Shown: in pieces, positions 1 to 64,000 of the stretch
Position numbering within the stretch: position 1 is the first letter of the stretch
How the letters are laid out: every line of letters begins with the position of its first letter
From: a virus
Lineage: Duplodnaviria > Heunggongvirae > Uroviricota > Caudoviricetes
Reading direction: 5' to 3' (one strand)
Virus record (IMG/VR): IMGVR_UViG_2609459822_000013
Coordinates: 12,652-76,651 of that record
Length of the DNA stretch: 64,000 nucleotides
Translations under genes and position numbers: made by a program
The notes under the pieces: generated by a model
What the model was told of the DNA's origin: nothing
What the model saw: the letters and a program-made list of their open reading frames with translations, nothing else
Database searches by the model: none

Positions 1-4
1 CGAA

Positions 5-541
5 GTGGTAACTAAGGATTATCACGAAGTTTTAAAAGATATGGAAGCAGGAGTGTATGACAGTGACTTAAATCTGGCGCTACAGATTGTTGATATTATG
101 ATGGATGCATCAATCCGCGATTACGTGTCTTTAAGCATGGAAGAAAAAACATCGGTAGCGCGTTATGTGTTCTGCCTCACTTTCGTAAGACGCATGGAGG
201 AGGAATTCGGACGCGCACCAGTGCCGGAAGATGTTGATCCGCTCGCGTTCGGAAGTGCTGTTATTTTCCCGTTGAACAAGGATCGGCTTGGCAGTGTTTC
301 ACTGCATTCTATGCGCGCCCTGATGAAAAAGGTCTTTGAGGTTAAGATGTTGCAGAAATTTATTGAGGAAGGACACGAAGAAGTGAACGTTAAGGCGTTT
401 ATTCCGGTGCTTTACGGAAATTTTGTTGGCGATGATATGCGCGCTAATGAATTAGGCGTACAGGCGGCTATAGCTACGCTTAACGAAGCAATGAAAAGTG
501 CACAGCCTATTCATGAACAGGAAAAACGTGTACTGCATTAA
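5..541 (+). CDS. Hypothetical phage protein; reading frame is open to the window edge so the 5' end may be truncated
   Basis: 178-aa ORF in track, frame open upstream of position 5; no recognisable motif. Confidence 0.35.
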   Translation: MVTKDYHEVLKDMEAGVYDSDLNLALQIVDIMMDASIRDYVSLSMEEKTSVARYVFCLTFVRRMEEEFGRAPVPEDVDPLAFGSAVIFPLNKDRLGSVSLHSMRALMKKVFEVKMLQKFIEEGHEEVNVKAFIPVLYGNFVGDDMRANELGVQAAIATLNEAMKSAQPIHEQEKRVLH

Positions 542-583
542 CAGCGTGATTGCGATCACATAAATATACATTTTGTATTGTGA

Positions 584-859
584 TTGCATATCCGTTTTGT
601 AAGCCGAAATCAAAAGGTTTACGGTGCGGAGGAAAACAAGATGGCCCGCGAATTAATGCTTTATTGTGTTGAGGGTGGCGTAGGTAGTAATGCCTATGTC
701 GCCGGGAAAGGCTATCCAGCCGATGAAGTGCTTTCTAATATGCACTTCCGGGAAAATGAAAGCCGGGTGTCTGTGTGGAAACGGTGCATTGATGGTATTG
801 AGGTTGTAAGTATCGAACGGTATTTAGGCACGTTTGATTACGGTGTTATTGAGGCTTAA
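584..859 (+). CDS. Hypothetical phage protein
   Basis: 91-aa ORF, same strand as the early operon. Confidence 0.3.
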   Translation: MHIRFVSRNQKVYGAEENKMARELMLYCVEGGVGSNAYVAGKGYPADEVLSNMHFRENESRVSVWKRCIDGIEVVSIERYLGTFDYGVIEA

Positions 860-957
860 TTATGGACGACACATTGTTTTATATGTGCTGTTGCTGGGGT
901 TTTATTGCCTTATGTCTGTTTATCAGGTGGTTTATTGAATACCATATGAGGTGAGGC

Positions 958-1152
958 ATGGAACAGAAAACTGATTATAGAATACCTGATGGCCTAAAAT
1001 TAGTTGGCATTGGTTTCGGGTGTAGATTTGTATCTGACGCAAAAGGAGCGATTTATTTAATACGTCTTATTGATGGCGTTCAACATATAAGGAGATTAGG
1101 AATTTACATCAAAGCATTCAGAAGAGGTTATTTAAAAACTCATGAAATTTAA
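958..1152 (+). CDS. Hypothetical small phage protein
   Basis: 64-aa ORF in track. Confidence 0.25.
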   Translation: MEQKTDYRIPDGLKLVGIGFGCRFVSDAKGAIYLIRLIDGVQHIRRLGIYIKAFRRGYLKTHEI

Positions 1153-1345
1153 ACATTACATGGAATGGAAAATTCCAGAAGCAGCAACAAAGGCAGCGCC
1201 AGGAAATGTTTCTGGCGTTTATTTTTATATGGATGGCAAATGGTATTTCGGCAGCAGGCCGGATCGCTACTATCAAGAAATATGCAAGCCTCACGTATGG
1301 GATATTAAAGAGCGCGTGAAAGGCGGGGTAATTGAGGACGTTTAA
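1142..1345 (+). CDS. Hypothetical small phage protein
   Basis: 67-aa ORF in track, overlaps neighbour by a few codons. Confidence 0.3.
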   Translation: MKFKHYMEWKIPEAATKAAPGNVSGVYFYMDGKWYFGSRPDRYYQEICKPHVWDIKERVKGGVIEDV

Positions 1346-1378
1346 AATGATGCGTGCAATTATTGACTTCATTATTGG

Positions 1379-1573
1379 ATGGTTATTTTGTTCTTTTTCG
1401 TATTCTCATGTATAGCTACGGTTTTTATTGGAATTTTATGTGGTGTGTCGTTTGTTACATGGGAGCCACCAGAAATTCCATCACCTGATGATGCGCTTTA
1501 TATATTAAGGGTTATTATTGCTGTTAGTGTATTTGTTGGGTTCTTTTTCGCTGATTCTACTGATGATTTATAA
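1379..1573 (+). CDS. Small membrane protein (two hydrophobic segments)
   Basis: 64-aa ORF with ATG start; two long hydrophobic stretches. Confidence 0.3.
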   Translation: MVILFFFVFSCIATVFIGILCGVSFVTWEPPEIPSPDDALYILRVIIAVSVFVGFFFADSTDDL

Positions 1574-1574
1574 A

Positions 1575-1808
1575 ATGGCTTTATTTAACCTGTCAGAGCC
1601 GCAATTTAACGCCGTAAAGACTGCCGCCCGCGCCGCGCTTTCGGCCTGCAAAGCGGAAGTAGAAAAGAACGGCTACAGCGATAAAGCCACGCGGCTGATA
1701 TTAGATAAGCATTATCGCAAGGTCGCCCCGCTAATCAGTATTGAGCGTTTTGTGTGGTTGGTGGGGTATCTGAATAACCGCTGGGGAACAGATCAGGATT
1801 ATTTCTAA
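1575..1808 (+). CDS. Hypothetical phage protein
   Basis: Internal ATG of track ORF 1518-1808, placed immediately after the stop of the upstream ORF. Confidence 0.3.
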   Translation: MALFNLSEPQFNAVKTAARAALSACKAEVEKNGYSDKATRLILDKHYRKVAPLISIERFVWLVGYLNNRWGTDQDYF

Positions 1809-1817
1809 GGGGGCGTA

Positions 1818-2357
1818 ATGAAAAATGATTACGGCGGCAGCCATACGCCGAAAGAAATAAAGGACTTATGGCAAACGCCAAAACCCGTTTTTAGAGGAAT
1901 GGATCGAGAATTCGAGTTCGTCGCGGATGTGGCGGCAAACAAGGCAAACGCATTAATACCGCGATATATAACCGAAGAAATGGACACGCTCCATTATCCG
2001 TGGGGAGCGGTGGCGATGCCTGGTGAGTATGTCTGGATGAATCCGCCATATTCTAATCCGGGGCCATTCGTTGATAAAGCGGCGCTTGAACACAGCCGAA
2101 ATCATATCGGATGCGTAATGTTATTGCCCGCTGACATTTCTGTTAGCTGGTTTATGAACGGCGTGGAGACGGCAAACGAATGCCGATTAATCACGCGCGG
2201 GCGGCTGGCGTTTATCAATGCTGCAACAGGGAAACCAGTAAGCGGGAACAATAAGGGGAGCTTGTTCCTGATCTGGCATCCACGATGCAGACATGAATGT
2301 ATTTTCACGCAGATAACACGTAAAGAGCTATATGCAAGAGGTGCAGAAAATGAATAA
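1818..2357 (+). CDS. Phage DNA N6-adenine methyltransferase (Dam-type)
   Basis: 179 aa; NPPY catalytic motif (MNPPYSNPGPF) and overall resemblance to phage Dam methylases. Confidence 0.6.
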   Translation: MKNDYGGSHTPKEIKDLWQTPKPVFRGMDREFEFVADVAANKANALIPRYITEEMDTLHYPWGAVAMPGEYVWMNPPYSNPGPFVDKAALEHSRNHIGCVMLLPADISVSWFMNGVETANECRLITRGRLAFINAATGKPVSGNNKGSLFLIWHPRCRHECIFTQITRKELYARGAENE

Positions 2358-2670
2358 AGCGGCTGAATTGCTGAGACTTGCGGCTGAAACTATCGAGGCA
2401 AGAGGGGAGCAAAACGGATACGATCGAAAAGAAGAAAAATCAGCGCCAAAAATAGCGGCTATTTTCAACGCTAAGATGAATGCGAATTTAACCCCACTTG
2501 ATGTATGGGATCTAATGATTTGCCTCAAGGAAGCGCGTTTAGGGGCTATTCTCGCTAATGGAACTGATCCGCTCGACACTCTTATAGACCTTATTGCTTA
2601 TAACGCGCTTAAGGCCGAACAGATATTAGCGTATCGGGAGGAAGAGCTAAATGAAGATGGTGGCAATTGA
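2350..2670 (+). CDS. Hypothetical phage protein
   Basis: Internal ATG (MNKAAELL) of track ORF 2332-2670, preceded by GAGGTG. Confidence 0.3.
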   Translation: MNKAAELLRLAAETIEARGEQNGYDRKEEKSAPKIAAIFNAKMNANLTPLDVWDLMICLKEARLGAILANGTDPLDTLIDLIAYNALKAEQILAYREEELNEDGGN

Positions 2671-3154
2671 CAGGTTATTAGCCTGCGTTTATGTCGCCGT
2701 TTTCGTTATCATCAATCTTATTGTTAACCACTGTGGCACGTGGGTAATTCCGATCACCACGGTAGCCGCCGTGTGTGTCAATATGATGATTCGTGATTTT
2801 CTGTTATATGACGGCGGCCTTAAATGGTCGGCTACAACATGCGCCGCCGCTGGCGCAATCACGGTGCTGATAAATTACGACGCCGGAATGGTGGCGATCG
2901 CGTCATTCGTCGCGGTTGTTTCCGGTGCGCTTATTTCTGGCGGCGTTTACCGGGTTTTACCTGGTGATTTCGATTCTAAACGCTGGCCTGCAAATATAGC
3001 GTCCGCCATTGGCGATGCGTTAATTTTCCCAACGCTATCGTTTATGGCATTCATGCCGGAAATATCAGCTATGCAATTCATCTCAAAAATGGCGGCGGTA
3101 ACGGTGATCACTATCATCATGCGCCGCTACTTTACGTTCGAGGGTAGGAAATGA
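2651..3154 (+). CDS. Small multi-pass integral membrane protein, function unknown
   Basis: 167 aa with 4-5 hydrophobic helices; weak resemblance to YhhQ/DUF165-type transporters, not verified. Confidence 0.4.
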   Translation: MKMVAIDRLLACVYVAVFVIINLIVNHCGTWVIPITTVAAVCVNMMIRDFLLYDGGLKWSATTCAAAGAITVLINYDAGMVAIASFVAVVSGALISGGVYRVLPGDFDSKRWPANIASAIGDALIFPTLSFMAFMPEISAMQFISKMAAVTVITIIMRRYFTFEGRK

Positions 3155-3914
3155 GTGGGCTTAGAAATTGGGTGGTGTGGTCGCTGTACGACGGCAGCGG
3201 ATACGCCGTTAAAGATTGGGCCGACGCTGGTTATAAATGCTATTGCTTCAACTATGATGGCGCTAATCACGGCGATTATGAAGGCGTCAAAATCATTCAT
3301 CCGAACATTGAGTATATCAACGTATGGATTGACAGCCATTTCCTGGTAATGTTCTCCCCTGAATTGTCTGTTTATCCAGATCCTGACATTATCCTGGGCT
3401 TTCCTCCGTGCGACGATCTTGCGGTGTCCGGCGCTCGCTGGTTTGCTGATAAGCGGAAAAAGATCCTTACTTCCAGCAGAAGGCGGCATACAACGCAAAA
3501 CTGGTAGAAACGCTTGCTGATATGTACCACGTCCCGTGGATGGTGGAAAATCCGGTAGGTGCGCTGTCAACGTTATGGCGCAAACCTGATTTTATCTTCA
3601 ACCCGTGCGCTTACGGTGGCTACCTGCCTGAAGACGACAAACACCCTGCTTTCCCTGAATACATAGCTGCCCGCGACGCATACACGAAGAAAACTTGTAT
3701 CTGGTGCGGGAATGGATTTAAGCAGCCGCTATTCCGGTCTGTACCTATGCCGGATGAATGGGAAGACAGCAAACAGCACGCGAAGTTAGGAGGAAAGTCG
3801 AAACGCACTAAGATGATCCGCTCACTAACGCCGCGCGGCTTTGCCCGTGCTGTATTCTTGGCTAACGACCGGGCCATCACTCGTACTACGCTTAACCGCA
3901 TTTTACCGGACTAA
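3151..3914 (+). pseudogene. DNA methyltransferase-like gene split by a -1 frameshift in an A5 run (two ORFs, 3151-3507 and 3522-3914)
   Basis: Upstream ORF has PPC (GFPPCDDL) and downstream ORF has ENPVG, resembling C5-methyltransferase motifs IV and VI; frames rejoin at cggaaaaag near 3455-3462. Confidence 0.4.
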
Positions 3915-4264
3915 AGTTTACAAAATGGCATCATTGTGTGATGCGGATCACATAATGGCGCTTTTTGTCTTGTTTGGGGGTATCCATTTTGTATACTTCA
4001 AGCAAACAAAATGCTCTTTAAAAATCCGGCAGCGCTGAAATGCGTAGAAATCACCTGAAAAGGAGAGAGCATTATGTCTTTTGATGATTACCAATGGCAT
4101 GACGACTATGAACGAGAAAGCGTCATGCGTGCAATGTGCAATGTATGCAGCACGAAGAAAGGAGGCTGTAACGAGTGCAACGAATGCTTAGAACATTGGC
4201 TAAGGGCCGGACACGCCGAAAGGCTGAACGAAACAGAGAATCAAAAATAATCGGGGTGGTTTTT

Positions 4265-4870
4265 ATGCAAAACCCTAAAAAACCCATAAGACGCCGTTGC
4301 AAATGCTGCGGCGTTTTTTTTGAGCCTAAATATCACAATCAAACGTGGTGCAGCGATGAATGTCTGGAAGAACTGAAGTTTGACCAGCTATGCCGCGACC
4401 GTGAGAAGGCTATGAAGGCTATGGAGCGGAAGAAACGCCGTGATAGCCAGAGGGAAGAACGCAACCGGAAGCGTAAACAGTTAAATCCGCGTAGTTATTG
4501 GATCAAACAAGTTCAAAATGTATTTAACGCCTATATTCGCGAACGTGACGCGCGCTTGCCGTGTATATCTTGCGGGACTTACTACGGTGAGCAATGCGGG
4601 TGGGATGCAGGTCATTACAGGACGGTAGCCGCCGCCGGACACCTTCGCTTCAACGAGGATAATTGCCATAAGCAATGTAGGCACTGCAACCAGACACTAG
4701 ACGGCAACATCGGAGGGTATCGCCCGGCGCTGATTCGAAAAATTGGCCTCGCCAGGGTGGTAGCTCTGGAGAACAACAATGATACGCATAAATGGACGAT
4801 TGCAGAATGTAAGGAGCTAATAAACATCTATCAGGCTAAATTGGACGCCTTAAGGAGAAAGGCAGCATGA
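4265..4870 (+). CDS. ninG: NinG/Rap-family recombination protein
   Basis: Internal ATG (MQNPKKP) of track ORF; cysteine-rich, basic N-terminus, lambda NinG-like; sits immediately upstream of rusA. Confidence 0.7.
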   Translation: MQNPKKPIRRRCKCCGVFFEPKYHNQTWCSDECLEELKFDQLCRDREKAMKAMERKKRRDSQREERNRKRKQLNPRSYWIKQVQNVFNAYIRERDARLPCISCGTYYGEQCGWDAGHYRTVAAAGHLRFNEDNCHKQCRHCNQTLDGNIGGYRPALIRKIGLARVVALENNNDTHKWTIAECKELINIYQAKLDALRRKAA

Positions 4871-5274
4871 ATGAATATTCTTTTAGCCTGCCTTACCCGC
4901 CATCGAATAATCGCTATTACCGACATTCGCGCGGTTTTCACTATATCAGCAAGGTGGGGAAGGAATACAGGGAACAAGTAAGAGACATCATCGAGCTATT
5001 AAATTTAAATATTAACCTACCTTGCCGACTGGCAATTGCCATTTACGCCGCGCCGCCGGATAACCGGATCAGAGATCTGGATAATATCCCTAAATGCCTT
5101 TTTGACAGCCTTACTTATGCCGGATTCTGGAGGGATGACGGGCAAATTGACTCAATAAAAATTGTCCGCTGCCGGAAGGTAAAAGGCGGACGCTTGTTTA
5201 TTAAGATCCGCGAACGCGGCGACCTACTACCGGATATTGACGAATACGCGACTAATATGTGGGGTGAGCAATGA
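4867..5274 (+). CDS. rusA: Holliday junction resolvase RusA
   Basis: 135 aa; N-terminal LPYPPSNNRYYRH and internal RDLDN motifs are RusA hallmarks. Confidence 0.85.
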   Translation: MNEYSFSLPYPPSNNRYYRHSRGFHYISKVGKEYREQVRDIIELLNLNINLPCRLAIAIYAAPPDNRIRDLDNIPKCLFDSLTYAGFWRDDGQIDSIKIVRCRKVKGGRLFIKIRERGDLLPDIDEYATNMWGEQ

Positions 5275-5453
5275 AAAACGAAGTTAAAGATCTGCAAATA
5301 GATATTCAGCGCGACGAGCGTGATTTAGAGACGGTCCGACAAATCCAAGCTTTCCACATGCGCGAATTACTTGCGCTGAAAGAGTTCGAAAGAAAGCTGG
5401 TGCAATCCATTTCTGATCGTAAACGGCTGGCGGCACGTTATGAGGGCAAATAA
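5271..5453 (+). CDS. Hypothetical small coiled-coil protein
   Basis: 60-aa ORF overlapping rusA stop (ATGA). Confidence 0.3.
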   Translation: MKNEVKDLQIDIQRDERDLETVRQIQAFHMRELLALKEFERKLVQSISDRKRLAARYEGK

Positions 5454-6181
5454 TGAATTTAGAATCCATTCTAAAATTCCACTTTCCTAAATCACCGCGA
5501 TTATCTGACGAAAGCCGGGGCACGTCCCCGGACGCTCTTAATACGACGGATGCGCTAACCGCTGCGGGTATGGCGCAATCGCGCGTAGAGCTTGGATATA
5601 GCGCTTTTTTAGGGAAGATGGAACTATCACAAGCCGAAAAACACAGGGCCGTAGTTTTGCTTACAGAGCGTTTAAGGGCTATGGCGAAAGATTACGAATA
5701 CGTGATGGAGTTAAACGAGGATCAGCGCAATGAACTTATTATTCTTGTTGCCGTTTTCGCGTTTCGGGATTATTGCCAGAGTGCGGCGACCGAAAAAGTT
5801 TGCCCTAAGTGCGGCGGCCACGGGCATTTACCAAATCCATATTGCAAATACACATCGACAATTTGTTCGCGGTGCAACGGCAAAGGCTACGTTAAAAACC
5901 ATTGCCAACGTTGCAAGGGGCGCGGAGAAGTACCGGATAAAGCAGCCAGTGAAGCGGCGGAAATGCCAGTATTCAAAACGTGCCAGCATTGCGGCGGGCG
6001 CGGGTACTCGCGTTTCCCGGTAGATCTCGTCCGGCAGGCCGTTAACCAGCTTGTTTTCCCGGTAAGCAGATCAACATGGTGGAAGAAATACCGGGTTTTC
6101 TATGAAGACGCCATAGCGGAGCTATTCAAAGAAGAGGCCCGCGCGGAAAGCGAAATTAAACGAGTGACACGGGGTGAATAA
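5453..6181 (+). CDS. DnaJ-type zinc-finger protein (four CxxCxGxG repeats); possible late-gene regulator
   Basis: 242 aa; CPKCGGHG, CSRCNGKG, CQRCKGRG, CQHCGGRG repeats; sits where Q is found in lambdoid phages but lacks the WGxW motif. Confidence 0.4.
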   Translation: MNLESILKFHFPKSPRLSDESRGTSPDALNTTDALTAAGMAQSRVELGYSAFLGKMELSQAEKHRAVVLLTERLRAMAKDYEYVMELNEDQRNELIILVAVFAFRDYCQSAATEKVCPKCGGHGHLPNPYCKYTSTICSRCNGKGYVKNHCQRCKGRGEVPDKAASEAAEMPVFKTCQHCGGRGYSRFPVDLVRQAVNQLVFPVSRSTWWKKYRVFYEDAIAELFKEEARAESEIKRVTRGE

Positions 6182-6384
6182 TGGACAAGTTAGAAATAAA
6201 CGATCAGTTTGCCGTTATCTTGTTCGAAGATAAAACGGGCGGCGCGTGGTGTAAGAAAGTAACTGGTGCAGAAGCGCGATTGATATTGGGTATGGCAAGC
6301 GCATTAAACGAAGGCGAATTGCCAGCCGTACCTATTGAGCCTGTTCACATTTACGGGAGGAATAGAGAAGATGAAAATAATTAA
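6181..6384 (+). CDS. Hypothetical small phage protein
   Basis: 67-aa ORF in track. Confidence 0.25.
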   Translation: MDKLEINDQFAVILFEDKTGGAWCKKVTGAEARLILGMASALNEGELPAVPIEPVHIYGRNREDENN

Positions 6385-6718
6385 TATCGGGTGGTTATAT
6401 TGCGAAAACTGCGACGACGACGGCATGGTTGTTAAGACTGAAAAAGGTTGCGGCTTCTTTTTGTATCAAGGCGATAAGTTTGTTTGTCCGCGATGCGGTG
6501 GTCATGGTGAGATAGAAATTATTGAAGATAGTGCTACAGCACCAGAGCCGGAGCGCATTGTTCTTGACGAAAAAATAAAAATTCATCCTGATTTATTGCA
6601 GCAAATTATCGATCACATATCGGCAGCAGCAATCTATGCAGATAATAATTATCATCGTGAAATGAACGTAAAACGTGTTCTTGAGCAGTATTTCGAGGGT
6701 GGTGATAATGAAGCCTAA
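6371..6718 (+). CDS. Zinc-ribbon protein (CxxC...CxxC)
   Basis: Internal ATG (MKIINIG) with GGGAGG upstream; CENC and CPRC pairs. Confidence 0.35.
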   Translation: MKIINIGWLYCENCDDDGMVVKTEKGCGFFLYQGDKFVCPRCGGHGEIEIIEDSATAPEPERIVLDEKIKIHPDLLQQIIDHISAAAIYADNNYHREMNVKRVLEQYFEGGDNEA

Positions 6719-6977
6719 ATTAAAAGAACATGAATTCAGGGATCTTGTAAACGGAATAACTGATAAGTCCAGGACTTATTCAAATACACAACAATTAAGG
6801 GCTGTGATAGTTACTGAATTAAGGAAATATATAGACCTAAGAGATCCGGTCGATGTTATGACGATGGACGAGGCCATCAAGCGCCGTTCGGCTGAATGGT
6901 CAGTGAGTAATACCGGATTAACCGGATATATTGAAGGCTATAACGACTGTTTACAGGATCATAGCGATGGCAAGTAA
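6708..6977 (+). CDS. Hypothetical phage protein
   Basis: Internal ATG (MKPKLKEH) preceded by GAGGGTGG. Confidence 0.3.
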   Translation: MKPKLKEHEFRDLVNGITDKSRTYSNTQQLRAVIVTELRKYIDLRDPVDVMTMDEAIKRRSAEWSVSNTGLTGYIEGYNDCLQDHSDGK

Positions 6978-7275
6978 AGACCTGCATTTGAATCTGAAAG
7001 GGGAATACTTCCACGCCATCCGGGCGGGAAAGAAGGTGGAAGAATACAGGCTTTACAATGACTATTGGCGTAAACGCCTGGAGGGGCGGGAATATGAACG
7101 CCTGATCATTAAGCTGGGGTATCCAGCCAGCCACGAAGCGCACCGGATCATAAACCTGCCTTATTTCGGGTACGAAGTAAAAACTATCACGCATCCATTA
7201 TTCGGCCCTGATCCTGTTAAGGTATTCGCAATTAAATGTGATGTGAATTGGATGTTAAGGTGGGGTGAGCAATGA
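6967..7275 (+). CDS. ASCH-domain (PUA-like) protein
   Basis: About 100 aa with AIRAGKKVEEYR, matching the ASCH N-terminal GxKxxExR signature. Confidence 0.45.
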   Translation: MASKDLHLNLKGEYFHAIRAGKKVEEYRLYNDYWRKRLEGREYERLIIKLGYPASHEAHRIINLPYFGYEVKTITHPLFGPDPVKVFAIKCDVNWMLRWGEQ

Positions 7276-7487
7276 AAAAAGCTGGCCTGTCAATCAGTCG
7301 TGTGTTGTGCGGCGACGAAAGCGAGATCCGCATAGAAATTAAATTTAGCACGGGTAAAGAGATAATTCTCTATACGACACCTGAAAACCTGACGCTGGCG
7401 CTTACTGGTAAATCTGAAACGCCGTGCGACGTCCGGTTGCGCAATATTGAGATTAAGGAAATAGGAAGGGTGAGAAATGAAAAGTAA
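7272..7487 (+). CDS. Hypothetical small phage protein
   Basis: 71-aa ORF, ATGA-coupled to upstream gene. Confidence 0.3.
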   Translation: MKKAGLSISRVLCGDESEIRIEIKFSTGKEIILYTTPENLTLALTGKSETPCDVRLRNIEIKEIGRVRNEK

Positions 7488-7689
7488 CCGTAAACGCCTG
7501 GTAAGGTCATATGACAAAGCGTTAAAGGTTTTTGATGATCTGCGACACAATAAACGCCAGCGCCGCAAATGGGCGCGAATGCTTGTTGGTGAATGGCATA
7601 ACGAAGATTTCTTTCTGGAAGCGCGGCACATGACGCAAGAAGACGCGGACCAATTAGCTTACGATAACGTTTATTATATGATGTGGTGA
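7477..7689 (+). CDS. Hypothetical small basic phage protein
   Basis: 70-aa ORF in track. Confidence 0.3.
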   Translation: MKSNRKRLVRSYDKALKVFDDLRHNKRQRRKWARMLVGEWHNEDFFLEARHMTQEDADQLAYDNVYYMMW

Positions 7690-7693
7690 CAAT

Positions 7694-8059
7694 ATGCAAA
7701 TAATCCTTGATTACCTTTGCCACGCTGCAAATACAATTTTTGGCATGTATCAGCAACAATTCCTCAAAGAATGGGACGACATGCTGAATGATATCCTCGA
7801 TAAAGGATTAATAATGGAGGTTGACGAGCTTACAATCAAATTTAATTATGAGGGTGAAATTTATCTAATTTGGGTCGGGAATAGATGGTATTCATACGGT
7901 CATATTTATTCAATTGGCGATAAATACATTAAACGAAGCCAGGAATTCAGACCGCGCTTCCGAACAATGCGCCGCCTGCATGATCTGCATATGAAGTTAT
8001 TCGAAGATCAGGAAGCACGGGAATTATTCAAAATTTACGGGGATAAATCATGGAGCTAA
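7694..8059 (+). CDS. Hypothetical phage protein
   Basis: 121-aa ORF in track. Confidence 0.3.
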   Translation: MQIILDYLCHAANTIFGMYQQQFLKEWDDMLNDILDKGLIMEVDELTIKFNYEGEIYLIWVGNRWYSYGHIYSIGDKYIKRSQEFRPRFRTMRRLHDLHMKLFEDQEARELFKIYGDKSWS

Positions 8060-8280
8060 AAATCTGGCAGGCTATCGACGTGGTTGATAACGAATTATCT
8101 ATGTTTGCCACTGACGGAAAGCGCGTGGTGATCGCCACATGGACGCGCAACCATGATGATATTACTTTTCGTCGCAAGGCTGCGGAGTGGCTTTTCTCTG
8201 ATAAAGGCTACACGATGAATATCTCCCAGCTTGCCAGAATGAAGGATGAAAAGCTGGTAGATAGTTACACGACTGCATAG
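8050..8280 (+). CDS. Hypothetical phage protein
   Basis: 76-aa ORF in track. Confidence 0.3.
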   Translation: MELKIWQAIDVVDNELSMFATDGKRVVIATWTRNHDDITFRRKAAEWLFSDKGYTMNISQLARMKDEKLVDSYTTA

Positions 8281-8290
8281 TGGGGCAAAT

Positions 8291-8524
8291 ATGTGTATCT
8301 ATGAACACAAGCGGGATAAAACCCGCTTTTTTGTTCGTGCTGGCGTTGCATACCAGTATCACGAATGCGGATACATTGAGGCGCTTGCTTACGATCTGGA
8401 TTTCGAGCAGGAAAAAGAATGGTTCGATTTCAAAATATACCGCAAGCGTAAACCAACGCGCTACGAGCGCCACGCTATCCGGGACTTTTTAATCAGCATT
8501 GAGCGCTGGAGGACAGAAGAATGA
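8291..8524 (+). CDS. Hypothetical phage protein
   Basis: 77-aa ORF in track. Confidence 0.3.
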   Translation: MCIYEHKRDKTRFFVRAGVAYQYHECGYIEALAYDLDFEQEKEWFDFKIYRKRKPTRYERHAIRDFLISIERWRTEE

Positions 8525-8799
8525 GAACAAAGAAAACAGCAGATCAGAAAGCGTTAGTTATCGCTACAACGGACGTATCGTTATTCACGAAGGGTGAAGA
8601 GATAGATCTTAAATTGCTTTTTGGAATGTTTGAGCCACACGAAAAGCCGTGGTTCGTACATGAAGATAAACAAGGCAATATGCGCGTAGTAGTGCCTGAC
8701 AGTAAAAGCGATATATTTTTTGGTATTCCAGATCCGTTACATGACGGTGAGATGTTGGCGGTGTTGTTGATCTCTGATGCTGTTACTTATAAGGGGTAA
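8521..8799 (+). CDS. Hypothetical phage protein
   Basis: 92-aa ORF, ATGA-coupled. Confidence 0.3.
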   Translation: MRTKKTADQKALVIATTDVSLFTKGEEIDLKLLFGMFEPHEKPWFVHEDKQGNMRVVVPDSKSDIFFGIPDPLHDGEMLAVLLISDAVTYKG

Positions 8800-8801
8800 A
8801 G

Positions 8802-9029
8802 ATGAAAGTCAAATTCTTGCACGATCACGGTTATCCGTCATTGAAACAGGTTGTTGGTAAGGTCGTTAATGTCGTTCATAGCGATGATGTCACTTGCATG
8901 ATTAACGGTGCTGATTTAATCGCCGCTGGCGCTGATGATCATTACATCAATCCGGCGTGGTCGTATACGTTCAGCCTGGGTGACTTCGTTGGCGACAAGG
9001 GGCGCGGGCTGCAAGTGGTCGAGGGTTAA
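8802..9029 (+). CDS. Hypothetical phage protein
   Basis: 75-aa ORF in track. Confidence 0.3.
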   Translation: MKVKFLHDHGYPSLKQVVGKVVNVVHSDDVTCMINGADLIAAGADDHYINPAWSYTFSLGDFVGDKGRGLQVVEG

Positions 9030-9033
9030 TATC

Positions 9034-9282
9034 ATGGACGTTTACGAAGATCTATACCTTCAGACGAATACCCACACTTTTTATTTTTTGAAAAACGGCG
9101 TTGTATATCGCAGCGACGACGGGATGGTAATGAAGGAGTGGTTATTTAAGCGTAAAGACCTACTCGACGATCTGGTTTTTGCCGGGATATTTCGTAAACG
9201 TCCGGCTAACCTGGAAGAAGAAATGTTGATTGAGGTAATTAAAAATGAAAATCAGGGTAAGTTATTTCCGGGCGAAAGATAA
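9034..9282 (+). CDS. Hypothetical phage protein
   Basis: Internal ATG (MDVYEDLY) with GAGGG upstream, directly after the upstream stop. Confidence 0.3.
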   Translation: MDVYEDLYLQTNTHTFYFLKNGVVYRSDDGMVMKEWLFKRKDLLDDLVFAGIFRKRPANLEEEMLIEVIKNENQGKLFPGER

Positions 9283-9496
9283 GGCAACAGGAAAGCAGAT
9301 GGCGATCCTGGTTAACGAGGCCAATTATATGTTTGTACTTCAGCCGTGGTGCATAGCTGACTATAACGATGATTATCGTCGTCACGGTGCGCGGAGTGCG
9401 GTAGGCATGAAAGGCTGGCAACCGCGCGACATGGAAAACTATTGTGAATGGAAATTAGTAGCAAAATACACTGTCGATTATAAAGGTGTTTTCTGA
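9245..9496 (+). CDS. Hypothetical phage protein
   Basis: 83-aa ORF in track. Confidence 0.3.
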   Translation: MKIRVSYFRAKDKATGKQMAILVNEANYMFVLQPWCIADYNDDYRRHGARSAVGMKGWQPRDMENYCEWKLVAKYTVDYKGVF

Positions 9497-9568
9497 TTAA
9501 TGTTACTTTCACGGAAGATATGCGAACCAGTGGGGCAAATGACCCCATCAAGCCAGAAGGGTTTAATC

Positions 9569-9868
9569 ATGAAAAGCGATAAATTCATTGCGTGCTGTTT
9601 TGTTGAAGTGCCTAAAGGTGATGCCTTCTGCGATTATGAATTTAAAGACAGTTGGGGAAAATCTCATGTTGTAGTTGGGAAGCGCGGAGACTGGTTATAC
9701 ATAACAGACGACGACATGATTTTTACTGCAAACCAGTTATTCAAAATTAAGTCAGAAAATAGTGAAACGCCACTTTGCAGCATGTTTAACATGCATTATC
9801 ACTCACTATTATTGTTAAAACAAGATGTTATAAATAAAGCGCGTAGCTTACCTGGTGCTGAATTTTAA
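9569..9868 (+). CDS. Hypothetical phage protein
   Basis: Internal ATG (MKSDKFIAC) with GAAGGG upstream. Confidence 0.3.
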   Translation: MKSDKFIACCFVEVPKGDAFCDYEFKDSWGKSHVVVGKRGDWLYITDDDMIFTANQLFKIKSENSETPLCSMFNMHYHSLLLLKQDVINKARSLPGAEF

Positions 9869-9891
9869 TTTATTACTAAGGAGAATAAGCA

Positions 9892-10215
9892 ATGTACAAA
9901 TTTATCAGCGTTAAAGTTTTTCGTGGCACTTTACCGAGCAAGGAAACATTAGGGCAATTCGCCGGACAACCTGGCGCATGTTTCCGTGTAGCCACTGAAG
10001 ACGACGCGCACGTTAAATGCTTCCATGTAACTGAACCGCCTTTTAATGCAGACCATCTTGAAGACCTGAATAGAATTAAAAGCCTTATTTTTGCTTATCT
10101 GGCGTTCCCTGGAATGGGTGATACTGATGTTGAATTGCTTGGTGCTGAACTGTTTGCGGAATACAAAATGACTGAAGGTGTAACAGGGGGAATTGACATT
10201 GAGCGCATTAAGTAA
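9892..10215 (+). CDS. Hypothetical phage protein
   Basis: 107-aa ORF with AGGAG upstream. Confidence 0.3.
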   Translation: MYKFISVKVFRGTLPSKETLGQFAGQPGACFRVATEDDAHVKCFHVTEPPFNADHLEDLNRIKSLIFAYLAFPGMGDTDVELLGAELFAEYKMTEGVTGGIDIERIK

Positions 10216-10453
10216 GCTATACAAGATCAGGTGTAAAGGCGAATACCCTGGCTTTACTACTGGATGCGAATACCTGGGCCATATTGGGTATGGATCTTTC
10301 GGTGAATTAGGGATGAATACGCTTGACGACGACGGCGACAGCAGGACGCTTGATCTTGATTCTGATGATTTCGAATACATCCCGCCAGTGACTTCCCGCG
10401 TAGTTGATGAGTTCCTGGCTGAACATGAAGATGATGAGGATGATTATGATTGA
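10193..10453 (+). CDS. Small protein with strongly acidic C-terminal tail
   Basis: 86 aa; C-terminal third dominated by D/E (DDDGDSRTLDLDSDDFEY...HEDDEDDYD). Confidence 0.3.
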   Translation: MTLSALSKLYKIRCKGEYPGFTTGCEYLGHIGYGSFGELGMNTLDDDGDSRTLDLDSDDFEYIPPVTSRVVDEFLAEHEDDEDDYD

Positions 10454-10636
10454 ATGCCTTATTGCTGTGATTGTTTTGCTTTATATCGCTGGCGCGATCC
10501 TGATGTCATGTTTTATTAAGTATAGCGGCGCTGAACCTGGTGGCCTTGAGATTCCTTTATGGCCTGTAGTGATGTTTCTCGCTTTCTTTGATGCTACGGT
10601 AGTGCAGATCAAGCGAGCTATTAAGGAGCGCAAGAA

Positions 10637-10819
10637 ATGATTGAAGACGGTATCTATGGTGTAAACCTGATGGAGAACGTTTTTTACATGGTGGACGGCG
10701 ATACTGTAACAATCAGCTTCGATGGTGGGGAATATGCAGAGCCATTCTTCAAAACAACAAGGGAAGACATTAAGCACGGCGTTGATAACGGCGTACTGTT
10801 TAAGGTTGGCGAGTTATGA
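10637..10819 (+). CDS. Hypothetical small phage protein
   Basis: 60-aa ORF; shares xEDGIY N-terminus with the next small ORF (paralog-like). Confidence 0.3.
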   Translation: MIEDGIYGVNLMENVFYMVDGDTVTISFDGGEYAEPFFKTTREDIKHGVDNGVLFKVGEL

Positions 10820-10989
10820 ACGAGATCGAAGACGGTATCTATTTGCACATGTTATTTAATATCGCCTATTTGGTTAAAGGTGATAAGGTGATGACACAAA
10901 GCGCTGGCAATAAATATTGGGAATCAAGCGGAATGGATCGGTGGCATATGCAGATGTTGCTTGATAATGGCCTGATATACAGGAAGCAG

Positions 10990-11257
10990 TAAAGCCGTAT
11001 TTGTGGGGGGCAGTATGGAAGAAATGATTTTGCTGTCATTAATATGGCATCGGTTCGGGAGTGAAAAAGGTTACTCGCCTGCTTGCTGGCTGGATAGTAA
11101 AAGTGGGAAGGGGGATCAAAACGAATGCGAATTTAGAAGGGAGTGGCGAGGCGGTAAGGAAGTGCAAGGATATTTTGCACCGAAACACGTCGCCGCCAAA
11201 TACAAAGAATGGCTTGTTCGTTTGCTTGGCCCTTATCGTTAAAGCCGTATTTGTGGG
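10990..11257 (+). repeat. 18-bp direct repeat (taaagccgtatttgtggg) at 10990-11007 and 11240-11257
   Basis: Both copies begin with the stop codon of the preceding ORF and read identically in the sequence. Confidence 0.6.
11003..11242 (+). CDS. Hypothetical small protein flanked by an 18-bp direct repeat
   Basis: 79-aa ORF lying between two copies of taaagccgtatttgtggg. Confidence 0.3.
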   Translation: MGGSMEEMILLSLIWHRFGSEKGYSPACWLDSKSGKGDQNECEFRREWRGGKEVQGYFAPKHVAAKYKEWLVRLLGPYR

Positions 11258-11279
11258 TCGAAAACAAACAGATTAAAAT
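11251..11279 (+). promoter_or_regulatory. Candidate sigma70 promoter upstream of the lysis cassette (possible late promoter)
   Basis: TTGTGG, 17-nt spacer, TAAAAT; followed within ~30 nt by an intrinsic terminator, a lambda pR'/tR'-like arrangement. Confidence 0.3.
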
Positions 11280-11307
11280 ATTACCTAACAATGCGAAACT
11301 GTAACTA

Positions 11308-11329
11308 CCCGGCCCCGTGCCGGGTTTTT
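11308..11329 (+). terminator. Rho-independent terminator just upstream of the holin gene (tR'-like)
   Basis: GC hairpin cccggc-cccgt-gccggg followed by T5. Confidence 0.5.
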
Positions 11330-11349
11330 GCTTTGTTGGAGGTAAATCT

Positions 11350-11550
11350 ATGTTCGACAGAATACGGGAGGCATGTGCGTATGTGACTGGGGCCGTAACT
11401 GCTTTTTTCGGCGCGATAACCATCAATGATATTGCCGTCTTTGTGGGTATCTTATCAACCGTAGGCACATTTGCCGTTAATTATTACTTCAAATCGCAGG
11501 AGAACAAGCGAGCGCAAGAGGAACACGACGCGCGAATGGGGAATAAGTAA
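11350..11550 (+). CDS. Holin (small two-segment membrane protein)
   Basis: ATG with GGAGGT 7 nt upstream; 66 aa, two hydrophobic segments, charged C-terminus; directly precedes the endolysin. Confidence 0.6.
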
Positions 11551-11551
11551 C

Positions 11552-12043
11552 ATGATTAGCCAATCGCTGAAAAATAAGATTATTGCGGCGGCGGCTGGTG
11601 GGGCGATCGCTATTGCGGGGATGATGATAAAAGATCTTGAAGGCGTTGAGTATAAGCCGTACAGAGATGTCATCGGTGTTTACACGATATGTTATGGACA
11701 CGTCGGAAAAGACATCATGCTTGGGAAGACTTACACGCAATCAGAATGCGATGCTTTGTTAAATAAAGATCTACACAAGACCGCAAAAGCGATTGACCCA
11801 TATATCAAAGTCGAAATATCAGATTTTACCCGCGCTGCACTTTATTCCTTCGCCTATAACGTAGGCGCAACCAACTTCAAAACATCAACCTTATTAAAAC
11901 TACTCAATGACGGCAAGAAATCAGAAGCGTGCGCACAGCTTAAGCGCTGGGTATACGCTGGCGGTAAGAAGTGGCAAGGCCTGGTAAACCGCCGCGAGGT
12001 TGAATATGCCGTTTGCGAATGGGGGGAAACGTGGACAAGGTGA
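11552..12043 (+). CDS. SAR endolysin (phage lysozyme)
   Basis: N-terminal Gly/Ala-rich signal-anchor ([14 protein letters not shown]) and lysozyme E...D...T catalytic triad; resembles P21 R / RrrD. Confidence 0.85.
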
Positions 12044-12501
12044 AGGCGTTAATTATCGCCGCTGTTGTTTGCATTATTGCCGGACTGACCGCCGTAACAT
12101 GTTATTACCAGGGTGAGGCGGCAAGGTTACAGGAAGAAGTCACGGTAACGAAAGGCGCACTGAAAACGGCAAGTAACACTATTCAGCAGATGAAGGAGCG
12201 AAACGCCGAACTGTCAAAACTTGATAAGAGGTATCACGATGAGATTAAAGCTATCAGATCTGACATTGCCGATCTGCGCACTGGCATTGATAACGGTACT
12301 ATCCGGTTGCGCGTCAACGCAATACCCGTGCGAGTGTCCGACCCCGCCGCGACCGCCAGCCGCATTGATGGAGCCACCTGCGAGCTTGATGCCACTGCTA
12401 GACAATCTTATCTATCCCTCAGAGAACAACTAAAAGAGAAAGACGCACAGATCACTGGCCTACAGGACTACATCAAAACTCAGTGTTTACGCAAAGAATA
12501 G
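12019..12501 (+). CDS. Rz-like i-spanin
   Basis: N-terminal transmembrane segment plus coiled-coil periplasmic domain; Rz1 embedded in +1 frame; exact start uncertain (ATG 12019 or GTG 12031). Confidence 0.6.
12239..12433 (+). CDS. Rz1-like o-spanin lipoprotein
   Basis: Embedded within Rz; lipobox LSGC followed by a proline-rich segment. Confidence 0.7.
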   Translation: MRLKLSDLTLPICALALITVLSGCASTQYPCECPTPPRPPAALMEPPASLMPLLDNLIYPSENN

Positions 12502-12780
12502 CAGCGCGTTGACGTGTCGCCGTTTCTGTCAGCCAGCCATAACCGGGCCAATCCTTCCCGCGAGCGACGGCGGAATAGTCAAAAACACGTAATACCGGAT
12601 CAACAGTCCCATTAACAGGTCAGGCGCTACCTGGGTAGAAGAAAGCGCCATTCACCAATTTTATAAAATTCTGGAAACGGTACTGATGAAGCGCCGTTTT
12701 CAGTGTTTTATAACTGTTTTCACTCCCTGCGGTGTCGAGTTTTGCGGGGGTTATATTTTTCAGAATAGGAGATTATTCTG

Positions 12781-13323
12781 ATGGCTAAGGCTAAAGGCAT
12801 TAAATTGCCTCAATTTAAGATCCCACTCTTTGAGCATACAACCGTTTTTTTTTGCCCGACCCGCGAGATGTTCTATGAATTTTGCGAAAAGGCAGGAATT
12901 CCGATTGAACCTGATTTCGAGTTGGCTGGAGGATTAACGCTTACTTGCACTGGCGAGAATGGTGGTAACTTCTACGTGATCGCAGTATTCAACAATGAGT
13001 TGGGAACGCTGGTCCATGAATGCGCCCACACTACATTCCACGTTTTAAGTGATGTAGGCGTCGTGGCTACCACGGATCCTACCCATCCGGCGAATGAGAC
13101 TTACGCTTACATGGTAGGCCGTATCTTCGATGCGTTTTTCCCTATCCTAGCAGAATCAAACGAAGCACAGGTTGCAGCAATGCAGGCGGCAGAAGTCGTC
13201 GATCAGGCGCTGGAACAGGCAGAACAGCCGAAGGAAGAAGAAAAGCCAGCGAAGAAAGGTAAACGTAAGCCTAAGCAAAAAGATGCGTTAGTCCAGCGTG
13301 TAATGAGCTTTAAACGAGGCTGA
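12781..13323 (+). CDS. HExxH-motif protein (putative zinc metallopeptidase-like) with lysine-rich C-terminal tail
   Basis: 180 aa; LVHECAHTTFH motif; C-terminal KEEEKPAKKGKRKPKQK tail. Confidence 0.4.
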   Translation: MAKAKGIKLPQFKIPLFEHTTVFFCPTREMFYEFCEKAGIPIEPDFELAGGLTLTCTGENGGNFYVIAVFNNELGTLVHECAHTTFHVLSDVGVVATTDPTHPANETYAYMVGRIFDAFFPILAESNEAQVAAMQAAEVVDQALEQAEQPKEEEKPAKKGKRKPKQKDALVQRVMSFKRG

Positions 13324-13325
13324 TT

Positions 13326-13415
13326 ATGATTGCATCAATATTAACGTTTATAGGCGGTATGGCGGCTGGATTCATTCTTTGCATGTTTCTGGTGGTTATG
13401 TCTAAGCAGGATTGA
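13326..13415 (+). CDS. Mini-ORF 1 of 9: 29-aa single-helix hydrophobic peptide
   Basis: MIASILTFIGGMAAGFILCMFLVVMSKQD; ATG 3 nt after the upstream stop. Confidence 0.4.
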   Translation: MIASILTFIGGMAAGFILCMFLVVMSKQD

Positions 13416-13417
13416 TT

Positions 13418-13525
13418 ATGGATGATTACATTATCGCCGGATTAATCGGTATCTCTGTGTTTCTGGTGGGTTCTATTATAGTTGCGCTGATAAACGTATA
13501 TATCAAGTATTTGGTGGAGGGGTAA
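13418..13525 (+). CDS. Mini-ORF 2 of 9: 35-aa hydrophobic peptide
   Basis: MDDYIIAGLIGISVFLVGSIIVALINVYIKYLVEG; AGGA upstream. Confidence 0.4.
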   Translation: MDDYIIAGLIGISVFLVGSIIVALINVYIKYLVEG

Positions 13526-13526
13526 G

Positions 13527-13601
13527 ATGATTGACCCGCTCATTATCCTTTCTGCCTGCGTCGCTGTATGGCTGGCGATCATGATATTCATTGAAAGCTG
13601 A
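13527..13601 (+). CDS. Mini-ORF 3 of 9: 24-aa hydrophobic peptide
   Basis: MIDPLIILSACVAVWLAIMIFIES; GGAGG upstream. Confidence 0.4.
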   Translation: MIDPLIILSACVAVWLAIMIFIES

Positions 13602-13612
13602 AGGCATCCACA

Positions 13613-13693
13613 ATGAACGCATACGAAATGCTATTGCTGGTGGCTGTAGTTGTAGTCATTGCCGTAGATGTTTATCGGGAGTTTAAAAAATGA
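13613..13693 (+). CDS. Mini-ORF 4 of 9: 26-aa hydrophobic peptide
   Basis: MNAYEMLLLVAVVVVIAVDVYREFKK; AAGG upstream. Confidence 0.4.
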   Translation: MNAYEMLLLVAVVVVIAVDVYREFKK

Positions 13694-13758
13694 AATGGCT
13701 TGATTTCTTTTTCCTGATTGTTGCAATTGTTCTCACTATGATCGCACTGACTCAATAG
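13690..13758 (+). CDS. Mini-ORF 5 of 9: 22-aa hydrophobic peptide
   Basis: MKWLDFFFLIVAIVLTMIALTQ; ATGA overlap with ORF 4. Confidence 0.35.
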   Translation: MKWLDFFFLIVAIVLTMIALTQ

Positions 13759-13766
13759 GTGAGCTA

Positions 13767-13841
13767 ATGAACGCTATTGATATTATGTTGATCGTGTGTA
13801 CAGTTGCGTTATTTATTATCTTGGTAATTATCAATGTCTGA
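13767..13841 (+). CDS. Mini-ORF 6 of 9: 24-aa hydrophobic peptide
   Basis: MNAIDIMLIVCTVALFIILVIINV; GGTGAG upstream. Confidence 0.4.
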   Translation: MNAIDIMLIVCTVALFIILVIINV

Positions 13842-13899
13842 CAGTGATTTCTTAATTATAGCTATAAGCGCGTTATTAGTTGTCGTTTTCTTCGCGTAA
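13834..13899 (+). CDS. Mini-ORF 7 of 9: 21-aa hydrophobic peptide
   Basis: MSDSDFLIIAISALLVVVFFA; overlaps ORF 6, no clear SD (coupled). Confidence 0.3.
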   Translation: MSDSDFLIIAISALLVVVFFA

Positions 13900-13913
13900 G
13901 CAGGATGGAAAAC

Positions 13914-13985
13914 ATGAAAGACTCAGATTTCTTCTATATGGTTTTCACTATCGTCATTATTACTTGGGTGCTTTCTGTTATGTGA
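13914..13985 (+). CDS. Mini-ORF 8 of 9: 23-aa hydrophobic peptide
   Basis: MKDSDFFYMVFTIVIITWVLSVM; AGGA upstream; N-terminus paralogous to ORF 7. Confidence 0.4.
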   Translation: MKDSDFFYMVFTIVIITWVLSVM

Positions 13986-13996
13986 AGGGTGAAAAG

Positions 13997-14080
13997 ATGA
14001 AAGAATTATTCTACTGGTTGGAAGTATTAACGTACTGCGCAAGTATTGTGATTTGCGTATATATCATCATTAATTTTTGA
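13997..14080 (+). CDS. Mini-ORF 9 of 9: 27-aa hydrophobic peptide
   Basis: MKELFYWLEVLTYCASIVICVYIIINF; GGGTGA upstream; track ORF 13880-14080 is a run-on of this frame. Confidence 0.4.
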   Translation: MKELFYWLEVLTYCASIVICVYIIINF

Positions 14081-14090
14081 GAGGTGAATT

Positions 14091-14576
14091 ATGGCCCGCA
14101 CGAAAAAGGCAAATGCTGACGATAAAAAGCCAGCAGCCAAAAAGACGGGCCGTCCGCATGGCTATACCGAAGAAAAGGCATTAGAGATCTGTGAACTAGT
14201 GGCGGACGGTCATAGCGTTAATAAAATTTCGAAGATGCCAGGTATGCCAACGCGTTCGACGATCCTTAAATGGTTCAGAGATGTGCCGGAGTTTTCGGAC
14301 ATGTATGTACGCGCGAAGGAGATCGGTTTTGAGGTTTTAGCCGATGAGATCATAGATATAGCAGATGCAGCAGAGAACACTGATAAAGATCAATTGCGCC
14401 GCCATCAACTGATGATTGAAACGCGTAAATGGTTACTGGCAAAACTGCAACCGCGTAAATACGGTGAACGCGTCACACAGGAGATTGTCGGCAATAGGGA
14501 GGAGGCGCCAGTACAGGTGGAAGTAACGAAAGAAGAGATCGCCCGCATCGTCCAGGAAGTAGAAGATGAGGTGTGA
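14091..14576 (+). CDS. Terminase small subunit
   Basis: 161 aa; basic N-terminus, HTH-like segment; directly upstream of and overlapping the large terminase. Confidence 0.55.
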   Translation: MARTKKANADDKKPAAKKTGRPHGYTEEKALEICELVADGHSVNKISKMPGMPTRSTILKWFRDVPEFSDMYVRAKEIGFEVLADEIIDIADAAENTDKDQLRRHQLMIETRKWLLAKLQPRKYGERVTQEIVGNREEAPVQVEVTKEEIARIVQEVEDEV

Positions 14577-16057
14577 TTATGTTGACAATCAAAGAACGAG
14601 TTATTCAGTCCAAATGCGAAAAAGATGGCCTGTTTTTCAATCGCTACTTCTATAAGCAAGCGAACGGAACGAAGATGTTATTATCAGGCCATCATTTAGC
14701 TATCCGCGACGCACTGCAACGCGTTATTAAAGGTGAGATAACCCGACTCATCATTAACATCCCCCCGGGGTACGGCAAAACCATGATTGCCACTATCAAT
14801 ATGATGGCGCGGTCCCTCGCAATAAATCCCCGCACAAGATTCCTTCACGTTTCCTATTCCAACAACCTGGCGCTACTCAACTCCTCGACTGTAAGGAACA
14901 TGATCTGCACGCCTGAATATCAGGCAATGTGGCCCATGAAGATCCGCAACGATGCCAACTCAAAATCGATGTGGTGGACTGAATACGGTGGCGGCGTGTA
15001 TGCAACGTCATCACTTGGTCAGGTTACTGGGTTCCGTGCAGGGTACATGGAACCAGGATTTAATGGCGCGTTAATCATCGACGACCCATTAAAACCCGCT
15101 GACGCTTACTCTGACGTGGTGAGAAAGCAGGTGAACACCAACTATAACGATACGCTTGCATCGCGTCTGGCAGTGCAAACAACGCCTGTTATCGTCATCA
15201 TGCAGCGCATCCACTACGATGATTTGTCCGGCTACCTGTTACGCGGCGGGAGCGGTGAAAAGTGGTATCACCTTAACCTGCCAGTGAAGATCGACAACAG
15301 CGTTGACTACCGGGATTTGTATCCTGAAAACGAGTTCGCCATCCCTATTCCTCACAACCTGCCAGACGGCTGGCTGTGGCCTAAAAAGCACAATGACGCC
15401 CATGAAGCCGGACTGAAAGCACACAGGCGGTCATTTGAGGCCCAGTACATGCAGCGCCCGCGTAAATTCGACGAAGAGGGTGCATTGTGGACTGAAGCCA
15501 TGATAACCGCAGCGCACCGGATGCAGATAACGCAGGACAAGATCCGCACGGTGATAGCCATCGACCCTGCGACAACGTCATCTGATGAGTCAGACGAAAC
15601 AGGGATTGTAGCCTGTTCCGCTTATGGTGGTGGCAAGAATGCTCAGTATTCTGTTGATGGCGACTATTCAGGCCGTATGTCACCTAACGACTGGGCGCAA
15701 GCATCAATGAACGCTTATAACATCCATGAAGCTGACGCGATGGTTATCGAAACCAACCAGGGTGGTGATATGGCAGAGGCCACACTACGCAATGCCGGAT
15801 TTAAGGGCCGCATTGTTAAGGTGCACGCAAGCAAGGGTAAGTTCGCCCGTGCTGAACCAATATCTGCGCTATATGCACAAGGAAGGGTGGCACACACTGG
15901 TGAGCTATACACGCTGGAAAATCAAATGATGGAATACGTGCCAGCTACCGCTAAAAAATCCCCTGACCGTATGGACGCTATGGTGTGGGGCATCACTGAA
16001 TTAAGCCAACCGCAGGCAATGGGCCTCATGTTACCGAAGCGCCTGCGCGGATTTTAA
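14573..16057 (+). CDS. Terminase large subunit
   Basis: 494 aa; Walker A-like PPGYGKT; position between terS and portal. Confidence 0.65.
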   Translation: MIMLTIKERVIQSKCEKDGLFFNRYFYKQANGTKMLLSGHHLAIRDALQRVIKGEITRLIINIPPGYGKTMIATINMMARSLAINPRTRFLHVSYSNNLALLNSSTVRNMICTPEYQAMWPMKIRNDANSKSMWWTEYGGGVYATSSLGQVTGFRAGYMEPGFNGALIIDDPLKPADAYSDVVRKQVNTNYNDTLASRLAVQTTPVIVIMQRIHYDDLSGYLLRGGSGEKWYHLNLPVKIDNSVDYRDLYPENEFAIPIPHNLPDGWLWPKKHNDAHEAGLKAHRRSFEAQYMQRPRKFDEEGALWTEAMITAAHRMQITQDKIRTVIAIDPATTSSDESDETGIVACSAYGGGKNAQYSVDGDYSGRMSPNDWAQASMNAYNIHEADAMVIETNQGGDMAEATLRNAGFKGRIVKVHASKGKFARAEPISALYAQGRVAHTGELYTLENQMMEYVPATAKKSPDRMDAMVWGITELSQPQAMGLMLPKRLRGF

Positions 16058-16114
16058 AAACCATCCCACAATCCCCCGCAAGTTTTTCTATTTTTCGCGT
16101 AGCTACGCGTAAAC

Positions 16115-17506
16115 ATGTATTCAGGAGTAAACATTATGCCATCCAATTTAGAATTGGCGGTTAATGCTGCCTTGTCACAACGCCAGGCGGCCTATGCCCG
16201 CTATGCAGCGGCACATCCGTTCACTATGGGGATAGATGCCAAACGTGATGCTGCGTGGAGCGAATACGGATTCAAAGAAGAGATCACGTATCACGATCTA
16301 TACAAACTGTACAGACGCGGCGGCATCGCTCACGGTGCTGTAGAAAAGATTGTTACGACTTGCTGGCGCACCAAGCCAAAGATGATTGAAGGAACTGAAG
16401 ACGAGAAAGCGAAAAAGGAAACACCGTGGGAAAGAGAAATCAAGAAGAAATTTAACAACAGATTTTGGCGCACTGTTGCTGAATGTGATCGCCGCCGCCT
16501 CATTGGTCGTTACTCTGGTCTGTTAATTCATATCAGAGATAACAAGCCGTGGGATCAGCCAGTGACAAAAGGCGTAGGCATTGCAAAATTTACCCCTGTG
16601 TGGGCTGGCGCTCTTACACCGAAGGACTTCGAAGAAAACCCGGATAATGAAAACTATGGCCTGCCAACGTGGTGGGAATACAAAGAACGCATTAACAGTA
16701 AGACCATTGCCAGAAAGATCCACCCTGACCGCATATTCATCTTTGGCGACTATTCTGATGATGTCATCGCTTTCCTTGAACCTTCCTACAACGCATTCGT
16801 ATCACTGGAAAAAGTGGAGGGCGGTAGTGGTGAATCATTCCTGAAAAACGCAGCGCGTCAGCTTGCCATTTCGTTCGATAAAGAGATTGACTTCCGTTCC
16901 CTGGCTGCAACATACGATTGCGACGTTACAGAGTTACGCGAAAGATTCAATGAGGCTACGGCTGAAATGAATAAGGGTAATGACGTAATGATGGCGTTAC
17001 AGGGTGCGACAGTAAGCCCGCTGGTTACTGCCGTATCTGACCCGTCATCAACCTATGACGTAAACCTGCAAACCGCCGCCGCTGGTGTTGATATTCCAAC
17101 CCGCATCTTGGTTGGGAACCAGCAGGGAGAACGCGCATCAACCGAAGACCTGCGTTACTTCAACAGCCGCTGCATGACCCGCAGGGAGGAAATCGGTGGC
17201 GAGATTGAAGATCTGTTCCGCAAGATGGCAGATCTACGCCTTATCAGTATGCCAGTAGATGTATCAGTGCTATGGGACGACCTTAACGCCATGACCAAAG
17301 CAGAGCTACTGGAAGCCGCAGACAAGATGGCGCAAATCAATCAGGCTTGTTTGGCTACTGGTGAAGAAATATTTAGCGGCGATGAGATCCGCGAGGCTGC
17401 CGGATACGATGGCCCAGCCAGTGAAGTAGAAACGGAAGAGGATGACGATGATGAAGGTGAAGAAAATAATCAGGCGAATACCTCCAGCCGCGATAATGCC
17501 ATCTAA
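16115..17506 (+). CDS. Portal protein (putative)
   Basis: 463 aa; position after terL; acidic C-terminus. Confidence 0.5.
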   Translation: MYSGVNIMPSNLELAVNAALSQRQAAYARYAAAHPFTMGIDAKRDAAWSEYGFKEEITYHDLYKLYRRGGIAHGAVEKIVTTCWRTKPKMIEGTEDEKAKKETPWEREIKKKFNNRFWRTVAECDRRRLIGRYSGLLIHIRDNKPWDQPVTKGVGIAKFTPVWAGALTPKDFEENPDNENYGLPTWWEYKERINSKTIARKIHPDRIFIFGDYSDDVIAFLEPSYNAFVSLEKVEGGSGESFLKNAARQLAISFDKEIDFRSLAATYDCDVTELRERFNEATAEMNKGNDVMMALQGATVSPLVTAVSDPSSTYDVNLQTAAAGVDIPTRILVGNQQGERASTEDLRYFNSRCMTRREEIGGEIEDLFRKMADLRLISMPVDVSVLWDDLNAMTKAELLEAADKMAQINQACLATGEEIFSGDEIREAAGYDGPASEVETEEDDDDEGEENNQANTSSRDNAI

Positions 17507-18392
17507 CACCGAAGACCCGACCATGACAGGGAAGTTAAGGTCGGGAGCTATTAAGCGTTTTAAAGCCTGCCTGAAGAAAGTTGCGGATCCGTATATCGCC
17601 ATACTGGACAAAATACAATATAGCCTGGCTGTTAATAAGAAATATACCTTCCAGATTTACATGGATGAATTGCACGACATGCTGGAGGACGCCAGCGACA
17701 TGATTGATGAGATATTCGAGCTAACCGACCCGGAAAGTTTTTGGTTCTGGCAGGAATACGTGAAGGTCGCGTATCAGCGAGGCACGGCACAGGAATACGC
17801 CAACCTTGCTAACCAGTCTGTCACGTACTCAAGCGTTTATCCCGATGTATCTGCCGTACTATCAAGCACAACCTACCGCACGCGCCTTGCCCTGGTCCGT
17901 ACCCGTGTATTTGAGGAAATGCGCGGGCTGACCGCACAGATCAAAAAGGATATGGCCCGGCGATTAACAGAAGGGATGGCACGTGGATTAAATCCACTGG
18001 AAATAGCGCGCACATTGAATCAGGAAACGCAATTACCACTGTACAGGTGCAAACGTATTGCCCGAACTGAAATATGCACGGCGTTACGCACAGCGCGCAT
18101 GGATGAGGCAGAAGCGGCGACAGAAGAATTTAATCTGCGCACTATGCAAATGCACATTTCGGCATTGTCACCGACTACCAGGCTATCGCACGCGCAGCGG
18201 CACGGGAAAATATACACCATAGATGAGCAGCGCGAATGGTGGAGCAGAACCCCAAATTCAATTAACTGCAAATGTAGCACGATTACCGTATTAGTTGACG
18301 AAGACGGTAACATATTAAACGAACGAATATTAGATCGGGCGCAAGAAAACTATAAAGTTGCGTACGCTAAATATGGCGAAGATTGGGAGTAA
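17442..18392 (+). CDS. Head morphogenesis / minor head protein (putative)
   Basis: 316 aa; position after portal. Confidence 0.4.
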   Translation: MTMMKVKKIIRRIPPAAIMPSNTEDPTMTGKLRSGAIKRFKACLKKVADPYIAILDKIQYSLAVNKKYTFQIYMDELHDMLEDASDMIDEIFELTDPESFWFWQEYVKVAYQRGTAQEYANLANQSVTYSSVYPDVSAVLSSTTYRTRLALVRTRVFEEMRGLTAQIKKDMARRLTEGMARGLNPLEIARTLNQETQLPLYRCKRIARTEICTALRTARMDEAEAATEEFNLRTMQMHISALSPTTRLSHAQRHGKIYTIDEQREWWSRTPNSINCKCSTITVLVDEDGNILNERILDRAQENYKVAYAKYGEDWE

Positions 18393-19666
18393 AAACCGTG
18401 AGTAAAGAATTGATTCAGGTTAATACCAAATTAACCGCTAATACAATCCGCCGTGAAACGTATAACGGGCGGGAGCATATTGTTGTTCCGTCCTACACGT
18501 TACCCTTTAACATCGTAATGAACCGGGAATATTACCCGGAAGCTGAAATTATCGCTAATTACCAGTCACTGGAGGGTACACTTGCCCCGCTGGGCCATCC
18601 TACCGTTGACGGTAAATTTGTTTCCGCATTTAGCCCGGAAGGATTAAACACGGGTTTTTGTGGAGCGTGGAACAGAAACGTTGAATTACGCGGCAATCGT
18701 GTTTATGTGGAAAAATGGGTGGATATTGAAACAGCCAGCCATTCAGAACAAGGCCGCGAATTATTAAGCCGACTGGAATCACTGGAGAAAGGAGAAAGCA
18801 AAGATCCTATCTGGTCGTCCGTCGCTGTATACCGTCAACGTATGCCAGCTACTGAAGAGATGAAAGCCCAGGGCGCTGACCATGTAGTAAAAATTATGTC
18901 GATCGACCATGACGCTATTTTGCTGCATGAGCCGCCAGCCGCATCACCTGAACAGGGTGTAGGGTTGATGGTTAATACTGACCAGGCGAAACCGTTAATG
19001 GCGGTGGCAATGAAAGAAAACAGTTACCGTACGCTTGAGAAACAATTAACCGACGCGGCGCGTGAATTATTTCCTGATGCCGATTACGTGTATGTTGTGG
19101 ACTTCACTGATAAAGAAGTGACGATTGCCACTAATACCGAAAGTGCTCAAGTTTGCGCATATGAAAAACAGGCTGATAAAATTATTCTCAATAATGGCGA
19201 GCTTGCAACCAATGAGGAAAGTAAATCATGGTTCGCTCAGTTCGCTGAACACCTGTCTAATCTTTTCTCCCTGAATGAAAAAATTAAGGCCAATAAATCG
19301 GAGGACGATCCCATGCCTTTGACCAAAGAAGAACGCGCCGAACTGGTAAAAGAAATTAACGAAGGCTTATCCGCCAATATCGCTAATGCAGTAGCAGAGG
19401 CATTAAAACCAGTACAGGCAAGCGTTGAAGAATTACAGACCAATCAGAAAGCGATTAAAGAAGAGATCGCAGCAAACGCAAATAAAGAAGAAGCAGAAAA
19501 ACGCGCCGCAGTAGCAAAAGTACACGGCGAAATTGTTGCTAACGCATTAAGCGGTGAAGCGTTAGAAGCAATGTTTAAATCCCTGGGCAAAGCCGCGCCG
19601 ATGGCAACCAACGCAGCAAGCGAAGGTAAAAAAGGCGAAGTACCAGACTTTAACACCTATTTCTAA
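18383..19666 (+). CDS. Head scaffolding-like protein (putative)
   Basis: 427 aa; Ala/Glu-rich coiled-coil C-terminal half; located before capsid genes. Confidence 0.35.
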   Translation: MGVKTVSKELIQVNTKLTANTIRRETYNGREHIVVPSYTLPFNIVMNREYYPEAEIIANYQSLEGTLAPLGHPTVDGKFVSAFSPEGLNTGFCGAWNRNVELRGNRVYVEKWVDIETASHSEQGRELLSRLESLEKGESKDPIWSSVAVYRQRMPATEEMKAQGADHVVKIMSIDHDAILLHEPPAASPEQGVGLMVNTDQAKPLMAVAMKENSYRTLEKQLTDAARELFPDADYVYVVDFTDKEVTIATNTESAQVCAYEKQADKIILNNGELATNEESKSWFAQFAEHLSNLFSLNEKIKANKSEDDPMPLTKEERAELVKEINEGLSANIANAVAEALKPVQASVEELQTNQKAIKEEIAANANKEEAEKRAAVAKVHGEIVANALSGEALEAMFKSLGKAAPMATNAASEGKKGEVPDFNTYF

Positions 19667-19682
19667 TTAAAAGGGGATCACA

Positions 19683-20111
19683 ATGTCTCGTTTTCGTCGT
19701 GTAAATATTGATGGTAAATCCATTACCGAAACCTACACTGCTAAGGTCGCAGTAAAACCAGGTGAACTGGTAAAACTGGACGGAGGTAAGTTTGCAAAAG
19801 CAACCAGTGCTGATGTCGGTGCAGCTCAGTTGTACATCGTCAACCCGGCATTCCACGAAGGCAAAACCATTACTGATGCAATCGCTGCAAATGAAACTGT
19901 TGTTGCTGATTATGTGGAACAGGGCCGAGAGTTTGCTCTCCTTGTTCCTGCAGCCGCTTATGTTAAGGGTGCAGCTATTGCTCTCGCAGCCGACGGGGTG
20001 AAACTGTTTGTTGCGCCAAGTGAACAGGCAGTGCCAGATCCGATCATCGCATACTGCCAGGAAGACGTAACCCTGGAGGCGGAAGATTTTATCCGCGTTC
20101 GCGTTGCTTAA
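19683..20111 (+). CDS. Head decoration / accessory capsid protein (putative)
   Basis: 142 aa; immediately upstream of the major capsid gene. Confidence 0.3.
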   Translation: MSRFRRVNIDGKSITETYTAKVAVKPGELVKLDGGKFAKATSADVGAAQLYIVNPAFHEGKTITDAIAANETVVADYVEQGREFALLVPAAAYVKGAAIALAADGVKLFVAPSEQAVPDPIIAYCQEDVTLEAEDFIRVRVA

Positions 20112-20128
20112 TTTAAAAGGGGAAAAAC

Positions 20129-21193
20129 ATGTACTTTACAAAAGAAAACCTTGCCACCAACGCCCGTATGCAGGGCCATTGGAAAGAACTGTGGGCGCAA
20201 CGCAATATCTTCAACGAGCAGCACAACGCCATGATTGCAGCAAATCAGGCAAATATGACCGCTGAAATGTTGACCTGTAACGCCGTCGGCGGCTTCGCAA
20301 AAGAATTCTGGAAAGAAATCGATAACCAGATTATCGAACTGAACACCGAAGAAATCGGTATTGAGATCGTAAACGACCTGATGGGTGTGCAAACCGTACT
20401 GCCAGTCGGTAAAACGCTGAAAATGTACAACGTATCCGGTGACATCAATGATGAAGTTGTGATGTCTATGGATGGTCAAGCGCCACACGGCTTTGATCAC
20501 ACCGAATACGATAGCGATGGCGACCCGATCCCGATGTTCGCGGCTGGTTACGGTGTTAACTGGCGTCTCGCTCAGGGCTTGAATACTGTAGGCATCGACC
20601 TTGCCCTGGATAGTCAGCGCCTGAAACTGAAAAAATTCAACAAAGCACGCGTCCAGTTCTACCTGAATGGTAACGATCGCATCGTGGTTGATGGTCATAA
20701 AGCTATGGGTATTAAAAACCACAAAAGCACCCAGCAGCTTAAACTAAAAACCGTCGCAAAAGTCGACCTGACTACTGCGGTTTTCGACAAGATCATTGAC
20801 TTCTTCACCGTTGGTGAGTTCGGCAAGCTGGCTCGCGCCAACTTCGTAGCTAAATACGACGTCATGTGGGTATCGCCTGAGATCATGGCTAACCTGGCCC
20901 GTCCGCACATCGTCAATGGTGCTGTAGTCGGTAGCGTGCTGAGCGTCATTATGCCGTTCGCTCCGGTTGGTGAGATTCGCCAGAGCTATGCATTGTCCGG
21001 CAACGAGTTCATTGCTTATCAGCGCAGCCGTAGCGTAATTACCCCGCTGGTTGGTATGACTACTGGTGTTGTACCGTTACCGCGCATGATGCCGACTGAT
21101 AACTACAACTTCCGCATCATGTCCGCTGAGGGTCTGCAAATCACCCGTGACATGGAAGGTCGTTCAGGAGTGGTCTACGGCAGCAATACCTGA
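20129..21193 (+). CDS. Major capsid protein (putative)
   Basis: 354 aa; followed by a strong terminator; position typical for the major capsid gene. Confidence 0.5.
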   Translation: MYFTKENLATNARMQGHWKELWAQRNIFNEQHNAMIAANQANMTAEMLTCNAVGGFAKEFWKEIDNQIIELNTEEIGIEIVNDLMGVQTVLPVGKTLKMYNVSGDINDEVVMSMDGQAPHGFDHTEYDSDGDPIPMFAAGYGVNWRLAQGLNTVGIDLALDSQRLKLKKFNKARVQFYLNGNDRIVVDGHKAMGIKNHKSTQQLKLKTVAKVDLTTAVFDKIIDFFTVGEFGKLARANFVAKYDVMWVSPEIMANLARPHIVNGAVVGSVLSVIMPFAPVGEIRQSYALSGNEFIAYQRSRSVITPLVGMTTGVVPLPRMMPTDNYNFRIMSAEGLQITRDMEGRSGVVYGSNT

Positions 21194-21212
21194 TTGATGT
21201 GTTTCTGTAGCT

Positions 21213-21240
21213 CCCCGGCGCAATGCCGGGGATTTTTTTT
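21213..21240 (+). terminator. Rho-independent terminator after the capsid gene
   Basis: ccccggcg-caat-gccgggg hairpin followed by T8. Confidence 0.55.
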
Positions 21241-21258
21241 GTATGTGGAGAAAACAAA

Positions 21259-21645
21259 ATGGTTACCACACAACAGGCGCGGGAATATCTCGAAAGCCAG
21301 GGGATTGAAATACCAGACGTGGTTTTATCTTTGCTGGTGGAGCAGGCAAATAGCGTTAATGAATGCCTTGATGCCAATTATCCGTCCTCCACTGCAACAT
21401 TGATTCAGCTTTATCTCATTGGCCTGTTAGGACTCAGCCAGGCTGATAAATACATTTCCTCGCAGACTGGGCCGAACGGTGCGATCCAGTCCTACCGCTA
21501 TGTCGATTTTAATAAAAGATGGAAGGCAGCTTGCTCGTTGCTTCGTTCAATTGACAAACATAATTGCACAGCCGAACTAATCCCGGCAGATCCCGAAGCC
21601 ACCGCGCACGCCGGACTATGGATCGGTAAGAGTAGGAGGATGTAA
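21259..21645 (+). CDS. Head-tail connector / head completion protein (putative)
   Basis: Internal ATG (MVTTQQ) with GGAGAAAAC upstream. Confidence 0.3.
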   Translation: MVTTQQAREYLESQGIEIPDVVLSLLVEQANSVNECLDANYPSSTATLIQLYLIGLLGLSQADKYISSQTGPNGAIQSYRYVDFNKRWKAACSLLRSIDKHNCTAELIPADPEATAHAGLWIGKSRRM

Positions 21646-21647
21646 CA

Positions 21648-21833
21648 ATGTGGAACGACCTAACACTACCGAAGCCACTAATGCCGAAGCCGTTTACCCG
21701 CGTATGGGTGAAGACTGACACCGGGCGACAGGTGGCGGCATATCTCAATGATGCTGGTGAATGGGTGATTCTTTGCCCGCGCGTGGCGAAAACTCATCCA
21801 AAGGTCATTAGCTGGAGTTACGGCTATGAGTAA
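21648..21833 (+). CDS. Hypothetical small structural-module protein
   Basis: 61-aa ORF in track. Confidence 0.3.
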   Translation: MWNDLTLPKPLMPKPFTRVWVKTDTGRQVAAYLNDAGEWVILCPRVAKTHPKVISWSYGYE

Positions 21834-22194
21834 GATTGCGCGATTCAGTTACAAGGCATTAGCCACCATCTACCCCGTAACGCATGACGACTGGACAAAC
21901 GCCGACGTATACGGCGCACCATACCTGATTAACTGCGCATGGGAGCGCACCGACGGCACTGCAACAGACACAAACGGTAATGAGGTTAGCAATACAATAA
22001 CCGTATTTACCGAACTGCTTCATAATATGCAGCCAGTGCAGCGCCCGAAAAACGGCTGGATGATTGCCACTGGCGACACCACTAATATTTCCGACCCGCT
22101 GGTGGCTGGGGCCAACGTTATTACCGGGATCGTTGAATGGGATATGAGCATGTTTAACGACACGCCGGATTATAAGATCGTGACAGGGGGTTAA
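21826..22194 (+). CDS. Hypothetical structural-module protein
   Basis: 122-aa ORF in track. Confidence 0.3.
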   Translation: MSKIARFSYKALATIYPVTHDDWTNADVYGAPYLINCAWERTDGTATDTNGNEVSNTITVFTELLHNMQPVQRPKNGWMIATGDTTNISDPLVAGANVITGIVEWDMSMFNDTPDYKIVTGG

Positions 22195-22196
22195 TC

Positions 22197-22661
22197 ATGC
22201 CTATCAAGGGGGTTAAACGCGTCCGTGAGAGATTAAAGCAGGAGCTAAAGGAAATCACCGATAAAAAGACGCACGAAGTTTTATGGCGCGTCGGTATGCT
22301 GGCTGGTGGCTTCGCGGCTAATATGACGCCAGTCGATACGGGCTTCTTAATTAACAGTCAGTTCCAGTACATAGGGAACACGGCGGACGGTATGCAATTA
22401 CGCCTGGGATATACGGCCCGCTACGCTGAATGGGTGCACAATATGCCGGGTACATTAAAAGGCCAGCCGCGCGAAGATTTCGGCAAAACGAATAACCTTT
22501 CAGATTTCGGACCGAAACAGGTAATTAGTTTTGGTGGTGGTACTGGAAAGGGTAATTATTGGGATCCAAATGCGGAGCCTGGATTCTTGCGTAAGGCATT
22601 CGAAGATCCTAACCACGCCGATGATATTTATAAAGAAATTGTAGAAGGTTACAAAGTATGA
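22197..22661 (+). CDS. Head-tail joining protein, HK97 gp10-like (putative)
   Basis: 154 aa; sits between head and tail tube genes. Confidence 0.35.
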   Translation: MPIKGVKRVRERLKQELKEITDKKTHEVLWRVGMLAGGFAANMTPVDTGFLINSQFQYIGNTADGMQLRLGYTARYAEWVHNMPGTLKGQPREDFGKTNNLSDFGPKQVISFGGGTGKGNYWDPNAEPGFLRKAFEDPNHADDIYKEIVEGYKV

Positions 22662-23044
22662 AACGCAGCGAAGTTTACGACGAAATAAGGGATTGGATTC
22701 AATCCCACGGATACGATGAAGGCTATATTTTGCAGGCCCGTTTCTGGAATGAGCGAAGTAATTCGAATAATGACAGATACATCGTGATCCAGCAAAACGG
22801 CGGCGCGGCTGGTGAGGAAGCAATAACCCGTGATTATTTCCGCATCCTGGTTATTTCAGCGCGTAATGATGCAAATATCAGTGAGGTGGAAGACCTTGCC
22901 GATGCCATCCGTCAAAGTATGTTAACAGAATATAAAACTGATAAAATTACACACATGAAGCCAGTTGGCGCTATTCCTGCAATACAGACAAGAGAAGGGC
23001 GCTTTATTTTTACCGTAGCCTTTCAAACCATCATATCAAGATAA
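22658..23044 (+). CDS. Tail completion protein (putative)
   Basis: 128-aa ORF, ATGA-coupled. Confidence 0.3.
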   Translation: MKRSEVYDEIRDWIQSHGYDEGYILQARFWNERSNSNNDRYIVIQQNGGAAGEEAITRDYFRILVISARNDANISEVEDLADAIRQSMLTEYKTDKITHMKPVGAIPAIQTREGRFIFTVAFQTIISR

Positions 23045-23057
23045 GAGGTAAATTAAC

Positions 23058-23534
23058 ATGTCTCAGACTTGCGAAAAAGGCACGTTTACAGGCCGTGACG
23101 TTGCTGTATTCTTCGCTATCGCTTGTCCAAATGCGAAGCCGGAAACTGGAGCGTACAAAGCGTTAGGCATGATGCGTGGTAAAACACTTTCCGTTGAATG
23201 GGAAACCGCTGACGCCACCGCCGATAAATCAGCCGATTACACGAAAGAATCAATGGTTACTTACAAATCCGTTTCTTTCTCCGGCGACGGTGTGTCCCGC
23301 ACTGAAGAAATCCATAATCAGAAAGCGCTGAAACGCCACGTAATTACGCCAGGTGAAACCACCGGATCACAACCTTATGTATGGCTGAAGATCGTTTCTC
23401 CTGTAGACGTAACTGAAGGCCCATTCCTTTGCACTTCCTTTAAAGAAGAAGATCCGCATGATGATGTTTCCACCTGGTCTATTGAGTGCGAAAGCGCTGG
23501 CAAGGTAACGGTAGGCGACGTTCCGCCAGCATAA
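23058..23534 (+). CDS. Major tail tube protein (putative)
   Basis: 158 aa; strong RBS; position before tail chaperone and tape measure. Confidence 0.45.
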   Translation: MSQTCEKGTFTGRDVAVFFAIACPNAKPETGAYKALGMMRGKTLSVEWETADATADKSADYTKESMVTYKSVSFSGDGVSRTEEIHNQKALKRHVITPGETTGSQPYVWLKIVSPVDVTEGPFLCTSFKEEDPHDDVSTWSIECESAGKVTVGDVPPA

Positions 23535-23589
23535 CAGCCAATATTAACAATCGGGGCCATTTGGCCCCTTTTCTTTTAAGGTGAATACT

Positions 23590-24267
23590 ATGATCCATGT
23601 TCGTACAGGGCAATTTGCGGCTGTGGTGAACGGTAAGCGCTATGAGTTTAATCCTTGCTTTGCTGCGATGGCTAAAATCGGCAACGATAGTGAGCTTGTC
23701 GAATATTTCGCACTTATCCACGGCAGCAAATACCCTTCACGATTACCTACAGATCCAGACCTCCGCAATCGCATTATGGCACGGTGTTATGGTGAGATAG
23801 TGCAAACGTCAATGCGCATCCTGAAATGTTGCTCAGACGACGAAACAGGCCAGTTATTGGGCAAATGTAGGTTTACTCCTTCTGGTAAATTGAGACTAAA
23901 ACCCGGACTGATGCCTACAAGTGATGTTATCACGCTGGCGCAACATTGCATGTACCACGGTTTAATTGGTGACGGGCCAGAAGAAGACGCCGGAGAGATC
24001 CGGGAAGGGGAATATAAGCCGACTTTTAACGTGCTGGAATTCGTTTATTCTGCCGTAGCTCACCTGGGATTATCTGAATCAGAAGCGTGGAATATGACAA
24101 TGACCGGATATAGGGCCGCTGTACGCGCTAAAACGCCGCCAGAAGCAAGAAACAAACAAAAACGCCCAAATGTATTGCTGGATAAAAAGGCTTATGACGA
24201 TGGAATGAATGGTGCTATGGAGATACTAAAAAGAATGAAAAATCGCGAGCAAGAAAAAGCCCGGTAG
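23590..24267 (+). CDS. Tail assembly chaperone (putative)
   Basis: ATG with AAGGTGA upstream; lies between tail tube and tape measure genes. Confidence 0.3.
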   Translation: MIHVRTGQFAAVVNGKRYEFNPCFAAMAKIGNDSELVEYFALIHGSKYPSRLPTDPDLRNRIMARCYGEIVQTSMRILKCCSDDETGQLLGKCRFTPSGKLRLKPGLMPTSDVITLAQHCMYHGLIGDGPEEDAGEIREGEYKPTFNVLEFVYSAVAHLGLSESEAWNMTMTGYRAAVRAKTPPEARNKQKRPNVLLDKKAYDDGMNGAMEILKRMKNREQEKAR

Positions 24268-24285
24268 ATCCGGGCGTTTTTGTTA
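24259..24285. terminator. Bidirectional rho-independent terminator
   Basis: gcccgg-tagat-ccgggc hairpin flanked by A-run and T-run, between converging genes. Confidence 0.45.
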
Positions 24286-24292
24286 AGTTCGC

Positions 24293-24613
24293 TTATGCTA
24301 TTTTTTCGTAAAGCACATTCATCTGGGTGCGAATCACTGTTAATATATTGATTGCTGCGTTCTTATTAATGCGTTTATTCGCTACTATTTTTGTTTTCCC
24401 ATCAATAACAACCAGATCTGCGTGCAATACATGGTTGAAGTTGACAATGTAATAATACTGTTTATCGCCAACATGTTGAACATATGCACCATTTAGATTT
24501 CCTTTATACCCACAATCACGCTCTGCGACACCGAAGTCAAATTCGCGGTTCATCTTGCGATTATATGCTACTTGTTTATGTTCCCATTTTCTCATCCATT
24601 CATCGCGTTTCAT
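24293..24613 (-). CDS. Antisense moron, hypothetical 106-aa protein
   Basis: Opposite strand to the tail operon; AAGGGTGA RBS; follows the lipoprotein gene by 9 nt. Confidence 0.4.
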   Translation of the reverse strand: MKRDEWMRKWEHKQVAYNRKMNREFDFGVAERDCGYKGNLNGAYVQHVGDKQYYYIVNFNHVLHADLVVIDGKTKIVANKRINKNAAINILTVIRTQMNVLYEKIA

Positions 24614-24622
24614 GTTTCACCC

Positions 24623-25282
24623 TTAATTCCAGTTGCAAGCGTTTTTCACTTTGTCGATGTGGTTATAAAGACCATCAATGTTAAACACTGCTTTCTCAAT
24701 GTCGCCAGCTTCCGGCACTGCTTCAATGATAAATTGTTTTTCGTTAACCAGTTTTTTAATCATTGGGATGGCTTTTTTGCCGTTCCATAATCCAAGAGCT
24801 TTATAGTTAGTTGACCGACTCCATTCAGTAGCTACAGCTTTGTGATCGCCGATCCGGTAGTTAATATAAGTAGTGTCCCCAGCGTCAGTTACATGGTTTG
24901 ACCATGCTACGAACATTTTTGTTTTATTACCCTGGCAAGCTATTGTTAATACAGGTTTGTTTTCATCCCGTGCTTTCAGTGTAGGGAAAGCATCAAGACT
25001 TCCGCTGAAATGTTCTGCTTTCACGAAAAGGAACACGTTTTTTGTGTCCTGCATATCATCTTTTCTTTCGACCACAAGCCACTGTTTACCAGCTTTTTCT
25101 TTTGCTAACTGTGCCTCATATGCGGCTTGTTTTGCTTGTTGTTCTGCAAGCCATTTAGCATTTTTCTCTGCTAATGCTTGTTGCTCTTGATTGGTCACTA
25201 TAGGCGCTTTTTCATTATCCTCATTGCAACCAACCAGACCCAATACCGCCGCAATCATTGCCACTTTTGCTAACCGTTTCAT
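24623..25282 (-). CDS. Antisense moron, predicted lipoprotein
   Basis: 219 aa; signal peptide with lipobox (VLGLVGC); inserted between tail chaperone and tape measure. Confidence 0.5.
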   Translation of the reverse strand: MKRLAKVAMIAAVLGLVGCNEDNEKAPIVTNQEQQALAEKNAKWLAEQQAKQAAYEAQLAKEKAGKQWLVVERKDDMQDTKNVFLFVKAEHFSGSLDAFPTLKARDENKPVLTIACQGNKTKMFVAWSNHVTDAGDTTYINYRIGDHKAVATEWSRSTNYKALGLWNGKKAIPMIKKLVNEKQFIIEAVPEAGDIEKAVFNIDGLYNHIDKVKNACNWN

Positions 25283-25409
25283 AACCCACCACGCTAACTT
25301 GATTTACTGACCATTCCCTTTAGCTTCCTTATACAAAATGGAGTCGTTGAAGTAAAGCCATTTTGTATAAAATAGATACACAGATCACATTTTTGCATGA
25401 GGTTAAATC

Positions 25410-27746
25410 ATGGATACCAGTGTAGGTACAATTTATTACGAAGTTGATGCGAAAACTAGTCAACTTCTCGTTGCACAACGACAGGCAGACCAGGCCTTTG
25501 GGCGTATAGAGCGCGGCGCAAAACAGGCTGACCGCCAGGTAAACACCCTGAAAACATCCATCAAGGCACTGACCAGGGTTATCCATTTGCTAATTGCTGC
25601 GGAGGCCGTGCGTCAATTCATGGATATGGCGGAGCAAGCAAAAATGCTTCGCGTAAAAATCAAAATGCTTACGGGCGATGCGGAGTCCGCCGGACGGGTT
25701 TTTGATGGCCTAAAAGCAATATCAAAAGAAACAGGCCAAAGCATGAAGGATACCGGGGATCTGTGGCAAGGCTTAGCTATCTCACTGAAGAACACGTCCG
25801 CCACTGAAGGGCAATTGCTTAACCTGGTAGGTACGATTCAGAAAATGGGGGCGTTGGGCGGCGCGTCAGCTGAGCAGATGTCAAACTCAATGCGTCAATT
25901 CCGTCAGTCTATCGACGGTGGCGTGTTGCGTGCTGAAGAATTCAACAGCCTGTTAGAAAACACCCCGACCATCGTACAGACAATGGCACGCCAGATGGGG
26001 TTATCAATGGGCCAATTCCGCGCCGAAATGCTGGACGGTAAGATCACGGCAGAAAGGATGGTTAACGCAATCCAGGCGGCTACGCAGGAAACAAACGAGA
26101 AGTTTGCGCAGTTGCCGCGCACATCCGGCATGGCCCTGAATGAGCTTAAAGTCGAGGTTATGGGACTTGTTGAGCAATTGGATGATCTTTTCGGTGTATC
26201 CGATACGGTTGTTGCTGGTATCGATCTTGTAACGAAAGGTGTTAAGGCTTTAGGTGAAGGCGCTGATTTCGCTAAAACCTGCTTTAACACCCTGAAGACG
26301 GCTGGTGGCGAATTCATCGACATGTTTGAAGATGTCAGAATCAAGGCTGGCGAGGTAGCCGAGAAGATCATCGCAATGGTGACGCCAATCAAGGCACTAA
26401 TGGATGCCTACAAATGGATGAAGGAGGTCGTAGGAGAGCAAACCGACGAATATAACAGCAACTACGAGAAGAAATACGGTAAGACCGTTGGCAAGGTCAT
26501 GCAACTACAGGATGATCTGACCGCAGCAATCCAGGCTACAGAAGAAGCAAGGAAAAATGAACAGAATGCCGCCAATGACGGAGCGATTACCGGATTCGAA
26601 AAGCCAGTAGACAAACCGAAAAAACAGAAAAAAGAGAAGAAATCTGAAGCTGATCGTCTTGGCGATAAAGGTATAAGCGTTTCTGACCAGTACAACAAAG
26701 ACGCCGCCGCTATGCGCAAAGCGTTAGAGAGCGGCAAGGCCATTGATGCTGCATTCGCCCAGGGTAAAATCACTCTCCTTGAGTACCGCGCCGCGCAAAA
26801 AGGGATAGGTAAGGAACTAAAGGAAGAATTAGCACAAATTCCGGTAGAGGAATTGCGCGACAAATGGGAGCAAATAGTAAGCCCGATGGATCAGCTAAAG
26901 GGCGAAGTAGACCCTATTCAGCAGGTTCAAAATGAATGGGCCGTCCGTAAGCAAATGCTTATCGACCTGGGCGTGACGGAAGCGCAACAGAAACAGGAAC
27001 TGTTAGCCTATGAGCAACAGATCCGCGATCTGAAGTGGGAGCAATGGCAGGCGCAAAGCGACACAAACAGCCTTATCGGTGATTGCGTTAATGGCCTTAA
27101 AGGTGGTATGAGCAATGCACTTGTTGGCCTGTTAAATGGTACTCAATCATTGAGTGATGTTTTTGCTAACTTAGGCAGCAATATCCTCGGGAATATCGGT
27201 AACAGGCTTTCAGACATAGCTGCAAACTGGATAGCAGATCAGATCATGATGGAAACGCAAAGCAAAGCGACTCAGGCAAGTACCACGGCGGGCGCGGTAG
27301 CGGCGCAAGGCCAGATTGCTGCGGCGGCGGCCCCGGCGGCGGCGGCAACAGCGGCGTCAACTGGCGGCGCATGGGCGGCGGCTGGTTCTGCGGCACTCAC
27401 TGCGATCATGTCGCTGGCTACGTCAATTTTTGGCGGCGGTCGCTTTAATGGTGGTAGCGTCATTGGTGGCAATATGTACCGTGTAGGGGAACACAACAGG
27501 CCGGAGCTATTCCAGACATCTAACGGAAATCAATATATGATCCCTGGCGAGAATGGCAGGGTTATTCCTGGTCGTGACATTGGCGGTGGCATTAGTATGC
27601 CTGTCAATATCAACATTCAGACCACAAACGGATTTAGCGACGAGGACAGCCGCAGACTTGAGCAGACAATGGAACGTGTAGCAATGAAAATGATAACAAG
27701 GGAATCACAACGACCAGGCGGAATATTGCAACCTCGCCGCAAATAA
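25410..27746 (+). CDS. Tail tape measure protein
   Basis: 778 aa; long helical, Ala/Gly-rich, typical tape-measure composition; position upstream of gpM/L/K/I/J. Confidence 0.7.
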   Translation: MDTSVGTIYYEVDAKTSQLLVAQRQADQAFGRIERGAKQADRQVNTLKTSIKALTRVIHLLIAAEAVRQFMDMAEQAKMLRVKIKMLTGDAESAGRVFDGLKAISKETGQSMKDTGDLWQGLAISLKNTSATEGQLLNLVGTIQKMGALGGASAEQMSNSMRQFRQSIDGGVLRAEEFNSLLENTPTIVQTMARQMGLSMGQFRAEMLDGKITAERMVNAIQAATQETNEKFAQLPRTSGMALNELKVEVMGLVEQLDDLFGVSDTVVAGIDLVTKGVKALGEGADFAKTCFNTLKTAGGEFIDMFEDVRIKAGEVAEKIIAMVTPIKALMDAYKWMKEVVGEQTDEYNSNYEKKYGKTVGKVMQLQDDLTAAIQATEEARKNEQNAANDGAITGFEKPVDKPKKQKKEKKSEADRLGDKGISVSDQYNKDAAAMRKALESGKAIDAAFAQGKITLLEYRAAQKGIGKELKEELAQIPVEELRDKWEQIVSPMDQLKGEVDPIQQVQNEWAVRKQMLIDLGVTEAQQKQELLAYEQQIRDLKWEQWQAQSDTNSLIGDCVNGLKGGMSNALVGLLNGTQSLSDVFANLGSNILGNIGNRLSDIAANWIADQIMMETQSKATQASTTAGAVAAQGQIAAAAAPAAAATAASTGGAWAAAGSAALTAIMSLATSIFGGGRFNGGSVIGGNMYRVGEHNRPELFQTSNGNQYMIPGENGRVIPGRDIGGGISMPVNINIQTTNGFSDEDSRRLEQTMERVAMKMITRESQRPGGILQPRRK

Positions 27747-27752
27747 ACAAAA

Positions 27753-27771
27753 CCCCGGCACAATGCCGGGG
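27753..27771. terminator. GC hairpin terminator (likely bidirectional)
   Basis: ccccggca-caat-gccgggg, nearly identical to the hairpin at 21213; A-run on one side, T-rich on the other. Confidence 0.4.
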
Positions 27772-27777
27772 CTATCT

Positions 27778-27957
27778 TTATTCAATTTCATCATTTTTAA
27801 ATTCGCCGTTTGCATAAAGCTGTAATGCGCTTATCAGTTCGTCAGCTTGCTTTTTGTCTATTACAATCATCTCGCAGTCGCTAACGTTCCATAATCTTCC
27901 ATCATCTTCAACACTAAGATCAATCCTTCTGCATTCTTCAGTCTCATGAATAATCAT
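27778..27957 (-). CDS. Antisense small ORF, 59-aa acidic protein
   Basis: Hand-translated, not in track; GAAGG RBS; DGR-containing sequence loosely similar to the 62-aa moron at 30114-30302. Confidence 0.3.
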   Translation of the reverse strand: MIIHETEECRRIDLSVEDDGRLWNVSDCEMIVIDKKQADELISALQLYANGEFKNDEIE

Positions 27958-28285
27958 TATAAACCTTCATTATGTTATTAATTTTAGTGAATAAATTTAC
28001 TCAAATCTTGTATACCCTCTTTCAATTTTCCCTCCGTGTACACTTCTGGCAAATACCGCGTCAGTATACCTAAAAAATGGGCATGTATATGTATCACCTT
28101 TACTATCCATCCATTTTAGCACCCATGCCATACGTTTTACATTGCTTTTATTTGCCGGGTTTTTCATTTTATTTTCCTCCGCAAATTACAATCTTTCGTT
28201 TCTTGCTATATAGCTGCGAGAAAACATTACCAACCAAATATTCCAGATCTCCCTCCAGGTGAATTTATCGTCCTCCATACCCACC

Positions 28286-28540
28286 TCACTTATGGCAACC
28301 GCGAACGCCAGACAATTCATTGAATTTATGGTGTTCAACAATCACCCACTCCTTCAGATCCTGGCTATAGACTCGCCAGTCTAAATTGGCGCGGAAGGCG
28401 TAGCCGTAACCGTCTTTCAATTTTTTGGGTGACGCATTCTTGTTTAAAAACGCGTTCAAAAGTTCCTTTGCTTTTTTGACTGCATGCCCCGGCGCGTTTT
28501 TCTGTGCTTTCAGATTTTTGTCAATCGCTACCAGTTTCAT
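28286..28540 (-). CDS. RelE/YafQ-superfamily toxin-like protein (putative)
   Basis: 84 aa; C-terminal FRANLDWRVY...VIVEHH resembles the RelE/YafQ/HigB core. Confidence 0.4.
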   Translation of the reverse strand: MKLVAIDKNLKAQKNAPGHAVKKAKELLNAFLNKNASPKKLKDGYGYAFRANLDWRVYSQDLKEWVIVEHHKFNELSGVRGCHK

Positions 28541-28557
28541 AACTCACCCCATCATCC

Positions 28558-28713
28558 TTAGTTAAGTGCCTTCAGGAAGAAGTCCCGGTATTCATCTTCT
28601 TTTGCATTCATCATGAATTGACCGTATTTGAATGCGTCGTCGAAACCCTTAACGATTGCTATTTCCACTTGTTCGAATGCGTTGTTTAGCATTACCACTA
28701 CATAGCGTTTCAT
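28558..28713 (-). CDS. Small 51-aa protein upstream of the toxin-like gene (candidate antitoxin)
   Basis: Internal ATG (MKRYVVV) with GAAGGAGG RBS; 17 nt upstream of the toxin-like ORF. Confidence 0.35.
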   Translation of the reverse strand: MKRYVVVMLNNAFEQVEIAIVKGFDDAFKYGQFMMNAKEDEYRDFFLKALN

Positions 28714-28880
28714 TTTGGGCCTCCTTCGTTGGTACTGCTTTTCTTCTTGCTTTCTGTATACATCTTGTTGCGAACTATGTGAAGCCATTTTGTAAACTAG
28801 CTATAATCATTGTACTGAAGATCTCATTTTCGCGTAGAAGCGCGTAAAGATATATACAAAATGTAACTTATGGGGGTTTT

Positions 28881-29234
28881 ATGCCGGAAGCTTTCAGATG
28901 GACGCCGCAAAGAAGCTACAGCGTGACCAGGGAGCCAAACGTATCTGTCATTAAACTTGGTGATGGGTATGAACAGCGCCAGGCGAAAGGGATCAACACA
29001 TTGCTTGATAGCTACACCCTGGTTTTTAAAGGCAGTAGCGCAGGATGCGGTGATGGTGGGAACGTGGCGATCCAGGCAGAAGCATTCTTGAGGGCGCGCG
29101 GCGCTAGCGAGGCTTTTTACTGGTCGCCGTCTATGGATGGCGTGCAAAGGCTTTTTGTTTGCCGTAGCTGGAGTATGACAAAGGACGGGCCTGTATACAC
29201 GCTAAACGCAACGTTTGAGCAAGTTATTAATTAG
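28881..29234 (+). CDS. Minor tail protein M (lambda gpM-like)
   Basis: 117 aa; FRWTP...GDGYEQR...FEQVIN pattern matches lambda gpM. Confidence 0.6.
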   Translation: MPEAFRWTPQRSYSVTREPNVSVIKLGDGYEQRQAKGINTLLDSYTLVFKGSSAGCGDGGNVAIQAEAFLRARGASEAFYWSPSMDGVQRLFVCRSWSMTKDGPVYTLNATFEQVIN

Positions 29235-29243
29235 GGAGGGGAT

Positions 29244-29426
29244 ATGCCTTATTTTTGTGTAGTGGAGCGCACTGGCGCTTTTACATTGTTCGCCGACTAT
29301 GAAATTAATGATCTTACTGTCCGGGCTGATAACGGTGAGACGTGGTATCTTCATGATATGGGTGATGGATATATCGGCTGTACGACTTGGGATGGCAAAG
29401 AAGTAGCATTTCTATCCTACGATTAA
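29244..29426 (+). CDS. Hypothetical small protein
   Basis: 60-aa ORF with GGGAGGGG RBS, followed by a terminator. Confidence 0.3.
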   Translation: MPYFCVVERTGAFTLFADYEINDLTVRADNGETWYLHDMGDGYIGCTTWDGKEVAFLSYD

Positions 29427-29428
29427 AA

Positions 29429-29455
29429 AAAACACCCCGCCACGGCGGGGTTTAT
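29429..29455. terminator. Bidirectional rho-independent terminator
   Basis: A6 + ccccgcc-acg-gcgggg + T3 between converging genes. Confidence 0.5.
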
Positions 29456-29527
29456 AGTGTCGATAGCAGAATGCATGACAATCCAATAATGATAATGATC
29501 ATTTCCAGAACGTAATGTTCGCACATC

Positions 29528-29776
29528 TCATAACGCCCCCTTCAAATATGTCAATCCCTTATCAGTGACGAATGAGTGATTAACCTGGTTTTCATCCGTC
29601 ATGATGATAAATAACTTTTCCTGTAGGTATTTCGCTTTAGGGTACAGCGTTAAGCAGACCTGGTACAGTATCCCGCGCTCAATCAGCAAATCAATAAATT
29701 CGTGTTCATGATAACCGATGAGGCGGGCGGCCTGTTTCAACGTGTACACATAATCACCGTGATTGCGCCGCCCCAT
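29528..29776 (-). CDS. Antisense moron, 82-aa protein with HTH-like segment
   Basis: Third gene of a minus-strand three-gene cluster; LKQAARLIGYHEHEFIDLLIERGIL looks helix-turn-helix-like. Confidence 0.35.
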   Translation of the reverse strand: MGRRNHGDYVYTLKQAARLIGYHEHEFIDLLIERGILYQVCLTLYPKAKYLQEKLFIIMTDENQVNHSFVTDKGLTYLKGAL

Positions 29777-29785
29777 GTTGCCGCC

Positions 29786-30133
29786 TTATTTATCGAATGC
29801 TGAAAGGTTATCGATACAGAAATCTTTCGCAGCTTTTTCGTATTCGCGTTTTGCTTCTGGATCGTCAGCCGGGAAACCTTTTGCGTGTATTTCACCAGGG
29901 CAAGACTGATCCATAGAGTCTGCAAAATTAACATTGAAGTTAACATTAATATCTTTCGGGTTCATATCTTCCACCTCATCAACTATCTGTACCGGATTAG
30001 CAGTATATTTCACTGGATGGCCTAAACTACATTCAAGAATCCTGCCTTCTTCCAGGGCTACTTCTTCGCTATCAAATAATCCGAAACACTCCTTGCTACC
30101 ACTTAACCACACATCAAGACTGTATTTTTTCAT
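29786..30133 (-). CDS. Antisense moron, 115-aa acidic protein
   Basis: Internal ATG (MKKYSLDVW) of track ORF; overlaps the upstream gene by 20 nt. Confidence 0.35.
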   Translation of the reverse strand: MKKYSLDVWLSGSKECFGLFDSEEVALEEGRILECSLGHPVKYTANPVQIVDEVEDMNPKDINVNFNVNFADSMDQSCPGEIHAKGFPADDPEAKREYEKAAKDFCIDNLSAFDK

Positions 30134-30302
30134 TTTTGTTAGCCTCATATTTGACAGGTTCGATCTGGTATCCCAAAAGGCGGTCATCCTCAGCAAGTAA
30201 AAGCGCGTCAACCAATGCTTCCCCCTCGTCGTCATACAGGGCGATAACCTTTTCCCTACCGTCTGTCATGAATACCGTCAACTTCCATAGCTTTTCAGTC
30301 AT
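30114..30302 (-). CDS. Antisense moron, 62-aa acidic protein
   Basis: Internal ATG (MTEKLWK) with GGAGGTG RBS; first gene of the cluster. Confidence 0.35.
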   Translation of the reverse strand: MTEKLWKLTVFMTDGREKVIALYDDEGEALVDALLLAEDDRLLGYQIEPVKYEANKNEKIQS

Positions 30303-30430
30303 AACGCACCTCCGCGCCATTTTGTTAACTTCCCCTTCGTTTGAGTAAAATATACATATTGTAAAACAACGATCAATCCATTTTGGTATGATTTAGCGTG
30401 ACGCAGATCACAAAATGACAAGGTGAGAAA

Positions 30431-31135
30431 ATGCGCAATATTCCGAGAGAGATGATTATTGATTCCGTCGATGCCGGAGTTGGCGCGGTCATTGACTTAT
30501 TTGAACTGGACCTTACTCCCCTGGGAGGCGAGGTTATCCGCTTCCATTCCGGCGCGAACGGCTATTACGGCCAGGTTATCTGGAAGGGAGTAGCTTACAA
30601 CAGCTACCCGATCGAGGCGACGGGCTTCGAAATGAAAAATGAGGGTGTTTATTCACGGCCTCAAATGGTTGTAGCCAATATCGGCGGACTCATTACGGGG
30701 ATGAACAACGATTTTAACGACCTTAGAGGAATGAAGGTTACGCGCCGCCAGGTGGAGGTGAAATATCTTGACGCCGTTAACTTCCCTAACGGTAATCCAG
30801 ACGCAGATCCATCTATTGAGGCTGTATCTTTTTACGTCGTTGAAGCAATGAGCGAAGAAACAGCGGATCAGGTGCAGTATGAACTGTCAACGCCAATTGA
30901 TGCAGATAAAGCTGTCATCCCTGGGCGCACCATCCTTGCTGACGTTTGCCAGTGGCAATACAGAGGCGACGGGTGTATGTACGCTGGCGGACCAGTAGCA
31001 AACGATAAAGACGAGCCGACAAGCGATCCTAAAGCCGACAGATGTAGCCACCGTCTGAGCGGTTGTCGTTTACGTTTCCCGCGTCCAAATCCGTTACCAA
31101 TTTCCTGTTTCCCCGGTTCAAGTAAGGTGGGCTAA
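30431..31135 (+). CDS. Minor tail protein L (lambda gpL-like)
   Basis: 234 aa; cysteine cluster near the C-terminus; position between M and K. Confidence 0.6.
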   Translation: MRNIPREMIIDSVDAGVGAVIDLFELDLTPLGGEVIRFHSGANGYYGQVIWKGVAYNSYPIEATGFEMKNEGVYSRPQMVVANIGGLITGMNNDFNDLRGMKVTRRQVEVKYLDAVNFPNGNPDADPSIEAVSFYVVEAMSEETADQVQYELSTPIDADKAVIPGRTILADVCQWQYRGDGCMYAGGPVANDKDEPTSDPKADRCSHRLSGCRLRFPRPNPLPISCFPGSSKVG

Positions 31136-31137
31136 TT

Positions 31138-31869
31138 ATGGCACTTGAAGACAAAATGGTTCGCTACGCCGCAGCTCACCCGCGTGAGGAAGTTTGCGGC
31201 CTGGTGATAAATAACGAATATTTTTACCCGTGCGCTAACGTATCTGAAACGCCATACAACAGCTTCAAAATTTCGCCGGACGATTACATCAAAGCTGACG
31301 AATTAGGCGTTATAACCGCCGTTTTTCACTCTCACGTTGATGATATTCCGGTATTGTCTGCGCTGGATCGACAACAACAGGTTATTTCCGGCCTCCCGTG
31401 GCTTTTATGCTCCGGTGGCAGGGTTAGAAAATTCCGCCCGGTAGCGCACCTGTTAGGCCGAAAATTTGAGCACGGGAAAACAGACTGCTACGCGCTTTTC
31501 CGCGACGCATATCACCTTTGTGGCGTGGATCTACCGGACTTCGAGCGCCTTGATGGCTGGTGGCTTCGCGGTGAAAACCTGTATTTAAAAAACTTGCCGC
31601 GAAACGGGTTTTATCAGGTTGATGCGCAAAGCATCCAGCCAGGTGACGTAATAATCAGGCAGCCGTTCAAAGGCGCTGACCCATGCCACGCGATGATTTA
31701 CCTGGGCGATAACACTGTTTTGCATCATGACAATGCCGGACTGTTAAGCCGCCGCGAGCAAATGCGGCCCGCTTATGTTCGACAAACGCATTCAATATGG
31801 AGATCTGATAAATGCTCAAATTTAGATTTACGGGCAATCTTCGAAGATATTACAGCAAAGTGTGTTTAA
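31138..31869 (+). CDS. Tail assembly protein K (lambda gpK-like, JAMM/NlpC-P60)
   Basis: 243 aa; HSHVDD metal-site-like motif and C-terminal Cys/His motifs. Confidence 0.6.
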   Translation: MALEDKMVRYAAAHPREEVCGLVINNEYFYPCANVSETPYNSFKISPDDYIKADELGVITAVFHSHVDDIPVLSALDRQQQVISGLPWLLCSGGRVRKFRPVAHLLGRKFEHGKTDCYALFRDAYHLCGVDLPDFERLDGWWLRGENLYLKNLPRNGFYQVDAQSIQPGDVIIRQPFKGADPCHAMIYLGDNTVLHHDNAGLLSRREQMRPAYVRQTHSIWRSDKCSNLDLRAIFEDITAKCV

Positions 31870-32342
31870 ACGTTGAAACGCCAGCGCAAGGGCTTCGCTT
31901 ATTGACCGCGCAGAATCAGGAATTCAAGAAGGCTTTTTTAAATACACCTTTGCGGTTACGGATTGCCGGGAAAGATTATAACGAAAAGACGGCCCCGGCA
32001 GCGGTTAATAGTAAATACCCTGACGGAACTACCGTCATTATTGCGCCAGTAGTTGAAGGCGGTATTGCTGGGATTGGTGTTGTAGGCTGGATCCTGATTG
32101 GTGTTTCGGTGGTTAGCGTTGCGTTCTCAATCTTTATGTCCCGCAACATGAAGATAAAAACATCGGCAGAAAGCGCACAAGATAACACCATAACGAACAA
32201 CACCTACACCAGCATTGAAAACAAGGTGGGCCAGGGTAGACCAGTGCCAATACTATTAGGTGAAATGAAAATAGGTTCAAACGTCGGATCGTTAGGCATA
32301 GACACAAGCAACAATAGAGACGCCTTAGACGTTGTAAGTTAA
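31812..32342 (+). CDS. Tail assembly protein I (lambda gpI-like)
   Basis: 176 aa; LRIAGKDY...LLGEMKIGS resembles gpI; overlaps K. Confidence 0.55.
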   Translation: MLKFRFTGNLRRYYSKVCLNVETPAQGLRLLTAQNQEFKKAFLNTPLRLRIAGKDYNEKTAPAAVNSKYPDGTTVIIAPVVEGGIAGIGVVGWILIGVSVVSVAFSIFMSRNMKIKTSAESAQDNTITNNTYTSIENKVGQGRPVPILLGEMKIGSNVGSLGIDTSNNRDALDVVS

Positions 32343-32355
32343 CAGGAGAAAAACC

Positions 32356-35300
32356 ATGAGTAGCGGCGGCGGCAAAGCCAAAACACCAACATTATTGAAC
32401 GATAACCTGTATCACAAACAGTTTTATCGTGTTTTAGATATTCTCAGCGAAGGGCCGATATACGGTCCGGTAAACCAGAAAGCGCCATTGAATGACGTGA
32501 TGCTTAATGACACTCCTGTTACTGACGCAAACGGGAATACATCAATTCCGGGGATTAGTATAGCCTGGCGCAACGGCACGGCTGACCAATCGCCGATTAA
32601 TGGTTTTAACGCCATTGAGTCAACCGTTATTGTCAACGCAAAGGTAACTCACGACACACCAATAATCAGGACTGTTTCAGATCCAAACGTTACCCGCGTC
32701 AGGTTGAATCTTGGTGTTGATGCTCTCGTTCAGTCAGATGAAAAGGGCAATCAATATAATACATCCGTCATGTTGATGGTTGATGTTAAACCGTCATCAT
32801 CTTCTACGTGGTCGCTGATTAAAGACATACACATTGGCCCTGGTAAACAAAGCGGTGAATACCTGGAAGCTCACATCATTAAAGCGCCGGATGAAAAACC
32901 GTTTGATATTCGCGTTCGTCGCATAACACCAGACAGCAACGGCGATCTATTGCGGAATGATACGCGGTGGAGTAGTTACAGCGAAATAATAGATGATAAT
33001 CTGTCTTATCCTCATACCGCTGTAGCTGGCGCCGTAATTGACCATGATCAGTATACTGATACGCCTACCCGCACCTATCACCTTCGCGGCCTGATTGTTG
33101 ATGTGCCTGACAACTACAACCCTGAAACGCGCACATATTCAGGTTTATGGCTTGGTGGGTTTAAAAAGGCGTATACCAATAACCCTGCATGGCTTTTCCG
33201 GTATCTGGTTAAAAACGAGCGCTTTGGACTTGCTCGACATGCTGGTTACATTGATGTTGATGATGGCGCTTTGTACGTGCTTTCTCAATACTGCGATCAG
33301 TTGGTTGATGATGGCTATGGTGGCCTTGAACCTCGCATGACGCTTAACGCTTACATTACGGAGCAAATGAGCGCCCGCGACTTACTGGATAACATCGCAG
33401 GTATGTTCCGTGGTATCGCGTTATGGGACGGACAACGTCTTACCGTGATGATTGATGCGCCACAAGATCCAATCGCCACCATCACAAATGCAAACGTCGT
33501 TGATGGCGCGTTTACTCGTTCAAGTATCGCACGCGCAGAATGCTACAACGCCGTGATCGTATCCTGGACTGACCCTGAAAACGGCTGGGAGCAATCAAAA
33601 GAATATGTCGCAGATGATAAACTAATCGCCCGTGATGGTTATAACGAAACCACGTTGGAGGCGTTCGGTTGCACTTCACGCGGGCAAGCGCACCGCGCTG
33701 GTAAATGGCTGATCGAAACAGCGAAACGCGAGCCGTCAAAATTCACATTTAAAATGGCCCGTGACGCCATTCACTTTACGCCGGGGGATATAATCGAGAT
33801 CCTCGATAATAATCGCGCAGGCGCTCGTTTAGGCGGTCGCATCGTGGCGAACAATGGCAGAGCGATCACGGTCGACAAGGTTGATTCTGAATATATCGCG
33901 GCTGGCGACACCATCAGCTTACTTGATAGCGATGGTAAATTTAAAAAACACCAGATCATCGGAGTTAACGGGAACATTATCACCCTTGCAGCCGCCCCGG
34001 CGTGGATTCGTAACGGCACTGTTTTTGCTGTATCAACCAACGCAGCAAAACCCGTTTTATGTCGAATCACCAGTGTAGCAGAAACAGAAAATAACAGCGT
34101 ATACACCATCGAGGCCGCACAGCATGATCCACATAAGCAGGCCGTAGTCGATAATGGCGCAATCTTCGAGATCAATAACGACACGCTTAATCACTTCCGC
34201 GTGCCGAACATTGAAAATCTGAAGGTGTTAAACGTTGGATCTGAAACGGTTCAATGTCGCGCAACATGGGAAACACAGACGACAACGCGTCGCCTGACCT
34301 TTGAGATTCGCGTGTATAACGCCGAAGGCGCTGTAGTTAAAAGCTACGAAACCACGAATTACAGTTATGATTTTTATGGCATTGATGCTGGCAACTACTC
34401 ATTAGGCATTCGTGGCAGAAATGACACGGGCATGAAGGGTGCGGAAAGCATTGTCGATCTGGTTATTGGCGCACCAGCGGCCCCAGTTGGCGTTAATTGG
34501 GTTCCCGGTGTATTCCAGGCTACAGTTTACCCGATCAGCAGAACAACGCTCACCACTGATACCAGTTACGAGTTTTATTACTCAGGTGAAACGCAGATCA
34601 CTGATCCGGCATCAATAACCACTAAAGCACAATATACCGGGCGTGGTCATCAGTGGACGTTTGGCGGCATGAATACAGGTCACACATATTACGTTTATGT
34701 GCGCGCGCGTAACGCTTTTGGTGTGTCTGACTTTGTGGAAGCGTCAGGTAAGCCAACAGAAAACTTTGATGAAATTACCGATTACGTCACCAAAGACGTA
34801 ATGAATTCCAAACAATTTAAAGAAATGGTTGGTGACATTAAAGATCTAGGCGACCGCACTGATCTTATCGAAAGCGCTACGAATGACCTTAAAACTGCTA
34901 CTGACAACCTCAAAACTGCAACTGATAATCTGACCAACATAACTGACGATTTAAGGACTGAAACTGACAACCTAACCATAGAAACAGGATCAATAAAAGC
35001 TGATACTGATACGCTCAAAAAAGAAACGGAAGATCTTTATAAAAAAGTTAAGGAAAACGCCGATGATATTGGACAGCATGAGTCGAGAATCGACTCGCTG
35101 GAGGTGTCTAGCGAAAAAGTTGGCAGCGAACTGGCGCAAGCAAAAGCAAGTCTGCAAAACGCCTCACTTGCTCTTATTAATAACTCGCTTGCACAGACTA
35201 ACACTCGCGTAACTCTTACCGCTCAGTACAAGAAAGGCAGGACAGAGACGAAAGCGGAAATTGACCGCATTGACAACGTTATCGCTGAAGAGAAAAAAGC

Positions 35301-37326
35301 GACAGCGGAATCACTGGAAACCATCACGGCAGAAATGAATGTGATGGACACAAACCTTAAAGGTCAGATCTCTAATGTGCAACGCGCAGTAGCTGACGAG
35401 GCCAGCGCCCGCGCTGAAGCTATTAACGGTGTAAATGCCTCAATAAGCAATCTTGACAAGAAAACTGACGCCAGCGTAAACCGTCTTGATCAGGCAATTG
35501 CAGACGAAACAAGTGCGCGTACTCAGGCTATCAGCGACGTGAACGCAAGTATCTCAACACTTGACAAGAAAACTGACGCCAGCGTTAAGCGCCTCGATAA
35601 TGCAATATCAGATGAAACGCAGGCAAGAAGCGACGCAATAACAGTGGTTAAAGCTGATTTAACAACGCTTGAAAATAACACAAATGCCAGTGTTAGCCGT
35701 CTTGATCAAGCTATCGCTGATGAATCAAGCGCACGTGCTCAGGCGATATCAGGTATCAGCGCGACGCTTGGCGGCGTTAAAAGTGAGGTTGATAAAAACA
35801 GCGACGAGATAGATCAGGCGAAAGCAAGTCTGCAAAACGCATCTCTGGCGCTTATTAATAACTCAATGGCGCAAAGCAAGATGAGCACTGTTATTGAGGC
35901 GAAATACAGGAAAGGACAAACAAAAACAAAAGCGGAAATAGCAAGGGTAGACACAGCAATCGCAGATGAGGCGAGCGCACGCGCAGAAGCTATTAGCAAC
36001 GTTAACGCCAGCGTCAGTAGTCTTGAAAGCAAAACCGACGCGAGCGTTTCCCGTCTTGATAAAGCAATCGCAGATGAGGCGAGCGCACGCGCAGAAGCTA
36101 TTAGCGGGGTTAATGCGTCAATTTCCACGCTCGATAGCAAGGTGACAAGCAACGTAACCAGGATGGATAAAGCGATCGCAGATGAGAAGAATGCACGCAC
36201 TGACGCAATCAGCAGCCTTAACTCATCGCTTACCAGTACGATTAATTCGAAAGTATCCGAAGTGTCAACTGCACTTTCTACGCATGAAACATCAAGCGCG
36301 GAAAAATTTGGCCAGATCTCGGCATCTTTCGACGATGTAAACTCAAGCATCACGGAATGGTCACAGGCTATGGCAACGGCAGACGAGGCATTGTCAACCA
36401 GAATCGACCAGTTGAAAGTAACTATTAACGGAAACACAACGGCGATAGAAACGACATCAAAAGCACTGACTGACTTCAAAGGTAACGTTGATGCGTCATA
36501 TTCAATTAAGATTGCCACTGATAAAAACGGTATGAAATACGCTACAGGAATGTCGCTCGGCCTTACTGGTAGCGGGACTAACGTTCAATCGCAGTGTATT
36601 TTCCTCGTTGACCGTTTCGTGCTTATGACTGCGGCAGGTGGCTCCTATCAGACCCCGTTCTATGTTACTAACGGTGCTTGCTACATCCGTGATGCGTGGA
36701 TCAGAGACGCATCAATCACTACCGCGAAGATTGCGCAGCAAATTCAGTCAACCAACTATAAAGCTGGTTCGGCTGGCTGGATGCTAAATAAAAACGGCAA
36801 TGCGGAGTTCAACAACGTCACTGTACGCGGTACGGTGTACGCAACATCTGGTAAATTCACTGGTGAGATTCAGGCCACAAGCGGGAAGTTTAAAGGTACA
36901 GTAGAGGCAAAGTCATTTGTCGGTGACGTTGCTAACATGGGGGTTGGTCCAGATCGAGTGCTTGGGCATAACGGAAGTTATAGCGCAACCATCACATATA
37001 AAGACAGCACGGATAATGCATTGACGAAATCAGTTATGCTTATGGCGACTATTTCATTAATGTCTGGTGAATATAGATCCACTTATAACGTAACGTTTAG
37101 TTGCGGAGATAAAAACAAAACAATTTCATATTACGTGCCTTATGGTGGATGCACATTAACAGTGCAATGCGCTTTTTCTGGTTTAAAAGCATCAGATATT
37201 ATCGGGAAAATATATTGTCCTCAAACATCATCATCTGAAGGATACGCATATTGTACCGCGTTGTATTCTCCAACAATGATAGTAGCAAGAGGCACCGGAT
37301 CATTTAGAACATCAACGACAGCATAA
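32356..37326 (+). CDS. Central tail fiber / host specificity protein J-like, with C-terminal coiled-coil repeat extension
   Basis: 1656 aa; N-terminal two-thirds J-like; C-terminal third carries tandem ~35-aa repeats and a distinct distal domain. Confidence 0.7.
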   Translation: MSSGGGKAKTPTLLNDNLYHKQFYRVLDILSEGPIYGPVNQKAPLNDVMLNDTPVTDANGNTSIPGISIAWRNGTADQSPINGFNAIESTVIVNAKVTHDTPIIRTVSDPNVTRVRLNLGVDALVQSDEKGNQYNTSVMLMVDVKPSSSSTWSLIKDIHIGPGKQSGEYLEAHIIKAPDEKPFDIRVRRITPDSNGDLLRNDTRWSSYSEIIDDNLSYPHTAVAGAVIDHDQYTDTPTRTYHLRGLIVDVPDNYNPETRTYSGLWLGGFKKAYTNNPAWLFRYLVKNERFGLARHAGYIDVDDGALYVLSQYCDQLVDDGYGGLEPRMTLNAYITEQMSARDLLDNIAGMFRGIALWDGQRLTVMIDAPQDPIATITNANVVDGAFTRSSIARAECYNAVIVSWTDPENGWEQSKEYVADDKLIARDGYNETTLEAFGCTSRGQAHRAGKWLIETAKREPSKFTFKMARDAIHFTPGDIIEILDNNRAGARLGGRIVANNGRAITVDKVDSEYIAAGDTISLLDSDGKFKKHQIIGVNGNIITLAAAPAWIRNGTVFAVSTNAAKPVLCRITSVAETENNSVYTIEAAQHDPHKQAVVDNGAIFEINNDTLNHFRVPNIENLKVLNVGSETVQCRATWETQTTTRRLTFEIRVYNAEGAVVKSYETTNYSYDFYGIDAGNYSLGIRGRNDTGMKGAESIVDLVIGAPAAPVGVNWVPGVFQATVYPISRTTLTTDTSYEFYYSGETQITDPASITTKAQYTGRGHQWTFGGMNTGHTYYVYVRARNAFGVSDFVEASGKPTENFDEITDYVTKDVMNSKQFKEMVGDIKDLGDRTDLIESATNDLKTATDNLKTATDNLTNITDDLRTETDNLTIETGSIKADTDTLKKETEDLYKKVKENADDIGQHESRIDSLEVSSEKVGSELAQAKASLQNASLALINNSLAQTNTRVTLTAQYKKGRTETKAEIDRIDNVIAEEKKATAESLETITAEMNVMDTNLKGQISNVQRAVADEASARAEAINGVNASISNLDKKTDASVNRLDQAIADETSARTQAISDVNASISTLDKKTDASVKRLDNAISDETQARSDAITVVKADLTTLENNTNASVSRLDQAIADESSARAQAISGISATLGGVKSEVDKNSDEIDQAKASLQNASLALINNSMAQSKMSTVIEAKYRKGQTKTKAEIARVDTAIADEASARAEAISNVNASVSSLESKTDASVSRLDKAIADEASARAEAISGVNASISTLDSKVTSNVTRMDKAIADEKNARTDAISSLNSSLTSTINSKVSEVSTALSTHETSSAEKFGQISASFDDVNSSITEWSQAMATADEALSTRIDQLKVTINGNTTAIETTSKALTDFKGNVDASYSIKIATDKNGMKYATGMSLGLTGSGTNVQSQCIFLVDRFVLMTAAGGSYQTPFYVTNGACYIRDAWIRDASITTAKIAQQIQSTNYKAGSAGWMLNKNGNAEFNNVTVRGTVYATSGKFTGEIQATSGKFKGTVEAKSFVGDVANMGVGPDRVLGHNGSYSATITYKDSTDNALTKSVMLMATISLMSGEYRSTYNVTFSCGDKNKTISYYVPYGGCTLTVQCAFSGLKASDIIGKIYCPQTSSSEGYAYCTALYSPTMIVARGTGSFRTSTTA
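35380..36240 (+). repeat. In-frame tandem repeats (~105 nt units) plus a larger internal duplication inside the J-like gene
   Basis: Near-identical DNA segments, e.g. atcgcagatgaggcgagcgcacgcgcagaagctattagc twice, and QAKASLQNASLALINNS motif twice about 680 nt apart. Confidence 0.6.
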
Positions 37327-37354
37327 AAAAACGGGGCATAAGCCCCGTTTTTTT
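37325..37354. terminator. Bidirectional rho-independent terminator after J
   Basis: A6 + acggggc-ataa-gccccgt + T7. Confidence 0.55.
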
Positions 37355-37365
37355 ATGCATTGTTT

Positions 37366-37611
37366 TTATTTTTTACACCCATCATTTACACCAGAAAAAT
37401 GGATAGGTAAATTACATTCACTGTCAATAATTTTACCTTGTAGTTGTTTTTCTTTCCATGAGTCAGTATTGAAATAACTCGAACGTTGGTTATCAAGGCC
37501 AGTATCACCATATTGAGCAGTGCCAGCATCACTCTTATCTGTCGAATTTACAGAAGCAAAAGCACCAAAAGACAGAGCTGATAAGATGCAAGCAACAATT
37601 AGTTTTTTCAT
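37366..37611 (-). CDS. Antisense moron, small secreted protein with signal peptide
   Basis: Internal ATG (MKKLIVACILSALSFGAFA) with AAGGTG RBS; two cysteines in mature part; between J and tail fiber. Confidence 0.4.
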   Translation of the reverse strand: MKKLIVACILSALSFGAFASVNSTDKSDAGTAQYGDTGLDNQRSSYFNTDSWKEKQLQGKIIDSECNLPIHFSGVNDGCKK

Positions 37612-37808
37612 TGTATTCACCTTACTGTTTGTTTTACTGTCATTTGTTGTTCGTGATGATCCACCCATCCGATGAGCAAATCACCGCAGAAGCTATCATT
37701 TCGTATGTTGATATAGATCAAAAAATACATTATGCATAAGCTCAAAGTGTAACGCGGATTACAAAATGGTAGAATTATTCCGTTAATTAACATAATGGAG
37801 TCATTGCA

Positions 37809-39596
37809 ATGATTTACACAACAGGCACGATAGCCGTTAGCGGAAAAACAGTTACTGGAGCTGGCACTGAATTCAATGCCGCATTATCTATGATTAGAGT
37901 GGGTTGCACCCTTATTGCCATTAGCAATCCGGTGCAGATTTTCTCAATCACAGAGGTAAAAAGCGCGACAAGTTTGTCAGTAACTCCGGCGGCAAGCCCG
38001 GCAATTCCGGCTGGAACTAAATATAGCATCCTGCTTTCAGATTCGATCTCTGTGGATGGCCTTGCTCAGGATGTTGCCGAAACACTGCGTTACTATCAGG
38101 GCAAAGAATCAGAAATAGCTGACGCCGTTGAATTTTTTAGCGACAACAAAGATGTTATTTCAGCCTCGAAATTAGCATCAGAATCAGCTACCACTGCAAC
38201 CAACGCGGCAACAACAGCGACAACCGCCGCCGATTCAGCTAAGACATACAGAGACGAGGCCCACGAATACGCCAATCAGACGGCACAGCCTTACGCGTAT
38301 GTTTTGCAGCCGCTGCCGGACGTATGGATACCGTTTAACGATTCTCTGGATATAATCACTGGCTACGGCTCAGGCACGAAAAAAGTAACCATTGATGGTG
38401 AAGAAAAAACAATATCATCAGATAAGGTTGTTTCTTTCTCCCGCGCAAGTACAGCTACTTACATTAATAAATCAGGAGTTTTAACCGTAGCTGATATTAA
38501 CGAGCCACGTTTCGAACGCGAAGGATTATTAATCGAAGGTGCTCGCACAAACTTCCTTATCAACGGTAGCGTCCCTGCAAATTGGGGCCGATCAACTAAT
38601 GTCACCGCTACAGCAGAAACTGACAGCTACGGTTTCCTGTACGGAAAATTCGTGATCGACGACAGTGCAGTTGGCGGCACTGGTGGTTGCAACATGGCGT
38701 CAGTGATCACTGCTAACGTTATCGACACTACTCAGCACGATGAACAGTACGTCACCGCTTCTTGTCGTTTTCGTTCGTCAAACGACGTCCGGTTGCGTAT
38801 CCGTTTTGCTGGTGGTGAAGACACTTCCAGTCTGGCATTCCTGTGTGATGCGTATATCAAACTAAGCGACATGTCTGTAACGAAGACAGGCGGCGATGCA
38901 GACAAACTCACTGTTAGCGTAACAACGGACAGCATCACCGGATGGAATCGCGCAGTGGTGACGTATAAATCAACCGTAACGCTGGTTACCGCGCAAATTC
39001 AGTTTGCTCCGGTTAGCGCGTTCGTGTCCGGCGACTACATGGAACTGGCAACTCCTCAAGTCGAACTTGGTACGAATGCATCATCGTATATTAGCTCAGG
39101 TTCAACTCCTTCTACCCGTGCGAGCGATATGGTAAGTATTACGACTAAAAACAACCTTGCGCGTCCTCCGTTCAGTTTCCTGCTCGAACTTCACAAGGAC
39201 TGGTTCAGAGCGCCTAACTCCGCGCCGCGTGTTTGGGATATTGCCAACGCTAAGAATGGGCAGTCAGTTATCGCTGCGGTTAACCGTGGTAGCAATCAGT
39301 ATTACATGTCTCTATCCAAAAGCGACGGTGCTTACATCAATTCTGCCGCTGGTGTTAAGTTAACTGATAACGCCACTATTGGCGCGGTGGTTAAAGGAGA
39401 TGGAACATTCCATGTGATCATGAACGGTGCACCTGCTAGTGATGCGACTTGTATCTACGGTGGTGTGACACAGGACAAAAACATCCGCTTTGGTGGTCAG
39501 ACATCCGATGGAACGCGCCACTTGTTCGGACATATCAGAAATTTTCGTATTTGGCACAAAGCATTAACTGATTCTCAATTAAGCGAAATTGTTTAA
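37809..39596 (+). CDS. Tail fiber protein
   Basis: 595 aa; Ala/Thr-rich N-terminal stalk, large C-terminal globular domain; downstream of J. Confidence 0.6.
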   Translation: MIYTTGTIAVSGKTVTGAGTEFNAALSMIRVGCTLIAISNPVQIFSITEVKSATSLSVTPAASPAIPAGTKYSILLSDSISVDGLAQDVAETLRYYQGKESEIADAVEFFSDNKDVISASKLASESATTATNAATTATTAADSAKTYRDEAHEYANQTAQPYAYVLQPLPDVWIPFNDSLDIITGYGSGTKKVTIDGEEKTISSDKVVSFSRASTATYINKSGVLTVADINEPRFEREGLLIEGARTNFLINGSVPANWGRSTNVTATAETDSYGFLYGKFVIDDSAVGGTGGCNMASVITANVIDTTQHDEQYVTASCRFRSSNDVRLRIRFAGGEDTSSLAFLCDAYIKLSDMSVTKTGGDADKLTVSVTTDSITGWNRAVVTYKSTVTLVTAQIQFAPVSAFVSGDYMELATPQVELGTNASSYISSGSTPSTRASDMVSITTKNNLARPPFSFLLELHKDWFRAPNSAPRVWDIANAKNGQSVIAAVNRGSNQYYMSLSKSDGAYINSAAGVKLTDNATIGAVVKGDGTFHVIMNGAPASDATCIYGGVTQDKNIRFGGQTSDGTRHLFGHIRNFRIWHKALTDSQLSEIV

Positions 39597-39606
39597 GGTG
39601 GTTAAC

Positions 39607-39873
39607 ATGAAAGACGTTAGCTTGCAATTTACTGATAAACAGCAATACAACGACATCGTGATTAACAGCGGCTGGCTGGACACCAATCAGCAAACCGTGT
39701 TTATTAATGACATTGGTTTTGTTCTTGTATTCGATGATCCAGAAAGCGACACGCCTGTACTGATTGAGAAAAAAGGCTATTACGTCAACATGCGCATTAC
39801 TGGTGACGATGTTGATTTGTCGCCGCTGGAAAAATTCATCATTCCAGATCCCGGCGTCCGCGCGTGGGCTTGA
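39607..39873 (+). CDS. Tail fiber-associated small protein (possible assembly chaperone)
   Basis: Internal ATG (MKDVSLQ) with AAGGTGG RBS, directly after the tail fiber gene. Confidence 0.35.
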   Translation: MKDVSLQFTDKQQYNDIVINSGWLDTNQQTVFINDIGFVLVFDDPESDTPVLIEKKGYYVNMRITGDDVDLSPLEKFIIPDPGVRAWA

Positions 39874-39917
39874 TGGTGCAATAGTAACAGCATGGTGATG
39901 TTAAAGACATCGCCGCG

Positions 39918-39945
39918 AAACGAGGCTAACGCCTCGTTTCTTTTT
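39918..39945 (+). terminator. Rho-independent terminator at the end of the tail operon
   Basis: aaacgaggc-taac-gcctcgttt hairpin followed by a T-run. Confidence 0.55.
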
Positions 39946-40320
39946 GTGTACCAAATAGTGACCAAATATCAAAAACCAAAATCAAAAACAACATAACATT
40001 CTGTTTCATAAATGATTATTCGTTGCGCTAATCATTCCAGACAGGACTGGTGAGTAAGTCCAGGGTATTGAAGTTGTGCGTAATCATTGAGATCCCGTTA
40101 TTTTTATCAATTTTTGTTGCTATCCGATCGCAAAAAAGCCACGTCATATGATCAGATAATTCTGATAATGATAGACGCTATTTAACACTTCACACGGTTT
40201 GTATATGGAAAAGCATTTTGCTTTTTGTATTCAATTTAGACAGAATTTTATTAATCATTTCAGGGTAATGGGGTGATGAGATGTTGCGTAACAGGGCCAG
40301 AAGGCTAGACTACAAAATAA

Positions 40321-41325
<1,005 letters not shown>

Positions 41326-41599
41326 CAAAAGCAATTTTCCCGGATGTCTGTATACAAAAACGCCGCAAAGTTTGAGCGAAGTCAATAAACTCTCTACCCA
41401 TTCAGGGCAATATCTCTCTTGCAGGTGAATGCAACGTCAAGCGATGGGCGTTGCGCTCCATATTGTCTTACTTCCTTTTTTGAATTACTGCATAGCACAA
41501 TTGATTCGTACGACGCCGACTTTGATGAGTCGGCTTTTTTTTGCCTGTTATTTATCAGCGTCTACCCTTTAAGAGTCCACCCAATGACCGGAGGGAAAT

Positions 41600-41773
41600 A
41601 TGACGACACTTATTTATTTGCAAATTCCTGTCCCTGAACCGATTCCTGGCGATCCTGTTCCAGTGCCCGATCCGATCCCTCGTCCGCAACCCATGCCTGA
41701 CCCACCACCCGATGAAGAACCGATTAAATTGTCGCATCGTGAGCGTAGATCTGCGAGGATACGCGCCTGCTAA
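41600..41773 (+). CDS. Small proline-rich protein (57 aa)
   Basis: Hand-translated, not in track; GGAGGG RBS 5-6 nt upstream; (P-x) repeats. Confidence 0.35.
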   Translation: MTTLIYLQIPVPEPIPGDPVPVPDPIPRPQPMPDPPPDEEPIKLSHRERRSARIRAC

Positions 41774-41802
41774 CTTTGCGTCGATGACCACGAGAATAGA
41801 TT

Positions 41803-43176
41803 GTGACCGCTTTTTCTACCCTGAATGTTTTGCCTCCCGCCCAACTCACGAACCTTAATGAGTTGGGTTATTTAACTATGACGCCGGTGCAGGCCGCCGC
41901 GCTTCCGGCGATCCTTGCCGGAAAAGATGTTCGCGTGCAGGCGAAAACCGGCAGCGGCAAAACGGCGGCTTTTGGCCTCGGCTTGTTACAGCAAATTGAT
42001 GCGTCGCTATTTCAAACCCAGGCTTTAGTGCTGTGTCCTACGCGTGAACTGGCGGATCAGGTGGCAGGTGAATTGCGTCGGTTGGCGCGTTTTCTGCCAA
42101 ATACCAAAATTTTGACGTTGTGCGGTGGTCAACCGTTCGGTATGCAGCGTGATTCGTTGCAACATGCGCCGCATATTATCGTGGCAACGCCGGGCCGTTT
42201 GTTGGATCATCTGCAAAAAGGCACGGTATCACTGGATGCGTTGAATACGCTGGTGATGGATGAGGCCGACCGCATGCTGGATATGGGATTTAGCGACGCC
42301 ATTGATGATGTCATCCGTTTTGCGCCAGCATCTCGACAGACGCTTCTGTTTTCGGCAACCTGGCCGGAAGCCATCGCCGCAATCAGCGGACGAGTGCAAC
42401 GCGATCCTTTAGCGATTGAAATTGACTCAACAGATGCTCTGCCACCTATTGAACAACAATTTTATGAGACATCCAGCAAAGGCAAAATTCCGTTGTTGCA
42501 ACGGTTATTAAGTTTGCATCAGCCATCCTCTTGCGTGGTGTTTTGCAATACCAAAAAAGATTGCCAGGCTGTCTGCGACGCGCTGAATGAAGTAGGGCAA
42601 AGTGCATTGTCGTTACACGGCGATCTGGAGCAACGTGATCGCGATCAGACCCTGGTACGTTTTGCTAACGGTAGCGCCCGTGTACTGGTTGCGACTGATG
42701 TTGCTGCGCGAGGTCTGGATATTAAATCGCTTGAGCTGGTGGTGAACTTTGAGCTGGCGTGGGATCCTGAAGTTCATGTGCATCGCATCGGTCGTACAGC
42801 GCGTGCAGGAAATAGCGGTCTGGCGATCAGTTTCTGTGCCCCGGAAGAAGCACAGCGGGCCAATATCATTTCTGACATGTTGCAGATAAAACTTAACTGG
42901 CAAACGCCGCCAGTTAATAGTTCTATTGTGCCGCTGGAAACCGAAATGGCAACGTTATGTATCGATGGCGGGAAAAAAGCCAAAATGCGCCCGGGTGATG
43001 TATTAGGTGCGCTGACAGGAGATATCGGGCTTGATGGCGCAGATATTGGCAAAATCGCCGTGCATCCGGCGCATGTCTATGTCGCGGTGCGTCAGGCTGT
43101 TGCTCATAAAGCATGGAAACAGTTACAGGGCGGGAGGATTAAAGGAAAAACGTGCCGGGTGCGGTTATTAAAATAA
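41803..43176 (+). CDS. dbpA: ATP-dependent RNA helicase DbpA (DEAD-box)
   Basis: 457 aa; AKTGSGKT Walker A, DEAD box, SAT, HRIGRTAR motifs. Confidence 0.9.
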   Translation: MTAFSTLNVLPPAQLTNLNELGYLTMTPVQAAALPAILAGKDVRVQAKTGSGKTAAFGLGLLQQIDASLFQTQALVLCPTRELADQVAGELRRLARFLPNTKILTLCGGQPFGMQRDSLQHAPHIIVATPGRLLDHLQKGTVSLDALNTLVMDEADRMLDMGFSDAIDDVIRFAPASRQTLLFSATWPEAIAAISGRVQRDPLAIEIDSTDALPPIEQQFYETSSKGKIPLLQRLLSLHQPSSCVVFCNTKKDCQAVCDALNEVGQSALSLHGDLEQRDRDQTLVRFANGSARVLVATDVAARGLDIKSLELVVNFELAWDPEVHVHRIGRTARAGNSGLAISFCAPEEAQRANIISDMLQIKLNWQTPPVNSSIVPLETEMATLCIDGGKKAKMRPGDVLGALTGDIGLDGADIGKIAVHPAHVYVAVRQAVAHKAWKQLQGGRIKGKTCRVRLLK

Positions 43177-43304
43177 TGAAATGTTGAATTGCCGGGTGCA
43201 AGAGTAAACATCTTCTTCGGCATTGCCGGATGTGTCGCTGACCGCGTCTTATCCGGCCTCCATAAGAGTAGCCCGATACGCTTACGCATCGGGCGCTATC
43301 CGGG

Positions 43305-44240
43305 TTATTTCACTTCAACCACATTCAGCCGTAACTCATCCAACTGATTTTCATCTTCTTCAGGCTGCCAACCTGCCGGTTGTAGAGGGATCTCTTCGCG
43401 ATCAAACGCCAGATCACCCCCGTTAACCACTTCAGAACCGTGGGTAATGCCTTTGAAATCGAACAGGTTGGTATCGCACAGATGCGACGGCACCACATTC
43501 TGCATCGCGCTGAACATCGTCTCGATACGCCCCGGATAACGTTTATCCCAGTCACGCAACATGTCAGCAATCACCTGACGTTGCAGGTTAGGCTGTGAAC
43601 CGCACAGGTTGCACGGAATAATCGGGAACGCTTTTGCATCGGCAAAGCGCTGAATATCTTTCTCGCGGCAGTAGGCCAGCGGGCGAATCACGATATGTTT
43701 GCCATCATCGCTCATCAGTTTCGGAGGCATACCTTTCATCTTGCCGCCGTAGAACATATTTAAGAACAACGTTTGCAGGATATCGTCACGATGGTGACCC
43801 AGCGCGATCTTCGTCGCTCCCAGTTCCGTTGCGGTACGATAAAGGATACCGCGACGAAGACGAGAACACAGTGAGCAAGTGGTTTTGCCCTCCGGAATCT
43901 TCTCTTTCACGATACCGTAAGTGTTCTCTTCAACAATCTTGTACTCAACGCCCAGCTTTTCAAGATACTCGGGCAGAACGTGTTCCGGGAAGCCCGGTTG
44001 CTTTTGATCGAGGTTAACAGCCACCAGCGAAAAATTGATTGGCGCGCTTTGCTGCAAATTGCGCAGAATTTCCAGCATGGTATAGCTGTCTTTACCCCCG
44101 GAGAGGCAAACCATGATGCGATCGCCTTCTTCAATCATATTGAAGTCAGCAATGGCTTCGCCCACGTTACGACGCAGACGTTTTTGTAATTTGTTCAGGT
44201 TGTATTGTTCTTTCTTTGTAATTTGTTGATTTTCTTTCAT
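43305..44240 (-). CDS. ttcA: tRNA 2-thiocytidine biosynthesis protein TtcA
   Basis: 311 aa; PP-loop SGGKDS and CxxC pairs; adjacent to the Rac integrase as in E. coli K-12. Confidence 0.9.
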
Positions 44241-44291
44241 TATTTCAGTTCTCTGGTACTAAATGGGGCAAATTGGGGGCAAACTTTGCAA

Positions 44292-45527
44292 CTACGATAA
44301 CCGCGCATTCAACATGGCTACCTGTTCGTCGTTCATGTCATCAATCCACATACCGTAAATTTCATACACCATCTGCGCAGTTTCATGCCCCATCTGGCTG
44401 GCTATAAACGCCGGGTTCGCTCCTGCCGTCAACAGCCAGCAGGCAAAAGTATGCCGCGTATGGTACGGATTACGGCGGCGAATACCAGCACGTTTTACTG
44501 CTGCATTCCATCTCGCACCCAAACTGCTTACCGAGTAATAAGGTTTCTGTTTTCCGTTACACACTCTGGGCATGAAAACAAAATGCAGTTTTTGCTTTTC
44601 GGTTCTGCCGTACTCCCGATGATAAAAAGTGATTTCGCTTTTGCGATGATGCCCGGTCAGTTTGTATTGCTCCTTCAGTGCTTCAAGAGCAGGCTGCAGT
44701 AGTGTTACTGTCCGGATCCCGGCATTTGTTTTTGGGGGACCGAACATATCAAGTATCGTCAGGTTTCTTCTGACATTCACTATTCCCTTTTCGAGATCCA
44801 CATCCTCCCACGCCAGAGCTGCCAGTTCCCCGTGACGAAGTCCTGAGTAAACGGCAAATTTCCACAAGTTCTGGCTCTGTCCTTTTTCACTTTCCATTAA
44901 TGCATTGAATTCTGTTTTAGATAACGGATCAGGCTTTATTCTGTTTCGCTGTAATTTTTTTACTCCTTCAAATGGTTTGGTTGATATAAATCCCGACTGA
45001 TACGCAAAACGCAACAGCGAACAGAGCAGGGCGATATAGTTATCAACTGTGCGCACGGTTCTTCCTTTTTTGTTGGATCTTGGATTATCCAGGTAAAGCG
45101 TTTCTCCATGCAGCAGTTCATTCCGGTAGATTAAGATATCGCTATAACGAATATGTGATATCGGGGTACTTTCACAAATTATTATTCTGAGTGTTTTTAA
45201 TTGTGATTTCGTTTTCTTCATTGTGTTTGTTGTTAACTCTGTCTCTTTAATTTTTGTCCAGATATCACAAAGTTCTCCGAACGTTTTTATGACTCTCGTT
45301 GTCACCATTTTTGCCCCAGTGCTGGACTGGGGAAAACGTCTTAAATACTCAAATTCACCGGAGTTTATTTCATGAACTATCAGCGATCTTAAATTTCCGG
45401 CCTTTTTAATATTACTGTTTGTAATCTCCCAGCCTTTTAATGTTTCCCGACATCGTTTTCCTCGAAACATGAACCAGATGCGAATGTATCTACCTCTAAT
45501 CTCGACACCTGTTGGTAATTTAGACAT
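44292..45527 (-). CDS. intR: Tyrosine integrase (Rac-type)
   Basis: 411 aa; C-terminal R...HxxR...Y catalytic pattern (HTRHTFA, YEIYGMW); adjacent to ttcA. Confidence 0.9.
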   Translation of the reverse strand: MSKLPTGVEIRGRYIRIWFMFRGKRCRETLKGWEITNSNIKKAGNLRSLIVHEINSGEFEYLRRFPQSSTGAKMVTTRVIKTFGELCDIWTKIKETELTTNTMKKTKSQLKTLRIIICESTPISHIRYSDILIYRNELLHGETLYLDNPRSNKKGRTVRTVDNYIALLCSLLRFAYQSGFISTKPFEGVKKLQRNRIKPDPLSKTEFNALMESEKGQSQNLWKFAVYSGLRHGELAALAWEDVDLEKGIVNVRRNLTILDMFGPPKTNAGIRTVTLLQPALEALKEQYKLTGHHRKSEITFYHREYGRTEKQKLHFVFMPRVCNGKQKPYYSVSSLGARWNAAVKRAGIRRRNPYHTRHTFACWLLTAGANPAFIASQMGHETAQMVYEIYGMWIDDMNDEQVAMLNARLS

Positions 45528-45528
45528 A

Positions 45529-45744
45529 TCATGAGTCTTTGATAAACTGATTTATCTTTGGATAGTTGTACCAGATAATCCCTCGCTTACTGTCTGGCTT
45601 CCCTAAAGGAGATACTCGTTTGAAGTGGAAGCCTTCCACCCAACAGTTCTGGCGGTATGCTTCAATTTGTCTGGCCCCCAGACCAGTGCGAAGCATCAGG
45701 CCGTATTCAACCATCCACTCTTCATTAAAGATTACTTGTGCCAT
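45529..45744 (-). CDS. xisR: Excisionase
   Basis: Internal ATG ([10 protein letters not shown]) gives 71 aa; directly upstream of int. Confidence 0.7.
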
Positions 45745-45843
45745 CGCATCACCTCTGGCAGGCGCCAATGTTAGACTGAAATTGACGCCCGATGTTGATT
45801 ATTAATAATCAGCTATGAAGTTTTAATTTGAATACAATGCAAT

Positions 45844-46044
45844 TCACGAGGACTGAAGTCTCTCGCAATTAAAATTTATCAGTTTTACTTTCTGCTCTCT
45901 GGAAACGGCTGCTTCTTTTTTACCTGAGAGCATTTTTTCGCATTCTGATTTCGTTAGTTTAGATTTTGAATATCTTGTCCAGTTAGTAGGAGTGCCACCT
46001 TCCTTTTCAATAGTGGCGGTAATTTTATACATGAACACCTCCAT
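45844..46044 (-). CDS. ydaC: Rac prophage protein YdaC-like
   Basis: Small ORF between xis and ralR; start uncertain. Confidence 0.45.
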   Translation of the reverse strand: MEVFMYKITATIEKEGGTPTNWTRYSKSKLTKSECEKMLSGKKEAAVSREQKVKLINFNCERLQSS

Positions 46045-46219
46045 TATTATTTCCAGTGGTTCGTTTATTCCATCTTTCGAGTGCTTCTTTTTCACTTCCA
46101 CCATAACCGGTTCGGGATTCGCATCCGTTACACTTCGCTCGGTAATATCCTGAAATGGCTTTCACCGTTACTGATGGACAACCACAAAATGGACATGGTT
46201 TAACATTGTCATATCTCAT
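46025..46219 (-). CDS. ralR: Restriction alleviation protein Lar/RalR
   Basis: Internal ATG (MRYDNVKPCPFCGC); Cys4 zinc ribbon; position upstream of recT. Confidence 0.7.
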   Translation of the reverse strand: MRYDNVKPCPFCGCPSVTVKAISGYYRAKCNGCESRTGYGGSEKEALERWNKRTTGNNNGGVHV

Positions 46220-46275
46220 AATTTTTCTCATAAAAAATATTTCAAGTTGGCGGTGCATTACACCGCCAGACTGAA

Positions 46276-47085
46276 TTATTCCTCTGAATTATCGATTACA
46301 CTGTATTCCCCGGTTAATACAGAGGAATCTGCAGGATCGATTGTCAGTGGTTCCTTTTCATCCATTGATACTGCACGCTGGATCTCAATTGATACGGGCA
46401 GATATTTGAACAGGCGACGAATAGCTGTTTTCTTTGCCATTTCTTCCCAGTGAGTTACCCACGGCCCGTTATTACCAGCTTTACTCTGGCTGCGCACCAG
46501 CTCAATCTGTCTGCGCGTCATAACTTCAAACTGAGTACCTCCGTCTTTCAGTCTTGCGACAGCATAGACGTGGGTAACCGGGGCATCTTCGTTTTCTCCT
46601 GGGCGGTGTATTAACTTTTCATCAAGGCCAAATTCGAAATTAAATTCGTCACCTTCACGGACAACACGGGCTGACAGGCTGGCGATTTGACCTGAACGGC
46701 GAGCCAGATCAATCATGCCGCGATAGCCAATGATTAGCTGAACGTTTTTTTTACCGCTCTTTTCGTTTTTATTACCAAAAGGCAGTAAATATGCATGACC
46801 GAGGGCGCTACCTGGCTCAAGTCCGAGCTGTGAACACTGTACGATTGCACTGACAAAACTCATAGTGTCACAGTTTCCTAACGCCGGAACTTTACGAATT
46901 TCTGTGGTGGCGATACGGATCATACGTTCAGCCGTCATATGGCGTGGAAGAGCTGCTGCCAGTTGCTCTTTCATTGATGGCTGGTTAATAAAACTAATCA
47001 CGTCGTTATTTTTAATTGCTGCTGGTGCACGGTTTTCCTGAGTTTTTTGCAGATCGGCTTTTGCGATTGGTGGTTGCTTAGTCAT
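46276..47085 (-). CDS. recT: Recombinase RecT (single-strand annealing protein)
   Basis: Internal ATG (MTKQPPIAK) gives 269 aa; matches RecT as I recall it. Confidence 0.85.
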
Positions 47086-49729
47086 TTGCATATTCCTTAG
47101 CCCAGCGGGGCAGTGATAACGTCTTAATAGCTGGCCATTCATCGGTATTGAGGCAGTCAGCCAGGGTTCGCAGATTGCGGTGATATTCCAGCTGACCTGC
47201 TAGTTTTGCTTCTTCGCCCATCATGAAAATTTCAACCGGATAACGTCCGCATTCAATAGTTGTGCTGGCAACCAGAAAAACGAAAGTTGGCTGCACTCCA
47301 AACTGTGCTTCATAACCGTCACTGTAGAATGCATCCTGAACGTGATAGCGGTAGTCGTAATAAGCGGTTTTGAATCGTTGAATATCCGCCGTAGTTTTCA
47401 CGTCCATGATCCAGTGAAATTCAGGGATAATTTTGTCCGGACGGCACCGACACAAAATTCCTGTTTCAGGATCTTCCCAGTAAATTGATGATTCAGCGTG
47501 TCCGGCGCTTTCAACAAGCCATTGCCCCAGCGGCAAAGCCATAACGCTTTGATACATCAGTTCAATTTTCCGGCCTTCTTCCGCAGTGATAACCATTTTT
47601 CCTGTGCTTGCGCATTCCATCAGAAACGCTTTCTCTTCTTCTTTTCCGGCGTTTGTACGGCGGTTAAATTCAGGTGCTACGATAAAGCGGTTACTGAATT
47701 CTTCCGGTTCAAGTACCCGGCAGTGGAAAGCGGTTCCTAAATCGAGCGTTTTTGTCTTTGTGGTGTCCACGGGGGCATTTTTACGCCACAAATACAGTGC
47801 CGGAGTATCAGCAATGTCATCGAGCTGAGACTTACTGACACCGGGACCTGCGTGGTAATTCTCATTCGAAATTCCGTAATAAATACCTGGCTCTATGTCT
47901 TCTACGATTACGGGATCTGCGACTTCGCCAGTTTCATCACTGCAATCGCGATGCGGATCGCTGCCAGCATTCTCATTGTGCGGATGTTCAGCGCCTTCCA
48001 TTTCCTCCGGATCATTTTCCTTAGCTTCAACCTGATTCTCTTCAGCGAATTTTTCCTGGTTTGTTGCGTCCCCCACCCCCCCACCACGGCCAGGGCATTT
48101 ACCCCCGCCAGTCTGGCCGCAGGCATTGAAGGCTATTTCCGGTTCCTGTTGCACTACTGGCTCAGGTTGTTTCATATCCGGGCTGGTTTTTTCCGTTTCT
48201 GGCTGGTTCTGGTACACAGAATCGCGAGTCTGGATCCCCTTAACCCATTTCGGATCGTTCGGGTCGCTAATTCCGTCAACAAATTCACCACGTGATGCAG
48301 CAAGCAATTTATCGGCATCGACAGGATTTTTTGATGGAATGTTTTTCCGAGCTTCATGGAGTTCTGCCCGCAGTTCCTGATATTTCGCATCAACAGAATT
48401 TACCTGTGACTGAGCATCCAGCGGCTGCGTGTCCTGATGATGTTTAGTTGCGTCCGGTTCCATTGTTTCAGCCTCTCCCTGTTCATCTGCCGTTGTTCCA
48501 GATGGTTGCAGTTTTTCTTCATCATCCTGTTTTCCTTCTTCTGTTACTCGCTGCGGCATCGGGGCAGAGGAGCGACCGCAGGCAATATCCACGATTTCCG
48601 GATCAGGGTTGGCATGATCGGTTTCAGTCAGTACTTTGTTCAGATATGCAGTGACGTGAGCGGGGATGACCTCGATCCCAATTGGTGCTTCTTTCACGGA
48701 CGCAACCACGATGGCGCGGGAATAATCCAGCCCGCCAGGCATGGTGATGAATTTGTCGCGGAAAACAGAAAAGGGCGGTTTATTTTCAGCGATAATTTCC
48801 TCAATGCGTTTAGCGTGTGCCGGATGAAGGTTATAGATGTCCACGTCCATTGAACGGGCCAGTACGCCAGTGGCTATATCGCGCGCCAGTGACGTCAGAT
48901 CGTGGACGAAACCTTCGCCGCGATCTGTGAGGTTCCCGCCGCCAGCATTAGCACCGGAAGCCGTGCGAGTGATGCGTGAAACACGATTCCCTTTTCGCCA
49001 TTCTTTTGTCAGAAGACCGCGATCAATGTGTTCGGTATCCAGCCAGGCTGAAATGAAATTCTTAAATTCATAGGGCTGATGTTTTTTAGTGATAGAGAAA
49101 ACTGCCTTAATTGCATCAGTCAGGCGGAGCAGGGCGGCATTATCCAGAGTTGTCGGTTCTGCCATGCCGCGTATGGCCAACAGCAGATTCTGGACATAGC
49201 TGTTTTCCTGATCCATCTCAAGAGCAGTAATGTGTTCGCGTTGTTCTCGGGTGGCATGATGCAGGTATTTCCGATCCCCGGCCGCATACGTAAAAATGTG
49301 CAGAAGACGCTGTGTGAACCGCAAAGTGGCTACAGAGACTTCGCAATCCTGGCAATCCTCGTGGGCGTCTGCCTGCGCGTTTTCTTCCTGGCCTCCCGCC
49401 AGTTCGTTGGTTTCTTGAGCATTATCCTGGTGGTGAACGTCGTCTGGCGCTGCTCCCGGTTTTAGTTCCCATGTCATGGAGTCTTTGCTGAGTTGATAGC
49501 GTTCACTCCAGGTAAAATCGATCTCACCTTCAGGGGGAAGGTCATTAACGACAGGAAAATTTGTGGCAACAGCTTTAAAATAGTTGCTCAGTTTTTTACC
49601 TGACTTAACGATCAGGTAGTCCAGAGTGGCACAGGTCGATTCAAAATCGTCGCTTGCCCACAGGACGACGTCAGGTTCACCGGATGATTTTTTCGCTTTC
49701 CGTAACAGGAAGAGTGGTTTTGTGCTCAT
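47078..49729 (-). CDS. recE: Exodeoxyribonuclease VIII (RecE)
   Basis: 883-aa ORF overlapping recT start; C-terminal nuclease region; start uncertain. Confidence 0.8.
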
Positions 49730-49830
49730 TGTTTTTTAACCTCAACTCAGATTAAAATTCGTTTTGTTCAGTGAATGATCTTGCCGGATACACACTGTTC
49801 ATAGCCTGCGCCATACGCAGGCTATTTCTT

Positions 49831-50106
49831 TCAGATTTCACCTTTTAATTTCATTGCAATTAGAGTTGCCAGAAATTCGGCTTTTTTTTCTGCGGGCAGA
49901 TTCTTTCCGGTATGCACCAGGCACATTTTTTTGACACCTTCGTGAAGTGTTTTAACGTTGCCTGATGGACCGTCGATATCAACCACAGTGAATGGGGTTT
50001 CTTTATTTTCTGTTTTAATCACGTAGCCAATACGCTTTCCTTCCAGATTAACCTCGTGAACAATGTCATCAGTAGTTACAACAGTGGCTTCATAACTGGT
50101 AATCAT
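49831..50106 (-). CDS. racC: RacC
   Basis: Internal ATG (MITSYEATVV) gives 91 aa. Confidence 0.7.
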   Translation of the reverse strand: MITSYEATVVTTDDIVHEVNLEGKRIGYVIKTENKETPFTVVDIDGPSGNVKTLHEGVKKMCLVHTGKNLPAEKKAEFLATLIAMKLKGEI

Positions 50107-50180
50107 GTTTTTCTCCTTAATTAAGGTTGAGCGAATCCCTGCCATTGCTGGCATAAATTCAGTTTCGCATAGTCAGTTAA

Positions 50181-50351
50181 TTAAAGTTCGTGTGCCATCT
50201 GGTCTTTTTCGGCACAACTTTCACTACAATATTTTTTCATTTCCGTCGTTTGGATAACTCCACGCATGAAATGAAGTGGTCTTTTGATACTTTTGCTTTC
50301 TTCAATTTCTTTATTGCAAAGGTGGTAAGCACATTTTATTTTCTTAGTCAT
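50181..50351 (-). CDS. ydaE: YdaE-like small cysteine-rich protein
   Basis: Hand-translated 56 aa ([12 protein letters not shown]...), not in track; start overlaps kilR stop. Confidence 0.55.
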   Translation of the reverse strand: MTKKIKCAYHLCNKEIEESKSIKRPLHFMRGVIQTTEMKKYCSESCAEKDQMAHEL

Positions 50352-50572
50352 CACCATGACTCCGCCTTTACAGGTAAACCATTACGACCGAGGAAGACTT
50401 TAATCATGCAGTCAGTAATGCATGTTTTTGTGGTCAGGTTACGAATATAAAGTTTTCGCTTTTTAATATTGTTTGCCGAGGCAATATATGTCCGGCCTTC
50501 ATGAAGAACATAGTCACCAGGAGTCACACACTGACGTGGTATTTCATCAGTTCCGAAGTGATGTGCAATCAT
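50351..50572 (-). CDS. kilR: Cell-division inhibitor KilR
   Basis: Internal ATG ([12 protein letters not shown]) gives 73 aa. Confidence 0.75.
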
Positions 50573-50992
50573 AATTATCTCCATTTTTACAAATGAACTT
50601 TGTTGATGCGGTGCCTGGTGCCTCCAGGTGACTGCAACCAGTTAACAATTACAGTCGGCTTTCCCACCCAAACCAATAAGGACTAACATGACTTTTAACT
50701 GTGCCGCGTGCGCTTAGCCGCATTCACCGCATCACAAAATTCACTTTAAAAAGGGCGGGCATCAGTCGAACTTCAAGAAAAAACTGATGCCGCCAAGACT
50801 ACACATAGCAGTGTTGTTATCCACAACCGGAGGCGCACTCCCACCATTTAAATTTAACAGACAAGACCGACTCTTTATGGATATCGGAAATGCGCCTTCG
50901 TGTTGTGCCCGGTTTTATTTCACCACCTCCGGGCTTTGGTGGTTTCTGCTATACCCCTACAGCGAGAATATTGAATTAATCCAAATAATGGA

Positions 50993-51145
50993 TTAGCAAG
51001 TATTTCTGGCAAGCCAGCGACGTGCGCCTGTTTCTGTTTTAAATGTTTTGCTTTTGGTATACGTCATAGCAGTGAACGTTCCATCTTGGTTAGGGAACAC
51101 GCCGCACACCATGGATTCGTTATTGCCGAGGTCGATTTTTTGCAT
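50993..51145 (-). CDS. ydaF: YdaF-like small protein
   Basis: Hand-translated 50 aa (MQKIDLGNNESMVCGVFPNQDGTFTAM...), not in track. Confidence 0.5.
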   Translation of the reverse strand: MQKIDLGNNESMVCGVFPNQDGTFTAMTYTKSKTFKTETGARRWLARNTC

Positions 51146-51155
51146 TTTTCGCACC

Positions 51156-51290
51156 TCACATCTTGTTGTTGCGGATAGAGGCTTCTGCTTGCCAGAGATC
51201 CCAGTCGTTGCTACGTAAAGCCTGCACAGCCTGGCTGTAAGTGATACCGCAACAATCCATCAAATACTGAACTACTTCGTAATGCACCAT
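51156..51290 (-). CDS. ydaG: YdaG-like small protein
   Basis: Hand-translated 44 aa (MVHYEVVQYLMDCCGITYSQAVQALRSNDWDLWQAEASIRNNKM), not in track. Confidence 0.5.
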   Translation of the reverse strand: MVHYEVVQYLMDCCGITYSQAVQALRSNDWDLWQAEASIRNNKM

Positions 51291-51459
51291 CTTATCTCTC
51301 CCCTTAACGCCGGGTGGCGGAACTAACTGCTGCACTGCAAAATTTGAATCCCGCCGTCATGTTCATACGCCTCGGGCTGGCTACTTAACCCCTGACCACT
51401 GCCTGGTAACTCGAAGTATTGCCTGGCGTTCTGTGGGGCGGGGTGGGTGGTATGCTGGA

Positions 51460-51488
51460 ACTATAGGTAATGCCTAATTGATTGTCAA
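51460..51488 (-). promoter_or_regulatory. Leftward sigma70 promoter (pL-like) with RacR operator half-sites
   Basis: Minus-strand TTGACA, 17-nt spacer, TATAGT; GCCTAAT/ATTAGGC operator-like motifs in and near the spacer. Confidence 0.45.
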
Positions 51489-51598
51489 TAGGCTATGCCT
51501 AATGTTTTAAGCGTAACCTAATAGGTGATGGCGACTGGAGAAAGTGATGGGGGGGTTAAATAACGGAATCCAGGAGTTTTCCGTCAGACCATATAAGT

Positions 51599-52075
51599 TT
51601 AAGTTCCAGTTTTTGTGATGTTCTGGCTTTTCCGTTCAGATTCTAGAGCTTTCAGATACTTACCCACTTTCATTTCCATCGCTGCTATGTAGGCGCGAAC
51701 ATCGTGGTCAACCCAATCTGGTTCTGTAGCATTTCCAGATAACAGGAAAGCTACAATCGCTCTTATTTCATCAGAGGCTGCTTGATAAAGGTTGTTTATA
51801 TCTAAAAGTTCACTTTTTGTATCTGGATTGGTGGGGGTTGGTATGGGGTATTCGTTAAGCCCCCAATGCTCTGGACCAACAACATCAGCAAAGAAACGCC
51901 ATAATTCTGGAAGTTTATCTTTACTTATGGAGCCTTTCTTAATCCAGTCATAGATTGATGGTGGTTGGACTTTGAAGTGGCGTGCGACCTCCGCCTTTGA
52001 TTTGACGGATCCCGATGCGATTTTTTTGTTAATGGCCTGCTCTATCGCTCGGCCTAAGTCTTTACCACTAAGCAT
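51599..52075 (-). CDS. racR: Prophage repressor RacR
   Basis: 158 aa; N-terminal HTH; divergent from ydaS across an operator-rich intergenic region. Confidence 0.8.
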   Translation of the reverse strand: MLSGKDLGRAIEQAINKKIASGSVKSKAEVARHFKVQPPSIYDWIKKGSISKDKLPELWRFFADVVGPEHWGLNEYPIPTPTNPDTKSELLDINNLYQAASDEIRAIVAFLLSGNATEPDWVDHDVRAYIAAMEMKVGKYLKALESERKSQNITKTGT

Positions 52076-52097
52076 TGCTTAATATTCTCCTATGCTC

Positions 52098-52172
52098 ATT
52101 GCATTAGGCAATCCCTACTCTCATTGTATTAGGCATAGCCTATTGACATTTGTATTAGGCGTCGCCTAATAT
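52098..52172 (+). promoter_or_regulatory. racR-ydaS intergenic operator/promoter region (pR-like)
   Basis: Three ATTAGGC-containing inverted repeats (one perfect: ATTAGGCGTCGCCTAAT); TTGACA, 18 nt, TAATAT promoter overlapping them. Confidence 0.5.
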
Positions 52173-52198
52173 CTCTGTGTGTTTTTGGAGTTCATTCG

Positions 52199-52495
52199 AT
52201 GAAAAAAGAGAACTATTCATTCAAGCAAGCTTGTGCTGTTGTCGGTGGGCAAACAGCAATGGCTAGGCTTTTAGGTGTATCACCTCCAAGCGTAAATCAA
52301 TGGATCAAAGGGGTACGTCAATTGCCTGCCGAGAGATGTCCAGCAATTGAACGTGCAACAAGAGGTGAGGTGCTGTGCGAAGAACTTCGTCCTGATATTG
52401 ACTGGTCATATTTACGACGTTCGGCATGTTGTTCGCAGAATATGTCAGTGAAGCAACTAAATGACAGTAACAAATCCTCATTTGATCATACCTGA
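52199..52495 (+). CDS. ydaS: Cro-like HTH protein YdaS
   Basis: 98 aa; HTH (QTAMARLLGVSPPSVNQWIKG); first gene rightward of the repressor. Confidence 0.7.
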   Translation: MKKENYSFKQACAVVGGQTAMARLLGVSPPSVNQWIKGVRQLPAERCPAIERATRGEVLCEELRPDIDWSYLRRSACCSQNMSVKQLNDSNKSSFDHT

Positions 52496-52517
52496 AACAT
52501 CAAGAGGCAAATGATTC

Positions 52518-52940
52518 ATGAAAATCAAGCATGAGCACATCGAATCGGTGTTGTTTGCCCTGGCAGCCGAAAAAGGGCAGGCATGGGTAGCCAATGCAAT
52601 TACTGAAGAATATCTGCGCCAGGGGGGCGGCGAATTGCCCCTGGTTCCAGGCAAGGACTGGAACAATCAGCAGAATATCTATCACCGTTGGTTGAAAGGT
52701 GAAACGAATGCGCAAAGGGAAAAAATTCAGAAGCTGATCCCAGCAATTCTGGCAATCCTTCCGCGCGAGCTGCGTCACCGACTCTGCATCTTCGATACCC
52801 TGGAACGCCGTGCATTACTGGCGGCGCAGGAAGCGTTAAGTACGGCAATTGATGCGCATGATGATGCAGTCCAAGCCGTTTACCGGAAAGCGCATTTCAG
52901 CGGCGGCGGGTCTTCCGACGATTCTGTCATTGTTCATTAA
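52518..52940 (+). CDS. ydaT: YdaT (toxic cII-position protein)
   Basis: 140-aa ORF downstream of ydaS. Confidence 0.65.
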   Translation: MKIKHEHIESVLFALAAEKGQAWVANAITEEYLRQGGGELPLVPGKDWNNQQNIYHRWLKGETNAQREKIQKLIPAILAILPRELRHRLCIFDTLERRALLAAQEALSTAIDAHDDAVQAVYRKAHFSGGGSSDDSVIVH

Positions 52941-52952
52941 GCAAAAGTTTTC

Positions 52953-53810
52953 ATGCTGTTTGTGCTTATTCTAAGCCACCGGGCAGCATCATACGGGGCA
53001 ATTATGGCCGCATTACCATACATGCAACTGTACATAGCTGATTACCTGGCTGACACCATGCATTTGTCAGCAGAGGAGCATGGTGCGTATTTGTTGCTGA
53101 TGTTCAATTACTGGCAAACAGGAAAGCCAATACCTAAAAACAGGCTGGCAAAAATTGCCCGTCTGACTAACGAGCGATGGGCTGATGTTGAACCATCCTT
53201 GCAGGAGTTTTTTTGCGATAACGGCGAGGAATGGGTGCATCTTCGGATTGCGGAAGATCTGGCATCAGTCAGGGAAAAATTAACCAAAAAATCAGCCGCA
53301 GGAAAAGCATCTGTTCAGGCCAGAAGAAGCAGAAAGGAAGCAGATGTTCAAACAAAACAAGAGAGAAATTTAACAGGTGTTCAAACAGATGTTGAAGTGG
53401 TGTTTGAACATGATGTCAACACAAAGGCAACTAATAAAGATACAGATAAAGATCTAAAAACAGATCCCCCCCTAAATCCCCCCCGGGGGAATCGAGGTGT
53501 CAAAAAGTTTGACCCTCTGGATATTGCTTTGCCGAACTGGATTTCTGTCTCGCTTTGGCGTGAGTGGGTTGAATTTCGCCAGGCATTGCGAAAACCGATT
53601 CGAACGGAGCAGGGCGCTAACGGGGCGATACGGGAGCTGGAAAAATTCCGCCAGCAGGGTTTTTCACCTGAGCAGGTGATTAGACACAGCATCGCCAATG
53701 AATACCAGGGCTTGTTCGCGCCGAAAGGTGTTCGACCTGAGACGTTACTCCGACAGGTTAACACCGTCTCGTTACCGGATAGTGCGATCCCGCCAGGCTT
53801 CAGGGGGTAA
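52953..53810 (+). CDS. ydaU: Replication initiation protein (O-like) YdaU
   Basis: 285 aa; position upstream of the DnaC-like loader. Confidence 0.6.
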   Translation: MLFVLILSHRAASYGAIMAALPYMQLYIADYLADTMHLSAEEHGAYLLLMFNYWQTGKPIPKNRLAKIARLTNERWADVEPSLQEFFCDNGEEWVHLRIAEDLASVREKLTKKSAAGKASVQARRSRKEADVQTKQERNLTGVQTDVEVVFEHDVNTKATNKDTDKDLKTDPPLNPPRGNRGVKKFDPLDIALPNWISVSLWREWVEFRQALRKPIRTEQGANGAIRELEKFRQQGFSPEQVIRHSIANEYQGLFAPKGVRPETLLRQVNTVSLPDSAIPPGFRG

Positions 53811-53816
53811 CTGTCC

Positions 53817-54563
53817 ATGAAAAATATTGCGACAGGCGACGTTCTTGAACGTATCCGCAGACTGGCCCCGTCACATGTAACCGCGCCATTCAAGACGGTA
53901 GCGGAGTGGCGCGAGTGGCAACTTTCCGAAGGCCAGAAACGTTGTGAGGAGATCAACCGTCAGAATCGTCAGTTGCGGGTGGAAAAAATTCTGAATCGCT
54001 CTGGCATCCAGCCATTGCACCGCAAATGCTCGTTTTCGAATTACCAGGTGCAGAACGAAGCGCAGCGATACGCGTTGAGTCAGGCGAAATCCATCGCTGA
54101 TGAACTGATGACCGGGTGTACAAATTTTGCGTTCAGCGGAAAACCTGGTACCGGGAAGAACCACTTAGCGGCAGCTATCGGGAATCGCCTGCTGAAAGAC
54201 GGTCAGACAGTGATTGTGGTTACCGTGGCTGATGTTATGAGTGCCCTGCACGCCAGCTATGACGATGGGCAGTCAGGCGAAAAATTTTTGCGGGAACTGT
54301 GCGAAGTGGATCTGCTGGTTCTTGATGAAATTGGCATTCAGCGCGAGACAAAAAACGAGCAGGTGGTGCTGCACCAGATTGTTGATCGCCGGACAGCGTC
54401 GATGCGCAGCGTGGGGATGCTGACAAACCTGAACTATGAGGCCATGAAAACATTGCTCGGCGAGCGGATTATGGATCGCATGACCATGAACGGCGGACGC
54501 TGGGGGAATTTTAACTGGGAGAGCTGGCGTCCGAATGTCGTCCAGCCAGGAATTGCGAAGTGA
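53817..54563 (+). CDS. ydaV: DnaC-like helicase loader YdaV
   Basis: 248 aa; Walker [14 protein letters not shown] and Walker B LLVLDEIG. Confidence 0.8.
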
Positions 54564-54585
54564 TTTTTACCGGGAGGAAATTTTA

Positions 54586-55347
54586 ATGGAGACTGTTTTT
54601 GACGCACTGAAAGCAATGGGAAAAGCCACGTCGGTAGAACTGGCTGCGCGACTTGATATCAGTCGTGAAGAGGTACTGAACGAGCTGTGGGAGCTGAAAA
54701 AGGCTGGTTTCGTTGATAAAAGCGTATACACCTGGCGTGTGGCTGATAACAACGTTCAGCAGGAACAGCCAGAGCAGGCAGAACCGCCGGAAGAAACCAC
54801 CACGGCAACAGTCGCGAAAATTTCGGAGTGCGATTTAACTGCGACGATTGAACAACGTGGACCACAAACGGCGGATGAGTTGGCTACATGGTTCGGTACC
54901 ACATCACGCAAAGTGGCTTCAACGCTGGCAATGGCAATCAGCAAAGGTCGTCTGATTCGCGTTAATCAGAACGGTAAATTTCGTTACTGCATACCGGGCG
55001 ATAATTTACCAGCAAAGCCGAAAGCTGCATCGGTAACGGAAACTGATTTTAAAGCCTTTCCTCAGCCAGCAGATGTTGCGTTACCAGTACAGGAAGCTGC
55101 AACACAGGAAGATATTAAAACAGAAACTGTGGCGGACATTGTGCAGTCGCTGCCATCGTTTACTGAAACGCGAGCTGATGACCTGATTTTGCCATCGCTG
55201 CATATGGCAAACCGCGAACTGCGTCGGGCGAAAAATCATGTCCAGAAGTGGGAGCGAGTCTGCGCCGCGCTGCGGGAGCTGAACAAGCACCGGGATATTG
55301 TTCGACAGATTGCTGATTCTTCCCGCCGTGTTGTATCGGAAAAGTGA
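54586..55347 (+). CDS. Tandem winged-helix protein (YdaW-position)
   Basis: Internal ATG (METVFDAL) with GGGAGGAA RBS; two MarR-like wHTH segments. Confidence 0.4.
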
Positions 55348-55362
55348 TTGCCGGAGGCGCTT

Positions 55363-55794
55363 ATGGCAAAAGTATTTACACAAGAAGAGCGGGAAAAAAT
55401 TAAAGGGCAGGTTGTTGAGCTAGTACGCCGGAGTGGACGCGAGACGTTACGACAACTGGAGGCCAAGACAGGTGCGACAAGATATCTGATGAGCGTTCTC
55501 GCCAGAGAGCTGGTTGCCAGTGGCGATGTATACAACTCTGGTTACGGGTTATTCCCGTCTGAACAGGCTCGTAAGGACTGGCAAAATGCCCGCAAAAAAC
55601 TATCCAGGGCAAAGGTGAAGAAACCATCTGTGGTTGATCCGGACCTTATCTGGTCATTACCAGACGGAGAAATACGCCGCTACGACAGGCGTCTGAACAT
55701 AATCTGTCGCGAGTGCCGGAAGAGTGAAGTTATGCAGCGTGTGCTGGCGTTTTATCAGAATGGTTTTCGAGAGAGGCTTGGAGATCAGGGATGA
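55363..55794 (+). CDS. Winged-helix protein with C-terminal CxxC
   Basis: Internal ATG (MAKVFTQEE); wHTH-like N-terminus, CRECRK motif. Confidence 0.35.
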   Translation: MAKVFTQEEREKIKGQVVELVRRSGRETLRQLEAKTGATRYLMSVLARELVASGDVYNSGYGLFPSEQARKDWQNARKKLSRAKVKKPSVVDPDLIWSLPDGEIRRYDRRLNIICRECRKSEVMQRVLAFYQNGFRERLGDQG

Positions 55795-55987
55795 ATAGAA
55801 CGATGAAGGATGGAAGCTACATATTCTCGGTACTAAGATTTATTTTTCTGACACAAAATGACCATTTGGCGTTACATAATCCCAAAAAAACGTATCAAAA
55901 ATCTCAAAATGCGTTACGATTAGAGAGTATTTTGATTCTGCGTGCTCATTTTTTGATTGCTGTGGCTTTTTGTTGTGGGAGTGTTGA

Positions 55988-57142
55988 ATGGATTATTTAT
56001 CAGAAGTGTTAAAAATCATTGAAGGTGCAACAAAGGCAAATGCTTCGATGGCTAGTAATTATGCTGGGTTGCTGGCAGATAAGCTCGAACAAAAAGGGGA
56101 GGTCAAGCAAGCCAGAATGATAAGAGAAAGGTTGCTTAGAGCTCCCCAGGCGTTGGCAGGAGCTCAAAGGGCTGGAGGTGGGATATCTCTGGGCTCATTA
56201 CCGGTAGATATTGATAGTCGACTCAACACTGTTGATGTCAGTTATCCTAAATTAGACAGTTCAGAGATTTTTCTGCCTGCAGCAATCAGTACCCGTGTTG
56301 AAGAGTTTATCACTAATGTTCAACGTTATGATGAGTTTGTTAAAGCTGATGCAGCATTGCCGAGTCGTATGCTCGTGTATGGAAAGCCAGGAACAGGTAA
56401 GACTATGTTATCTAAGTACATCGCTACCCGCTTAGATTTTCCACTTCTTACAGTGCGTTGCGATACTTTGATTAGTAGTTTATTGGGACAAACCAGCAAA
56501 AATCTTAGACAGGTTTTCGATTATGTAATGCAGAGGCCATCAGTGCTTTTTTTAGACGAATTTGATGCTTTAGCTGGAGCAAGAGGTAATGAGAGAGATA
56601 TAGGTGAGCTTCAGCGAGTTGTCATTTCACTATTGCAGAATATGGATGCGGCATCAGAGGATACGGTAATTATTGCCTCAACTAACCATGAGCAACTTCT
56701 GGATCCTGCAATCTGGAGGCGATTTAGCTTCAGAATTCCAATGCCTCTGCCTGACATACATCAGAGAGAGTTAATTTGGAAAAATCGTTTAAAGAATATG
56801 ATATGTAGCGATCTAGATTTAAGTGATTTATCAAGAAAATCGGAAGGATTATCCGGAGCAATAATTGAACAGGTGAGCTTGGATGCACGTAGGGATGCAG
56901 TTATTGAAGGTGCAAGTGTGATAAATCACCATAAATTGTATAGGCGTTTGTATCTTGCTCAATCGCTTATGGAAGGGGTAAATTTAAGCACTTACGAAGA
57001 TGAAATTCGTTGGTTACGTTCTAAAGATAAAAAATTATTTTCTATCAGAGTTCTTGCTAATTTGTACAAACTTACATCAAGAGTAATTTCAAACATTCTG
57101 AAGGAGTCAGGAGCATATGAGCAGAAGGGGTACACAGTTTAG
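55988..57142 (+). CDS. AAA+ ATPase (IetA-like candidate defense ATPase)
   Basis: 384 aa; Walker A GKPGTGKT, Walker B VLFLDEFDAL, sensor/Arg region ASTNHEQLLDPAIWRRF; AT-rich gene, 26-nt overlap with the protease gene. Confidence 0.75.
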   Translation: MDYLSEVLKIIEGATKANASMASNYAGLLADKLEQKGEVKQARMIRERLLRAPQALAGAQRAGGGISLGSLPVDIDSRLNTVDVSYPKLDSSEIFLPAAISTRVEEFITNVQRYDEFVKADAALPSRMLVYGKPGTGKTMLSKYIATRLDFPLLTVRCDTLISSLLGQTSKNLRQVFDYVMQRPSVLFLDEFDALAGARGNERDIGELQRVVISLLQNMDAASEDTVIIASTNHEQLLDPAIWRRFSFRIPMPLPDIHQRELIWKNRLKNMICSDLDLSDLSRKSEGLSGAIIEQVSLDARRDAVIEGASVINHHKLYRRLYLAQSLMEGVNLSTYEDEIRWLRSKDKKLFSIRVLANLYKLTSRVISNILKESGAYEQKGYTV

Positions 57143-59381
57143 TAACGCAAAAGTTACAAACCCAATGTTAAGAATCCCTTTTTCCAGTAGTGACTTGGGT
57201 GCAATAGTAAACGCTGGCGGTGGGGCAAAGGTATTGGTTGATGTAACAGCCGAATATAGACAAGGGCTAGTAAGAAATTTAACAACCAGTAAACATTATT
57301 TAGAATCCAAACTTTCAGAGTACCCTGGAAGCTTGGGTACTTTGGTTTTCAAATTAAGAGACCAGGGAATAGCCAAAACGCATAGGCCGAACAAAATTGC
57401 TCAAGAGGCTGGATTGCAAAATGCCGGTCATGCCAAAATAGATGAAATGTTGGTTGCTGCTCATGCCGGCTGTTTTGACGTATTAGAGTCAGTCATTTTA
57501 CATCGGAATATTAAAGCGATTTTGGCTAATCTAAGCGCGATTGAGCGCATTGAACCTTGGGATGAGAATAGGAAGGTTCCAGGAGGCACTGATGGTTTGT
57601 TTGAATCATCAAACATCCTTGTACGACTATTTGAGTACACAGGTGAAGATGCAACTTACAACAACTATGAAAACGTTATTTCTATATTAGAACAACACGG
57701 AGTTAAATATGATGAGATTAGACAAAAATGTGGTCTTCCCTTATTAAGGATAATGGATTTATCCCCAAATGATAGATATATATTAGACATTCTCATTGAT
57801 TACCCGGGTATAAGAACGTTAATTCCTGAACCAAAATATTCAGCATTCCCGGTTAGTGTAAGTGATTCTGTTGGCATTGAAACAAATAGCTTTCCCGTAC
57901 CATCAGAAGAATTACCCATTGTTGCTGTATTTGACACTGGGGTAAGCCCCATCGCGGCAACAATTACTCCTTGGGTAGTGAGTAGGGAAACATACGTAAT
58001 TCCTCCTGATACGAGTTATGAACATGGGACTATGGTGTCTTCATTGATATCAGGCGCTCATTTTTTAAATGACAATCATCCATGGATTCCTGATACAAAA
58101 TCTAAAATCCATGATGTTTGTGCCTTAGATGAAAATGGATCTTATATATCAGATTTAATTCTGAGGCTAGCAGATGCTGTAAATAAAAGACCAGATATAA
58201 AAGTCTGGAATTTGTCTTTGGGAGGCGGACCATGTAATGAGCAGACGTTTAGTGATTTTGCGATGGAGTTAGATCGGCTCAGCGATAAATTTGGTATTTT
58301 GTTTGTAGTTGCTGCAGGTAATTATGTAGATGAACCTATACGTACATGGCCAAATCCTGATCCGCTTGGAGGTGCTGATTTAATTTCCTCTCCTGGAGAG
58401 TCAGTCCGAGCACTAACAGTTGGTTCAGTTTCTCATATGGAAGCTAATGATGCTTTAAGTGAAATTGGAACACCGACACCATATACTCGTCGTGGCCCTG
58501 GGCCTGTATTTACTCCAAAGCCAGATATAATCCATGCTGGCGGTGGGGTTCATAGACCTTGGAATGTAGGAGCAAGCAGTTTAAAGGTCGTAGGGCCAGA
58601 TAATAGGCTTTGCTCTAATTTTGGTACTAGTTTTGCTGCTCCAATTGTGGCAAGTTTAGCTGCGCATACATGGCAGAGAATAGCCACTAATACAGACTTT
58701 AATGTTTCACCATCATTGATTAAAGCATTATTAATTCATTCCGCTCAATTATCTTCTCCTGATTACTCGCCAAGTGAAAGACGCTATTTGGGAGCGGGAA
58801 TTCCTAATGAAGTTATTGAGACCTTATATGATAGTGATGATAGGTTTACTCTGATTTTCCAAACATTCTTGGTTCCTGGGGTGAGGTGGAGAAAGGATAA
58901 CTATCCCATACCATCGGCACTTATTCAAAATGGAAAATTTAAAGGTGAGATTGTAATTACTGCTGCATATGCACCACCACTGAACCCTAATGCCGGCAGT
59001 GAATATGTTCGCGCGAACGTAGAGCTAAGTTTTGGCTTAATTGAGAATAATACTATAAAAGGAAAAGTGCCTATGGAAGGAGAAAACGGTCAATCTGGAT
59101 ATGAGAGAGCTCAAATTGAGCATGGTGGAAAGTGGTCACCAGTAAAAATTCATCGCAAGGCATTTAATAAAGGAATTACTTCGGGTAACTGGGCTCTTCA
59201 GGCTAAAACAACGTTGAGAGCGAATGAACCGGCCTTAATGGAGCCTTTACCTGTAACTATTGTAGTAACTTTAAAATCATTAGATGGAAACACACAAGTT
59301 TATGCTGATGGCGTAAGAGCTTTAAATGCTAATAACTGGGCTCACTATCCATTGCCTGCTCGTGTGCCAGTTTCCGTATAA
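57117..59381 (+). CDS. Subtilisin-like serine protease, S8 family, cytoplasmic (IetS-like candidate defense protease)
   Basis: 754 aa; catalytic D (VFDTGVS), H (HGTMVSS), S (GTSFAAP) and oxyanion N (NLSLGG); no signal peptide; ~270-aa N-terminal extension. Confidence 0.75.
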   Translation: MSRRGTQFSNAKVTNPMLRIPFSSSDLGAIVNAGGGAKVLVDVTAEYRQGLVRNLTTSKHYLESKLSEYPGSLGTLVFKLRDQGIAKTHRPNKIAQEAGLQNAGHAKIDEMLVAAHAGCFDVLESVILHRNIKAILANLSAIERIEPWDENRKVPGGTDGLFESSNILVRLFEYTGEDATYNNYENVISILEQHGVKYDEIRQKCGLPLLRIMDLSPNDRYILDILIDYPGIRTLIPEPKYSAFPVSVSDSVGIETNSFPVPSEELPIVAVFDTGVSPIAATITPWVVSRETYVIPPDTSYEHGTMVSSLISGAHFLNDNHPWIPDTKSKIHDVCALDENGSYISDLILRLADAVNKRPDIKVWNLSLGGGPCNEQTFSDFAMELDRLSDKFGILFVVAAGNYVDEPIRTWPNPDPLGGADLISSPGESVRALTVGSVSHMEANDALSEIGTPTPYTRRGPGPVFTPKPDIIHAGGGVHRPWNVGASSLKVVGPDNRLCSNFGTSFAAPIVASLAAHTWQRIATNTDFNVSPSLIKALLIHSAQLSSPDYSPSERRYLGAGIPNEVIETLYDSDDRFTLIFQTFLVPGVRWRKDNYPIPSALIQNGKFKGEIVITAAYAPPLNPNAGSEYVRANVELSFGLIENNTIKGKVPMEGENGQSGYERAQIEHGGKWSPVKIHRKAFNKGITSGNWALQAKTTLRANEPALMEPLPVTIVVTLKSLDGNTQVYADGVRALNANNWAHYPLPARVPVSV

Positions 59382-59395
59382 CAACTATATAAATC

Positions 59396-59420
59396 AAACC
59401 CGCTGTAGCGGGTTTGATTT
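59396..59420 (+). terminator. Rho-independent terminator after the protease gene
   Basis: aaacccgc-tgta-gcgggttt hairpin followed by a T-rich run. Confidence 0.55.
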
Positions 59421-59794
59421 ATTTGTGGGTGTGTTTTATAAAAATACCGCCCATACACAACAAAATACAAAAAGTATTATAGATAAAAAAGGAACGTAAT
59501 GTGCAGATTTGTTGTTTTCCATATTTACTCACCTTAATATGATTAACCCTGATAGGGTTGTTATTTCAGCGGTTTTCAAATGAGATATTATGGTGATCTG
59601 GCAGATTTGCATAACATTAAAATTTAATTTGTTTAACCGCTTTTAATAATAAGCGTTGTTTGTATCCCAGCAATCTGTTTTTTGGTTTTTATTCCATTAA
59701 GGTGGGGCTTTACACTGGAGCCAGTTTATTTATACTTCATACGTCAGCCTGAACAACTGGCATCTGCTGCGCTGCGCCATCGAGAGATTAAGAA

Positions 59795-60394
59795 ATGGCG
59801 CATATACAACTGGTCAAACAAACCTCTTCCGGATTACTTCTCCCGGCGACGCCGGAGAGTTGTGATTTTCTGCATCAAATCAAAATAGGCGAGTGGATAC
59901 ACGCAGACTTTAAGCGTGTGCGTAACTACGCATTCCACAAGCGTTTTTTCAAACTCCTGCAACTGGGATTCGATTACTGGACTCCGGTCGGTGGGGCGAT
60001 CACGCCTCGCGAACGAGAACTGCTGTCTGGTTTCGTTGATTACCTGTGCGAATCAGTTGGTCGGGAACACACGCCAGCCCTGAGTGATGCCGCAGAGCAA
60101 TATCTGAATACAGTTGCGACACGCAGAACCCGGGATACGGCATTGCTAAAGTCGTTTGAGGCTTTTCGCGAGTGGGTAACCATTCAGGCTGGATTTTACA
60201 CCGAACATTTTTATCCGGACGGTAGCCGCGGGCGTCGGGCAAAATCTATCGCTTTTGCGAATATGGACGAAACCGAGTTTCAGCAGGTTTATAAATCTGT
60301 TCTGAATGTGCTGTGGAACTGGATTCTGTTCCGTAAATTTTCCTCTCCGGAACAAGTCGAAAATGTGGCCGCGCAGCTGCTGGAGTTTGCGTAA
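59795..60394 (+). CDS. Conserved lambdoid nin-region protein (DUF1367-like, putative)
   Basis: 199 aa; position immediately upstream of ybcO-like gene. Confidence 0.4.
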   Translation: MAHIQLVKQTSSGLLLPATPESCDFLHQIKIGEWIHADFKRVRNYAFHKRFFKLLQLGFDYWTPVGGAITPRERELLSGFVDYLCESVGREHTPALSDAAEQYLNTVATRRTRDTALLKSFEAFREWVTIQAGFYTEHFYPDGSRGRRAKSIAFANMDETEFQQVYKSVLNVLWNWILFRKFSSPEQVENVAAQLLEFA

Positions 60395-60684
60395 TGGTGG
60401 ATTTACGTAAAGCGGCGCGGGGGCGGATGTGCACCGTCAGAATTCTTGGCTACTGCAATCACGATCCGGAAACGTCTGTGCTGGCGCATTACCGACTGGC
60501 GGGAACGTGCGGAACAGCGACAAAACCACACGATATGCAGGCGGCGATTGCCTGTAGCTCATGCCACGATTTAATCGACGGGCGGGTAAAAACAAGCGAT
60601 TACACCAAAGAAGATTTACGCCTGATGCATGCAGAAGGTGTTTTTCGCACGCAAGAAATCTGGAGAAAGGAAGGTTATTTATGA
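60394..60684 (+). CDS. ybcO: YbcO-like (DUF1364) putative nuclease
   Basis: 96 aa; cysteine/histidine-rich; resembles DLP12 YbcO as I recall it. Confidence 0.6.
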   Translation: MVDLRKAARGRMCTVRILGYCNHDPETSVLAHYRLAGTCGTATKPHDMQAAIACSSCHDLIDGRVKTSDYTKEDLRLMHAEGVFRTQEIWRKEGYL

Positions 60685-61223
60685 TTTACCCAACAAATAC
60701 AGGCAAAAGCGGGGAACACCTTCGTCTCACCACGCTGGAAAGTGTCTGGATTCAGGGAAAACTGCGCATGTGGGGGCGCTGGTCGTATATTGGCGGCGGT
60801 AAGACGGGGAATATGTTCAACCAGTTGTTGGCCTCTAAAAAGCTGACAAAAACGGCAATTAACGAGGCGCTCCGGAGGATGAAAAAAGCAGGTCTGAACA
60901 AGTCTGAACTTGAGGCTTTTTTGCGGGATATGATTAACGGTAAGCAAAAGAGCTGGCTGGCGCATTGTACTGATGCAGAGGCGTTATGTATTGATCGGGT
61001 CATAAGTGAGGTGCTGGCAGAGCATCCAGGATTGATTAGCGTCCTTCGGCAACGGTATGAGGGGCGGGGGATGACCAAACGCAAAATGGCTGAATTGCTA
61101 AATGATGCACACCCAGAGTGGTGTTTTAGCACATGCGAAAAGCGAATTGCTAATTGGTTGGCCGTTGCTGAGTATGCGCTATACATTCCCATGCGAGAAT
61201 CATTCGCTCAAAAAACGGCTTGA
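60681..61223 (+). CDS. Late-gene antiterminator Q-like protein
   Basis: Internal ATG (MIYPTNTGK); WGRW motif near N-terminus; followed by promoter-like region, terminator, tRNAs and lysis genes. Confidence 0.5.
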   Translation: MIYPTNTGKSGEHLRLTTLESVWIQGKLRMWGRWSYIGGGKTGNMFNQLLASKKLTKTAINEALRRMKKAGLNKSELEAFLRDMINGKQKSWLAHCTDAEALCIDRVISEVLAEHPGLISVLRQRYEGRGMTKRKMAELLNDAHPEWCFSTCEKRIANWLAVAEYALYIPMRESFAQKTA

Positions 61224-61308
61224 TTTTTTACGCATAAACTGCTTCAATTTTGCTACGCTTCGCAAAGCTGTATCGCGAGGCGAATCAAGCGCAATTAAAC
61301 TTTAATAG

Positions 61309-61336
61309 AACCCGCCATCGAGCGGGTTTTGTTGTT
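61309..61336 (+). terminator. Rho-independent terminator ~90 nt downstream of the Q-like gene (tR'-like)
   Basis: aacccgc-catcga-gcgggtt hairpin followed by a T-rich run. Confidence 0.45.
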
Positions 61337-61576
61337 TCTGTGGTGTGATATCAGAAACGACATTTAATCATCGCCTTCAAAATAAATTTATTTATATGTT
61401 GTTGTATATATTTTAAGTGAAAGTGAATTATTCACATAAAATAAAAACATATAAATAAATTTACATAACTTGACGCAAAGTGTTGTTGCGATTGGAATAT
61501 TAAATCGTATTATCGAAAACGGTTCTGAGGGGGAACTCTTCTTTGCTCGGTGATATCGCTCCCCTGAAGAACCAAT

Positions 61577-61652
<76 letters not shown>

Positions 61653-61655
61653 TAT

Positions 61656-61730
<75 letters not shown>

Positions 61731-62090
61731 GAGAAACAAGCCTTATTGTATCGTGGCACTGGCGTATTTTTTATTACGTGGGGTGGGTTGTTTTAAAAAG
61801 ACAATCCGTTCTCTGACTATGATTGGAGGTCGGTTGTAGTCACAGTGCTAATTTTTTTACGGCAGCAGAATGGTGCATTATCGGTGGAGATTTTGTATTT
61901 CCTGGCAGGGTCGGTGATGCATCATTCTGGTGTTGTAAAAGCACCGCAGAGGTGTTCCTCAGTGCGAGGGTGGTTTAGATAGTGGTTTGGCGGGGAATCA
62001 CAATATCTGTTGTAGAGATGGATATTTCGGGAGGCACCCGACACCTCGATTCTTATTACAATAAAATGATTTATCTCATGCAGTGACCAA

Positions 62091-62114
62091 CCGCCATATT
62101 TGGCGGTTTTTTTT
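62091..62114 (+). terminator. Rho-independent terminator
   Basis: ccgcca-tatt-tggcgg hairpin followed by T8. Confidence 0.5.
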
Positions 62115-62504
62115 ATTCCTTCCTCAGGACAAAAAAAGACACGAGCATCCTGGAATACTCGTGGGACAAAGTCCTTTAGATAGCAATTTGCGAGAGGGTG
62201 AAAAAGTAGCGCGGTCGTCGGATTAAGACCGCGGGACAAAGTCCATGAAGAATAATAAGTATTGGCCCCCTTCTGGGGACATGTTCATACTACTAAGCTT
62301 CAGAAGTGGTTTAAATCATCAAATTGACCTTAATTTTCGATAAGTCTTATTTCATTTCTTTGCGCCACATCTGGCGCGCATCAAATAACGCCACGCAAAG
62401 GGCATCTGCGGATGCCGGTGCTTTTGACGGGGTGTTTTTTACGGGCCGCTGGTGGCCATTTTTTGTTTCCATTACACAGCGCCCGCATCTGCGAGGTGGG
62501 GGTT

Positions 62505-62720
62505 ATGAAATCCATGGATAAGTTAACAACGGGTGTCGCCTATGGCACCTCCGCAGGCAGTGCTGGCTACTGGTTTTTACAGTTGCTCGATAGAGTAACT
62601 CCGTCACAGTGGGCTGCAATCGGTGTGCTGGGTAGTCTGGTATTTGGCCTGCTGACGTACCTGACAAACCTTTATTTCAAGATTAAAGAAGATAAGCGCA
62701 AGGCTGCGAGAGGTGAATAA
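62505..62720 (+). CDS. essD: Pinholin, S21 family, with dual-start motif
   Basis: 71 aa from MKSMDK; matches the S21/EssD sequence as I recall it; track ORF starts further upstream in frame. Confidence 0.8.
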
Positions 62721-63217
62721 TGCCTCCATCATTACGAAAAGCCGTTGCTGCTGCTATTGGTGGCGGAGCAATTGCTATAGCATCAGTGTTAATCACTGGC
62801 CCAAGTGGTAACGATGGTCTGGAAGGTGTCAGCTACATACCATATAAAGATATCGTTGGTGTATGGACTGTATGTCACGGACACACCGGAAAAGACATCA
62901 TTCCCGGTAAAACGTATACCGAAGCAGAATGCAAAGCCCTCCTGAATAAAGACCTTGCCACGGTCGCCAGACAAATTAACCCGTACATCAAAGTCGATAT
63001 ACCGGAAACAACGCGCGGCGCTCTTTACTCATTCGTTTACAACGTGGGTGCTGGCAATTTCAGAACATCGACGCTTCTTCGCAAAATAAACCAGGGCGAT
63101 ATCAAAGGCGCATGTGATCAGCTACGTCGCTGGACATATGCTGGCGGTAAGCAATGGAAAGGTCTCATGACTCGTCGTGAGATTGAGCGTGAAATCTGTT
63201 TGTGGGGTCAGCAATGA
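62720..63217 (+). CDS. rrrD: SAR endolysin (lysozyme)
   Basis: 165 aa; N-terminal SAR domain ([18 protein letters not shown]); lysozyme E/D/T triad. Confidence 0.85.
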
Positions 63218-63675
63218 ACAGAGTAACCGCGATTATCTCCGCTCTGGTTATCTGCATCATCGTCTGCCTGTCATGGGCTGTTAATCATTACCGTGATAAC
63301 GCCATTACCTACAAAGCCCAGCGCGACAAAAATGCCAGAGAACTGAAGCTGGCGAACGCGGCAATTACTGACATGCAGATGCGTCAGCGTGATGTTGCTG
63401 CGCTCGATGCAAAATACACGAAGGAGTTAGCTGATGCGAAAGCTGAAAATGATGCTCTGCGTGATGATGTTGCCGCTGGTCGTCGTCGGTTGCACATCAA
63501 AGCAGTCTGTCAGTCAGTGCGTGAAGCCACCACCGCCTCCGGCGTGGATAATGCAGCCTCCCCCCGACTGGCAGACACCGCTGAACGGGATTATTTCACC
63601 CTCAGAGAGAGGCTGATCACGATGCAAAAACAACTGGAAGGAACCCAGAAGTATATTAATGAGCAGTGCAGATAG
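63214..63675 (+). CDS. rzpD: Rz-like i-spanin
   Basis: Internal ATG (MNRVTAI) overlapping the endolysin stop; transmembrane segment plus coiled coil. Confidence 0.75.
63434..63616 (+). CDS. rzoD: Rz1-like o-spanin lipoprotein
   Basis: 60 aa embedded in Rz; lipobox VVGC; polyproline stretch. Confidence 0.75.
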
Positions 63676-63706
63676 AGCTGCCCATATCGATGGGCAACTC
63701 ATGCAA

Positions 63707-64000
63707 TTATTGTGAGCAATACACACGCGCTTCCAGCGGAGTATAAATGCCTAAAGTAATAAAACCGAGAAATCCATTTACGAATGTTTGCTGGGTTTCT
63801 GTTTTAACAACATTTTCTGCGCCGCCACAAATTTTGGCTGCATCAACAGTTTTCTCCTGTCCAATTCCCGAAACGAAGAAATGATGGGTGATGGTTTCCT
63901 TTGGTGTTACTGCTGTCGGTTTGTTTCCAACAGTAAACGTCTGTTGAGCACATCCTGTAATAAGCATTGCCAGAGCGGCAGAAAACAACATTTTTTTCAT
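63707..64000 (-). CDS. borD: Bor lipoprotein (serum-resistance family)
   Basis: 97 aa; lipoprotein signal (LITGC); position after Rz; 5' end coincides with the window end. Confidence 0.8.
   Translation of the reverse strand: MKKMLFSAALAMLITGCAQQTFTVGNKPTAVTPKETITHHFFVSGIGQEKTVDAAKICGGAENVVKTETQQTFVNGFLGFITLGIYTPLEARVYCSQ

Follow-up and report, generated by a model that had tools for sequence, protein, structure and literature searches.

Few parts of bacterial and phage genomes are as poorly annotated as their small membrane proteins. Bacterial inner-membrane examples that modulate larger membrane proteins, such as AcrZ, MgrB, MgtS and KdpF, resemble the peptides of the phage gene array described here in having 20-50 aa, a single transmembrane (TM) helix and no enzymatic domain, and in being often missed by annotation. 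Small proteins of this type act by helix-helix contacts. They are, however, unrelated in sequence to the array peptides, as judged with NCBIfam and Pfam, and encoded by solitary chromosomal genes, whereas the array comprises 9-13 phage genes. The type I toxins (Ibs, ShoB, Ldr, Hok, TisB, DinQ) are likewise very short hydrophobic single helices, and E. coli carries some of them as tandem copies. Every type I locus is a transcription unit of its own and has an antisense RNA; in contrast, the array appears to form one operon and shows no antisense signals. In phages, the lysis cassettes contain small membrane proteins such as antiholins, T4 RI and Mu releasin, whose genes lie close to those for holin and endolysin and are expressed late. 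Unlike these, the array is set apart from the lysis genes, its peptides match no holin or antiholin, and one of its families, N, lies away from the lysis genes in rV5-like phages. Bovine papillomavirus E5 is a viral peptide with a single TM helix that binds the TM domain of a host protein; it is a single gene of a eukaryotic virus, and its likeness to the array is an analogy of mechanism only. With regard to genomic organization, the array can be compared to accessory regions, where variable phage genes lie between core genes (bioRxiv 10.1101/2023.04.06.535777), and to anti-CRISPR-type loci. Like these, it is a slot of variable, horizontally exchanged small genes between core genes, but its genes are far smaller (21-47 aa), of one structural type and in strict order, and a counter-defence role is hypothetical.

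The array is carried by a temperate E. coli phage, at positions 13326-14080 (+) of the window, the whole 64-kb stretch of DNA that was analyzed. Within these 755 bp, nine ATG ORFs of 21-35 aa are tightly packed. ATG ORFs of 18 aa or more number exactly nine on the + strand of the interval, of which they cover 92%, and the minus strand of the same interval has no comparable ORF. As described at the outset, there are two overlapping pairs, B and C sharing 4 nt (ATGA) and F and G 8 nt; the remaining intergenic gaps measure 1-14 nt (overall span -8 to +14 nt).

The location first proposed, between the lysis cassette and the terminase, is correct on the downstream side. There, terS (14091..14576, +), encoding a small terminase subunit of the Sf6_terminase family (Pfam PF20901, E = 6e-37), adjoins the array and is followed by the large terminase (Terminase_6C) and portal genes. 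On the upstream side, the holin, endolysin and Rz genes are transcribed in the same direction as the array, the phage's own holin (Phage_holin_2_3) being a separate gene. The lysis cassette is, however, not directly adjacent, since a 280-nt non-coding gap, running from the Rz-like lysis gene and containing a strong hairpin, and a 180-aa HExxH-motif gene (12781..13323, +) lie in between. The hairpin (12662..12712, +) is an inverted repeat with 20-nt arms and a fold energy of -26.6 kcal/mol (z = -5.07). The mEp021 and mEp013 records have a terminator annotated at the equivalent site, and the hairpin may be a terminator or a processing site upstream of the array-containing unit. The HExxH gene and terS are the conserved upstream and downstream anchors of the array, and the first and last mini-genes are coupled to them. 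The stop codon of the HExxH gene is found 2 nt before the first mini-gene (junction TGATTATG). At the other end, the stop codon of mini-gene D precedes the terS start by 10 nt, and the terS Shine-Dalgarno (SD) motif, GAGGTGA, begins at the final base of that stop codon.

Homologous arrays, 68 in all, were collected from mEp021-group ("mEpimmI") E. coli phages and prophages, the sources being 7 GenBank phages, 12 E. coli prophages, 46 IMG/VR contigs and 2 metagenome contigs. A comparison of ORF boundaries among relatives had been suggested in the preliminary description, and it shows that the same separate ORFs recur, with starts and stops conserved, throughout the 68 arrays. The mini-genes belong to about 21 families, whose order is strictly collinear. 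The arrays contain 3-13 genes in a slot of 0.3-1.15 kb, encode peptides of 21-47 aa and differ by the presence or absence of whole genes, the neighbours being untouched. Families A-D are near-universal and the others variable; the smallest arrays have three genes (K-E-D), and some arrays are devoid of A, C or D. Moreover, F and G co-occur (p = 1.6e-9), and J and its closest paralogue, L, are mutually exclusive. With conserved flanking genes and variable content among close relatives (46 architectures in 68 arrays), as in accessory regions, the array is an accessory-gene hotspot between two conserved anchors, the HExxH gene and terS. A search with TerS in the GTDB species representatives found no relatives. 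The one genome match to the family A pattern, in a Cloacimonadota MAG, falls inside an unrelated 156-aa ORF and was discarded as a chance match.

Selection was assessed from codon-column counts of same-length sequences (families E, I, J and K are length-variable). In the ORF frame, 297 synonymous changes were counted against 262 nonsynonymous ones (omega about 0.24, binomial p = 5e-60), in a test that pools related sequences and whose counts recombination could bias. The shifted frames gave omega values of 0.83 and 1.37, and the antisense wobble-matched frame 0.35, an expected by-product. Omega lies between 0.13 and 0.39 in 15 of the 16 families tested, the exception being J (0.69, from only 3 unique sequences). 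Peptide A remains unchanged even in arrays whose upstream protein retains only 60% identity, which argues for a sequence-specific constraint beyond mere hydrophobicity. The preliminary description had named a frameshift-decayed gene for a multi-pass membrane protein as the result that would overturn it. No relative has such a continuous gene, all six frames across the array carry at least nine stops each, and the coding frame is under purifying selection. As judged from sequence comparison, the nine ORFs are genuine mini-genes rather than products of decay.

All nine mini-genes lie on the + strand. The first, N (13326..13415; 29 aa, MIASILTFIGGMAAGFILCMFLVVMSKQD; omega about 0.28), belongs to a first-position family that is an alternative to K, P and Q, and a peptide identical to it has been recorded for E. 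coli KTE44 and HVH 110. It is followed by E (13418..13525; 35 aa, MDDYIIAGLIGISVFLVGSIIVALINVYIKYLVEG), present in 59 of the 68 arrays (omega about 0.30) and having an SD duplex energy of -5.1 kcal/mol. Three core families come next. Mini-gene A (13527..13601; 24 aa, MIDPLIILSACVAVWLAIMIFIES; 64 arrays; omega about 0.20) has an SD duplex energy of -9.8 kcal/mol. The product of B (13613..13693; 26 aa, MNAYEMLLLVAVVVVIAVDVYREFKK; 66 arrays; omega about 0.14) ends with a basic C-terminal tail, and the start of C (13690..13758; 22 aa, MKWLDFFFLIVAIVLTMIALTQ; 63 arrays; omega about 0.31) overlaps the stop of B. Mini-gene F (13767..13841; 24 aa, MNAIDIMLIVCTVALFIILVIINV; 50 arrays; omega about 0.24), with the SD motif AGGTGA, is overlapped by G (13834..13899; 21 aa, MSDSDFLIIAISALLVVVFFA; omega about 0.31), which is never found without F. 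For J, the eighth ORF, the true start is likely the second ATG, at 13914 (MKDSDF; 13914..13985; 23 aa, MKDSDFFYMVFTIVIITWVLSVM), rather than the first one, at 13905 (26 aa), because an SD sequence precedes 13914 (duplex energy -6.5 kcal/mol, against -0.6 kcal/mol before 13905) and because the orthologues begin there, with MRESDF. Finally, D (13997..14080; 27 aa, MKELFYWLEVLTYCASIVICVYIIINF; omega about 0.15), a core family in the last position, is found in 62 arrays, and its allele O in 4 more.

That nine consecutive hydrophobic mini-ORFs constitute a real feature, as initially claimed, is upheld by 2000 dinucleotide-preserving shuffles, in which 0 such ORFs were counted in 1643 cases, 1 in 330, 2 in 26 and 3 in a single case. 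The rest of the window contains only scattered examples, two on the + strand and four on the - strand. Phage lambda, said to have no counterpart of the array, has three hydrophobic mini-ORFs in total and never more than one per 800 nt. The SD-like motifs noted at the mini-ORFs also compare well with those of the long genes, since the mean SD:anti-SD duplex energy is -5.48 kcal/mol for the nine starts and -5.49 kcal/mol for the first ATGs of the long ORFs of the window. The SD sequences of the nine starts are stronger than those of all ATGs (-2.43 kcal/mol; Mann-Whitney p = 4.6e-4), and every mini-gene either has its own SD site or overlaps the preceding stop codon. Inside the array, promoters and terminators are not in excess (7 promoter-like sites against 8.4 expected), and Rfam gives no match. 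This layout suggests that the mini-genes are translationally coupled within one operon. A moron, in the definition of Hendrix, is an inserted gene that brings a promoter and a terminator of its own; the term was considered for the array and set aside, since there is no excess of independent promoters or terminators and the junctions look translationally coupled.

The paralogy proposed at first does exist at the peptide level. One group (L, J, C and G) shares M[KR][ED]xDF and another (B, R, H and F) MNxY[DE]; K, Q and (N) on the one hand, D and O on the other, form further groups. The two pairs originally put forward are weaker links (z = 3.4 for G-J, z = 4.3 for B-F). A recent amplification of one mini-gene, as then suggested, is not borne out: no DNA repeats were found among the nine genes, so that any duplications would be old.

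All nine peptides are hydrophobic, with a best 15-aa Kyte-Doolittle window of 2.5-3.5. In keeping with the single hydrophobic helix per ORF described before, they all have a favourable computed membrane-insertion energy (summed values of -0.8 to -6.1 kcal/mol on the Hessa scale). Each possesses one hydrophobic core of 15-19 residues; in C, G, J, B and D, the core has only 15-17 residues, which is short for spanning a bilayer. Both flanks are short. The one on the N-terminal side is neutral or acidic, its net charge being 0 to -2, and the one on the C-terminal side is mostly uncharged, with a net charge of +2 in B and -1 in A. Peptide A contains LSAC, which resembles a lipobox. A lipoprotein was nevertheless rejected because the preceding segment is too short and acidic and because the variants LSLC and LSVC break the motif.

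Scans of all peptides against Pfam, PHROGs and NCBIfam returned sub-threshold noise only. No peptide matched the toxin family models of Pfam and NCBIfam at E <= 1 (or <= 10), and none matched the holin and antiholin profiles of PHROG and Pfam. Among the curated E. coli small membrane proteins (NCBIfam equivalogs), the best match was 'KPN_two_small', at 10 bits for a cut-off of 33. One family-N variant is named DUF3789 in UniRef. This assignment (PF12664) was not retained, as N variants gave no match to the model and a family K peptide reached 13.8 bits for a gathering threshold of 22 bits. A literature text search gave no match to the exact mini-gene peptides, 'The Cryptic Bacterial Microproteome' describes no prophage array, RefSeq annotation calls no genes in the slot, and the paper on the mEpimmI phage group does not mention the array (PMC11893012).

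Family N is also common to about 90 virulent rV5-like phages, where it forms a precisely bounded single-gene cassette that is not beside the lysis genes. At least one family moves as a single-gene cassette into unrelated virulent phages, and its being kept there suggests a function that is autonomous and useful in lytic growth.

On balance, we lean toward the view that each of the nine ORFs is an independent, translated mini-gene of the late operon, encoding a single-helix inner-membrane peptide with a membrane target of its own, and that together they make up a variable toolkit. According to this model, the mini-genes would be expressed by the late operon (lysis, packaging, structure), the late timing being deduced from their position, and the peptides would insert into the inner membrane during late lytic growth, probably with the N-terminus out and the C-terminus in. 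Each peptide alone would then bind a membrane protein by sequence-specific helix-helix contact. This partner could be a transporter or receptor of the host that serves in DNA entry, a defence effector acting at the membrane, or the holin that the phage itself encodes. Host takeover, superinfection exclusion and lysis timing, the roles put forward initially, are plausible candidates. If the peptides act separately on their own targets, the array would be a variable toolkit of membrane-protein modulators, not one machine. [quoted passage not shown]

A stronger version, for which we see a low but real chance, would make the array a combinatorial set of TM-helix binders, each neutralizing or hijacking a different host inner-membrane protein. 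In an arms race, arrays would be reshuffled as whole genes come and go and as cassettes are traded with virulent phages. The targets would be, for example, a DNA-entry component on which rival phages rely, an abortive-infection effector that forms pores, or a sensor kinase. If true, such a set would be the membrane-embedded counterpart of anti-defence gene islands.

It is unlikely that the peptides are depolarizing or toxic, in the way of type I toxins or of YohP, which reportedly depolarizes membranes, and that their late build-up lowers the proton-motive force and thereby tunes holin triggering and lysis time. Their size and hydrophobicity are like those of Ibs, ShoB, DinQ and YohP-type peptides, and the array is co-directional with the holin, endolysin and Rz genes, a short way downstream of them. 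However, the hairpin and the 180-aa gene intervene, the rV5-like phages carry N away from their lysis genes, and generic depolarization does not need sequence-specific conservation. Nor does the type I toxin-like organization initially envisaged fit the locus: toxin family models of Pfam and NCBIfam are not matched, neither an excess of antisense promoters nor an Rfam match is seen, gaps of 1-14 nt or overlaps leave antitoxin RNAs without space, and the genes appear coupled in an operon.

The fixed gene order, strict in 46 of 46 architectures, and the near-universal core A, B, C and D are also compatible with a multi-subunit assembly. The core peptides, with or without others, would form one hetero-oligomeric membrane complex, in effect a multi-pass protein made of single-helix subunits, that is required late, for example in lysis control or in packaging at the membrane; with translation tightly coupled, the subunits would more readily be made in stoichiometric amounts, and the linkage of G to F goes in the same direction. 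Still, simple descent with deletions would likewise leave the order fixed, three-gene arrays (K-E-D) and arrays devoid of A, C or D exist, and N stands alone in rV5-like phages, all of which makes a single complex quite unlikely.

Very unlikely, in our opinion, is a role in lysogenic conversion, where the prophage would make the peptides as superinfection-exclusion or immunity factors blocking DNA entry of incoming phages. Temperate phages do have small inner-membrane exclusion proteins, such as HK97 gp15 and P22 SieA, and the variable content of the array resembles that of arms-race loci. Yet the promoter-like signal in or before the array is not above background, the array is embedded in the putative late operon and coupled to terS, and strictly virulent phages keep family N. 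Moreover, the exclusion described so far in the mEpimmI group is attributed to lipoproteins and the repressor (PMC11893012).

Finally, it is extremely improbable that the ORFs encode no functional peptides and represent a decayed multi-pass membrane gene, a pac or regulatory DNA or RNA element, or upstream ORFs regulating terS: although the array is directly upstream of terS, with D coupled to it, and RefSeq calls no genes there, this reading appears largely refuted by the stops in all six frames with no continuous gene in any relative, the frame-specific purifying selection, the gain and loss of whole mini-genes beside untouched neighbours, the lack of DNA repeats and RNA family matches, and the persistence of N in a wholly different context.

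A gut-prevalent group of E. coli phages thus has up to 13 membrane mini-genes in one slot, with a signature of selection and a blank in RefSeq. The presence/absence matrix, with its 46 architectures, the exclusion between L and J, the linkage of F and G and the cassette common to rV5-like phages, amounts to a ready-made genetic design. Should the peptides prove to bind specific membrane targets, they would supply natural TM-domain ligands and represent a new class of phage accessory function.

As to the upstream anchor, the 180-aa HExxH protein gave no significant match in a PDB sequence search, and its AlphaFold model (pLDDT 73.8) gave no significant fold match with Foldseek against the PDB. 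It matches phrog_1365 (unknown function; E = 2e-31), and H79, E80 and H83 of the motif are invariant. A relative 60% identical to it is labelled 'PolyVal metallopeptidase' by one source, a putative assignment.

Nine ATG-initiated ORFs follow one another on the + strand at 13326-14080, as found both by reading the sequence and by ORF listing. Designated by the families (single letters) to which they belong, they are N (13326-13415, 29 aa), E (13418-13525, 35 aa), A (13527-13601, 24 aa), B (13613-13693, 26 aa), C (13690-13758, 22 aa), F (13767-13841, 24 aa), G (13834-13899, 21 aa), J (13905 or 13914-13985, 26 or 23 aa) and D (13997-14080, 27 aa). Together they take up 92% of the region, the minus strand of which has no comparable ORF. 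Every peptide contains one hydrophobic core, 15-19 residues long, and the insertion energies summed on the Hessa scale are all favourable (-0.8 to -6.1 kcal/mol). The N-flanks are short and neutral or acidic, Asp or Glu being found at residue 3-5 in seven of the nine, and only B has a net-basic C-flank (+2). When the region was shuffled 2000 times with dinucleotides preserved and such ORFs were counted on one strand, 1643 shuffles had none, 330 had one, 26 had two and one had three, versus nine observed. The packing of same-strand hydrophobic mini-ORFs noticed in the preliminary description is therefore borne out, as is its remark that nothing in lambda corresponds: lambda has three hydrophobic mini-ORFs, never more than one per 800 nt. 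The rest of the 64-kb window contains only six, scattered. Isolated examples of 28-42 aa lie at 37586-37675 (+), 27553-27681 (+) and 59522-59436 (-); one peptide of this kind is MQATISFFIVFTLLFVLLSFVVRDDPPIR.

Successive genes are separated by 2, 1, 11, -4, 8, -8, 14 and 11 nt. The first begins 2 nt past the stop of the upstream 180-aa gene (junction TGATTATG), and 10 nt separate the last stop from the small terminase gene (terS), whose SD starts at the final base of that stop codon. The SD:anti-SD duplex energy averages -5.48 kcal/mol over the nine mini-gene starts. Long ORFs in the window have the same strength at their first ATGs (-5.49), and the duplexes of all ATGs taken together are weaker (-2.43; p = 4.6e-4). 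Thus, the individual SD-like motifs and the two overlapping pairs (-4 and -8 nt) described earlier are both confirmed. In J, the SD stands before the second ATG (13914), and the orthologues start with the equivalent MRESDF. Within the array, there was no excess of promoters or terminators and no Rfam match.

Homologous arrays were compared in 68 sequences: the window, 7 GenBank phages, 12 E. coli prophages (drawn from 34 genomes that matched, out of 5426 complete ones), 46 IMG/VR contigs and two metagenome contigs, in which the upstream protein is just 60-71% identical. In all 68, mini-ORFs of the same kind fill the space from the 180-aa gene to terS, and their starts and stops are conserved, so that the ORF boundaries, a point raised at the outset, hold across relatives. 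The mini-ORFs cluster into about 21 families and follow a strictly collinear pan-order that opens with N, K, P or Q, continues as (Q)-E-(T)-R-A-H-S-I-B-L-C-F-G-J-M and closes with D or O; none of the 46 distinct architectures violates it. Two arrays have a further family, U (MGDFLLLIV...), as their first or second gene. The number of genes per array is 3-13 (median 9), and four families, A, B, C and D, are near-universal (62-66 of 68). The window architecture, N-E-A-B-C-F-G-J-D, is also that of a prophage of E. coli N25 (L009, 93% nt identity). The array is kept beside at least three different terS types (161, 171 and 166-208 aa), and peptide A is identical at 24 of 24 residues in metagenome contig L067, though the upstream protein there is only 60% identical.

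Selection was assessed, per family, on unique nucleotide sequences of modal length. For each codon column, minimal synonymous changes were taken as distinct codons minus distinct amino acids, and minimal nonsynonymous changes as distinct amino acids minus one; the counts are parsimony lower bounds from related, recombining sequences. The ORF frame has 297 synonymous and 262 nonsynonymous changes (about 278 and 1012 sites, omega ~0.24), versus 103 and 283 in the +1 frame (omega 0.83) and 82 and 413 in the +2 frame (omega 1.37). The synonymous excess in the ORF frame (binomial p = 5e-60) also distinguishes it from the shifted frames (Fisher p = 6e-36). Omega is 0.13-0.39 in 15 of the 16 families tested, the exception being J (0.69, only three unique sequences). 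On the reverse strand, a partial signal (0.35) appears in the wobble-matched frame only, as expected of a by-product; the other two frames give 0.92 and 1.58. In addition, every one of the six frames has at least nine stops across the region, and there is therefore no hidden long gene.

The preliminary description had suggested paralog groups arising by amplification of a mini-gene. Relatedness is found at the peptide level, with z values of 11 for R-B, 10 for L-J, 6.5-9.5 for C-J, 8 for K-Q and 7 for D-O, and weaker values for B-F (4.3) and G-J (3.4-4.6); the composition-preserving shuffles used as reference destroy the polar-then-hydrophobic layout, which inflates the modest values. Several families are thus clearly related, and they form the superfamilies M[KR][ED]xDF-helix and MNxY[DE]-helix. 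Recent amplification, however, is rejected because the nine genes share no repeats at the DNA level. Gene junctions are constant whatever gene comes next (...TGAAGG-ATG after A, ...TGTATAGGTGA-ATG after H), and the first-position junction is likewise conserved, which would fit loss and gain of mini-genes by recombination at gene boundaries. Among distinct architectures, without correction for phylogeny, F and G are always found as a pair (p = 1.6e-9), L and J, the closest paralogues, are never found in one array (p = 5.5e-4), and N/K and D/O behave as alternative alleles.

One member has spread further. N has matches in about 90 genomes of rV5-like virulent phages (Vequintavirus), at about 80-84% nt identity and, at the protein level, over all 29 residues. 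The aligned segment begins ~7 nt before the ATG, with TGATT, which contains the upstream stop codon, and ends with N's own stop codon; in FV3, the N gene lies in a 96-nt gap that is left unannotated and is flanked by two small, unrelated genes. Such a precisely bounded segment in an unrelated context indicates that a single mini-gene can move as a unit and is sufficient by itself. Apart from N, the array is confined to the mEp021-type ('mEpimmI') group: tblastn of the nine peptides against 50,697 phage records found only seven mEpimmI phages and the Vequintavirus N, a back-translated family A pattern matched only 35 of 2.9 million IMG/VR contigs, all of mEpimmI type, and the same pattern had no true match in 185,579 GTDB species representatives. 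Eleven 'Campylobacter phage' records (MG065647-MG065684) carry the Vequintavirus N (about 80% nt identity). Most have the size of rV5-like coliphages (about 135-141 kb; two others measure 35 and 76 kb), so that these records may be mislabelled.

The window is E. coli chromosome with two prophages, and the array lies in the first, an mEp021-type temperate siphovirus. This group is non-lambdoid and prevalent in the human gut (PMC11893012). The holin gene is closely preceded, at 10891-11325 (+), by promoter-like sites and then a strong intrinsic terminator (11307-11325). This layout resembles the antitermination-controlled start of the late operon in lambda (pR'-tR'). Genes for holin, lysozyme and an Rz-like lysis protein extend to 12501, then a 280-nt non-coding gap contains a hairpin (12662-12712, +; 20-nt arms, -26.6 kcal/mol, z = -5.07) whose equivalent site is an annotated terminator in the mEp021 and mEp013 records. 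Ahead of the array, this hairpin could divide the late transcript or regulate it. The gene at 12781-13323 (+), which always precedes the array, encodes a 180-aa protein with an invariant HExxH (phrog_1365) and a disordered Lys/Glu-rich tail; one database source labels a 60%-identical relative 'PolyVal metallopeptidase', and the AlphaFold model (pLDDT 73.8) had no significant fold match in the PDB. After the array come an Sf6-type small terminase, the large terminase and the portal. The placement between lysis cassette and terminase proposed earlier is thus right on the terminase side only, the gap and the 180-aa gene intervening on the other. From the promoter-like sites to the portal, the order is that of a late operon, and this position points to late expression of the array. 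HNH endonuclease genes, probably homing endonucleases, are inserted at different places in relatives: in mEp013, after the HExxH gene and before the array (L007 2100-2585), and in L067, within the lysis cassette (2252-2773).

No Pfam, PHROG or NCBIfam model scored above threshold for any mini-gene peptide. One N variant is labelled 'DUF3789' in UniRef; with hmmscan, N did not match this model and a K peptide reached 13.8 bits versus a cut-off of 22. Type I toxins, proposed in the preliminary description, are alike in size and hydrophobicity, but their remaining features are absent from the array peptides. Nor do these fit the holins or antiholins, and the array is not a moron in the strict definition (own promoter and terminator). 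It does show the pattern of phage accessory regions, with variable genes between core genes (bioRxiv 10.1101/2023.04.06.535777). Some of the ORFs are 'hypothetical protein' in PHANOTATE- and Pharokka-style GenBank records, none is annotated in the original mEp021 record, and most of these intervals (750-1100 bp) are without a PGAP call, three genomes having a single small + strand CDS. In E. coli O157:H7 LSU61 (L012), a 130-aa antisense PGAP CDS (1311-1700, -) spans K-E-A-H; it is probably spurious because the window and other relatives have stops in its frame. The paper defining the phage group makes no mention of the array, and a literature search by peptide sequence gave no match.

The initial finding is real and now better supported: the nine ORFs are selected, separately initiated mini-genes encoding one hydrophobic helix each, in a modular, collinear array within an operon shared with packaging genes. 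Small phage membrane proteins in an accessory hotspot are of an already known kind; what is unusual is the collinear run of up to 13 single-helix genes (21-47 aa, about 21 families). The array, previously undescribed and invisible to annotation, is specific to an E. coli phage group that is prevalent in the gut, apart from one member that rV5-like phages share. The products are most likely inner-membrane microproteins that are expressed late and span the membrane once, probably in an N-out, C-in orientation, and each would most likely act alone through sequence-specific helix-helix contacts on a membrane protein. Alternatively, they may be depolarising or lysis-timing peptides; specific binding is favoured over bulk membrane effects because the exact helix sequences are strongly conserved, cassette N is autonomous and content varies by whole genes. 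The core peptides might also form a hetero-oligomeric complex, or the peptides might be exclusion factors expressed from the prophage; to be weighed with both is that strictly virulent phages have kept N, which speaks for a role in lytic growth independent of the other peptides. A pseudogene or non-coding region is essentially refuted by the stops in all six frames and the low omega of the ORF frame versus the shifted ones.

Past the first prophage lie host dbpA (41803-43176) and a ttcA-like PP-loop gene (43305-44240, -). The second prophage, Rac-like and lambdoid, is within 41803-64000 and encodes an integrase (44292-45527, -), RecT (46276-47142, -), RecE/ExoVIII (47078-49729, -), a P21-type holin (62412-62720) and a lysozyme (62720-63217). 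At 55988-59381 (+), it has overlapping genes for an AAA ATPase (384 aa) and a subtilase S8 protease (754 aa), and this pair may be a two-gene defence system.

Follow-up and report, generated by a model that had tools for sequence, protein, structure and literature searches.

mEpimmI phages exclude by means of envelope lipoproteins: exclusion has been demonstrated for the mEpimmI Lpp types and four lipoprotein types have been distinguished (PMC11893012), in a paper whose main text mentions neither TagO, nor type VI, nor type-B/-D lipoproteins. Together with Cor and Llp, these Lpp proteins (for example, gp81 of mEp021) are prophage lipoproteins of ~60-80 aa, encoded by antisense/accessory genes of the tail region downstream of the J gene, and they co-vary with receptor use. 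Classical morons (HK97/lambda type; Bor, Lom) are autonomous inserts of deviating GC that carry a promoter and a terminator, and the genes that flank them are adjacent in a related phage. In Serratia, the exported protein SDIC4B, which has a VasI-like fold according to its authors, alone confers 10-200-fold anti-phage protection in E. coli (bioRxiv 10.1101/2024.01.28.577318). VasI itself (also named TagO; VCA0118; PF11319; TIGR03360) is known from Vibrio cholerae, where it is dispensable for Hcp/VgrG secretion, required for T6SS killing and discussed as a possible adhesin (PMC3166118); the family continues to be listed without a known function (PMC13584744).

Here we describe a 219-aa predicted lipoprotein of an E. 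coli prophage that can be compared with each of these systems: (i), like Cor, Llp and the mEpimmI Lpp proteins, it is a prophage lipoprotein encoded antisense in the tail region, but it is larger, it differs in fold, slot and PHROG family, and it has no sequence similarity to them; (ii), with VasI/TagO it shares the same domain, the family invariants, including two cysteines and a C-terminal C-x-W, and envelope export, but a lipobox and a helical stalk take the place of the Sec signal peptide and RL-x-CYD motif of VasI/TagO, and its gene belongs to a prophage tail module and is never part of a T6SS cluster; (iii), like SDIC4B, for which a single gene suffices, it is an exported envelope protein encoded outside T6SS loci on mobile/defence DNA, but SDIC4B is a protein of 157 aa with a Sec signal peptide and an association with BrxR; (iv), with IalB (invasion-associated locus B; PDB 3dtd; PF06776), a chromosomally encoded protein of alpha-proteobacteria that has been linked to erythrocyte invasion, it has 9% identity.

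An antisense unit in the tail module

The window, a stretch of 64,000 nucleotides from an IMG/VR virus record (IMGVR_UViG_2609459822_000013), belongs to a mEp021-like (mEpimmI) E. coli prophage which carries two minus-strand genes antisense to its late operon. The features of the locus are:

23581..24267, plus strand: DUF6246/phrog_791 gene, left flank, at the tail-assembly-chaperone position of the late operon
24259..24275, no strand assigned: bidirectional intrinsic-terminator-like hairpin GCCCGG-N5-CCGGGC, with T-runs on both strands
24613..24293, minus strand: 106-aa protein gene (ORF call)
25282..24623, minus strand: 219-aa prolipoprotein gene (ORF call)
25285..25290, minus strand: RBS-like GGTGGG 5' of the ATG of the 219-aa gene at 25282, from the sequence
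25328..25356, minus strand: predicted sigma-70-type moron promoter within a conserved block, read from the sequence
25329..25370, no strand assigned: perfect 13-bp inverted repeat TTATACAAAATGG / CCATTTTGTATAA (arms 25329-25341 and 25358-25370)
25410..27746, plus strand: tape measure gene, right flank (PF20155, E=1.2e-48; phrog_1538, E=7.9e-154)

Both minus-strand ORFs are real genes and not chance occurrences, as judged from their dN/dS (0.13-0.25 for the 219-aa gene, 0.26 for the 106-aa gene), an above-threshold Pfam match, a base composition that deviates from the flanks (GC 0.38-0.41 vs 0.46-0.52; GC3 0.36 vs 0.44-0.59) and the hairpin with its T-runs. This G+C-rich hairpin is predicted to end the moron transcript 18 nt past the stop of the 106-aa gene, and it overlaps the stop of the DUF6246 gene; the mEp021 record has an annotated terminator at the corresponding site. 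An Rfam scan of 23400-25600 returned no match.

The predicted promoter, a 9/12 match to the consensus, was spotted by eye inside a ~50-bp block that is conserved across seven phages regardless of their cargo. It consists of a -35 element TTTACT (25356-25351), a 17-bp spacer and a -10 element TATAAG (25333-25328), which reads TATAAA in relatives. A scan for consensus promoters listed none on the minus strand within the 127 bp upstream; it passed over this one because the -10 element lacks the final T. The arms of the inverted repeat stand 16 nt apart, so placed that the repeat brackets the -35 element and overlaps the -10 element, and the repeat is kept in all seven aligned phages. Its 9-mer core ACAAAATGG is clearly enriched in the window (10 copies vs 1.15 expected); the 15-mer half-site, allowing up to three mismatches, is weakly enriched (9 copies vs 4.15 expected, a count of 9 being reached in 4 of 100 shuffles). 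The repeat might serve as an operator or mark a recombination joint.

The first-pass annotation had described an antisense moron lying between the tail chaperone and tape measure genes. Its placement is exact for both ORFs, and the reading as a presumably autonomous antisense moron, made of a predicted promoter, two genes and a terminator, is well supported by the low GC, the hairpin terminator, the conserved predicted-promoter block and a related phage in which the slot is empty. The left neighbour does occupy the chaperone position in the operon, but the gene itself matches DUF6246/phrog_791.

A cassette slot with exchangeable cargo

In the related phage L015, the DUF6246 gene directly abuts the tape measure gene, and the slot can therefore be empty. 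The close relatives mEp021 and MagusPhagus carry other, unrelated cargo at this place. The slot holds up to three genes, the first of which always encodes an exported product with the same MKRLxK start, and the 219-aa gene occupies this tail-module slot in all 16 E. coli genome records and in the 17 IMG/VR contigs where it was found. We describe the mEpimmI slot as a cassette hotspot: downstream of a conserved promoter block and an "MKRL.." signal peptide, the exported proteins are interchangeable. In contrast to classical morons, this is a reusable cassette site with a conserved promoter/signal-peptide 5' end and exchangeable exported cargo; such a joint constitutes a natural example of cassette exchange within a tail operon.

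The second gene of the unit varies as well. It encodes a basic protein (pI 9.6) which lacks a signal peptide and belongs to no family in the four libraries searched; tblastn against phages gave chance-level matches only (E=0.3) and a profile search of the PDB returned a best match of only E~0.4. A scan of the IMG/VR viral contigs, performed with a narrow alignment, yielded 17 contigs with the 219-aa gene: it is followed by a gene for a 124-aa lipoprotein in nine, by the 106-aa gene in six and by no second gene in one, the sequence of the remaining contig stopping just past the 219-aa gene. The 106-aa protein has no homology to this 124-aa partner, nor to a 103-aa ORF of L015.

These data bear on whether the two genes could form an obligate two-component system, in which a periplasmic sensor or effector would work with a cytoplasmic partner, for example as a toxin-antitoxin-like or abortive-infection pair. 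The two genes are separated by 9 nt, the first stop codon shares nucleotides with an RBS-like GGGTGA, and co-transcription is therefore likely; the same pair is found in six IMG/VR contigs and in E. coli M1/5 (NZ_CP053296), whose sequence has 99.3% identity to this region. Against this, the 219-aa gene more often precedes the unrelated 124-aa lipoprotein gene and once has no partner, the 106-aa gene also occurs behind an unrelated 160-aa exported protein, and the two products are predicted to reside in different compartments. The pairing is not obligatory, and we consider an obligate system highly improbable; the 106-aa gene is rather a separate, optional orphan module with a product predicted to be cytoplasmic.

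The 219-aa protein and the VasI family

The first-pass annotation had also proposed that the 219-aa protein is a lipoprotein of unknown family, far larger than Cor. Its first part agrees with bacterial lipoprotein sequence criteria (a charged n-region, a hydrophobic core and [LVI][ASTVI][GAS]C within the first ~35 residues): the N-terminus, MKRLAKVAMIAAVLGLVGC, has three K/R in the n-region, then a hydrophobic core and an LVGC lipobox that ends at Cys19 (PROSITE-type pattern), and the G-L-[VI]-G-C motif is invariant across 13 homologues. The parts of the protein are:

aa 1-19 (nt 25282-25226, minus strand): signal peptide and lipobox
aa 31-63: long helix, forming the stalk with a disordered stretch (AF2 model)
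aa ~55-218: C-terminal VasI/DUF3121 domain (Pfam)

The family, on the other hand, is already catalogued, and the 219-aa protein is a member of it. The Pfam VasI profile (PF11319/DUF3121) matches at 60.7 bits (gathering threshold 26.5, E=1.9e-16), residues 55-218 aligning with profile positions 25-184 of 184; the only PHROG match is phrog_1848 (E=1.7e-57), of unknown function, and RefSeq names the protein "T6SS-associated protein TagO". Of the core residues that characterise VasI proteins (W, C-x-x-N-x-T, Y-R, ALGLW, F, G and a C-terminal C-x-W), which the 219-aa protein possesses, the family invariants kept are W68, C116, N119-x-T121, R143, F200, C216 and W218; W68, C116, T121, R143, F200, C216 and W218 are invariant among 28 diverse members, this protein included. 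An AF2 model places the helix before a beta-sandwich, with a pLDDT of 69 that denotes moderate confidence only; phmmer against PDB sequences gave no match. The protein stands apart from Cor, Llp and Bor in so far as no match to them appeared in Pfam/PHROG searches: phrog_1848 is the sole PHROG family, Pfam Lambda_Bor does not match, and the mEp021 exclusion lipoprotein gp81 (Lpp021) falls in other PHROG families (phrog_4281) and has no sequence link to the 219-aa protein. PADLOC has no match for the 219-aa protein, the 106-aa protein or the alternative cargos of the slot. SDIC4B has no Pfam VasI match and hhalign gives a probability of 0.1% for its relation to the 219-aa protein; membership in SDIC4 was considered and rejected because homology to SDIC4B was not detectable.

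The VasI match brings in the type VI secretion system. The 219-aa protein is 33% identical to the VasI of E. coli T6SS-2 over 113 aa (E=2e-11), which in strain EDL933 is encoded within the T6SS cluster between tssH and tssA. When scored against the T6SS equivalog model TIGR03360 (cutoff 124.2), EDL933 T6SS-2 VasI reaches 257.4 bits, the 219-aa protein fails with 47.7 and five other phage/prophage copies range from 26 to 76. The N-terminal C-x(n)-RL-x-CYD motif, present in most VasI family members, is absent from the 219-aa protein, and no T6SS gene lies beside a phage VasI-domain gene at any locus examined. The 219-aa protein does not form part of any type VI secretion apparatus.

The protein could nevertheless serve in T6SS-related lysogenic conversion, by modulating the host T6SS-2, which has a VasI paralogue, or by shielding the lysogen's periplasm against T6SS attack from outside, much as an immunity protein does or as a decoy. 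The periplasm, where the protein is predicted to be, is also the site of action of many T6SS effectors and immunity proteins; the VasI membership, the identity to the T6SS-2 protein and the involvement of V. cholerae VasI in killing, not Hcp/VgrG secretion (PMC3166118), point in the same direction. The score well under the equivalog cutoff, the missing motif and the absence of T6SS genes from the loci argue against this proposal, as do relatives in prophages of Brucella and Pasteurella. These hosts, to our knowledge, lack a T6SS. On balance, such a conversion function appears unlikely.

In Brucella phage BiPBO1 and in a Brucella pseudogrignonensis prophage, the VasI-domain gene is directly downstream of the repressor gene and on the same strand; in a Labrenzia phage and an Ensifer prophage, it stands beside cI; in a Pasteurella phage, it lies between the tail chaperone and tape measure genes, alongside a GHKL-ATPase/nuclease gene. 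VasI-domain genes recur in unrelated temperate phages at positions where lysogen-expressed genes typically sit. Hosts of the phages that carry the family include soil, marine and animal bacteria, and the family as a whole comprises 1,870 representative clusters.

A tentative role in superinfection exclusion

We propose that the 219-aa protein is an envelope-level superinfection-exclusion or anti-phage factor, a tentative assignment to which we give a probability of about 0.4. The unit would be transcribed in the lysogen from its own predicted promoter. To judge from its sequence, the protein would be exported by Sec and lipidated at Cys19; given Asn at position +2, default sorting would tether it to the inner leaflet of the outer membrane. 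Among close homologues, this position is occupied by N, D, R, G or E, so the membrane of residence is uncertain. A helix of ~33 residues, within a tether of ~45 residues between Cys19 and the domain, would hold the VasI/DUF3121 beta-sandwich in the periplasm, its two invariant cysteines probably disulfide-bonded. There, the domain might act as a protein-binding module and protect the envelope by interfering with the genome entry of superinfecting phages, its target being perhaps a host entry component or perhaps the incoming tail-tip/ejection proteins.

The first-pass annotation had suggested a superinfection-exclusion or virulence factor. Support for an exclusion function is indirect: it comes from the lysogen-type positions of VasI-domain genes, from the exported nature of the slot products and from the SDIC4B precedent. 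Moreover, exclusion lipoproteins are known in mEpimmI phages, and a mEp021-type Lpp homologue was not found at the post-J slot of this prophage. On the opposite side, there is no sequence link to SDIC4B, PADLOC models or gp81, and V. cholerae VasI, the one relative that has been characterised, serves T6SS killing, not defence.

The protein might also benefit the host with no effect on phages, as a host-interaction or fitness factor (adhesion, invasion, serum or stress resistance) comparable to Bor or Bartonella IalB. Such factors are common among prophage morons, a Bor homologue being present elsewhere in the window; V. cholerae VasI has been discussed as a possible adhesin; and a P2-like phage homologue of the 219-aa protein has a weak Pfam IalB match (E=5e-4), while the 219-aa protein itself has none. 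By default sorting, however, the protein would face the periplasm and not the cell surface, and the family's spread over phages with hosts from soil, sea and animals favours a host-independent role. We consider a pure fitness factor quite unlikely.

A lytic-cycle accessory, which would assist tail, tape measure or lysis functions on the periplasmic side or stop re-adsorption of the progeny to lysing cells, has in its favour the tail-module position next to the tape measure gene, which is repeated in the Pasteurella phage, and the conserved inverted repeat over the promoter, which, as an operator, could couple expression to the phage programme. Yet the unit is antisense to the late operon and homologues lie in the immunity region of other phages; furthermore, it is absent or replaced in the closely related viable phages mEp021 and MagusPhagus, which argues against a core function. 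A lytic role is very unlikely.

A broader form of the exclusion proposal is that VasI/DUF3121 is a general periplasmic module that recognises envelope-crossing tail-like machines, prophage copies intercepting tail tips, tape-measure channels or T6SS spikes. Prophage copies would then represent a widespread, unrecognised class of envelope defence/exclusion factors, lipid-anchored on a helical stalk in the present case, and the VasI of T6SS would be the same module serving the outgoing spike; the mEpimmI slot between the chaperone and tape measure genes would be a dedicated exchange site for envelope-acting cassettes that share a promoter, an operator and a signal-peptide joint. This generalisation is speculative and, in our estimation, distinctly unlikely.

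Were the 219-aa protein to block phage entry, the few proteins listed as acting in exclusion at the envelope would gain a member with a new fold, and a first function would be available for phrog_1848 and for the VasI family's phage branch. In RefSeq, "T6SS-associated protein TagO" would then be a misleading name for prophage copies, and any survey of T6SS or virulence genes in which they are counted would be affected. If it had no phage-related phenotype, it would be one more accessory prophage gene.

As a separate observation, the Bor homologue encoded elsewhere in the window is a true one, matching Lambda_Bor at 104 bits.

Composition and borders of the antisense unit

Both antisense ORFs of the first-pass annotation, which lie in an mEp021-like (mEpimmI) prophage of E. 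coli, were recovered with exactly the coordinates and sizes (219 and 106 aa) it had given. It had set them between the tail chaperone and tape measure genes: the tape measure neighbour stands on its family matches, and the other neighbour is a DUF6246 gene, a putative chaperone by its position.

Features of the unit and its borders
23058-23534: tail tube gene, upstream of the DUF6246 gene
23581-24267, plus strand: DUF6246/phrog_791 gene (family matches), left flank, at the putative tail-assembly chaperone position
24259-24275: G+C-rich hairpin with T-runs on both strands, 18 nt past the stop codon of the 106-aa gene
24613..24293, minus strand: 106-aa gene (ORF)
25282..24623, minus strand: 219-aa gene (ORF)
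25321-25375: conserved ~50-bp block (also mEp021, locus L001, 4400-4450, and comparison locus L003 3220-3270)
25329-25341 / 25358-25370: perfect 13-bp inverted repeat in this block
25356-25351 (-35 TTTACT) and 25333-25328 (-10 TATAAG), minus strand: predicted sigma-70 promoter, 17-bp spacer, 9/12 match
25410-27746, plus strand: tape measure gene (PF20155 E=1.2e-48, phrog_1538 E=7.9e-154), right flank

The two genes are separated by 9 nt, with an RBS-like GGGTGA overlapping the stop of the 219-aa gene. Composition departs from the surroundings both in GC (0.38-0.41 across the unit vs 0.46-0.52 on both sides) and in GC3 (0.36 vs 0.44-0.59 in adjacent late genes). Compared with four homologues (62-96% nucleotide identity), the 219-aa gene has a dN/dS of 0.13-0.25, and the value for the 106-aa gene is 0.26; both are under purifying selection and are real genes, not chance antisense ORFs. 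With a predicted promoter, genes, a putative terminator, a deviating composition and a site that is empty or otherwise filled in relatives, the unit probably fits the classical definition of a moron, its transcription being predicted. A consensus promoter scan did not list the TTTACT/TATAAG promoter because its rule demands a T at the final -10 position.

In the N-terminus of the 219-aa protein, MKRLAKVAMIAAVLGLVGC, three basic residues and a hydrophobic core precede a PROSITE-type lipobox whose last residue is Cys19, and G-L-[VI]-G-C is kept in 13/13 homologues; the protein is thus a predicted lipoprotein, as first annotated. It is not, however, "of unknown family" as was also claimed, since residues 55-218 match Pfam VasI (PF11319, formerly DUF3121; 60.7 bits vs a gathering threshold of 26.5) and the whole protein matches phrog_1848 (E=1.7e-57; function unknown in PHROGs). 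All family invariants in an alignment with 27 diverse relatives are present (W68, C116, T121, R143, F200, C216 and W218), the two cysteines suggesting a periplasmic disulfide. Among 1.84 billion representatives, a profile search returned 1,870 VasI-family clusters (E<=1e-3), of which 585 reach E<=1e-10 and only some five are close relatives. In most of the family an ordinary Sec signal peptide precedes a C...RL-x-CYD motif; the clade of the 219-aa protein has in their place the lipobox, a stretch rich in Q/A/K/E and an insert of 7 residues. Asn at position +2 after Cys19 would by default direct the protein to the outer membrane, but close homologues have Asp, Arg, Gly or Glu there, which suggests that periplasmic placement of the domain matters more than which membrane anchors it.

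The 106-aa protein is basic (pI 9.6), with no predicted signal peptide and no family in Pfam, PHROGs, NCBIfam or PADLOC; its homologues form only three clusters, all from E. coli. Its model (pLDDT 65.6) shows two helices, a four-stranded sheet and one helix, and has no convincing structural neighbour.

A modular slot in mEpimmI phages

On either side of the unit the DNA shares 80-85% identity with mEp021, MagusPhagus and other mEpimmI coliphages, and the match is interrupted across the cassette. In mEp021 and MagusPhagus the slot between the DUF6246 and tape measure genes holds a different antisense gene (138 and 137 aa) with a Sec signal peptide, MKRL...AFNANA followed by ND. Cassette DNA was matched in 22 of 5,426 complete E. 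coli genomes, and the VasI-like gene, found in 16 E. coli records, lies between the DUF6246 and tape measure genes in all 16. It is also carried by 17 IMG/VR contigs (mostly 52-57 kb, five shorter, 26-41 kb), 16 of which have recognisable flanks, with slot and orientation as in the window.

Slot genes in comparison loci
L001 (mEp021) 3812-4228: alternative first gene, gp63, 138 aa
L002 3781-4194: alternative first gene, 137 aa
L011 3482-3964: alternative first gene, 160 aa, Sec-exported, N-terminus MKRLAKVALIAGF
L003 2132-2506, L004 1548-1922, L011 4345-4719: 124-aa lipoprotein gene
L005 2593-2852, L001 4229-4484, L023/L026/L033/L034 5899-5985: 29-aa leader ORF

Partners of the VasI-like gene vary. 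On its 3' side, 6/17 contigs have the 106-aa gene and 9/17 an unrelated second lipoprotein of 124 aa (MKKIIKAVLIGVMALALTGC; lipobox LTGC, phrog_18614, weak sub-threshold BamE/DUF7738 similarity), absent from the window; one has no partner and a VasI-like protein of 203 aa, and one stops just past the gene. A homologue of the 106-aa gene (72% identical) sits behind the 160-aa first gene and ahead of the 124-aa lipoprotein gene. The 106-aa gene is an orphan module that the slot can do without; an obligate two-gene system, for which the close spacing in the window might speak, is very improbable. The more distant phage L015 has its VasI-like gene elsewhere, and its DUF6246 gene directly adjoins the tape measure gene. 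Given these varying partners, the other first genes ahead of the 106-aa gene and the empty slot of L015, the slot is a modular site of one to three genes whose first product is always predicted to be exported.

The unrelated first products of 138, 137 and 160 aa have no family match; all start with MKRLxK and carry a Sec signal peptide, which suggests that cassettes are exchanged at a boundary within the signal-peptide coding region. The ~50-bp block 5' of the cargo, CTATTTTATACAAAATGGCTTTACTTCAACGACTCCATTTTGTATAAAGAAGC, is kept in 7/7 phages compared regardless of cargo and resembles either a promoter/operator common to these phages or a joint at which cassettes recombine. Some relatives, but not the window, have a conserved 29-aa leader ORF, MKNVNYRPNEHERYADFIEEMLKSLKNKN, between this block and the cargo gene.

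VasI-domain proteins outside T6SS loci and a putative protective role

Under the curated equivalog model TIGR03360 (cutoff 124.2) the 219-aa protein scores 47.7 bits and five other phage or prophage VasI-domain copies 26-76 bits, vs 257.4 bits for the VasI of E. coli EDL933 T6SS-2. By this sub-cutoff score it is not a T6SS VasI, and the name "TagO" on the prophage gene is a domain-level label that does not speak for a T6SS role. EDL933 vasI lies inside the T6SS-2 cluster, between tssH and tssA, whereas the 219-aa gene lies in a prophage tail module. A T6SS-related role, favoured by 33% identity to EDL933 VasI over the C-terminal 113 residues (BLASTP, E=2e-11), is unlikely. According to a 2026 review (PMC13584744), TagO/VasI has no known function; in the only genetic work, V. 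cholerae VCA0118 was dispensable for Hcp/VgrG-1 secretion and required for killing of amoebae and E. coli (PMC3166118). Among the RefSeq E. coli records with the VasI-like gene (H8-H23) and phage records NC_049343 and NC_031264, one bears the name "type IV secretion protein"; the naming in these records probably gives rise to false T6SS calls when genomes are surveyed.

Relatives at 27-35% identity occur in 24 phage records, representing seven kinds of phage (tblastn). In Brucella phage BiPBO1 the VasI-domain gene directly follows the repressor gene in the same orientation; elsewhere it lies within the cI region in Labrenzia phage vB_LagS-V1, between the tail chaperone and tape measure genes in Pasteurella phage Pmp14, and at the prophage end, adjoining a zinc-ribbon gene, in P2-like phages. 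The three chromosomal relatives examined are all inside prophages, with no T6SS genes nearby: in an S24-repressor-headed operon in Brucella pseudogrignonensis, beside an S24 repressor near an integrase in Ensifer, and, in an unrelated lambda-like prophage of Pasteurella multocida, in an accessory-gene island between Phage_tail_T and tape measure genes (L016 5572-10999). That island holds the VasI-domain gene, a GHKL-ATPase/nuclease gene, a KilA-N gene and a DUF2513 gene; its 652-aa protein joins the GHKL-ATPase to a PD-(D/E)xK-like nuclease, with weak PADLOC REase/Cas4 matches. Positions like all of these are usual sites of lysogen-expressed accessory genes, lambda rexAB downstream of cI being the textbook case. 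A lytic-cycle accessory, as tail-module locations could suggest, is improbable beside these repressor-side positions.

A Serratia defence-island protein, SDIC4B, offers a precedent: it has a VasI-like fold according to its authors, without BLAST similarity to VasI, lies outside T6SS loci and alone protects 10-200-fold against several coliphages (bioRxiv 10.1101/2024.01.28.577318). Its sequence, from the preprint supplement, has a Sec signal peptide where the 219-aa protein has a lipobox. As it has no sequence relationship to the 219-aa protein (hhalign probability 0.1%) and no Pfam VasI match, it is a functional analogy at the level of the reported fold. Together, the genomic positions, a slot always encoding exported proteins and this precedent point to an envelope-level protective role of the putative lipoprotein in the lysogen. 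We hypothesize that it would act in superinfection exclusion or anti-phage defence by interfering with genome entry, with a probability of about 0.4; a host-interaction or fitness factor is quite unlikely.

In mEpimmI phages, superinfection exclusion is exerted by small lipoproteins encoded downstream of J, of which gp81 (mEp021) and gp116 (mEp010) were tested (PMC11893012). The post-J site of the window prophage has no gp81 homologue and encodes the following:
37366-37611, minus strand: 81-aa Sec-exported protein unrelated to gp81 (MKKLIVACILSALSFGAFA followed by SVN; weak phrog_2243 match)
A second VasI-carrying prophage (E. coli 2017C-4173W12) has the same 81-aa gene and likewise no gp81 homologue; two prophages are too few to claim that the VasI-like gene replaces gp81. 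The family (Pfam, PHROGs, RefSeq names) and the pattern of morons with envelope lipoproteins were already known. Modestly new are (i), a set of prophage VasI-domain proteins distinct from T6SS VasI; (ii), their recurrence at lysogen-expression-type positions across unrelated temperate phages; and (iii), their place, in mEpimmI phages, in a cassette-exchange slot with a conserved predicted promoter, inverted repeat and signal-peptide joint.

A repeated 9-mer and other features of the window

The 9-mer ACAAAATGG occurs 10 times in the window (3920, 3984, 21254, 25333, 25358, 28785, 30317, 31151, 37761, 46184) vs 1.15 +/- 1.10 expected, a count reached in 0/100 shuffles. Every antisense accessory unit in the tail module has the 9-mer or its 8-base core ACAAAATG in adjoining intergenic DNA (25283-25409, 28789-28880, 30236-30430, 37669-37808), three copies fall in the early intergenic stretch 3915-4174, and the pairs are kept in related phages.

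A second antisense unit (27778-28788, minus strand), right after the tape measure gene, has four small ORFs, and the 76-aa ORF could be the antitoxin of the ParE-like toxin. A third (29528-30235, minus strand) encodes an 82-aa KilAC/ANT-domain antirepressor-like protein (29528-29776) and a 149-aa phrog_38567 protein. The nested 64-aa and 162-aa ORFs are the usual Rz1-in-Rz spanin arrangement, in the lysis cassette of the mEpimmI-like prophage. This prophage ends near 40.2 kb; what we take, by eye from translations, to be the host genes zntB, dbpA and ttcA follow, and beyond them comes a second, Rac-like or lambdoid prophage (regions 40342-45527 and 46276-64000 for host genes and second prophage together).

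Other features
12239-12433, plus strand: 64-aa lipoprotein ORF (lipobox LSGC), nested in the 162-aa ORF 12013-12501
28286-28540, minus strand: ParE-like toxin (PF24732, 29.7 bits)
28558-28788, minus strand: 76-aa ORF preceding the toxin (phrog_29810)
44292-45527: integrase of the second prophage (Pfam-confirmed)
46276-47142: RecT-like gene, second prophage
63434-63616: Rz1-like lipoprotein, second prophage
63707-64000: full Bor homologue, second prophage (PF06291, 104 bits)

Follow-up and report, generated by a model that had tools for sequence, protein, structure and literature searches.

A RelE/ParE-Fold Gene and Its Small Upstream Neighbour in an Antisense Cassette of mEp021-Like Prophages

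The stretch of DNA considered here (the window, 64,000 nucleotides in length) carries a prophage of the mEp021-like (mEpimmI) group, at 83-92% nucleotide identity to phages mEp044, mEp013, mEp515, mEp554, mEp010, mEp021 and MagusPhagus. Each of these phages carries, at the same position, the two small genes that are the subject of this report, in every case annotated as encoding hypothetical proteins; the paper in which the mEpimmI group is described (PMC11893012) contains no discussion of either gene. The window is a segment of E. coli chromosome, in which the FnrS and RalA sRNA genes and tRNAs lie downstream. Features of the region, numbered from the first letter of the window, are as follows.

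25410-27746, plus strand: tape-measure gene (homologues match PF20155, TMP_3)
27751-27773, both strands: bidirectional intrinsic terminator, located past the tape-measure stop, where the antisense operon ends
27778-27957, minus strand: 59-aa acidic ORF, an optional cassette that closes the antisense operon (phrog_13627, function unknown)
27997-28167, minus strand: 56-aa ORF, an optional cassette of the antisense operon
28186-28278, minus strand: 30-aa ORF (MEDDKFTWREIWNIW...), an optional third cassette, with an RBS (GAGGTGG) that overlaps the 84-aa stop codon
28286-28540, minus strand: 84-aa gene, RelE/ParE-superfamily protein, PF24732 (ParE_like)
28558-28713, minus strand: 51-aa gene (ORF with RBS), first in the antisense operon, the proposed antitoxin
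28720-28724, minus strand: RBS of the 51-aa gene, GGAGG, read from the sequence, 6 nt before the ATG
28755-28783, minus strand: candidate sigma-70 promoter, TTCACA-17 nt-TATACA, recognized by eye only
28881-29234, plus strand: gpM gene (PF05939, E=8e-28)

These coordinates agree with the first-pass annotation, which had described two antisense ORFs between the tape-measure and gpM genes, the first with a strong RBS and the second following after a short gap. The distance from the stop codon of the 51-aa gene to the ATG of the 84-aa gene is exactly 17 nt, both genes lie on the same strand and each has its own RBS, that of the 51-aa gene (GGAGG) being kept in related loci. An in-frame ATG at 28788 would extend the small ORF to 76 aa; this longer form is rejected as an artefact, and the 51-aa form is taken as the conserved unit, since relatives differ in the frame of the leader and share only the 51-aa core.

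Both ORFs are real genes rather than chance ORFs. Across approximately 50 related loci, gathered from IMG/VR, GenBank phages, RefSeq E. coli genomes and other assemblies, the 51-aa gene had a median dN/dS of 0.040 at a median dS of 0.61, the corresponding values for the 84-aa gene being 0.073 and 1.08, and no frameshifts were found in the compared genes. The 30-aa ORF, which is already annotated in phage MagusPhagus, likewise had a median dN/dS of 0.073, its length and frame being kept in the roughly half of loci where it occurs.

The antisense operon as a whole is a mosaic of cassettes, arranged in the order 51-aa gene, 84-aa gene, and then optional ORFs of 49, 30, 56 or 58, and 59 aa. Neither the 30-aa peptide nor the 56-aa ORF product yielded a significant family match. 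At the distal end of the operon, a terminator scan detected a 10-pair stem on the minus strand, with 7 GC pairs, together with a matching hairpin on the plus strand. A promoter consensus scan upstream of the 51-aa gene reported nothing; the TTCACA-17-TATACA arrangement escaped it because its -10 hexamer ends in A. We nonetheless regard this arrangement as a candidate promoter of the antisense operon, judging by its hexamers and 17-nt spacing, which persist throughout the aligned loci, including those that differ in the intervening spacer sequence; the corresponding candidate in the lineage that lacks the 51-aa gene (see below) is TTCACT-17-TATACA. No RNA antitoxin or riboswitch was returned by an Rfam scan of positions 27600-30500.

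The occurrence of this insertion among related phages was assessed by a census seeded on gpM, and hence unbiased towards either of the small genes. In 30 phages with a gpM at least 84% identical, both genes were present in 28 and the 84-aa gene alone in the remaining 2; the 51-aa gene never occurred alone, and no phage lacked both. In a further 50 phages, with gpM at 65-70% identity, neither gene was found in any, and the gap between the tape-measure and gpM genes measured 3-500 nt. Presence or absence of the cassette thus varies among otherwise syntenic phages and its internal content is shuffled, as expected of a moron. No part of this much-shuffled operon is as stable as the 51-aa/84-aa pair, which in one clone constitutes the whole cassette, in a tape-measure to gpM gap of 685 nt. 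Since 28 of 30 close relatives carry both genes, and since the pair alone can form a cassette, it is best seen as the core of the insertion, and this favors its being a functional unit. The proposal of an antisense, moron-type accessory cassette in the tail module, made in the first-pass annotation, is therefore supported by the terminator and by this pattern of occurrence, and the 51-aa ORF, on whose conservation that proposal had been made contingent, is conserved both in its coding constraint and in its presence.

The 84-aa protein can be placed with some assurance. It matches the Pfam family PF24732 (ParE_like) at E=6.3e-7 and 29.7 bits, above the curated cut-off of 24.4 bits, over residues 20-74 of the protein and positions 3-66 of the 67-position profile, and a precomputed match to the same family is present in all of its full-length homologues. 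It also belongs to phrog_1525, of unknown function. Close homologues are named "ParE family toxin-like protein" in both RefSeq and UniRef, so that a toxin-like identity of this protein is already expressed in Pfam and RefSeq names. Its pI of 9.9 makes the protein very basic. When 1.84 billion representative proteins were scanned in full with HMMER, only 12 relatives were returned; by re-seeding a word-index search with these and adding distant members of PF24732, we assembled a 28-sequence family alignment reaching down to approximately 22% identity. With this alignment AlphaFold2 produced a model with pLDDT 84.6 and pTM 0.73, as compared with a pLDDT of 45.7 from a shallow alignment of 12 close homologues.

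The model comprises strands at residues 3-7, 10-13, 47-50, 55-59 and 65-69 and helices at 18-32 and 70-77, forming the compact alpha/beta arrangement, with helix or helices packed on a 3-4-stranded antiparallel sheet, that is characteristic of the RelE/ParE fold. Its closest structural neighbors are YoeB, HigB, YafQ and RelE, the top matches all being active toxins; YoeB ranked first in a Foldseek search (probability 0.98, TM ~0.48), and ParE2 of the PaaA2-ParE2 complex (5czf) was also among the matches, ParE-type scores being lower than RelE-type scores. At the level of sequence, PDB searches by sequence and by profile gave nothing meaningful and matched no solved toxin, and searches of NCBIfam and PADLOC retrieved nothing for either protein of the pair. 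The assignment to the RelE/ParE superfamily is nevertheless solid, albeit with modest scores and an atypical predicted N-terminus, because the confident model and the Foldseek ranking agree. The resemblance to a RelE/YafQ/HigB toxin core, originally noticed in the C-terminal part of the 84-aa protein, is thus borne out by the profile search that had been suggested as well as by the fold.

Conservation within the family points in the same direction. R56 is invariant across the 28 sequences, and K40, H70, Y/F73 and N74 are nearly so, the last three forming a motif H70-x-x-Y/F73-N74. R56, the basic pair K39/K40 and the His-x-x-Tyr/Phe motif probably lie where YoeB, HigB, YafQ and RelE have active-site residues. 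An hhalign comparison of the family profile with E. coli YoeB aligned R56 with R65 and K39 with E46, although the match is weak (E=0.013, probability 3%). Taken together, these patterns suggest a RelE/YoeB-like active site. In proteins of the mEp021 group the N-terminus is also invariant, and the C-terminus is extended by an invariant tail, GV(K/R)G(C/A)HK.

The upstream partner presents a different picture. The 51-aa protein is acidic (pI 5.1), rich in hydrophobic residues and constrained over its whole length, and from its sequence it looks like a compact mini-domain with a hydrophobic core. Its sole family match is phrog_29810, of unknown function; no match was obtained in Pfam, even at E<=10, or in NCBIfam or PADLOC, and the best hit in a PDB profile search (E=0.44) was irrelevant. 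None of the antitoxin or DNA-binding families considered (RHH, HTH, AbrB, Phd/YefM and others) was recognized in it. The impression recorded in the first-pass annotation, that this partner falls outside known antitoxin families, has therefore survived the model searches proposed there. A ribbon-helix-helix domain was considered specifically and not adopted, there being no profile match at E<=10 and an N-terminal strand that is hydrophobic on both faces. The 57 database clusters that match this protein are all at least 75% identical to it and all derive from E. coli phages, and no homologue was found in GTDB species-representative genomes.

Given these two products, the reading that first suggests itself is a classical type II toxin-antitoxin (TA) pair, in which the 51-aa protein would be a minimal antitoxin without a DNA-binding domain that neutralizes the 84-aa toxin, the pair serving to stabilize the prophage or to abort infection by competing phages. 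Much of what is described above accords with this: two small, adjacent, co-oriented genes in one operon, in antitoxin-first order with a 17-nt gap and a strong RBS; the RelE/ParE fold of the second product; the joint presence of both genes in nearly all close relatives, in one case as the entire cassette; and strong purifying selection on each. The 51-aa gene is never found without the 84-aa gene, either among the approximately 50 loci or in the gpM census. The contrast between an acidic 51-aa and a basic 84-aa product has the expected sense, although such a difference in pI is merely compatible with binding. A precedent also exists in PaaA2, the 63-aa antitoxin of ParE2 from an E. coli O157:H7 prophage, which lacks a DNA-binding domain, and ParE2 itself is among the fold matches of the 84-aa model.

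The reciprocal association does not hold. Four loci (L007, E. coli UMNK88 [L021], L049 and L053) lack the 51-aa gene and retain an intact 84-aa gene, with the leader and RBS of the 51-aa gene joined immediately to the 84-aa ATG. Since the two genes share the start ATGAAAC, the loss looks like a deletion at microhomology, and the four loci probably derive from a single such event. They nevertheless contain three distinct intact 84-aa alleles, at dN/dS values of ~0.05-0.1 that signify purifying selection; between L007 and L021, for instance, the 84-aa genes differ at 38 nt (dN 0.056, dS 0.995) and R56 and H70 are retained. The 84-aa protein of L007 is identical to one (P0009) that also occurs in the pair-carrying loci L003-L006 and L008. 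The UMNK88 chromosome has a single matching place, and therefore no second copy that could supply the 51-aa protein in trans. Nor do the partners diverge together, in that an identical 51-aa protein is found paired with 84-aa alleles of 99, 93, 67, 64 and 62% identity. Membership among type II TA systems consequently departs from one of the defining expectations tested, in that the toxin gene persists where the antitoxin gene is missing. A second expectation, that of a recognizable antitoxin or DNA-binding family, is likewise at odds with the 51-aa protein, but this is not strictly defining, PaaA2-like antitoxins being exceptions to it. The constraint on the 51-aa protein over its full length is also unlike the typically fast evolution of antitoxins, and relatives of PF24732 elsewhere lack such a partner. 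Of the TA-like arrangement first proposed, then, the gene order, the 17-nt gap and the conserved, co-oriented pairing stand; the role of the 51-aa protein as antitoxin is called into question by its clean deletion, the lack of co-divergence and the partnerless relatives. The 51-aa protein is probably not an obligatory antitoxin, and we consider a classical TA pair rather unlikely, though it is a serious contender.

The distribution of PF24732 outside the mEp021 group bears on this issue and on the two alternatives that follow. Homologues occur in approximately 70 records of jumbo phages (121Q, PBECO4, K64-1, RaK2-like and fHe-Yen9-04), which are virulent, and also in Sortsne-like siphophages; no common neighboring gene is shared among them. 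One of these homologues, K64-1 gp471, is annotated as a "YafQ-like ribonuclease toxin", and BFVD models of the homologues in RaK2 and fHe-Yen9-04 share the fold of the 84-aa model (TM 0.72-0.77). In 39 species-representative genomes, the PF24732 gene follows a DUF2857 gene (27 genomes), a gene for an Rv2179c-like 3'-5' exoribonuclease in prophages (7 genomes), or others, and in these genomes it is never preceded by a homologue of the 51-aa gene or by a known antitoxin; among PF24732 contexts the 51-aa upstream gene is restricted to the mEp021 group. The order DUF2857 - PF24732 - ~416-aa protein is a conserved synteny in the 27 genomes concerned, and probably represents the backbone of an ICE or genomic island. 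The PF24732 gene comes second in all the contexts that were looked at, where it either overlaps the gene upstream of it, which varies, or starts shortly after it. These variable genes could act as mix-and-match antitoxins, a view that does not single out the 51-aa protein. A search of the literature for PF24732 or "ParE family toxin-like" found no paper mentioning either, and no characterized member of the family.

Such contexts might instead indicate that the 84-aa protein is a non-toxic protein of RelE/ParE fold, for example a nucleic-acid- or ribosome-binding regulator or adaptor of phages and ICEs, with the 51-aa gene as a mere operon neighbor. A backbone position in the DUF2857 synteny and in early-type regions of phages, the absence of any known antitoxin, and the tolerance of the gene alone in lysogens would all fit a protein of this kind. 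Three features argue against it, namely the (nearly) invariant Arg, His and aromatic residues at positions matching the catalytic residues of YoeB and RelE, the fact that the top fold matches are all active toxins, and a very basic charge that is typical of ribosome- or RNA-directed toxins; we accordingly view a non-toxic role as distinctly improbable.

The least probable of these readings is that a toxic 84-aa protein has a neutralizer that replaces or supplements the 51-aa protein, such as a redundant 30-aa product in a three-part or toxin-first system. In its favor, at least one of the two small ORFs is present in every examined locus: the 30-aa ORF persists in 4 of 4 loci that lack the 51-aa gene, and the 51-aa gene in all those that lack the 30-aa ORF. 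By its dN/dS the 30-aa ORF is, moreover, a real gene, with an RBS overlapping the 84-aa stop, and downstream of some distant PF24732 genes an ORF of ~90 aa begins within 15 nt. The 51/30 pattern falls short of statistical significance, however, given that the loci without the 51-aa gene are effectively a single lineage and that the 30-aa ORF occurs in only about half of the loci. The 30-aa peptide has no family match, and the ~90-aa ORFs of distant relatives are mutually unrelated. A conserved ~90-aa downstream partner, as in a toxin-first module, was indeed considered as a candidate in its own right and rejected, the proteins of L009 and L019 being dissimilar and contexts examined later being different.

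The explanation that we favor, with a probability of roughly 45% for the reading as a whole, is that the 84-aa protein functions as a RelE-fold effector on its own, the 51-aa protein being a dispensable accessory. On this explanation the 51-aa and 84-aa genes would be co-transcribed, as the conserved core of an antisense accessory operon that may be expressed from its own candidate promoter. The 84-aa protein would act by itself as an RNA-directed, translation-inhibiting effector, presumably through RNase activity, and that activity would have to be low, conditional or otherwise tolerated in the lysogen. The 51-aa protein, in turn, may be a dispensable modulator of the 84-aa protein, or simply an independent first gene of the operon. 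That the locus is not a classical addictive type II TA pair belongs to the same explanation and is held with the same, somewhat less than even, degree of belief; it follows from the 51-aa protein being judged dispensable. A broader version, which is speculative and which we rate as unlikely, would make PF24732 a mobilome-wide family of RelE-fold effectors without dedicated antitoxins, to which the mEp021 lineage has recruited a new, non-essential 51-aa tuner or trigger-sensor.

Comparison with characterized systems helps to define what is familiar here and what is not. YoeB (of YefM-YoeB), RelE (RelBE), YafQ (DinJ-YafQ) and HigB are ribosome-dependent mRNA endonuclease toxins of the RelE/ParE superfamily. 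The 84-aa protein resembles them in its His/aromatic motif after the last strand and in the small co-oriented ORF that precedes its gene, and resembles YoeB in particular in the Arg of an "hRhh" strand, R56, which aligns with R65 in the weak hhalign comparison. It differs in that its predicted N-terminus is a beta-hairpin and one long helix in place of a helical hairpin, in showing no match at the sequence level, and in the natural occurrence of its gene without a partner. The 51-aa partner, for its part, shows no relationship to YefM/Phd, RelB or DinJ, and a DNA-binding domain could not be detected in it. Among very small antitoxins that lack such a domain, the nearest precedent is that of PaaA2-ParE2; PaaA2, however, has no sequence similarity to the 51-aa protein and is intrinsically disordered and helical, in contrast to the apparent compact mini-domain, extremely conserved, of the latter, and the PaaA2-ParE2 operon is regulated by a third gene, paaR2, whereas no such regulator is seen at the locus described here. 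With respect to its own family, the 84-aa protein is a member of PF24732, above the curated cut-off, and differs in that only in the mEp021 group does the 51-aa gene lie upstream.

The arrangement contains nothing outside known phage biology, and the finding is incremental in that the toxin-like identity of the 84-aa protein had already been captured by Pfam and RefSeq names. Its interest lies rather in the natural experiment provided by clean loss of the small gene with retention of the toxin-fold gene, which argues that some phage genes of RelE/ParE fold are not addiction modules. Were the pair a true TA system, the RelE/ParE repertoire would gain an antitoxin of very small size and of a new family, and the pair would be a candidate module for defense or prophage stabilization in a phage group that is common in the human gut. 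If instead the effector-plus-tuner reading is true, the 51-aa protein would be a partner of a kind new to RelE/ParE-fold proteins, and would offer a handle on the "orphan toxin" genes of phages. The comparative data also draw attention to PF24732 as a widespread, completely uncharacterized family, present in virulent jumbo phages, in the backbones of ICE-like islands and in prophages.

The cassette also invites comparison with phage morons, which are independently transcribed accessory cassettes between essential late genes of lambda-like phages. It shares with them its location between tail genes, its opposite orientation, an intrinsic terminator, variable presence and shuffled content, and differs in that its promoter is a candidate recognized by eye. 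A paralogous relationship between the 51-aa protein and the first gene product of another such cassette was considered and found unsupported (BLASTP E=8; nothing by hhalign), though from two alignments that, with Neff 1.2, are too shallow for a firm verdict. That second antisense cassette lies between gpM and gpL, and its first gene also encodes a protein of 51 aa, at a matching position and with a matching hydrophobic pattern.

Loss of the 51-aa gene, the proposed antitoxin partner of the 84-aa ParE-like protein, has left a precise junction. The 51-aa and 84-aa genes both begin with ATGAAAC (window 28713 and 28540), and in the lineage without the 51-aa gene this 7-nt repeat is the precise point where the 51-aa leader and RBS meet the 84-aa gene (locus L007, 3834-4012; locus L021, E. 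coli UMNK88, 1500-1680). Since the junction coincides with a repeat common to both gene starts, a microhomology-mediated deletion is suggested. All loci that lack the 51-aa gene retain a further small ORF downstream of the 84-aa gene:

28186-28278, minus strand: 30-aa ORF, MEDDKFTWREIWNIWLVMFSRSYIARNERL, with an RBS (GAGGTGG) overlapping the 84-aa stop codon

Of the related phages, about half keep this ORF at conserved length and in the same frame; its dN/dS is 0.073, and it is annotated in MagusPhagus only. In phage mEp021 (locus L002, 872-2206), the cassettes downstream of the 51-aa/84-aa pair have given way to other ORFs, one of them for a 158-aa repeated zinc-ribbon protein, which shows how readily the distal portion of the operon is exchanged while the 51-aa/84-aa core stays put.

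Between gpM and the antisense operon lies a conserved spacer. Its plus strand carries TATAAT (28802-28807), which is invariant although the sequence on either side of the motif varies among phages, and a second element lies between this motif and the gpM RBS:

28848-28827, read on the minus strand: imperfect palindrome, TTTACGCG-N6-CGCGAAAA

Together these could act as a re-initiation promoter and 5'-UTR element for those tail genes that lie beyond the bidirectional terminator.

Genes of the PF24732 family, to which the 84-aa protein belongs and which is without any characterised member, are elsewhere set in conserved backbones (loci L112-L149, e.g. L113, 881-1704, and L137, 890-2576), in each of which the PF24732 start overlaps or adjoins the upstream gene. 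The order DUF2857, ParE_like, ~416-aa protein recurs in 27 species-representative genomes of Enterobacterales and relatives, a backbone with the look of an ICE or a genomic island. Another 7 genomes have the PF24732 gene within a prophage, after an Rv2179c-like 3'-5' exoribonuclease gene; in one of these, L137, a Dam methylase comes next.

Beyond gpM the window contains further small genes:

29244-29451 (within), plus strand: 60-aa ORF, phrog_3249, directly 3' of gpM
29434-29451, minus strand: terminator-like hairpin after the 60-aa ORF, standing between it and the second antisense cassette
29528-30320, minus strand: second antisense cassette, between gpM and gpL
within the cassette, minus strand: 62/51-aa ORF, phrog_29559
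within the cassette, minus strand: 116-149-aa ORF, phrog_38567
within the cassette, minus strand: 82-aa KilAC/ANT-like protein, PF03374 (E=1.8e-6)

The first gene of this cassette encodes exactly 51 aa in most relatives, the same length as the partner of the 84-aa protein, and its hydrophobic pattern resembles that of the partner; no significant similarity between the two proteins was detected by BLASTP or hhalign.

RalA is the antitoxin sRNA of RalR/RalA, a type I system that belongs to the Rac prophage. Because Rfam matches in the window comprise the host sRNA FnrS, RalA and two tRNA genes (41421-41538, 45848-46026, 61577-61727), the window is a piece of the E. coli chromosome, and the mEp021-like prophage in it lies close to Rac-related sequence.

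Follow-up and report, generated by a model that had tools for sequence, protein, structure and literature searches.

A predicted antisense operon with a KilAC-domain gene at the M/L tail gene junction of mEp021-like Escherichia coli prophages

In an E. coli prophage, the gpM-like and gpL-like tail genes have three minus-strand genes between them, which we call orfA, orfB, and orfC. We analyzed them within a 64,000-nucleotide stretch of phage DNA (hereafter, the window). By its sequence, the locus is predicted to be an autonomous accessory operon with a fixed place at the M/L junction in E. coli prophages of the mEpimmI (mEp021-like) type. Our preferred explanation, which we favor tentatively, is that orfC encodes a host-directed KilAC effector and that the acidic products of orfA and orfB are partners or inhibitors in phage-host or phage-phage conflict. 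The initial annotation described the antisense genes correctly, including their coordinates, their sizes, and the 20-nt overlap of orfA and orfB, but it overlooked a small plus-strand ORF in the same gap. The features of the junction are as follows:

28881-29234, plus strand: gpM, with the 60-aa ORF next downstream
29244-29426, plus strand: 60-aa acidic ORF (pI 4.1; phrog_3249, E = 2e-16)
29434-29451, minus strand: predicted intrinsic terminator with a 7-bp G+C-rich stem, a 4-nt loop, and eight U
29528-29776, minus strand: orfC, 82 aa, pI 7.9
29786-30133, minus strand: orfB, 115 aa, pI 4.4; shares exactly 20 nt with orfA
30114-30302, minus strand: orfA, 62 aa, pI 4.4; first gene of the operon

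In lambda, L directly follows M. The initial annotation took this order as its reference, and it holds in Erwinia phage Midgardsormr38 as well, where M and L are contiguous and overlapping and gpM is 62% identical to the one studied here. The three genes are therefore extra DNA at a point where related phages have two neighboring genes, and they probably form a separate antisense transcription unit that splits the tail operon. Their base composition is unlike that of their neighbors (G+C of 40 to 45%, versus 52% for M and 51% for L), and sequence prediction gives them their own promoter and terminator. Such an operon belongs to a known kind, namely, morons and the Tab/Tai-like antisense genes found in late operons. 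In contrast to the sporadic presence expected of a moron among close relatives, orfB and orfC occur in all 45 related loci that we fetched. Salmonella phages Oslo and ES18 carry other, unrelated cargo at the M/L junction. The tail module in the window holds three antisense units, the orfA-orfC operon being one of them; in a neighboring antisense island, a ParE-like toxin domain lies behind a small acidic protein.

The ratio of nonsynonymous to synonymous polymorphism (pN/pS) across 34 to 37 unique relatives is 0.33 for orfA, 0.34 for orfB, and 0.13 for orfC, alongside 0.07 for gpL and 0.12 for gpM in the same analysis. These values rule out spurious ORFs and, judged by sequence variation, mark all three as real genes under purifying selection. 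The operon is also not private to this phage, as its presentation as an insertion might have implied: all three genes are present in mEp021 and MagusPhagus, as they are in 42 out of 43 metagenomic (IMG/VR) relatives fetched, and the island matches 35 complete E. coli genomes. orfA is missing from a single locus (L009), which has an unrelated 52-aa ORF in its place. Identity to relatives ranges from 44 to 100% for orfA and from 90 to 100% for orfC. More generally, evolution is fast, with reassortment, in orfA and in the N-terminal domain of orfB, whereas the orfB tail and orfC are conserved. Only the extra small acidic genes that are gained and lost within the operon are sporadic. Some relatives have a 77-aa gene or a homing endonuclease inserted between orfB and orfC, which would break any translational coupling between the two, and orfC has a further gene after it in nine relatives. 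The extra genes of relatives (67, 77, and 58 aa) matched no family of known function. The 20-nt overlap itself is particular to the 62-aa variant of orfA; the mEp021 homologue has 51 aa and does not overlap orfB.

Several sequence elements lie upstream of orfA:

30316-30330, minus strand: 15-mer AGTTAACAAAATGGC, covering roughly +13 to +27 of the 5' leader
within 30303-30430: repeated element ACAAAATGG
30342-30376, minus strand: predicted sigma-70 promoter, with -35 TTGATC (30376-30371), a 16-nt spacer, and -10 TATATT (30354-30349)
30363-30346, minus strand: conserved 18-bp near-palindrome TACAATATGTATATTTTA, overlapping the -10
30389-30377, minus strand: A-rich element ATACCAAAATGGA, immediately upstream of the -35
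30397-30412, minus strand: candidate CRP site TGTGATCTGCGTCACG, a consensus-like palindrome (TGTGA-N6-TCAC) centered ~62 bp upstream of the predicted start

Transcription would start near 30342 on the minus strand. The initial annotation had noted a promoter-like region here, and this is borne out by the -35 and -10 elements, which are invariant in an alignment of 33 unique relatives. The same promoter architecture is found at three other promoters of the phage group. The promoter is not foreign but a paralogue of the phage's own family, which includes the putative early promoter beside the mEp021 repressor gene, and this resemblance means that the timing of expression could be early-lytic rather than lysogenic. 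At the other end, the predicted terminator is common, back-to-back, to the operon and to the plus-strand unit of gpM and the 60-aa ORF. It had been described as bidirectional. This holds only in part here, because eight T follow the hairpin on the minus strand but the plus-strand T-run is weak; the same hairpin in mEp021 is annotated as a terminator on both strands.

Farther upstream, CRP may bind TGTGATCTGCGTCACG, to judge only by its consensus match and its position, a center near -62 being a class I location, as at lacP1. The half-sites are invariant in the 33 relatives and the spacer between them is variable; the pattern has four matches in the window versus 0.43 expected. We had considered that CRP-like palindromes might be enriched across the phage, but dropped the idea when one of three sites proved to be a terminator hairpin (mEp021 TERM_4), which leaves the site at the island as the sole remaining candidate. 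In the leader, AGTTAACAAAATGGC recurs exactly at 28784-28798 (minus strand) and 3915-3929 (plus strand), its motif has four matches versus 0.34 expected, and the motif family in mEp021 is almost entirely intergenic. We rejected nut/boxB as an identity for the repeated motif: better boxA-like candidates exist elsewhere, and the mEp021 paper describes nut sites with an adenine-rich boxB loop. Inspection by eye also gave no fit to a LexA box (the promoter palindrome lacks CTG...CAG), a sigma-54 promoter, or an IHF site, and an Rfam search over 27600-30600 gave nothing near the gathering score.

The most informative of the three proteins is the product of orfC. It matches Pfam PF03374 (ANT/KilAC) with an E value of 1.8e-6 and 28.7 bits, above the gathering cutoff of 25.3, and its residues 10 to 79 align to positions 23 to 102 of the 108-position profile; by this measure, the protein consists of a single KilAC/ANT domain. 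It also carries, as TDKG, the TxKG motif noted for CreP and KilA. Thus, the initial statement that no family is recognized does not hold, for orfC belongs to PF03374 and all three proteins have PHROG families, if of unknown function. orfC is a homologue of mEp021 gp71, which is annotated "putative antirepressor" by name only; the E. coli homologues carry the KilAC/ANT name in RefSeq. Sequence similarity by tblastn extends only to the C-terminal domains of antirepressors of Vibrio, Cronobacter, and Hafnia (33 to 41% identity). We found no close homology to CreP or AriS, a PDB sequence search returned nothing, and none of the XRE-type or known Aca-type HTH families in Pfam matches. The AlphaFold model (pLDDT of 82) has its best Foldseek matches among the winged-helix DNA-binding domains of MerR, RacA, Xis, and BldC, at E values of about 0.4 or worse (best, 0.37). 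The earlier description of orfC as HTH-like may therefore be retained only loosely, as a possible resemblance to MerR/Xis-type domains in a predicted structure.

Remote-homology and structure searches, which had been proposed as a check, were thus productive for orfC but placed orfA and orfB only in PHROG families of unknown function. orfA is a homologue of mEp021 gp74 (51 aa) and belongs to phrog_29559 (E = 9e-47); orfB is a homologue of mEp021 gp73. Neither had a match above the curated cutoffs of Pfam or NCBIfam, and their PHROG matches are to private families. When all small proteins were scanned with PADLOC and NCBIfam, no relevant match emerged, the PADLOC models being from 2023 and hence older than Tab and Tai. 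Both proteins are acidic, and no membrane segments are evident by inspection of their sequences. orfB has two parts. Residues 1 to 52 form a hypervariable beta-beta-alpha-beta domain and residues 73 to 115 an almost invariant tail, with a pN/pS of 0.44 in the N part versus 0.13 in the C part; AlphaFold pLDDT is ~90 for residues 1 to 50 and below 50 for residues 60 to 88. An internal Met57 is almost invariant, with a Shine-Dalgarno-like AGGTGGA just before it. The sequence pattern of the orfA core (~50 residues) suggests the same beta-beta-alpha-beta arrangement, and there are hints that orfA and the orfB N-domain are paralogous: hhalign gives P = 0.0013 over 45 collinear columns, and when the 677 ORFs of the window are searched with the orfB-N profile, orfA ranks first after orfB itself. 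In an exhaustive HMMER search, the orfB family was confined to this phage group plus one free-standing copy of the tail module, a 56-aa gene (P0087) in a run of small genes on an unrelated phage contig. No KilAC domain was found among the neighbors of P0087, and a scan of viral contigs for its relatives returned nothing. Matches of the tail motif HAKGxPADDxEAKR to OmpA-like repeats in two long, apparently eukaryotic proteins (P0091 and P0095) were judged to be repeat score inflation rather than homology.

How might such an operon work? In the explanation we prefer, converging late transcription would silence the operon, so that its products would appear in the lysogen and/or shortly after infection or induction, and not late. 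orfC would be the conserved effector, binding a host protein and altering host physiology, as do other stand-alone KilAC domains; this function is carried over to orfC by domain membership only. The orfA and orfB products would be small acidic cytoplasmic binding proteins. The invariant orfB tail may bind a partner that is itself conserved, whether orfC or a host protein, while orfA and the fast-evolving, reassorting N-domain of orfB would be modules for specificity, molded by conflict with other phages or host defenses. They might hold orfC back or direct it, or be inhibitors independently of it. Speaking against this explanation are the insertions between orfB and orfC in relatives, the outright replacement of orfA in L009, and the existence of the orfB tail as a free-standing gene that has no KilAC neighbor.

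An unlikely alternative is an anti-defense operon of the acr-aca type, in which orfA, orfB, and the extra acidic proteins would be expressed right after DNA entry, by way of a strong promoter, and would inhibit host defenses, and orfC would be a DNA-binding autorepressor acting at the -10 palindrome. The arrangement is suggestive, with fast-evolving, exchangeable small acidic orphans followed by a conserved gene whose product may have an HTH-like fold, a conserved 18-bp near-palindrome across the -10, and a promoter that shares its family with a putative early promoter. Structurally, orfC is best matched by DNA-bound domains (MerR, RacA, Xis, and BldC), and the orfB tail and the 60-aa ORF are related to small early genes of other phages. 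However, orfC is a KilAC protein and not an HTH of the types known in Aca proteins, with no XRE-type match, and it is not the last gene in nine relatives. Pfam and PHROGs gave no matches annotated as anti-defense, and, P0087 apart, the exhaustive search found no outside relatives. The palindrome sits in AT-rich promoter DNA and is part of a motif common to several promoters, so it need not be an orfC operator.

The plus-strand 60-aa ORF bears on a second alternative, which we consider rather unlikely: a prophage defense of the Tab/anti-Tab or Tai/Ati type, in which one or more of the minus-strand proteins, expressed in the lysogen, would block an invading phage, e.g., its tail assembly, and the 60-aa protein, carried on the late transcript, would be the antidote that keeps the lytic cycle of the prophage itself safe. 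The ORF is in the late-operon orientation and starts 10 nt past gpM with a strong Shine-Dalgarno sequence. The architecture is the published one, with minus-strand genes under their own promoter in a late operon beside a small plus-strand gene. As with Tab, the minus-strand proteins are small and apparently cytoplasmic, and a position in the tail module invites a tail-directed target. Co-variation does not follow this pattern. By Spearman correlation of pairwise distances, the ORF shows no relation to orfA (0.14) or to the orfB N-domain (-0.01); it co-varies only with neighboring genes, including the adjacent orfC (0.41). In addition, its homologues are small early genes of virulent Rtp/T1-like phages, e.g., rtp57, away from any such partner. 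In the PHROG, PADLOC, and exhaustive HMMER searches, the minus-strand proteins show no similarity beyond their private families, the PADLOC models predating both systems. The 60-aa ORF, whose pN/pS is 0.22, is accessory cargo in the M/L gap that stands outside the antisense operon.

Somewhat less likely still is a toxin-antitoxin or abortive-infection module, which overlaps with, and is a special case of, the preferred explanation. Here orfC would be a bacteriostatic toxin checked by the upstream acidic proteins, with the orfB N-domain sensing an invading phage. The gene order is reminiscent of type II modules, with the near-neutral KilAC protein placed after the acidic ones; the KilAC-only CreP is a bacteriostatic toxin in an abortive-infection-like circuit; and a conserved tail joined to a variable domain fits a neutralizer-plus-sensor design. 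The ParE-like domain of the neighboring island, likewise behind a small acidic protein, can be read in the same way. But toxicity of orfC is hypothetical, by analogy with CreP; several relatives have genes inserted between orfB and orfC; and the expected co-variation of orfB tail and orfC is not seen, within the little variation that they have. A similarly doubtful elaboration is a three-part conflict module in which orfC, an inhibitor of growth or division, would be held by the orfB tail, the hypervariable beta-beta-alpha-beta domains in orfB and orfA would serve as interchangeable sensors of, or decoys for, the proteins of rival phages, and the operon would be wired with its two sister antisense units into a phage-specific promoter family, maybe one responsive to cAMP-CRP. 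Finally, it is improbable that the operon is a secondary immunity or antirepressor module like P22 immI, placed among late genes, in which orfC would inactivate its own or a competitor's repressor under the control of orfA and orfB: KilAC is the C-terminal part of many annotated antirepressors (Ant, Rha, and Bro-N fusions), gp71 bears the antirepressor name, and a P22-type Ant lies inside the tail module of Salmonella phage Oslo, but orfC lacks the N-terminal AntA/B, Bro-N, Rha, and KilA-N domains to which KilAC is fused in those proteins, the naming of gp71 is by name only, and no Arc/Mnt-like repressor genes are present.

Should orfC behave as stand-alone KilAC domains do elsewhere, the prophage would encode a modulator of host cell division or the SOS response. 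In human-gut E. coli, mEpimmI-type prophages are reported to be as common as lambdoid phages (PMC11893012). Their lysogens are described in published work as not UV-inducible, a trait on which SOS or division modulation by orfC could bear. The operon is not discussed in PMC11893012, the sole paper on the phage group. As fast-evolving orphan families, orfA and orfB are good candidates for new inhibitors in phage-host or phage-phage conflict, and a tail operon with three antisense cargo slots under one promoter family may be a convenient place for finding accessory functions.

How does the operon compare with known systems? It shares with classical morons (HK97 gp15, lambda bor and lom; PMC3594210) the extra DNA, the predicted promoter and terminator of its own, the deviating composition, and the location in the tail gene region. 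In contrast, it is not sporadic in its phage group, its promoter is paralogous to the phage's own, and its proteins are acidic and apparently cytoplasmic, whereas classical morons encode membrane proteins or lipoproteins. The acr/aca operons of Mu-like Pseudomonas phages are similar in having variable acidic proteins followed by a conserved protein with a possible HTH, in being embedded in structural genes, and in their promoter palindrome; the differences are the KilAC assignment of orfC, which falls in no known Aca family, the lack of Acr homology, and the antisense orientation. Similar in architecture are Tab/anti-Tab of JBD26 and TaiEcA/AtiEcA of phi80, where small antisense genes with their own promoter have a plus-strand neighbor on the late transcript, an arrangement termed a "non-contiguous operon" (PMC10884400, PMC11364771). 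In phi80, taiEcA, in divergent orientation, breaks up the Q-dependent operon to which atiEcA belongs (PMC11364771), much as orfA-orfC on the minus strand face the 60-aa ORF on the plus strand after gpM. Their positions differ, between terminase genes in JBD26, a Pseudomonas phage, and upstream of the packaging module in phi80. The operon described here has three genes, one of them KilAC, and co-variation does not support a defense-antidote pair.

The comparison that carries our preferred explanation is with KilAC proteins. The only KilAC proteins known to have host-directed activity (filamentation, growth arrest, or inhibition of SOS) are CreP, the AriS KilAC domain, P1 KilA, and Phi11 gp07. 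CreP of Acinetobacter baylyi ADP1 is a KilAC-only toxin of 103 aa that blocks cell division and co-purifies with FtsZ (10.1101/2024.01.05.574328). Like the 82-aa orfC, it consists of KilAC alone, has the TxKG motif, and is encoded in a conflict-related locus of phage origin. The two have no close sequence similarity, and filamentation and toxicity, which are established for CreP, extend to orfC by analogy only. Their control would also differ: a CRISPR effector, which the crRNA-like CreA RNA guides, represses CreP, whereas orfC comes after two genes for acidic proteins in a prophage tail module. [quoted passage not shown]

The window is E. coli chromosome and covers approximately the right two-thirds of an mEp021-like “mEpimmI” prophage, followed by host DNA. 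Over the region between tail genes M and L, the closest phages are MagusPhagus, mEp021, mEp013, mEp515, and mEp554, with 85 to 89% nucleotide identity. The right end of the prophage falls somewhere within 39596-40342. Beyond it (to 50000) are a CorA-family transporter gene (zntB by position), dbpA, and a Rac-type recET region. The chromosome thus carries two prophage regions in close proximity. The initial annotation described three minus-strand ORFs between M and L, two of them acidic and overlapping by 20 nt. We recovered the same three genes, the same overlap (orfA/orfB), and a pI of 4.4 for each of the two acidic proteins. The gene order is as follows:

28881-29234, plus strand, gpM-like gene
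29244-29426, plus strand, 60-aa acidic ORF directly 3' of gpM (phrog_3249)
29434-29451, hairpin terminator
29528-29776, minus strand, orfC, 82 aa
29786-30133, minus strand, orfB, 115 aa
30114-30302, minus strand, orfA, 62 aa
between orfA and the gpL-like gene, promoter-bearing intergenic region, 128 bp
30431-31135, plus strand, gpL-like gene

We compared 45 loci, i.e., 43 related IMG/VR loci plus mEp021 and MagusPhagus. Both orfB and orfC are present in all 45, and orfA is at the same place in all except L009, which has an unrelated ORF instead. In related loci, amino acid identity to the window is 90 to 100% for orfC, 84 to 100% for M and L, 57 to 100% for orfB, and 44 to 100% for orfA. The pN/pS ratio is 0.33 for orfA, 0.13 for orfC, 0.44 for the N-terminal part of orfB, and 0.13 for its C-terminal tail; the flanking tail genes have ratios of 0.07 (gpL) and 0.12 (gpM). 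All three are real genes, with orfA and orfB encoding quickly evolving orphan acidic proteins.

The operon itself is a slot whose content partly turns over. Five loci have a 77-aa acidic gene (mEp021 gp72) between orfB and orfC, nine have a 67-aa acidic gene after orfC, and in one a split HNH/AP2 homing endonuclease separates orfB from orfC (L012 2538-3023). Phage mEp021 also has an HNH homing-endonuclease gene between tail genes I and J (45958-46524). In Erwinia phage Midgardsormr38 (gpM identity, 62%), L comes directly after M, and the M/L junction of Salmonella phage Oslo (ES18-like) carries two small genes of unrelated sequence, one on each strand. The junction is therefore a hot spot for accessory genes, and on a deeper time scale the cluster is an insertion; among mEpimmI phages it is fixed.

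The orfC product is a complete KilAC/ANT domain alone (Pfam PF03374, above the gathering threshold). Outside the mEpimmI group, it is most closely related to C-terminal domains of longer proteins of the antirepressor type, and its AlphaFold model (pLDDT 82) bears a weak likeness to winged helix-turn-helix domains of the MerR, RacA, and Xis types. CreP of Acinetobacter baylyi ADP1, a KilAC-domain-only protein, is bacteriostatic, filaments E. coli, and copurifies with FtsZ (10.1101/2024.01.05.574328), and the KilAC domain of AriS from Listeria phi10403S suppresses the SOS response in isolation (PMC9043618).

AlphaFold confidently predicts a beta-beta-alpha-beta N-domain in orfB (residues 1 to 50), whose variants reassort freely relative to all surroundings (Spearman about 0 to 0.3). 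Residues 73 to 115 are nearly invariant, yet are modeled with low confidence. Fold searches with orfB gave generic matches only. When 1.84 billion representative proteins were searched exhaustively with HMMER, the family was confined to mEpimmI-type phages except for P0087, a free-standing 56-aa orfB tail encoded in a run of small genes on an unrelated 58-kb phage contig (L046 5001-5171). The first residue of P0087 matches orfB Met57, which is nearly invariant and has a Shine-Dalgarno-like AGGTGGA 5 nt before its ATG (29962-29988, minus strand); translation may therefore start internally here, or two genes may have fused long ago. The lack of synonymous change around Met57 may only reflect the low divergence of the segment. 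Two further matches to the orfB profile, P0091 and P0095, are long proteins with repeated OmpA-like segments carrying CEGHAKGxPADDNEAKR, near the orfB tail motif EIHAKGFPADDPEAKR; this similarity is probably not homology, as repeats inflate the score.

orfA is a homolog of mEp021 gp74 and, judged by sequence pattern, looks like the same small fold as the orfB N-domain. Profile comparison of the two gave a P value of 0.0013 over 45 collinear columns, and orfA is the best non-self match of the orfB N-domain profile among 677 window ORFs. A relationship is suggested, though not proven. Some orfA homologs are named “transporter” in NCBI records (P0061-P0063, P0066, P0071), a name that nothing in these 51- to 62-aa acidic soluble sequences supports; the other GenBank/RefSeq names for the operon genes are hypothetical and “putative antirepressor.”

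The tail module contains two other antisense units. One, at 27751-28880 on the minus strand, separates the tape-measure gene (25410-27746) from gpM, and has four small ORFs and a promoter of the same family as the M-L operon promoter:

28558-28713, minus strand, 51-aa acidic ORF
28286-28540, minus strand, 84-aa basic ORF, ParE-like toxin domain (PF24732) above threshold
27997-28167, minus strand, ORF
27778-27957, minus strand, ORF
27751-27773, terminator hairpin at the island end

The first two look like an antitoxin-toxin pair. The other unit (24623-25420, minus strand), before the tape-measure gene, has as its cargo a 219-aa lipoprotein (lipobox LVGC) in which a type VI secretion VasI domain is recognized (PF11319, E 2e-16). 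This cargo differs from mEp021 gp63; the promoter-proximal 150 bp alone are common with mEp phages. Inverted ATACAAAATGG copies (25356-25368 and 25331-25343) flank its -35 and reach up to the -10.

The intergenic promoter region of the M-L operon is highly conserved (33 unique sequences). On the minus strand, the alignment shows a conserved -35 TTGATC, a 16- to 17-nt spacer, and a -10 TATATT overlapped by the near-palindrome TACAATATGTATATT(G/T)TA. A TGTGA-N6-TCAC element is centered approximately 62 bp before the inferred start; its half-sites are invariant and its spacer varies. It equals the lac CRP site in core match and roughly in position, and we consider it a candidate CRP site of class I. 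Alignment reveals one architecture common to four promoters. Three belong to the antisense units (the M-L operon, the tape-measure/M island, and the unit preceding the tape-measure gene), and the fourth is a putative early promoter immediately downstream of the mEp021 repressor gene. All have (T/A)TAC(A/C)AAAATGG(A/C) immediately 5' of the -35, a 16- to 17-nt spacer (ending in ATG in the three antisense units), and a -10 that starts TATA. The motif family is nearly all intergenic in mEp021 (all 5 exact matches and 20 of the 25 with one mismatch; 87% of that genome is coding), and the window has 18 matches versus 5.4 expected. This argues that the promoter driving the operon is not imported but a paralog of promoters native to the phage. 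In the lysogen, this promoter family could be repressed, active, or turned on by the repressor. The initial observation is confirmed, and its interpretation holds in part: the unit is antisense and independent and is an insertion on the deeper time scale, but the cluster is fixed in its group.

A fifth, promoter-like copy of this family lies in the early region, leftward at 541-602, antisense to the early right operon, in the conserved intergenic region between the mEp021 gp25 and gp26 homologs. Its minus strand reads TTACAAAACGGA-TATGCA-16 nt-TATATT, followed by the palindrome GTGATCGCAATCAC. At 3915-3997 is a terminator hairpin, CATTGTGTGAT-GCGG-ATCACATAATG (mEp021 TERM_4, nutR2 area), flanked by inverted 15-mer copies AGT(T/A)TACAAAATGG(C/A) at 3915-3929 (plus) and 3983-3997 (minus), which could pair on RNA around the terminator. 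In mEp021, a boxA-like TGCTCTTTAAAAA follows this region.

We tentatively propose, at somewhat less than an even chance for the whole, that orfC would be the conserved host-directed effector and that orfA and orfB would serve as binding proteins, with the invariant tail of orfB touching a conserved partner and the variable domains acting as specificity modules in a conflict; opposing late transcription would shut the operon off late in the lytic cycle. Alternatively, this could be an anti-defense operon of the acr-aca-like type. Another rival is a Tab/Tai-like prophage defense with the 60-aa ORF as antidote, whose published architecture is matched exactly here. However, that ORF does not covary with orfA or orfB, and homologs with 40 to 50% identity occur as small early genes in virulent Rtp/T1-like coliphages (e.g., rtp57), far from tail genes; it is mobile accessory cargo and no tail component. 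The other rivals are a P22-immI-like antirepressor module and a toxin-antitoxin or abortive-infection module.

The M-L locus is well defined, conserved, and testable, in a common gut prophage group, and everything in it falls within phage biologists' expectations for accessory islands. The paper describing the phage group (PMC11893012) names a KilAC-like antirepressor as one of the near-core genes and contains no discussion of the locus. Accessory units inside late operons that bring along a promoter and a terminator are a known kind, e.g., the moron HK97 gp15 (PMC3594210), JBD26 tab (PMC10884400), and phi80 tai (PMC11364771), and CreP is a precedent for a KilAC-only protein like orfC. What is new is the combination orfA-orfB-orfC, the two orphan families orfA and orfB, the two-part makeup of orfB, in which a variable domain precedes a conserved tail, and, as the promoter alignment indicates, three antisense cargo slots of one tail module that share a promoter family with the phage early region.
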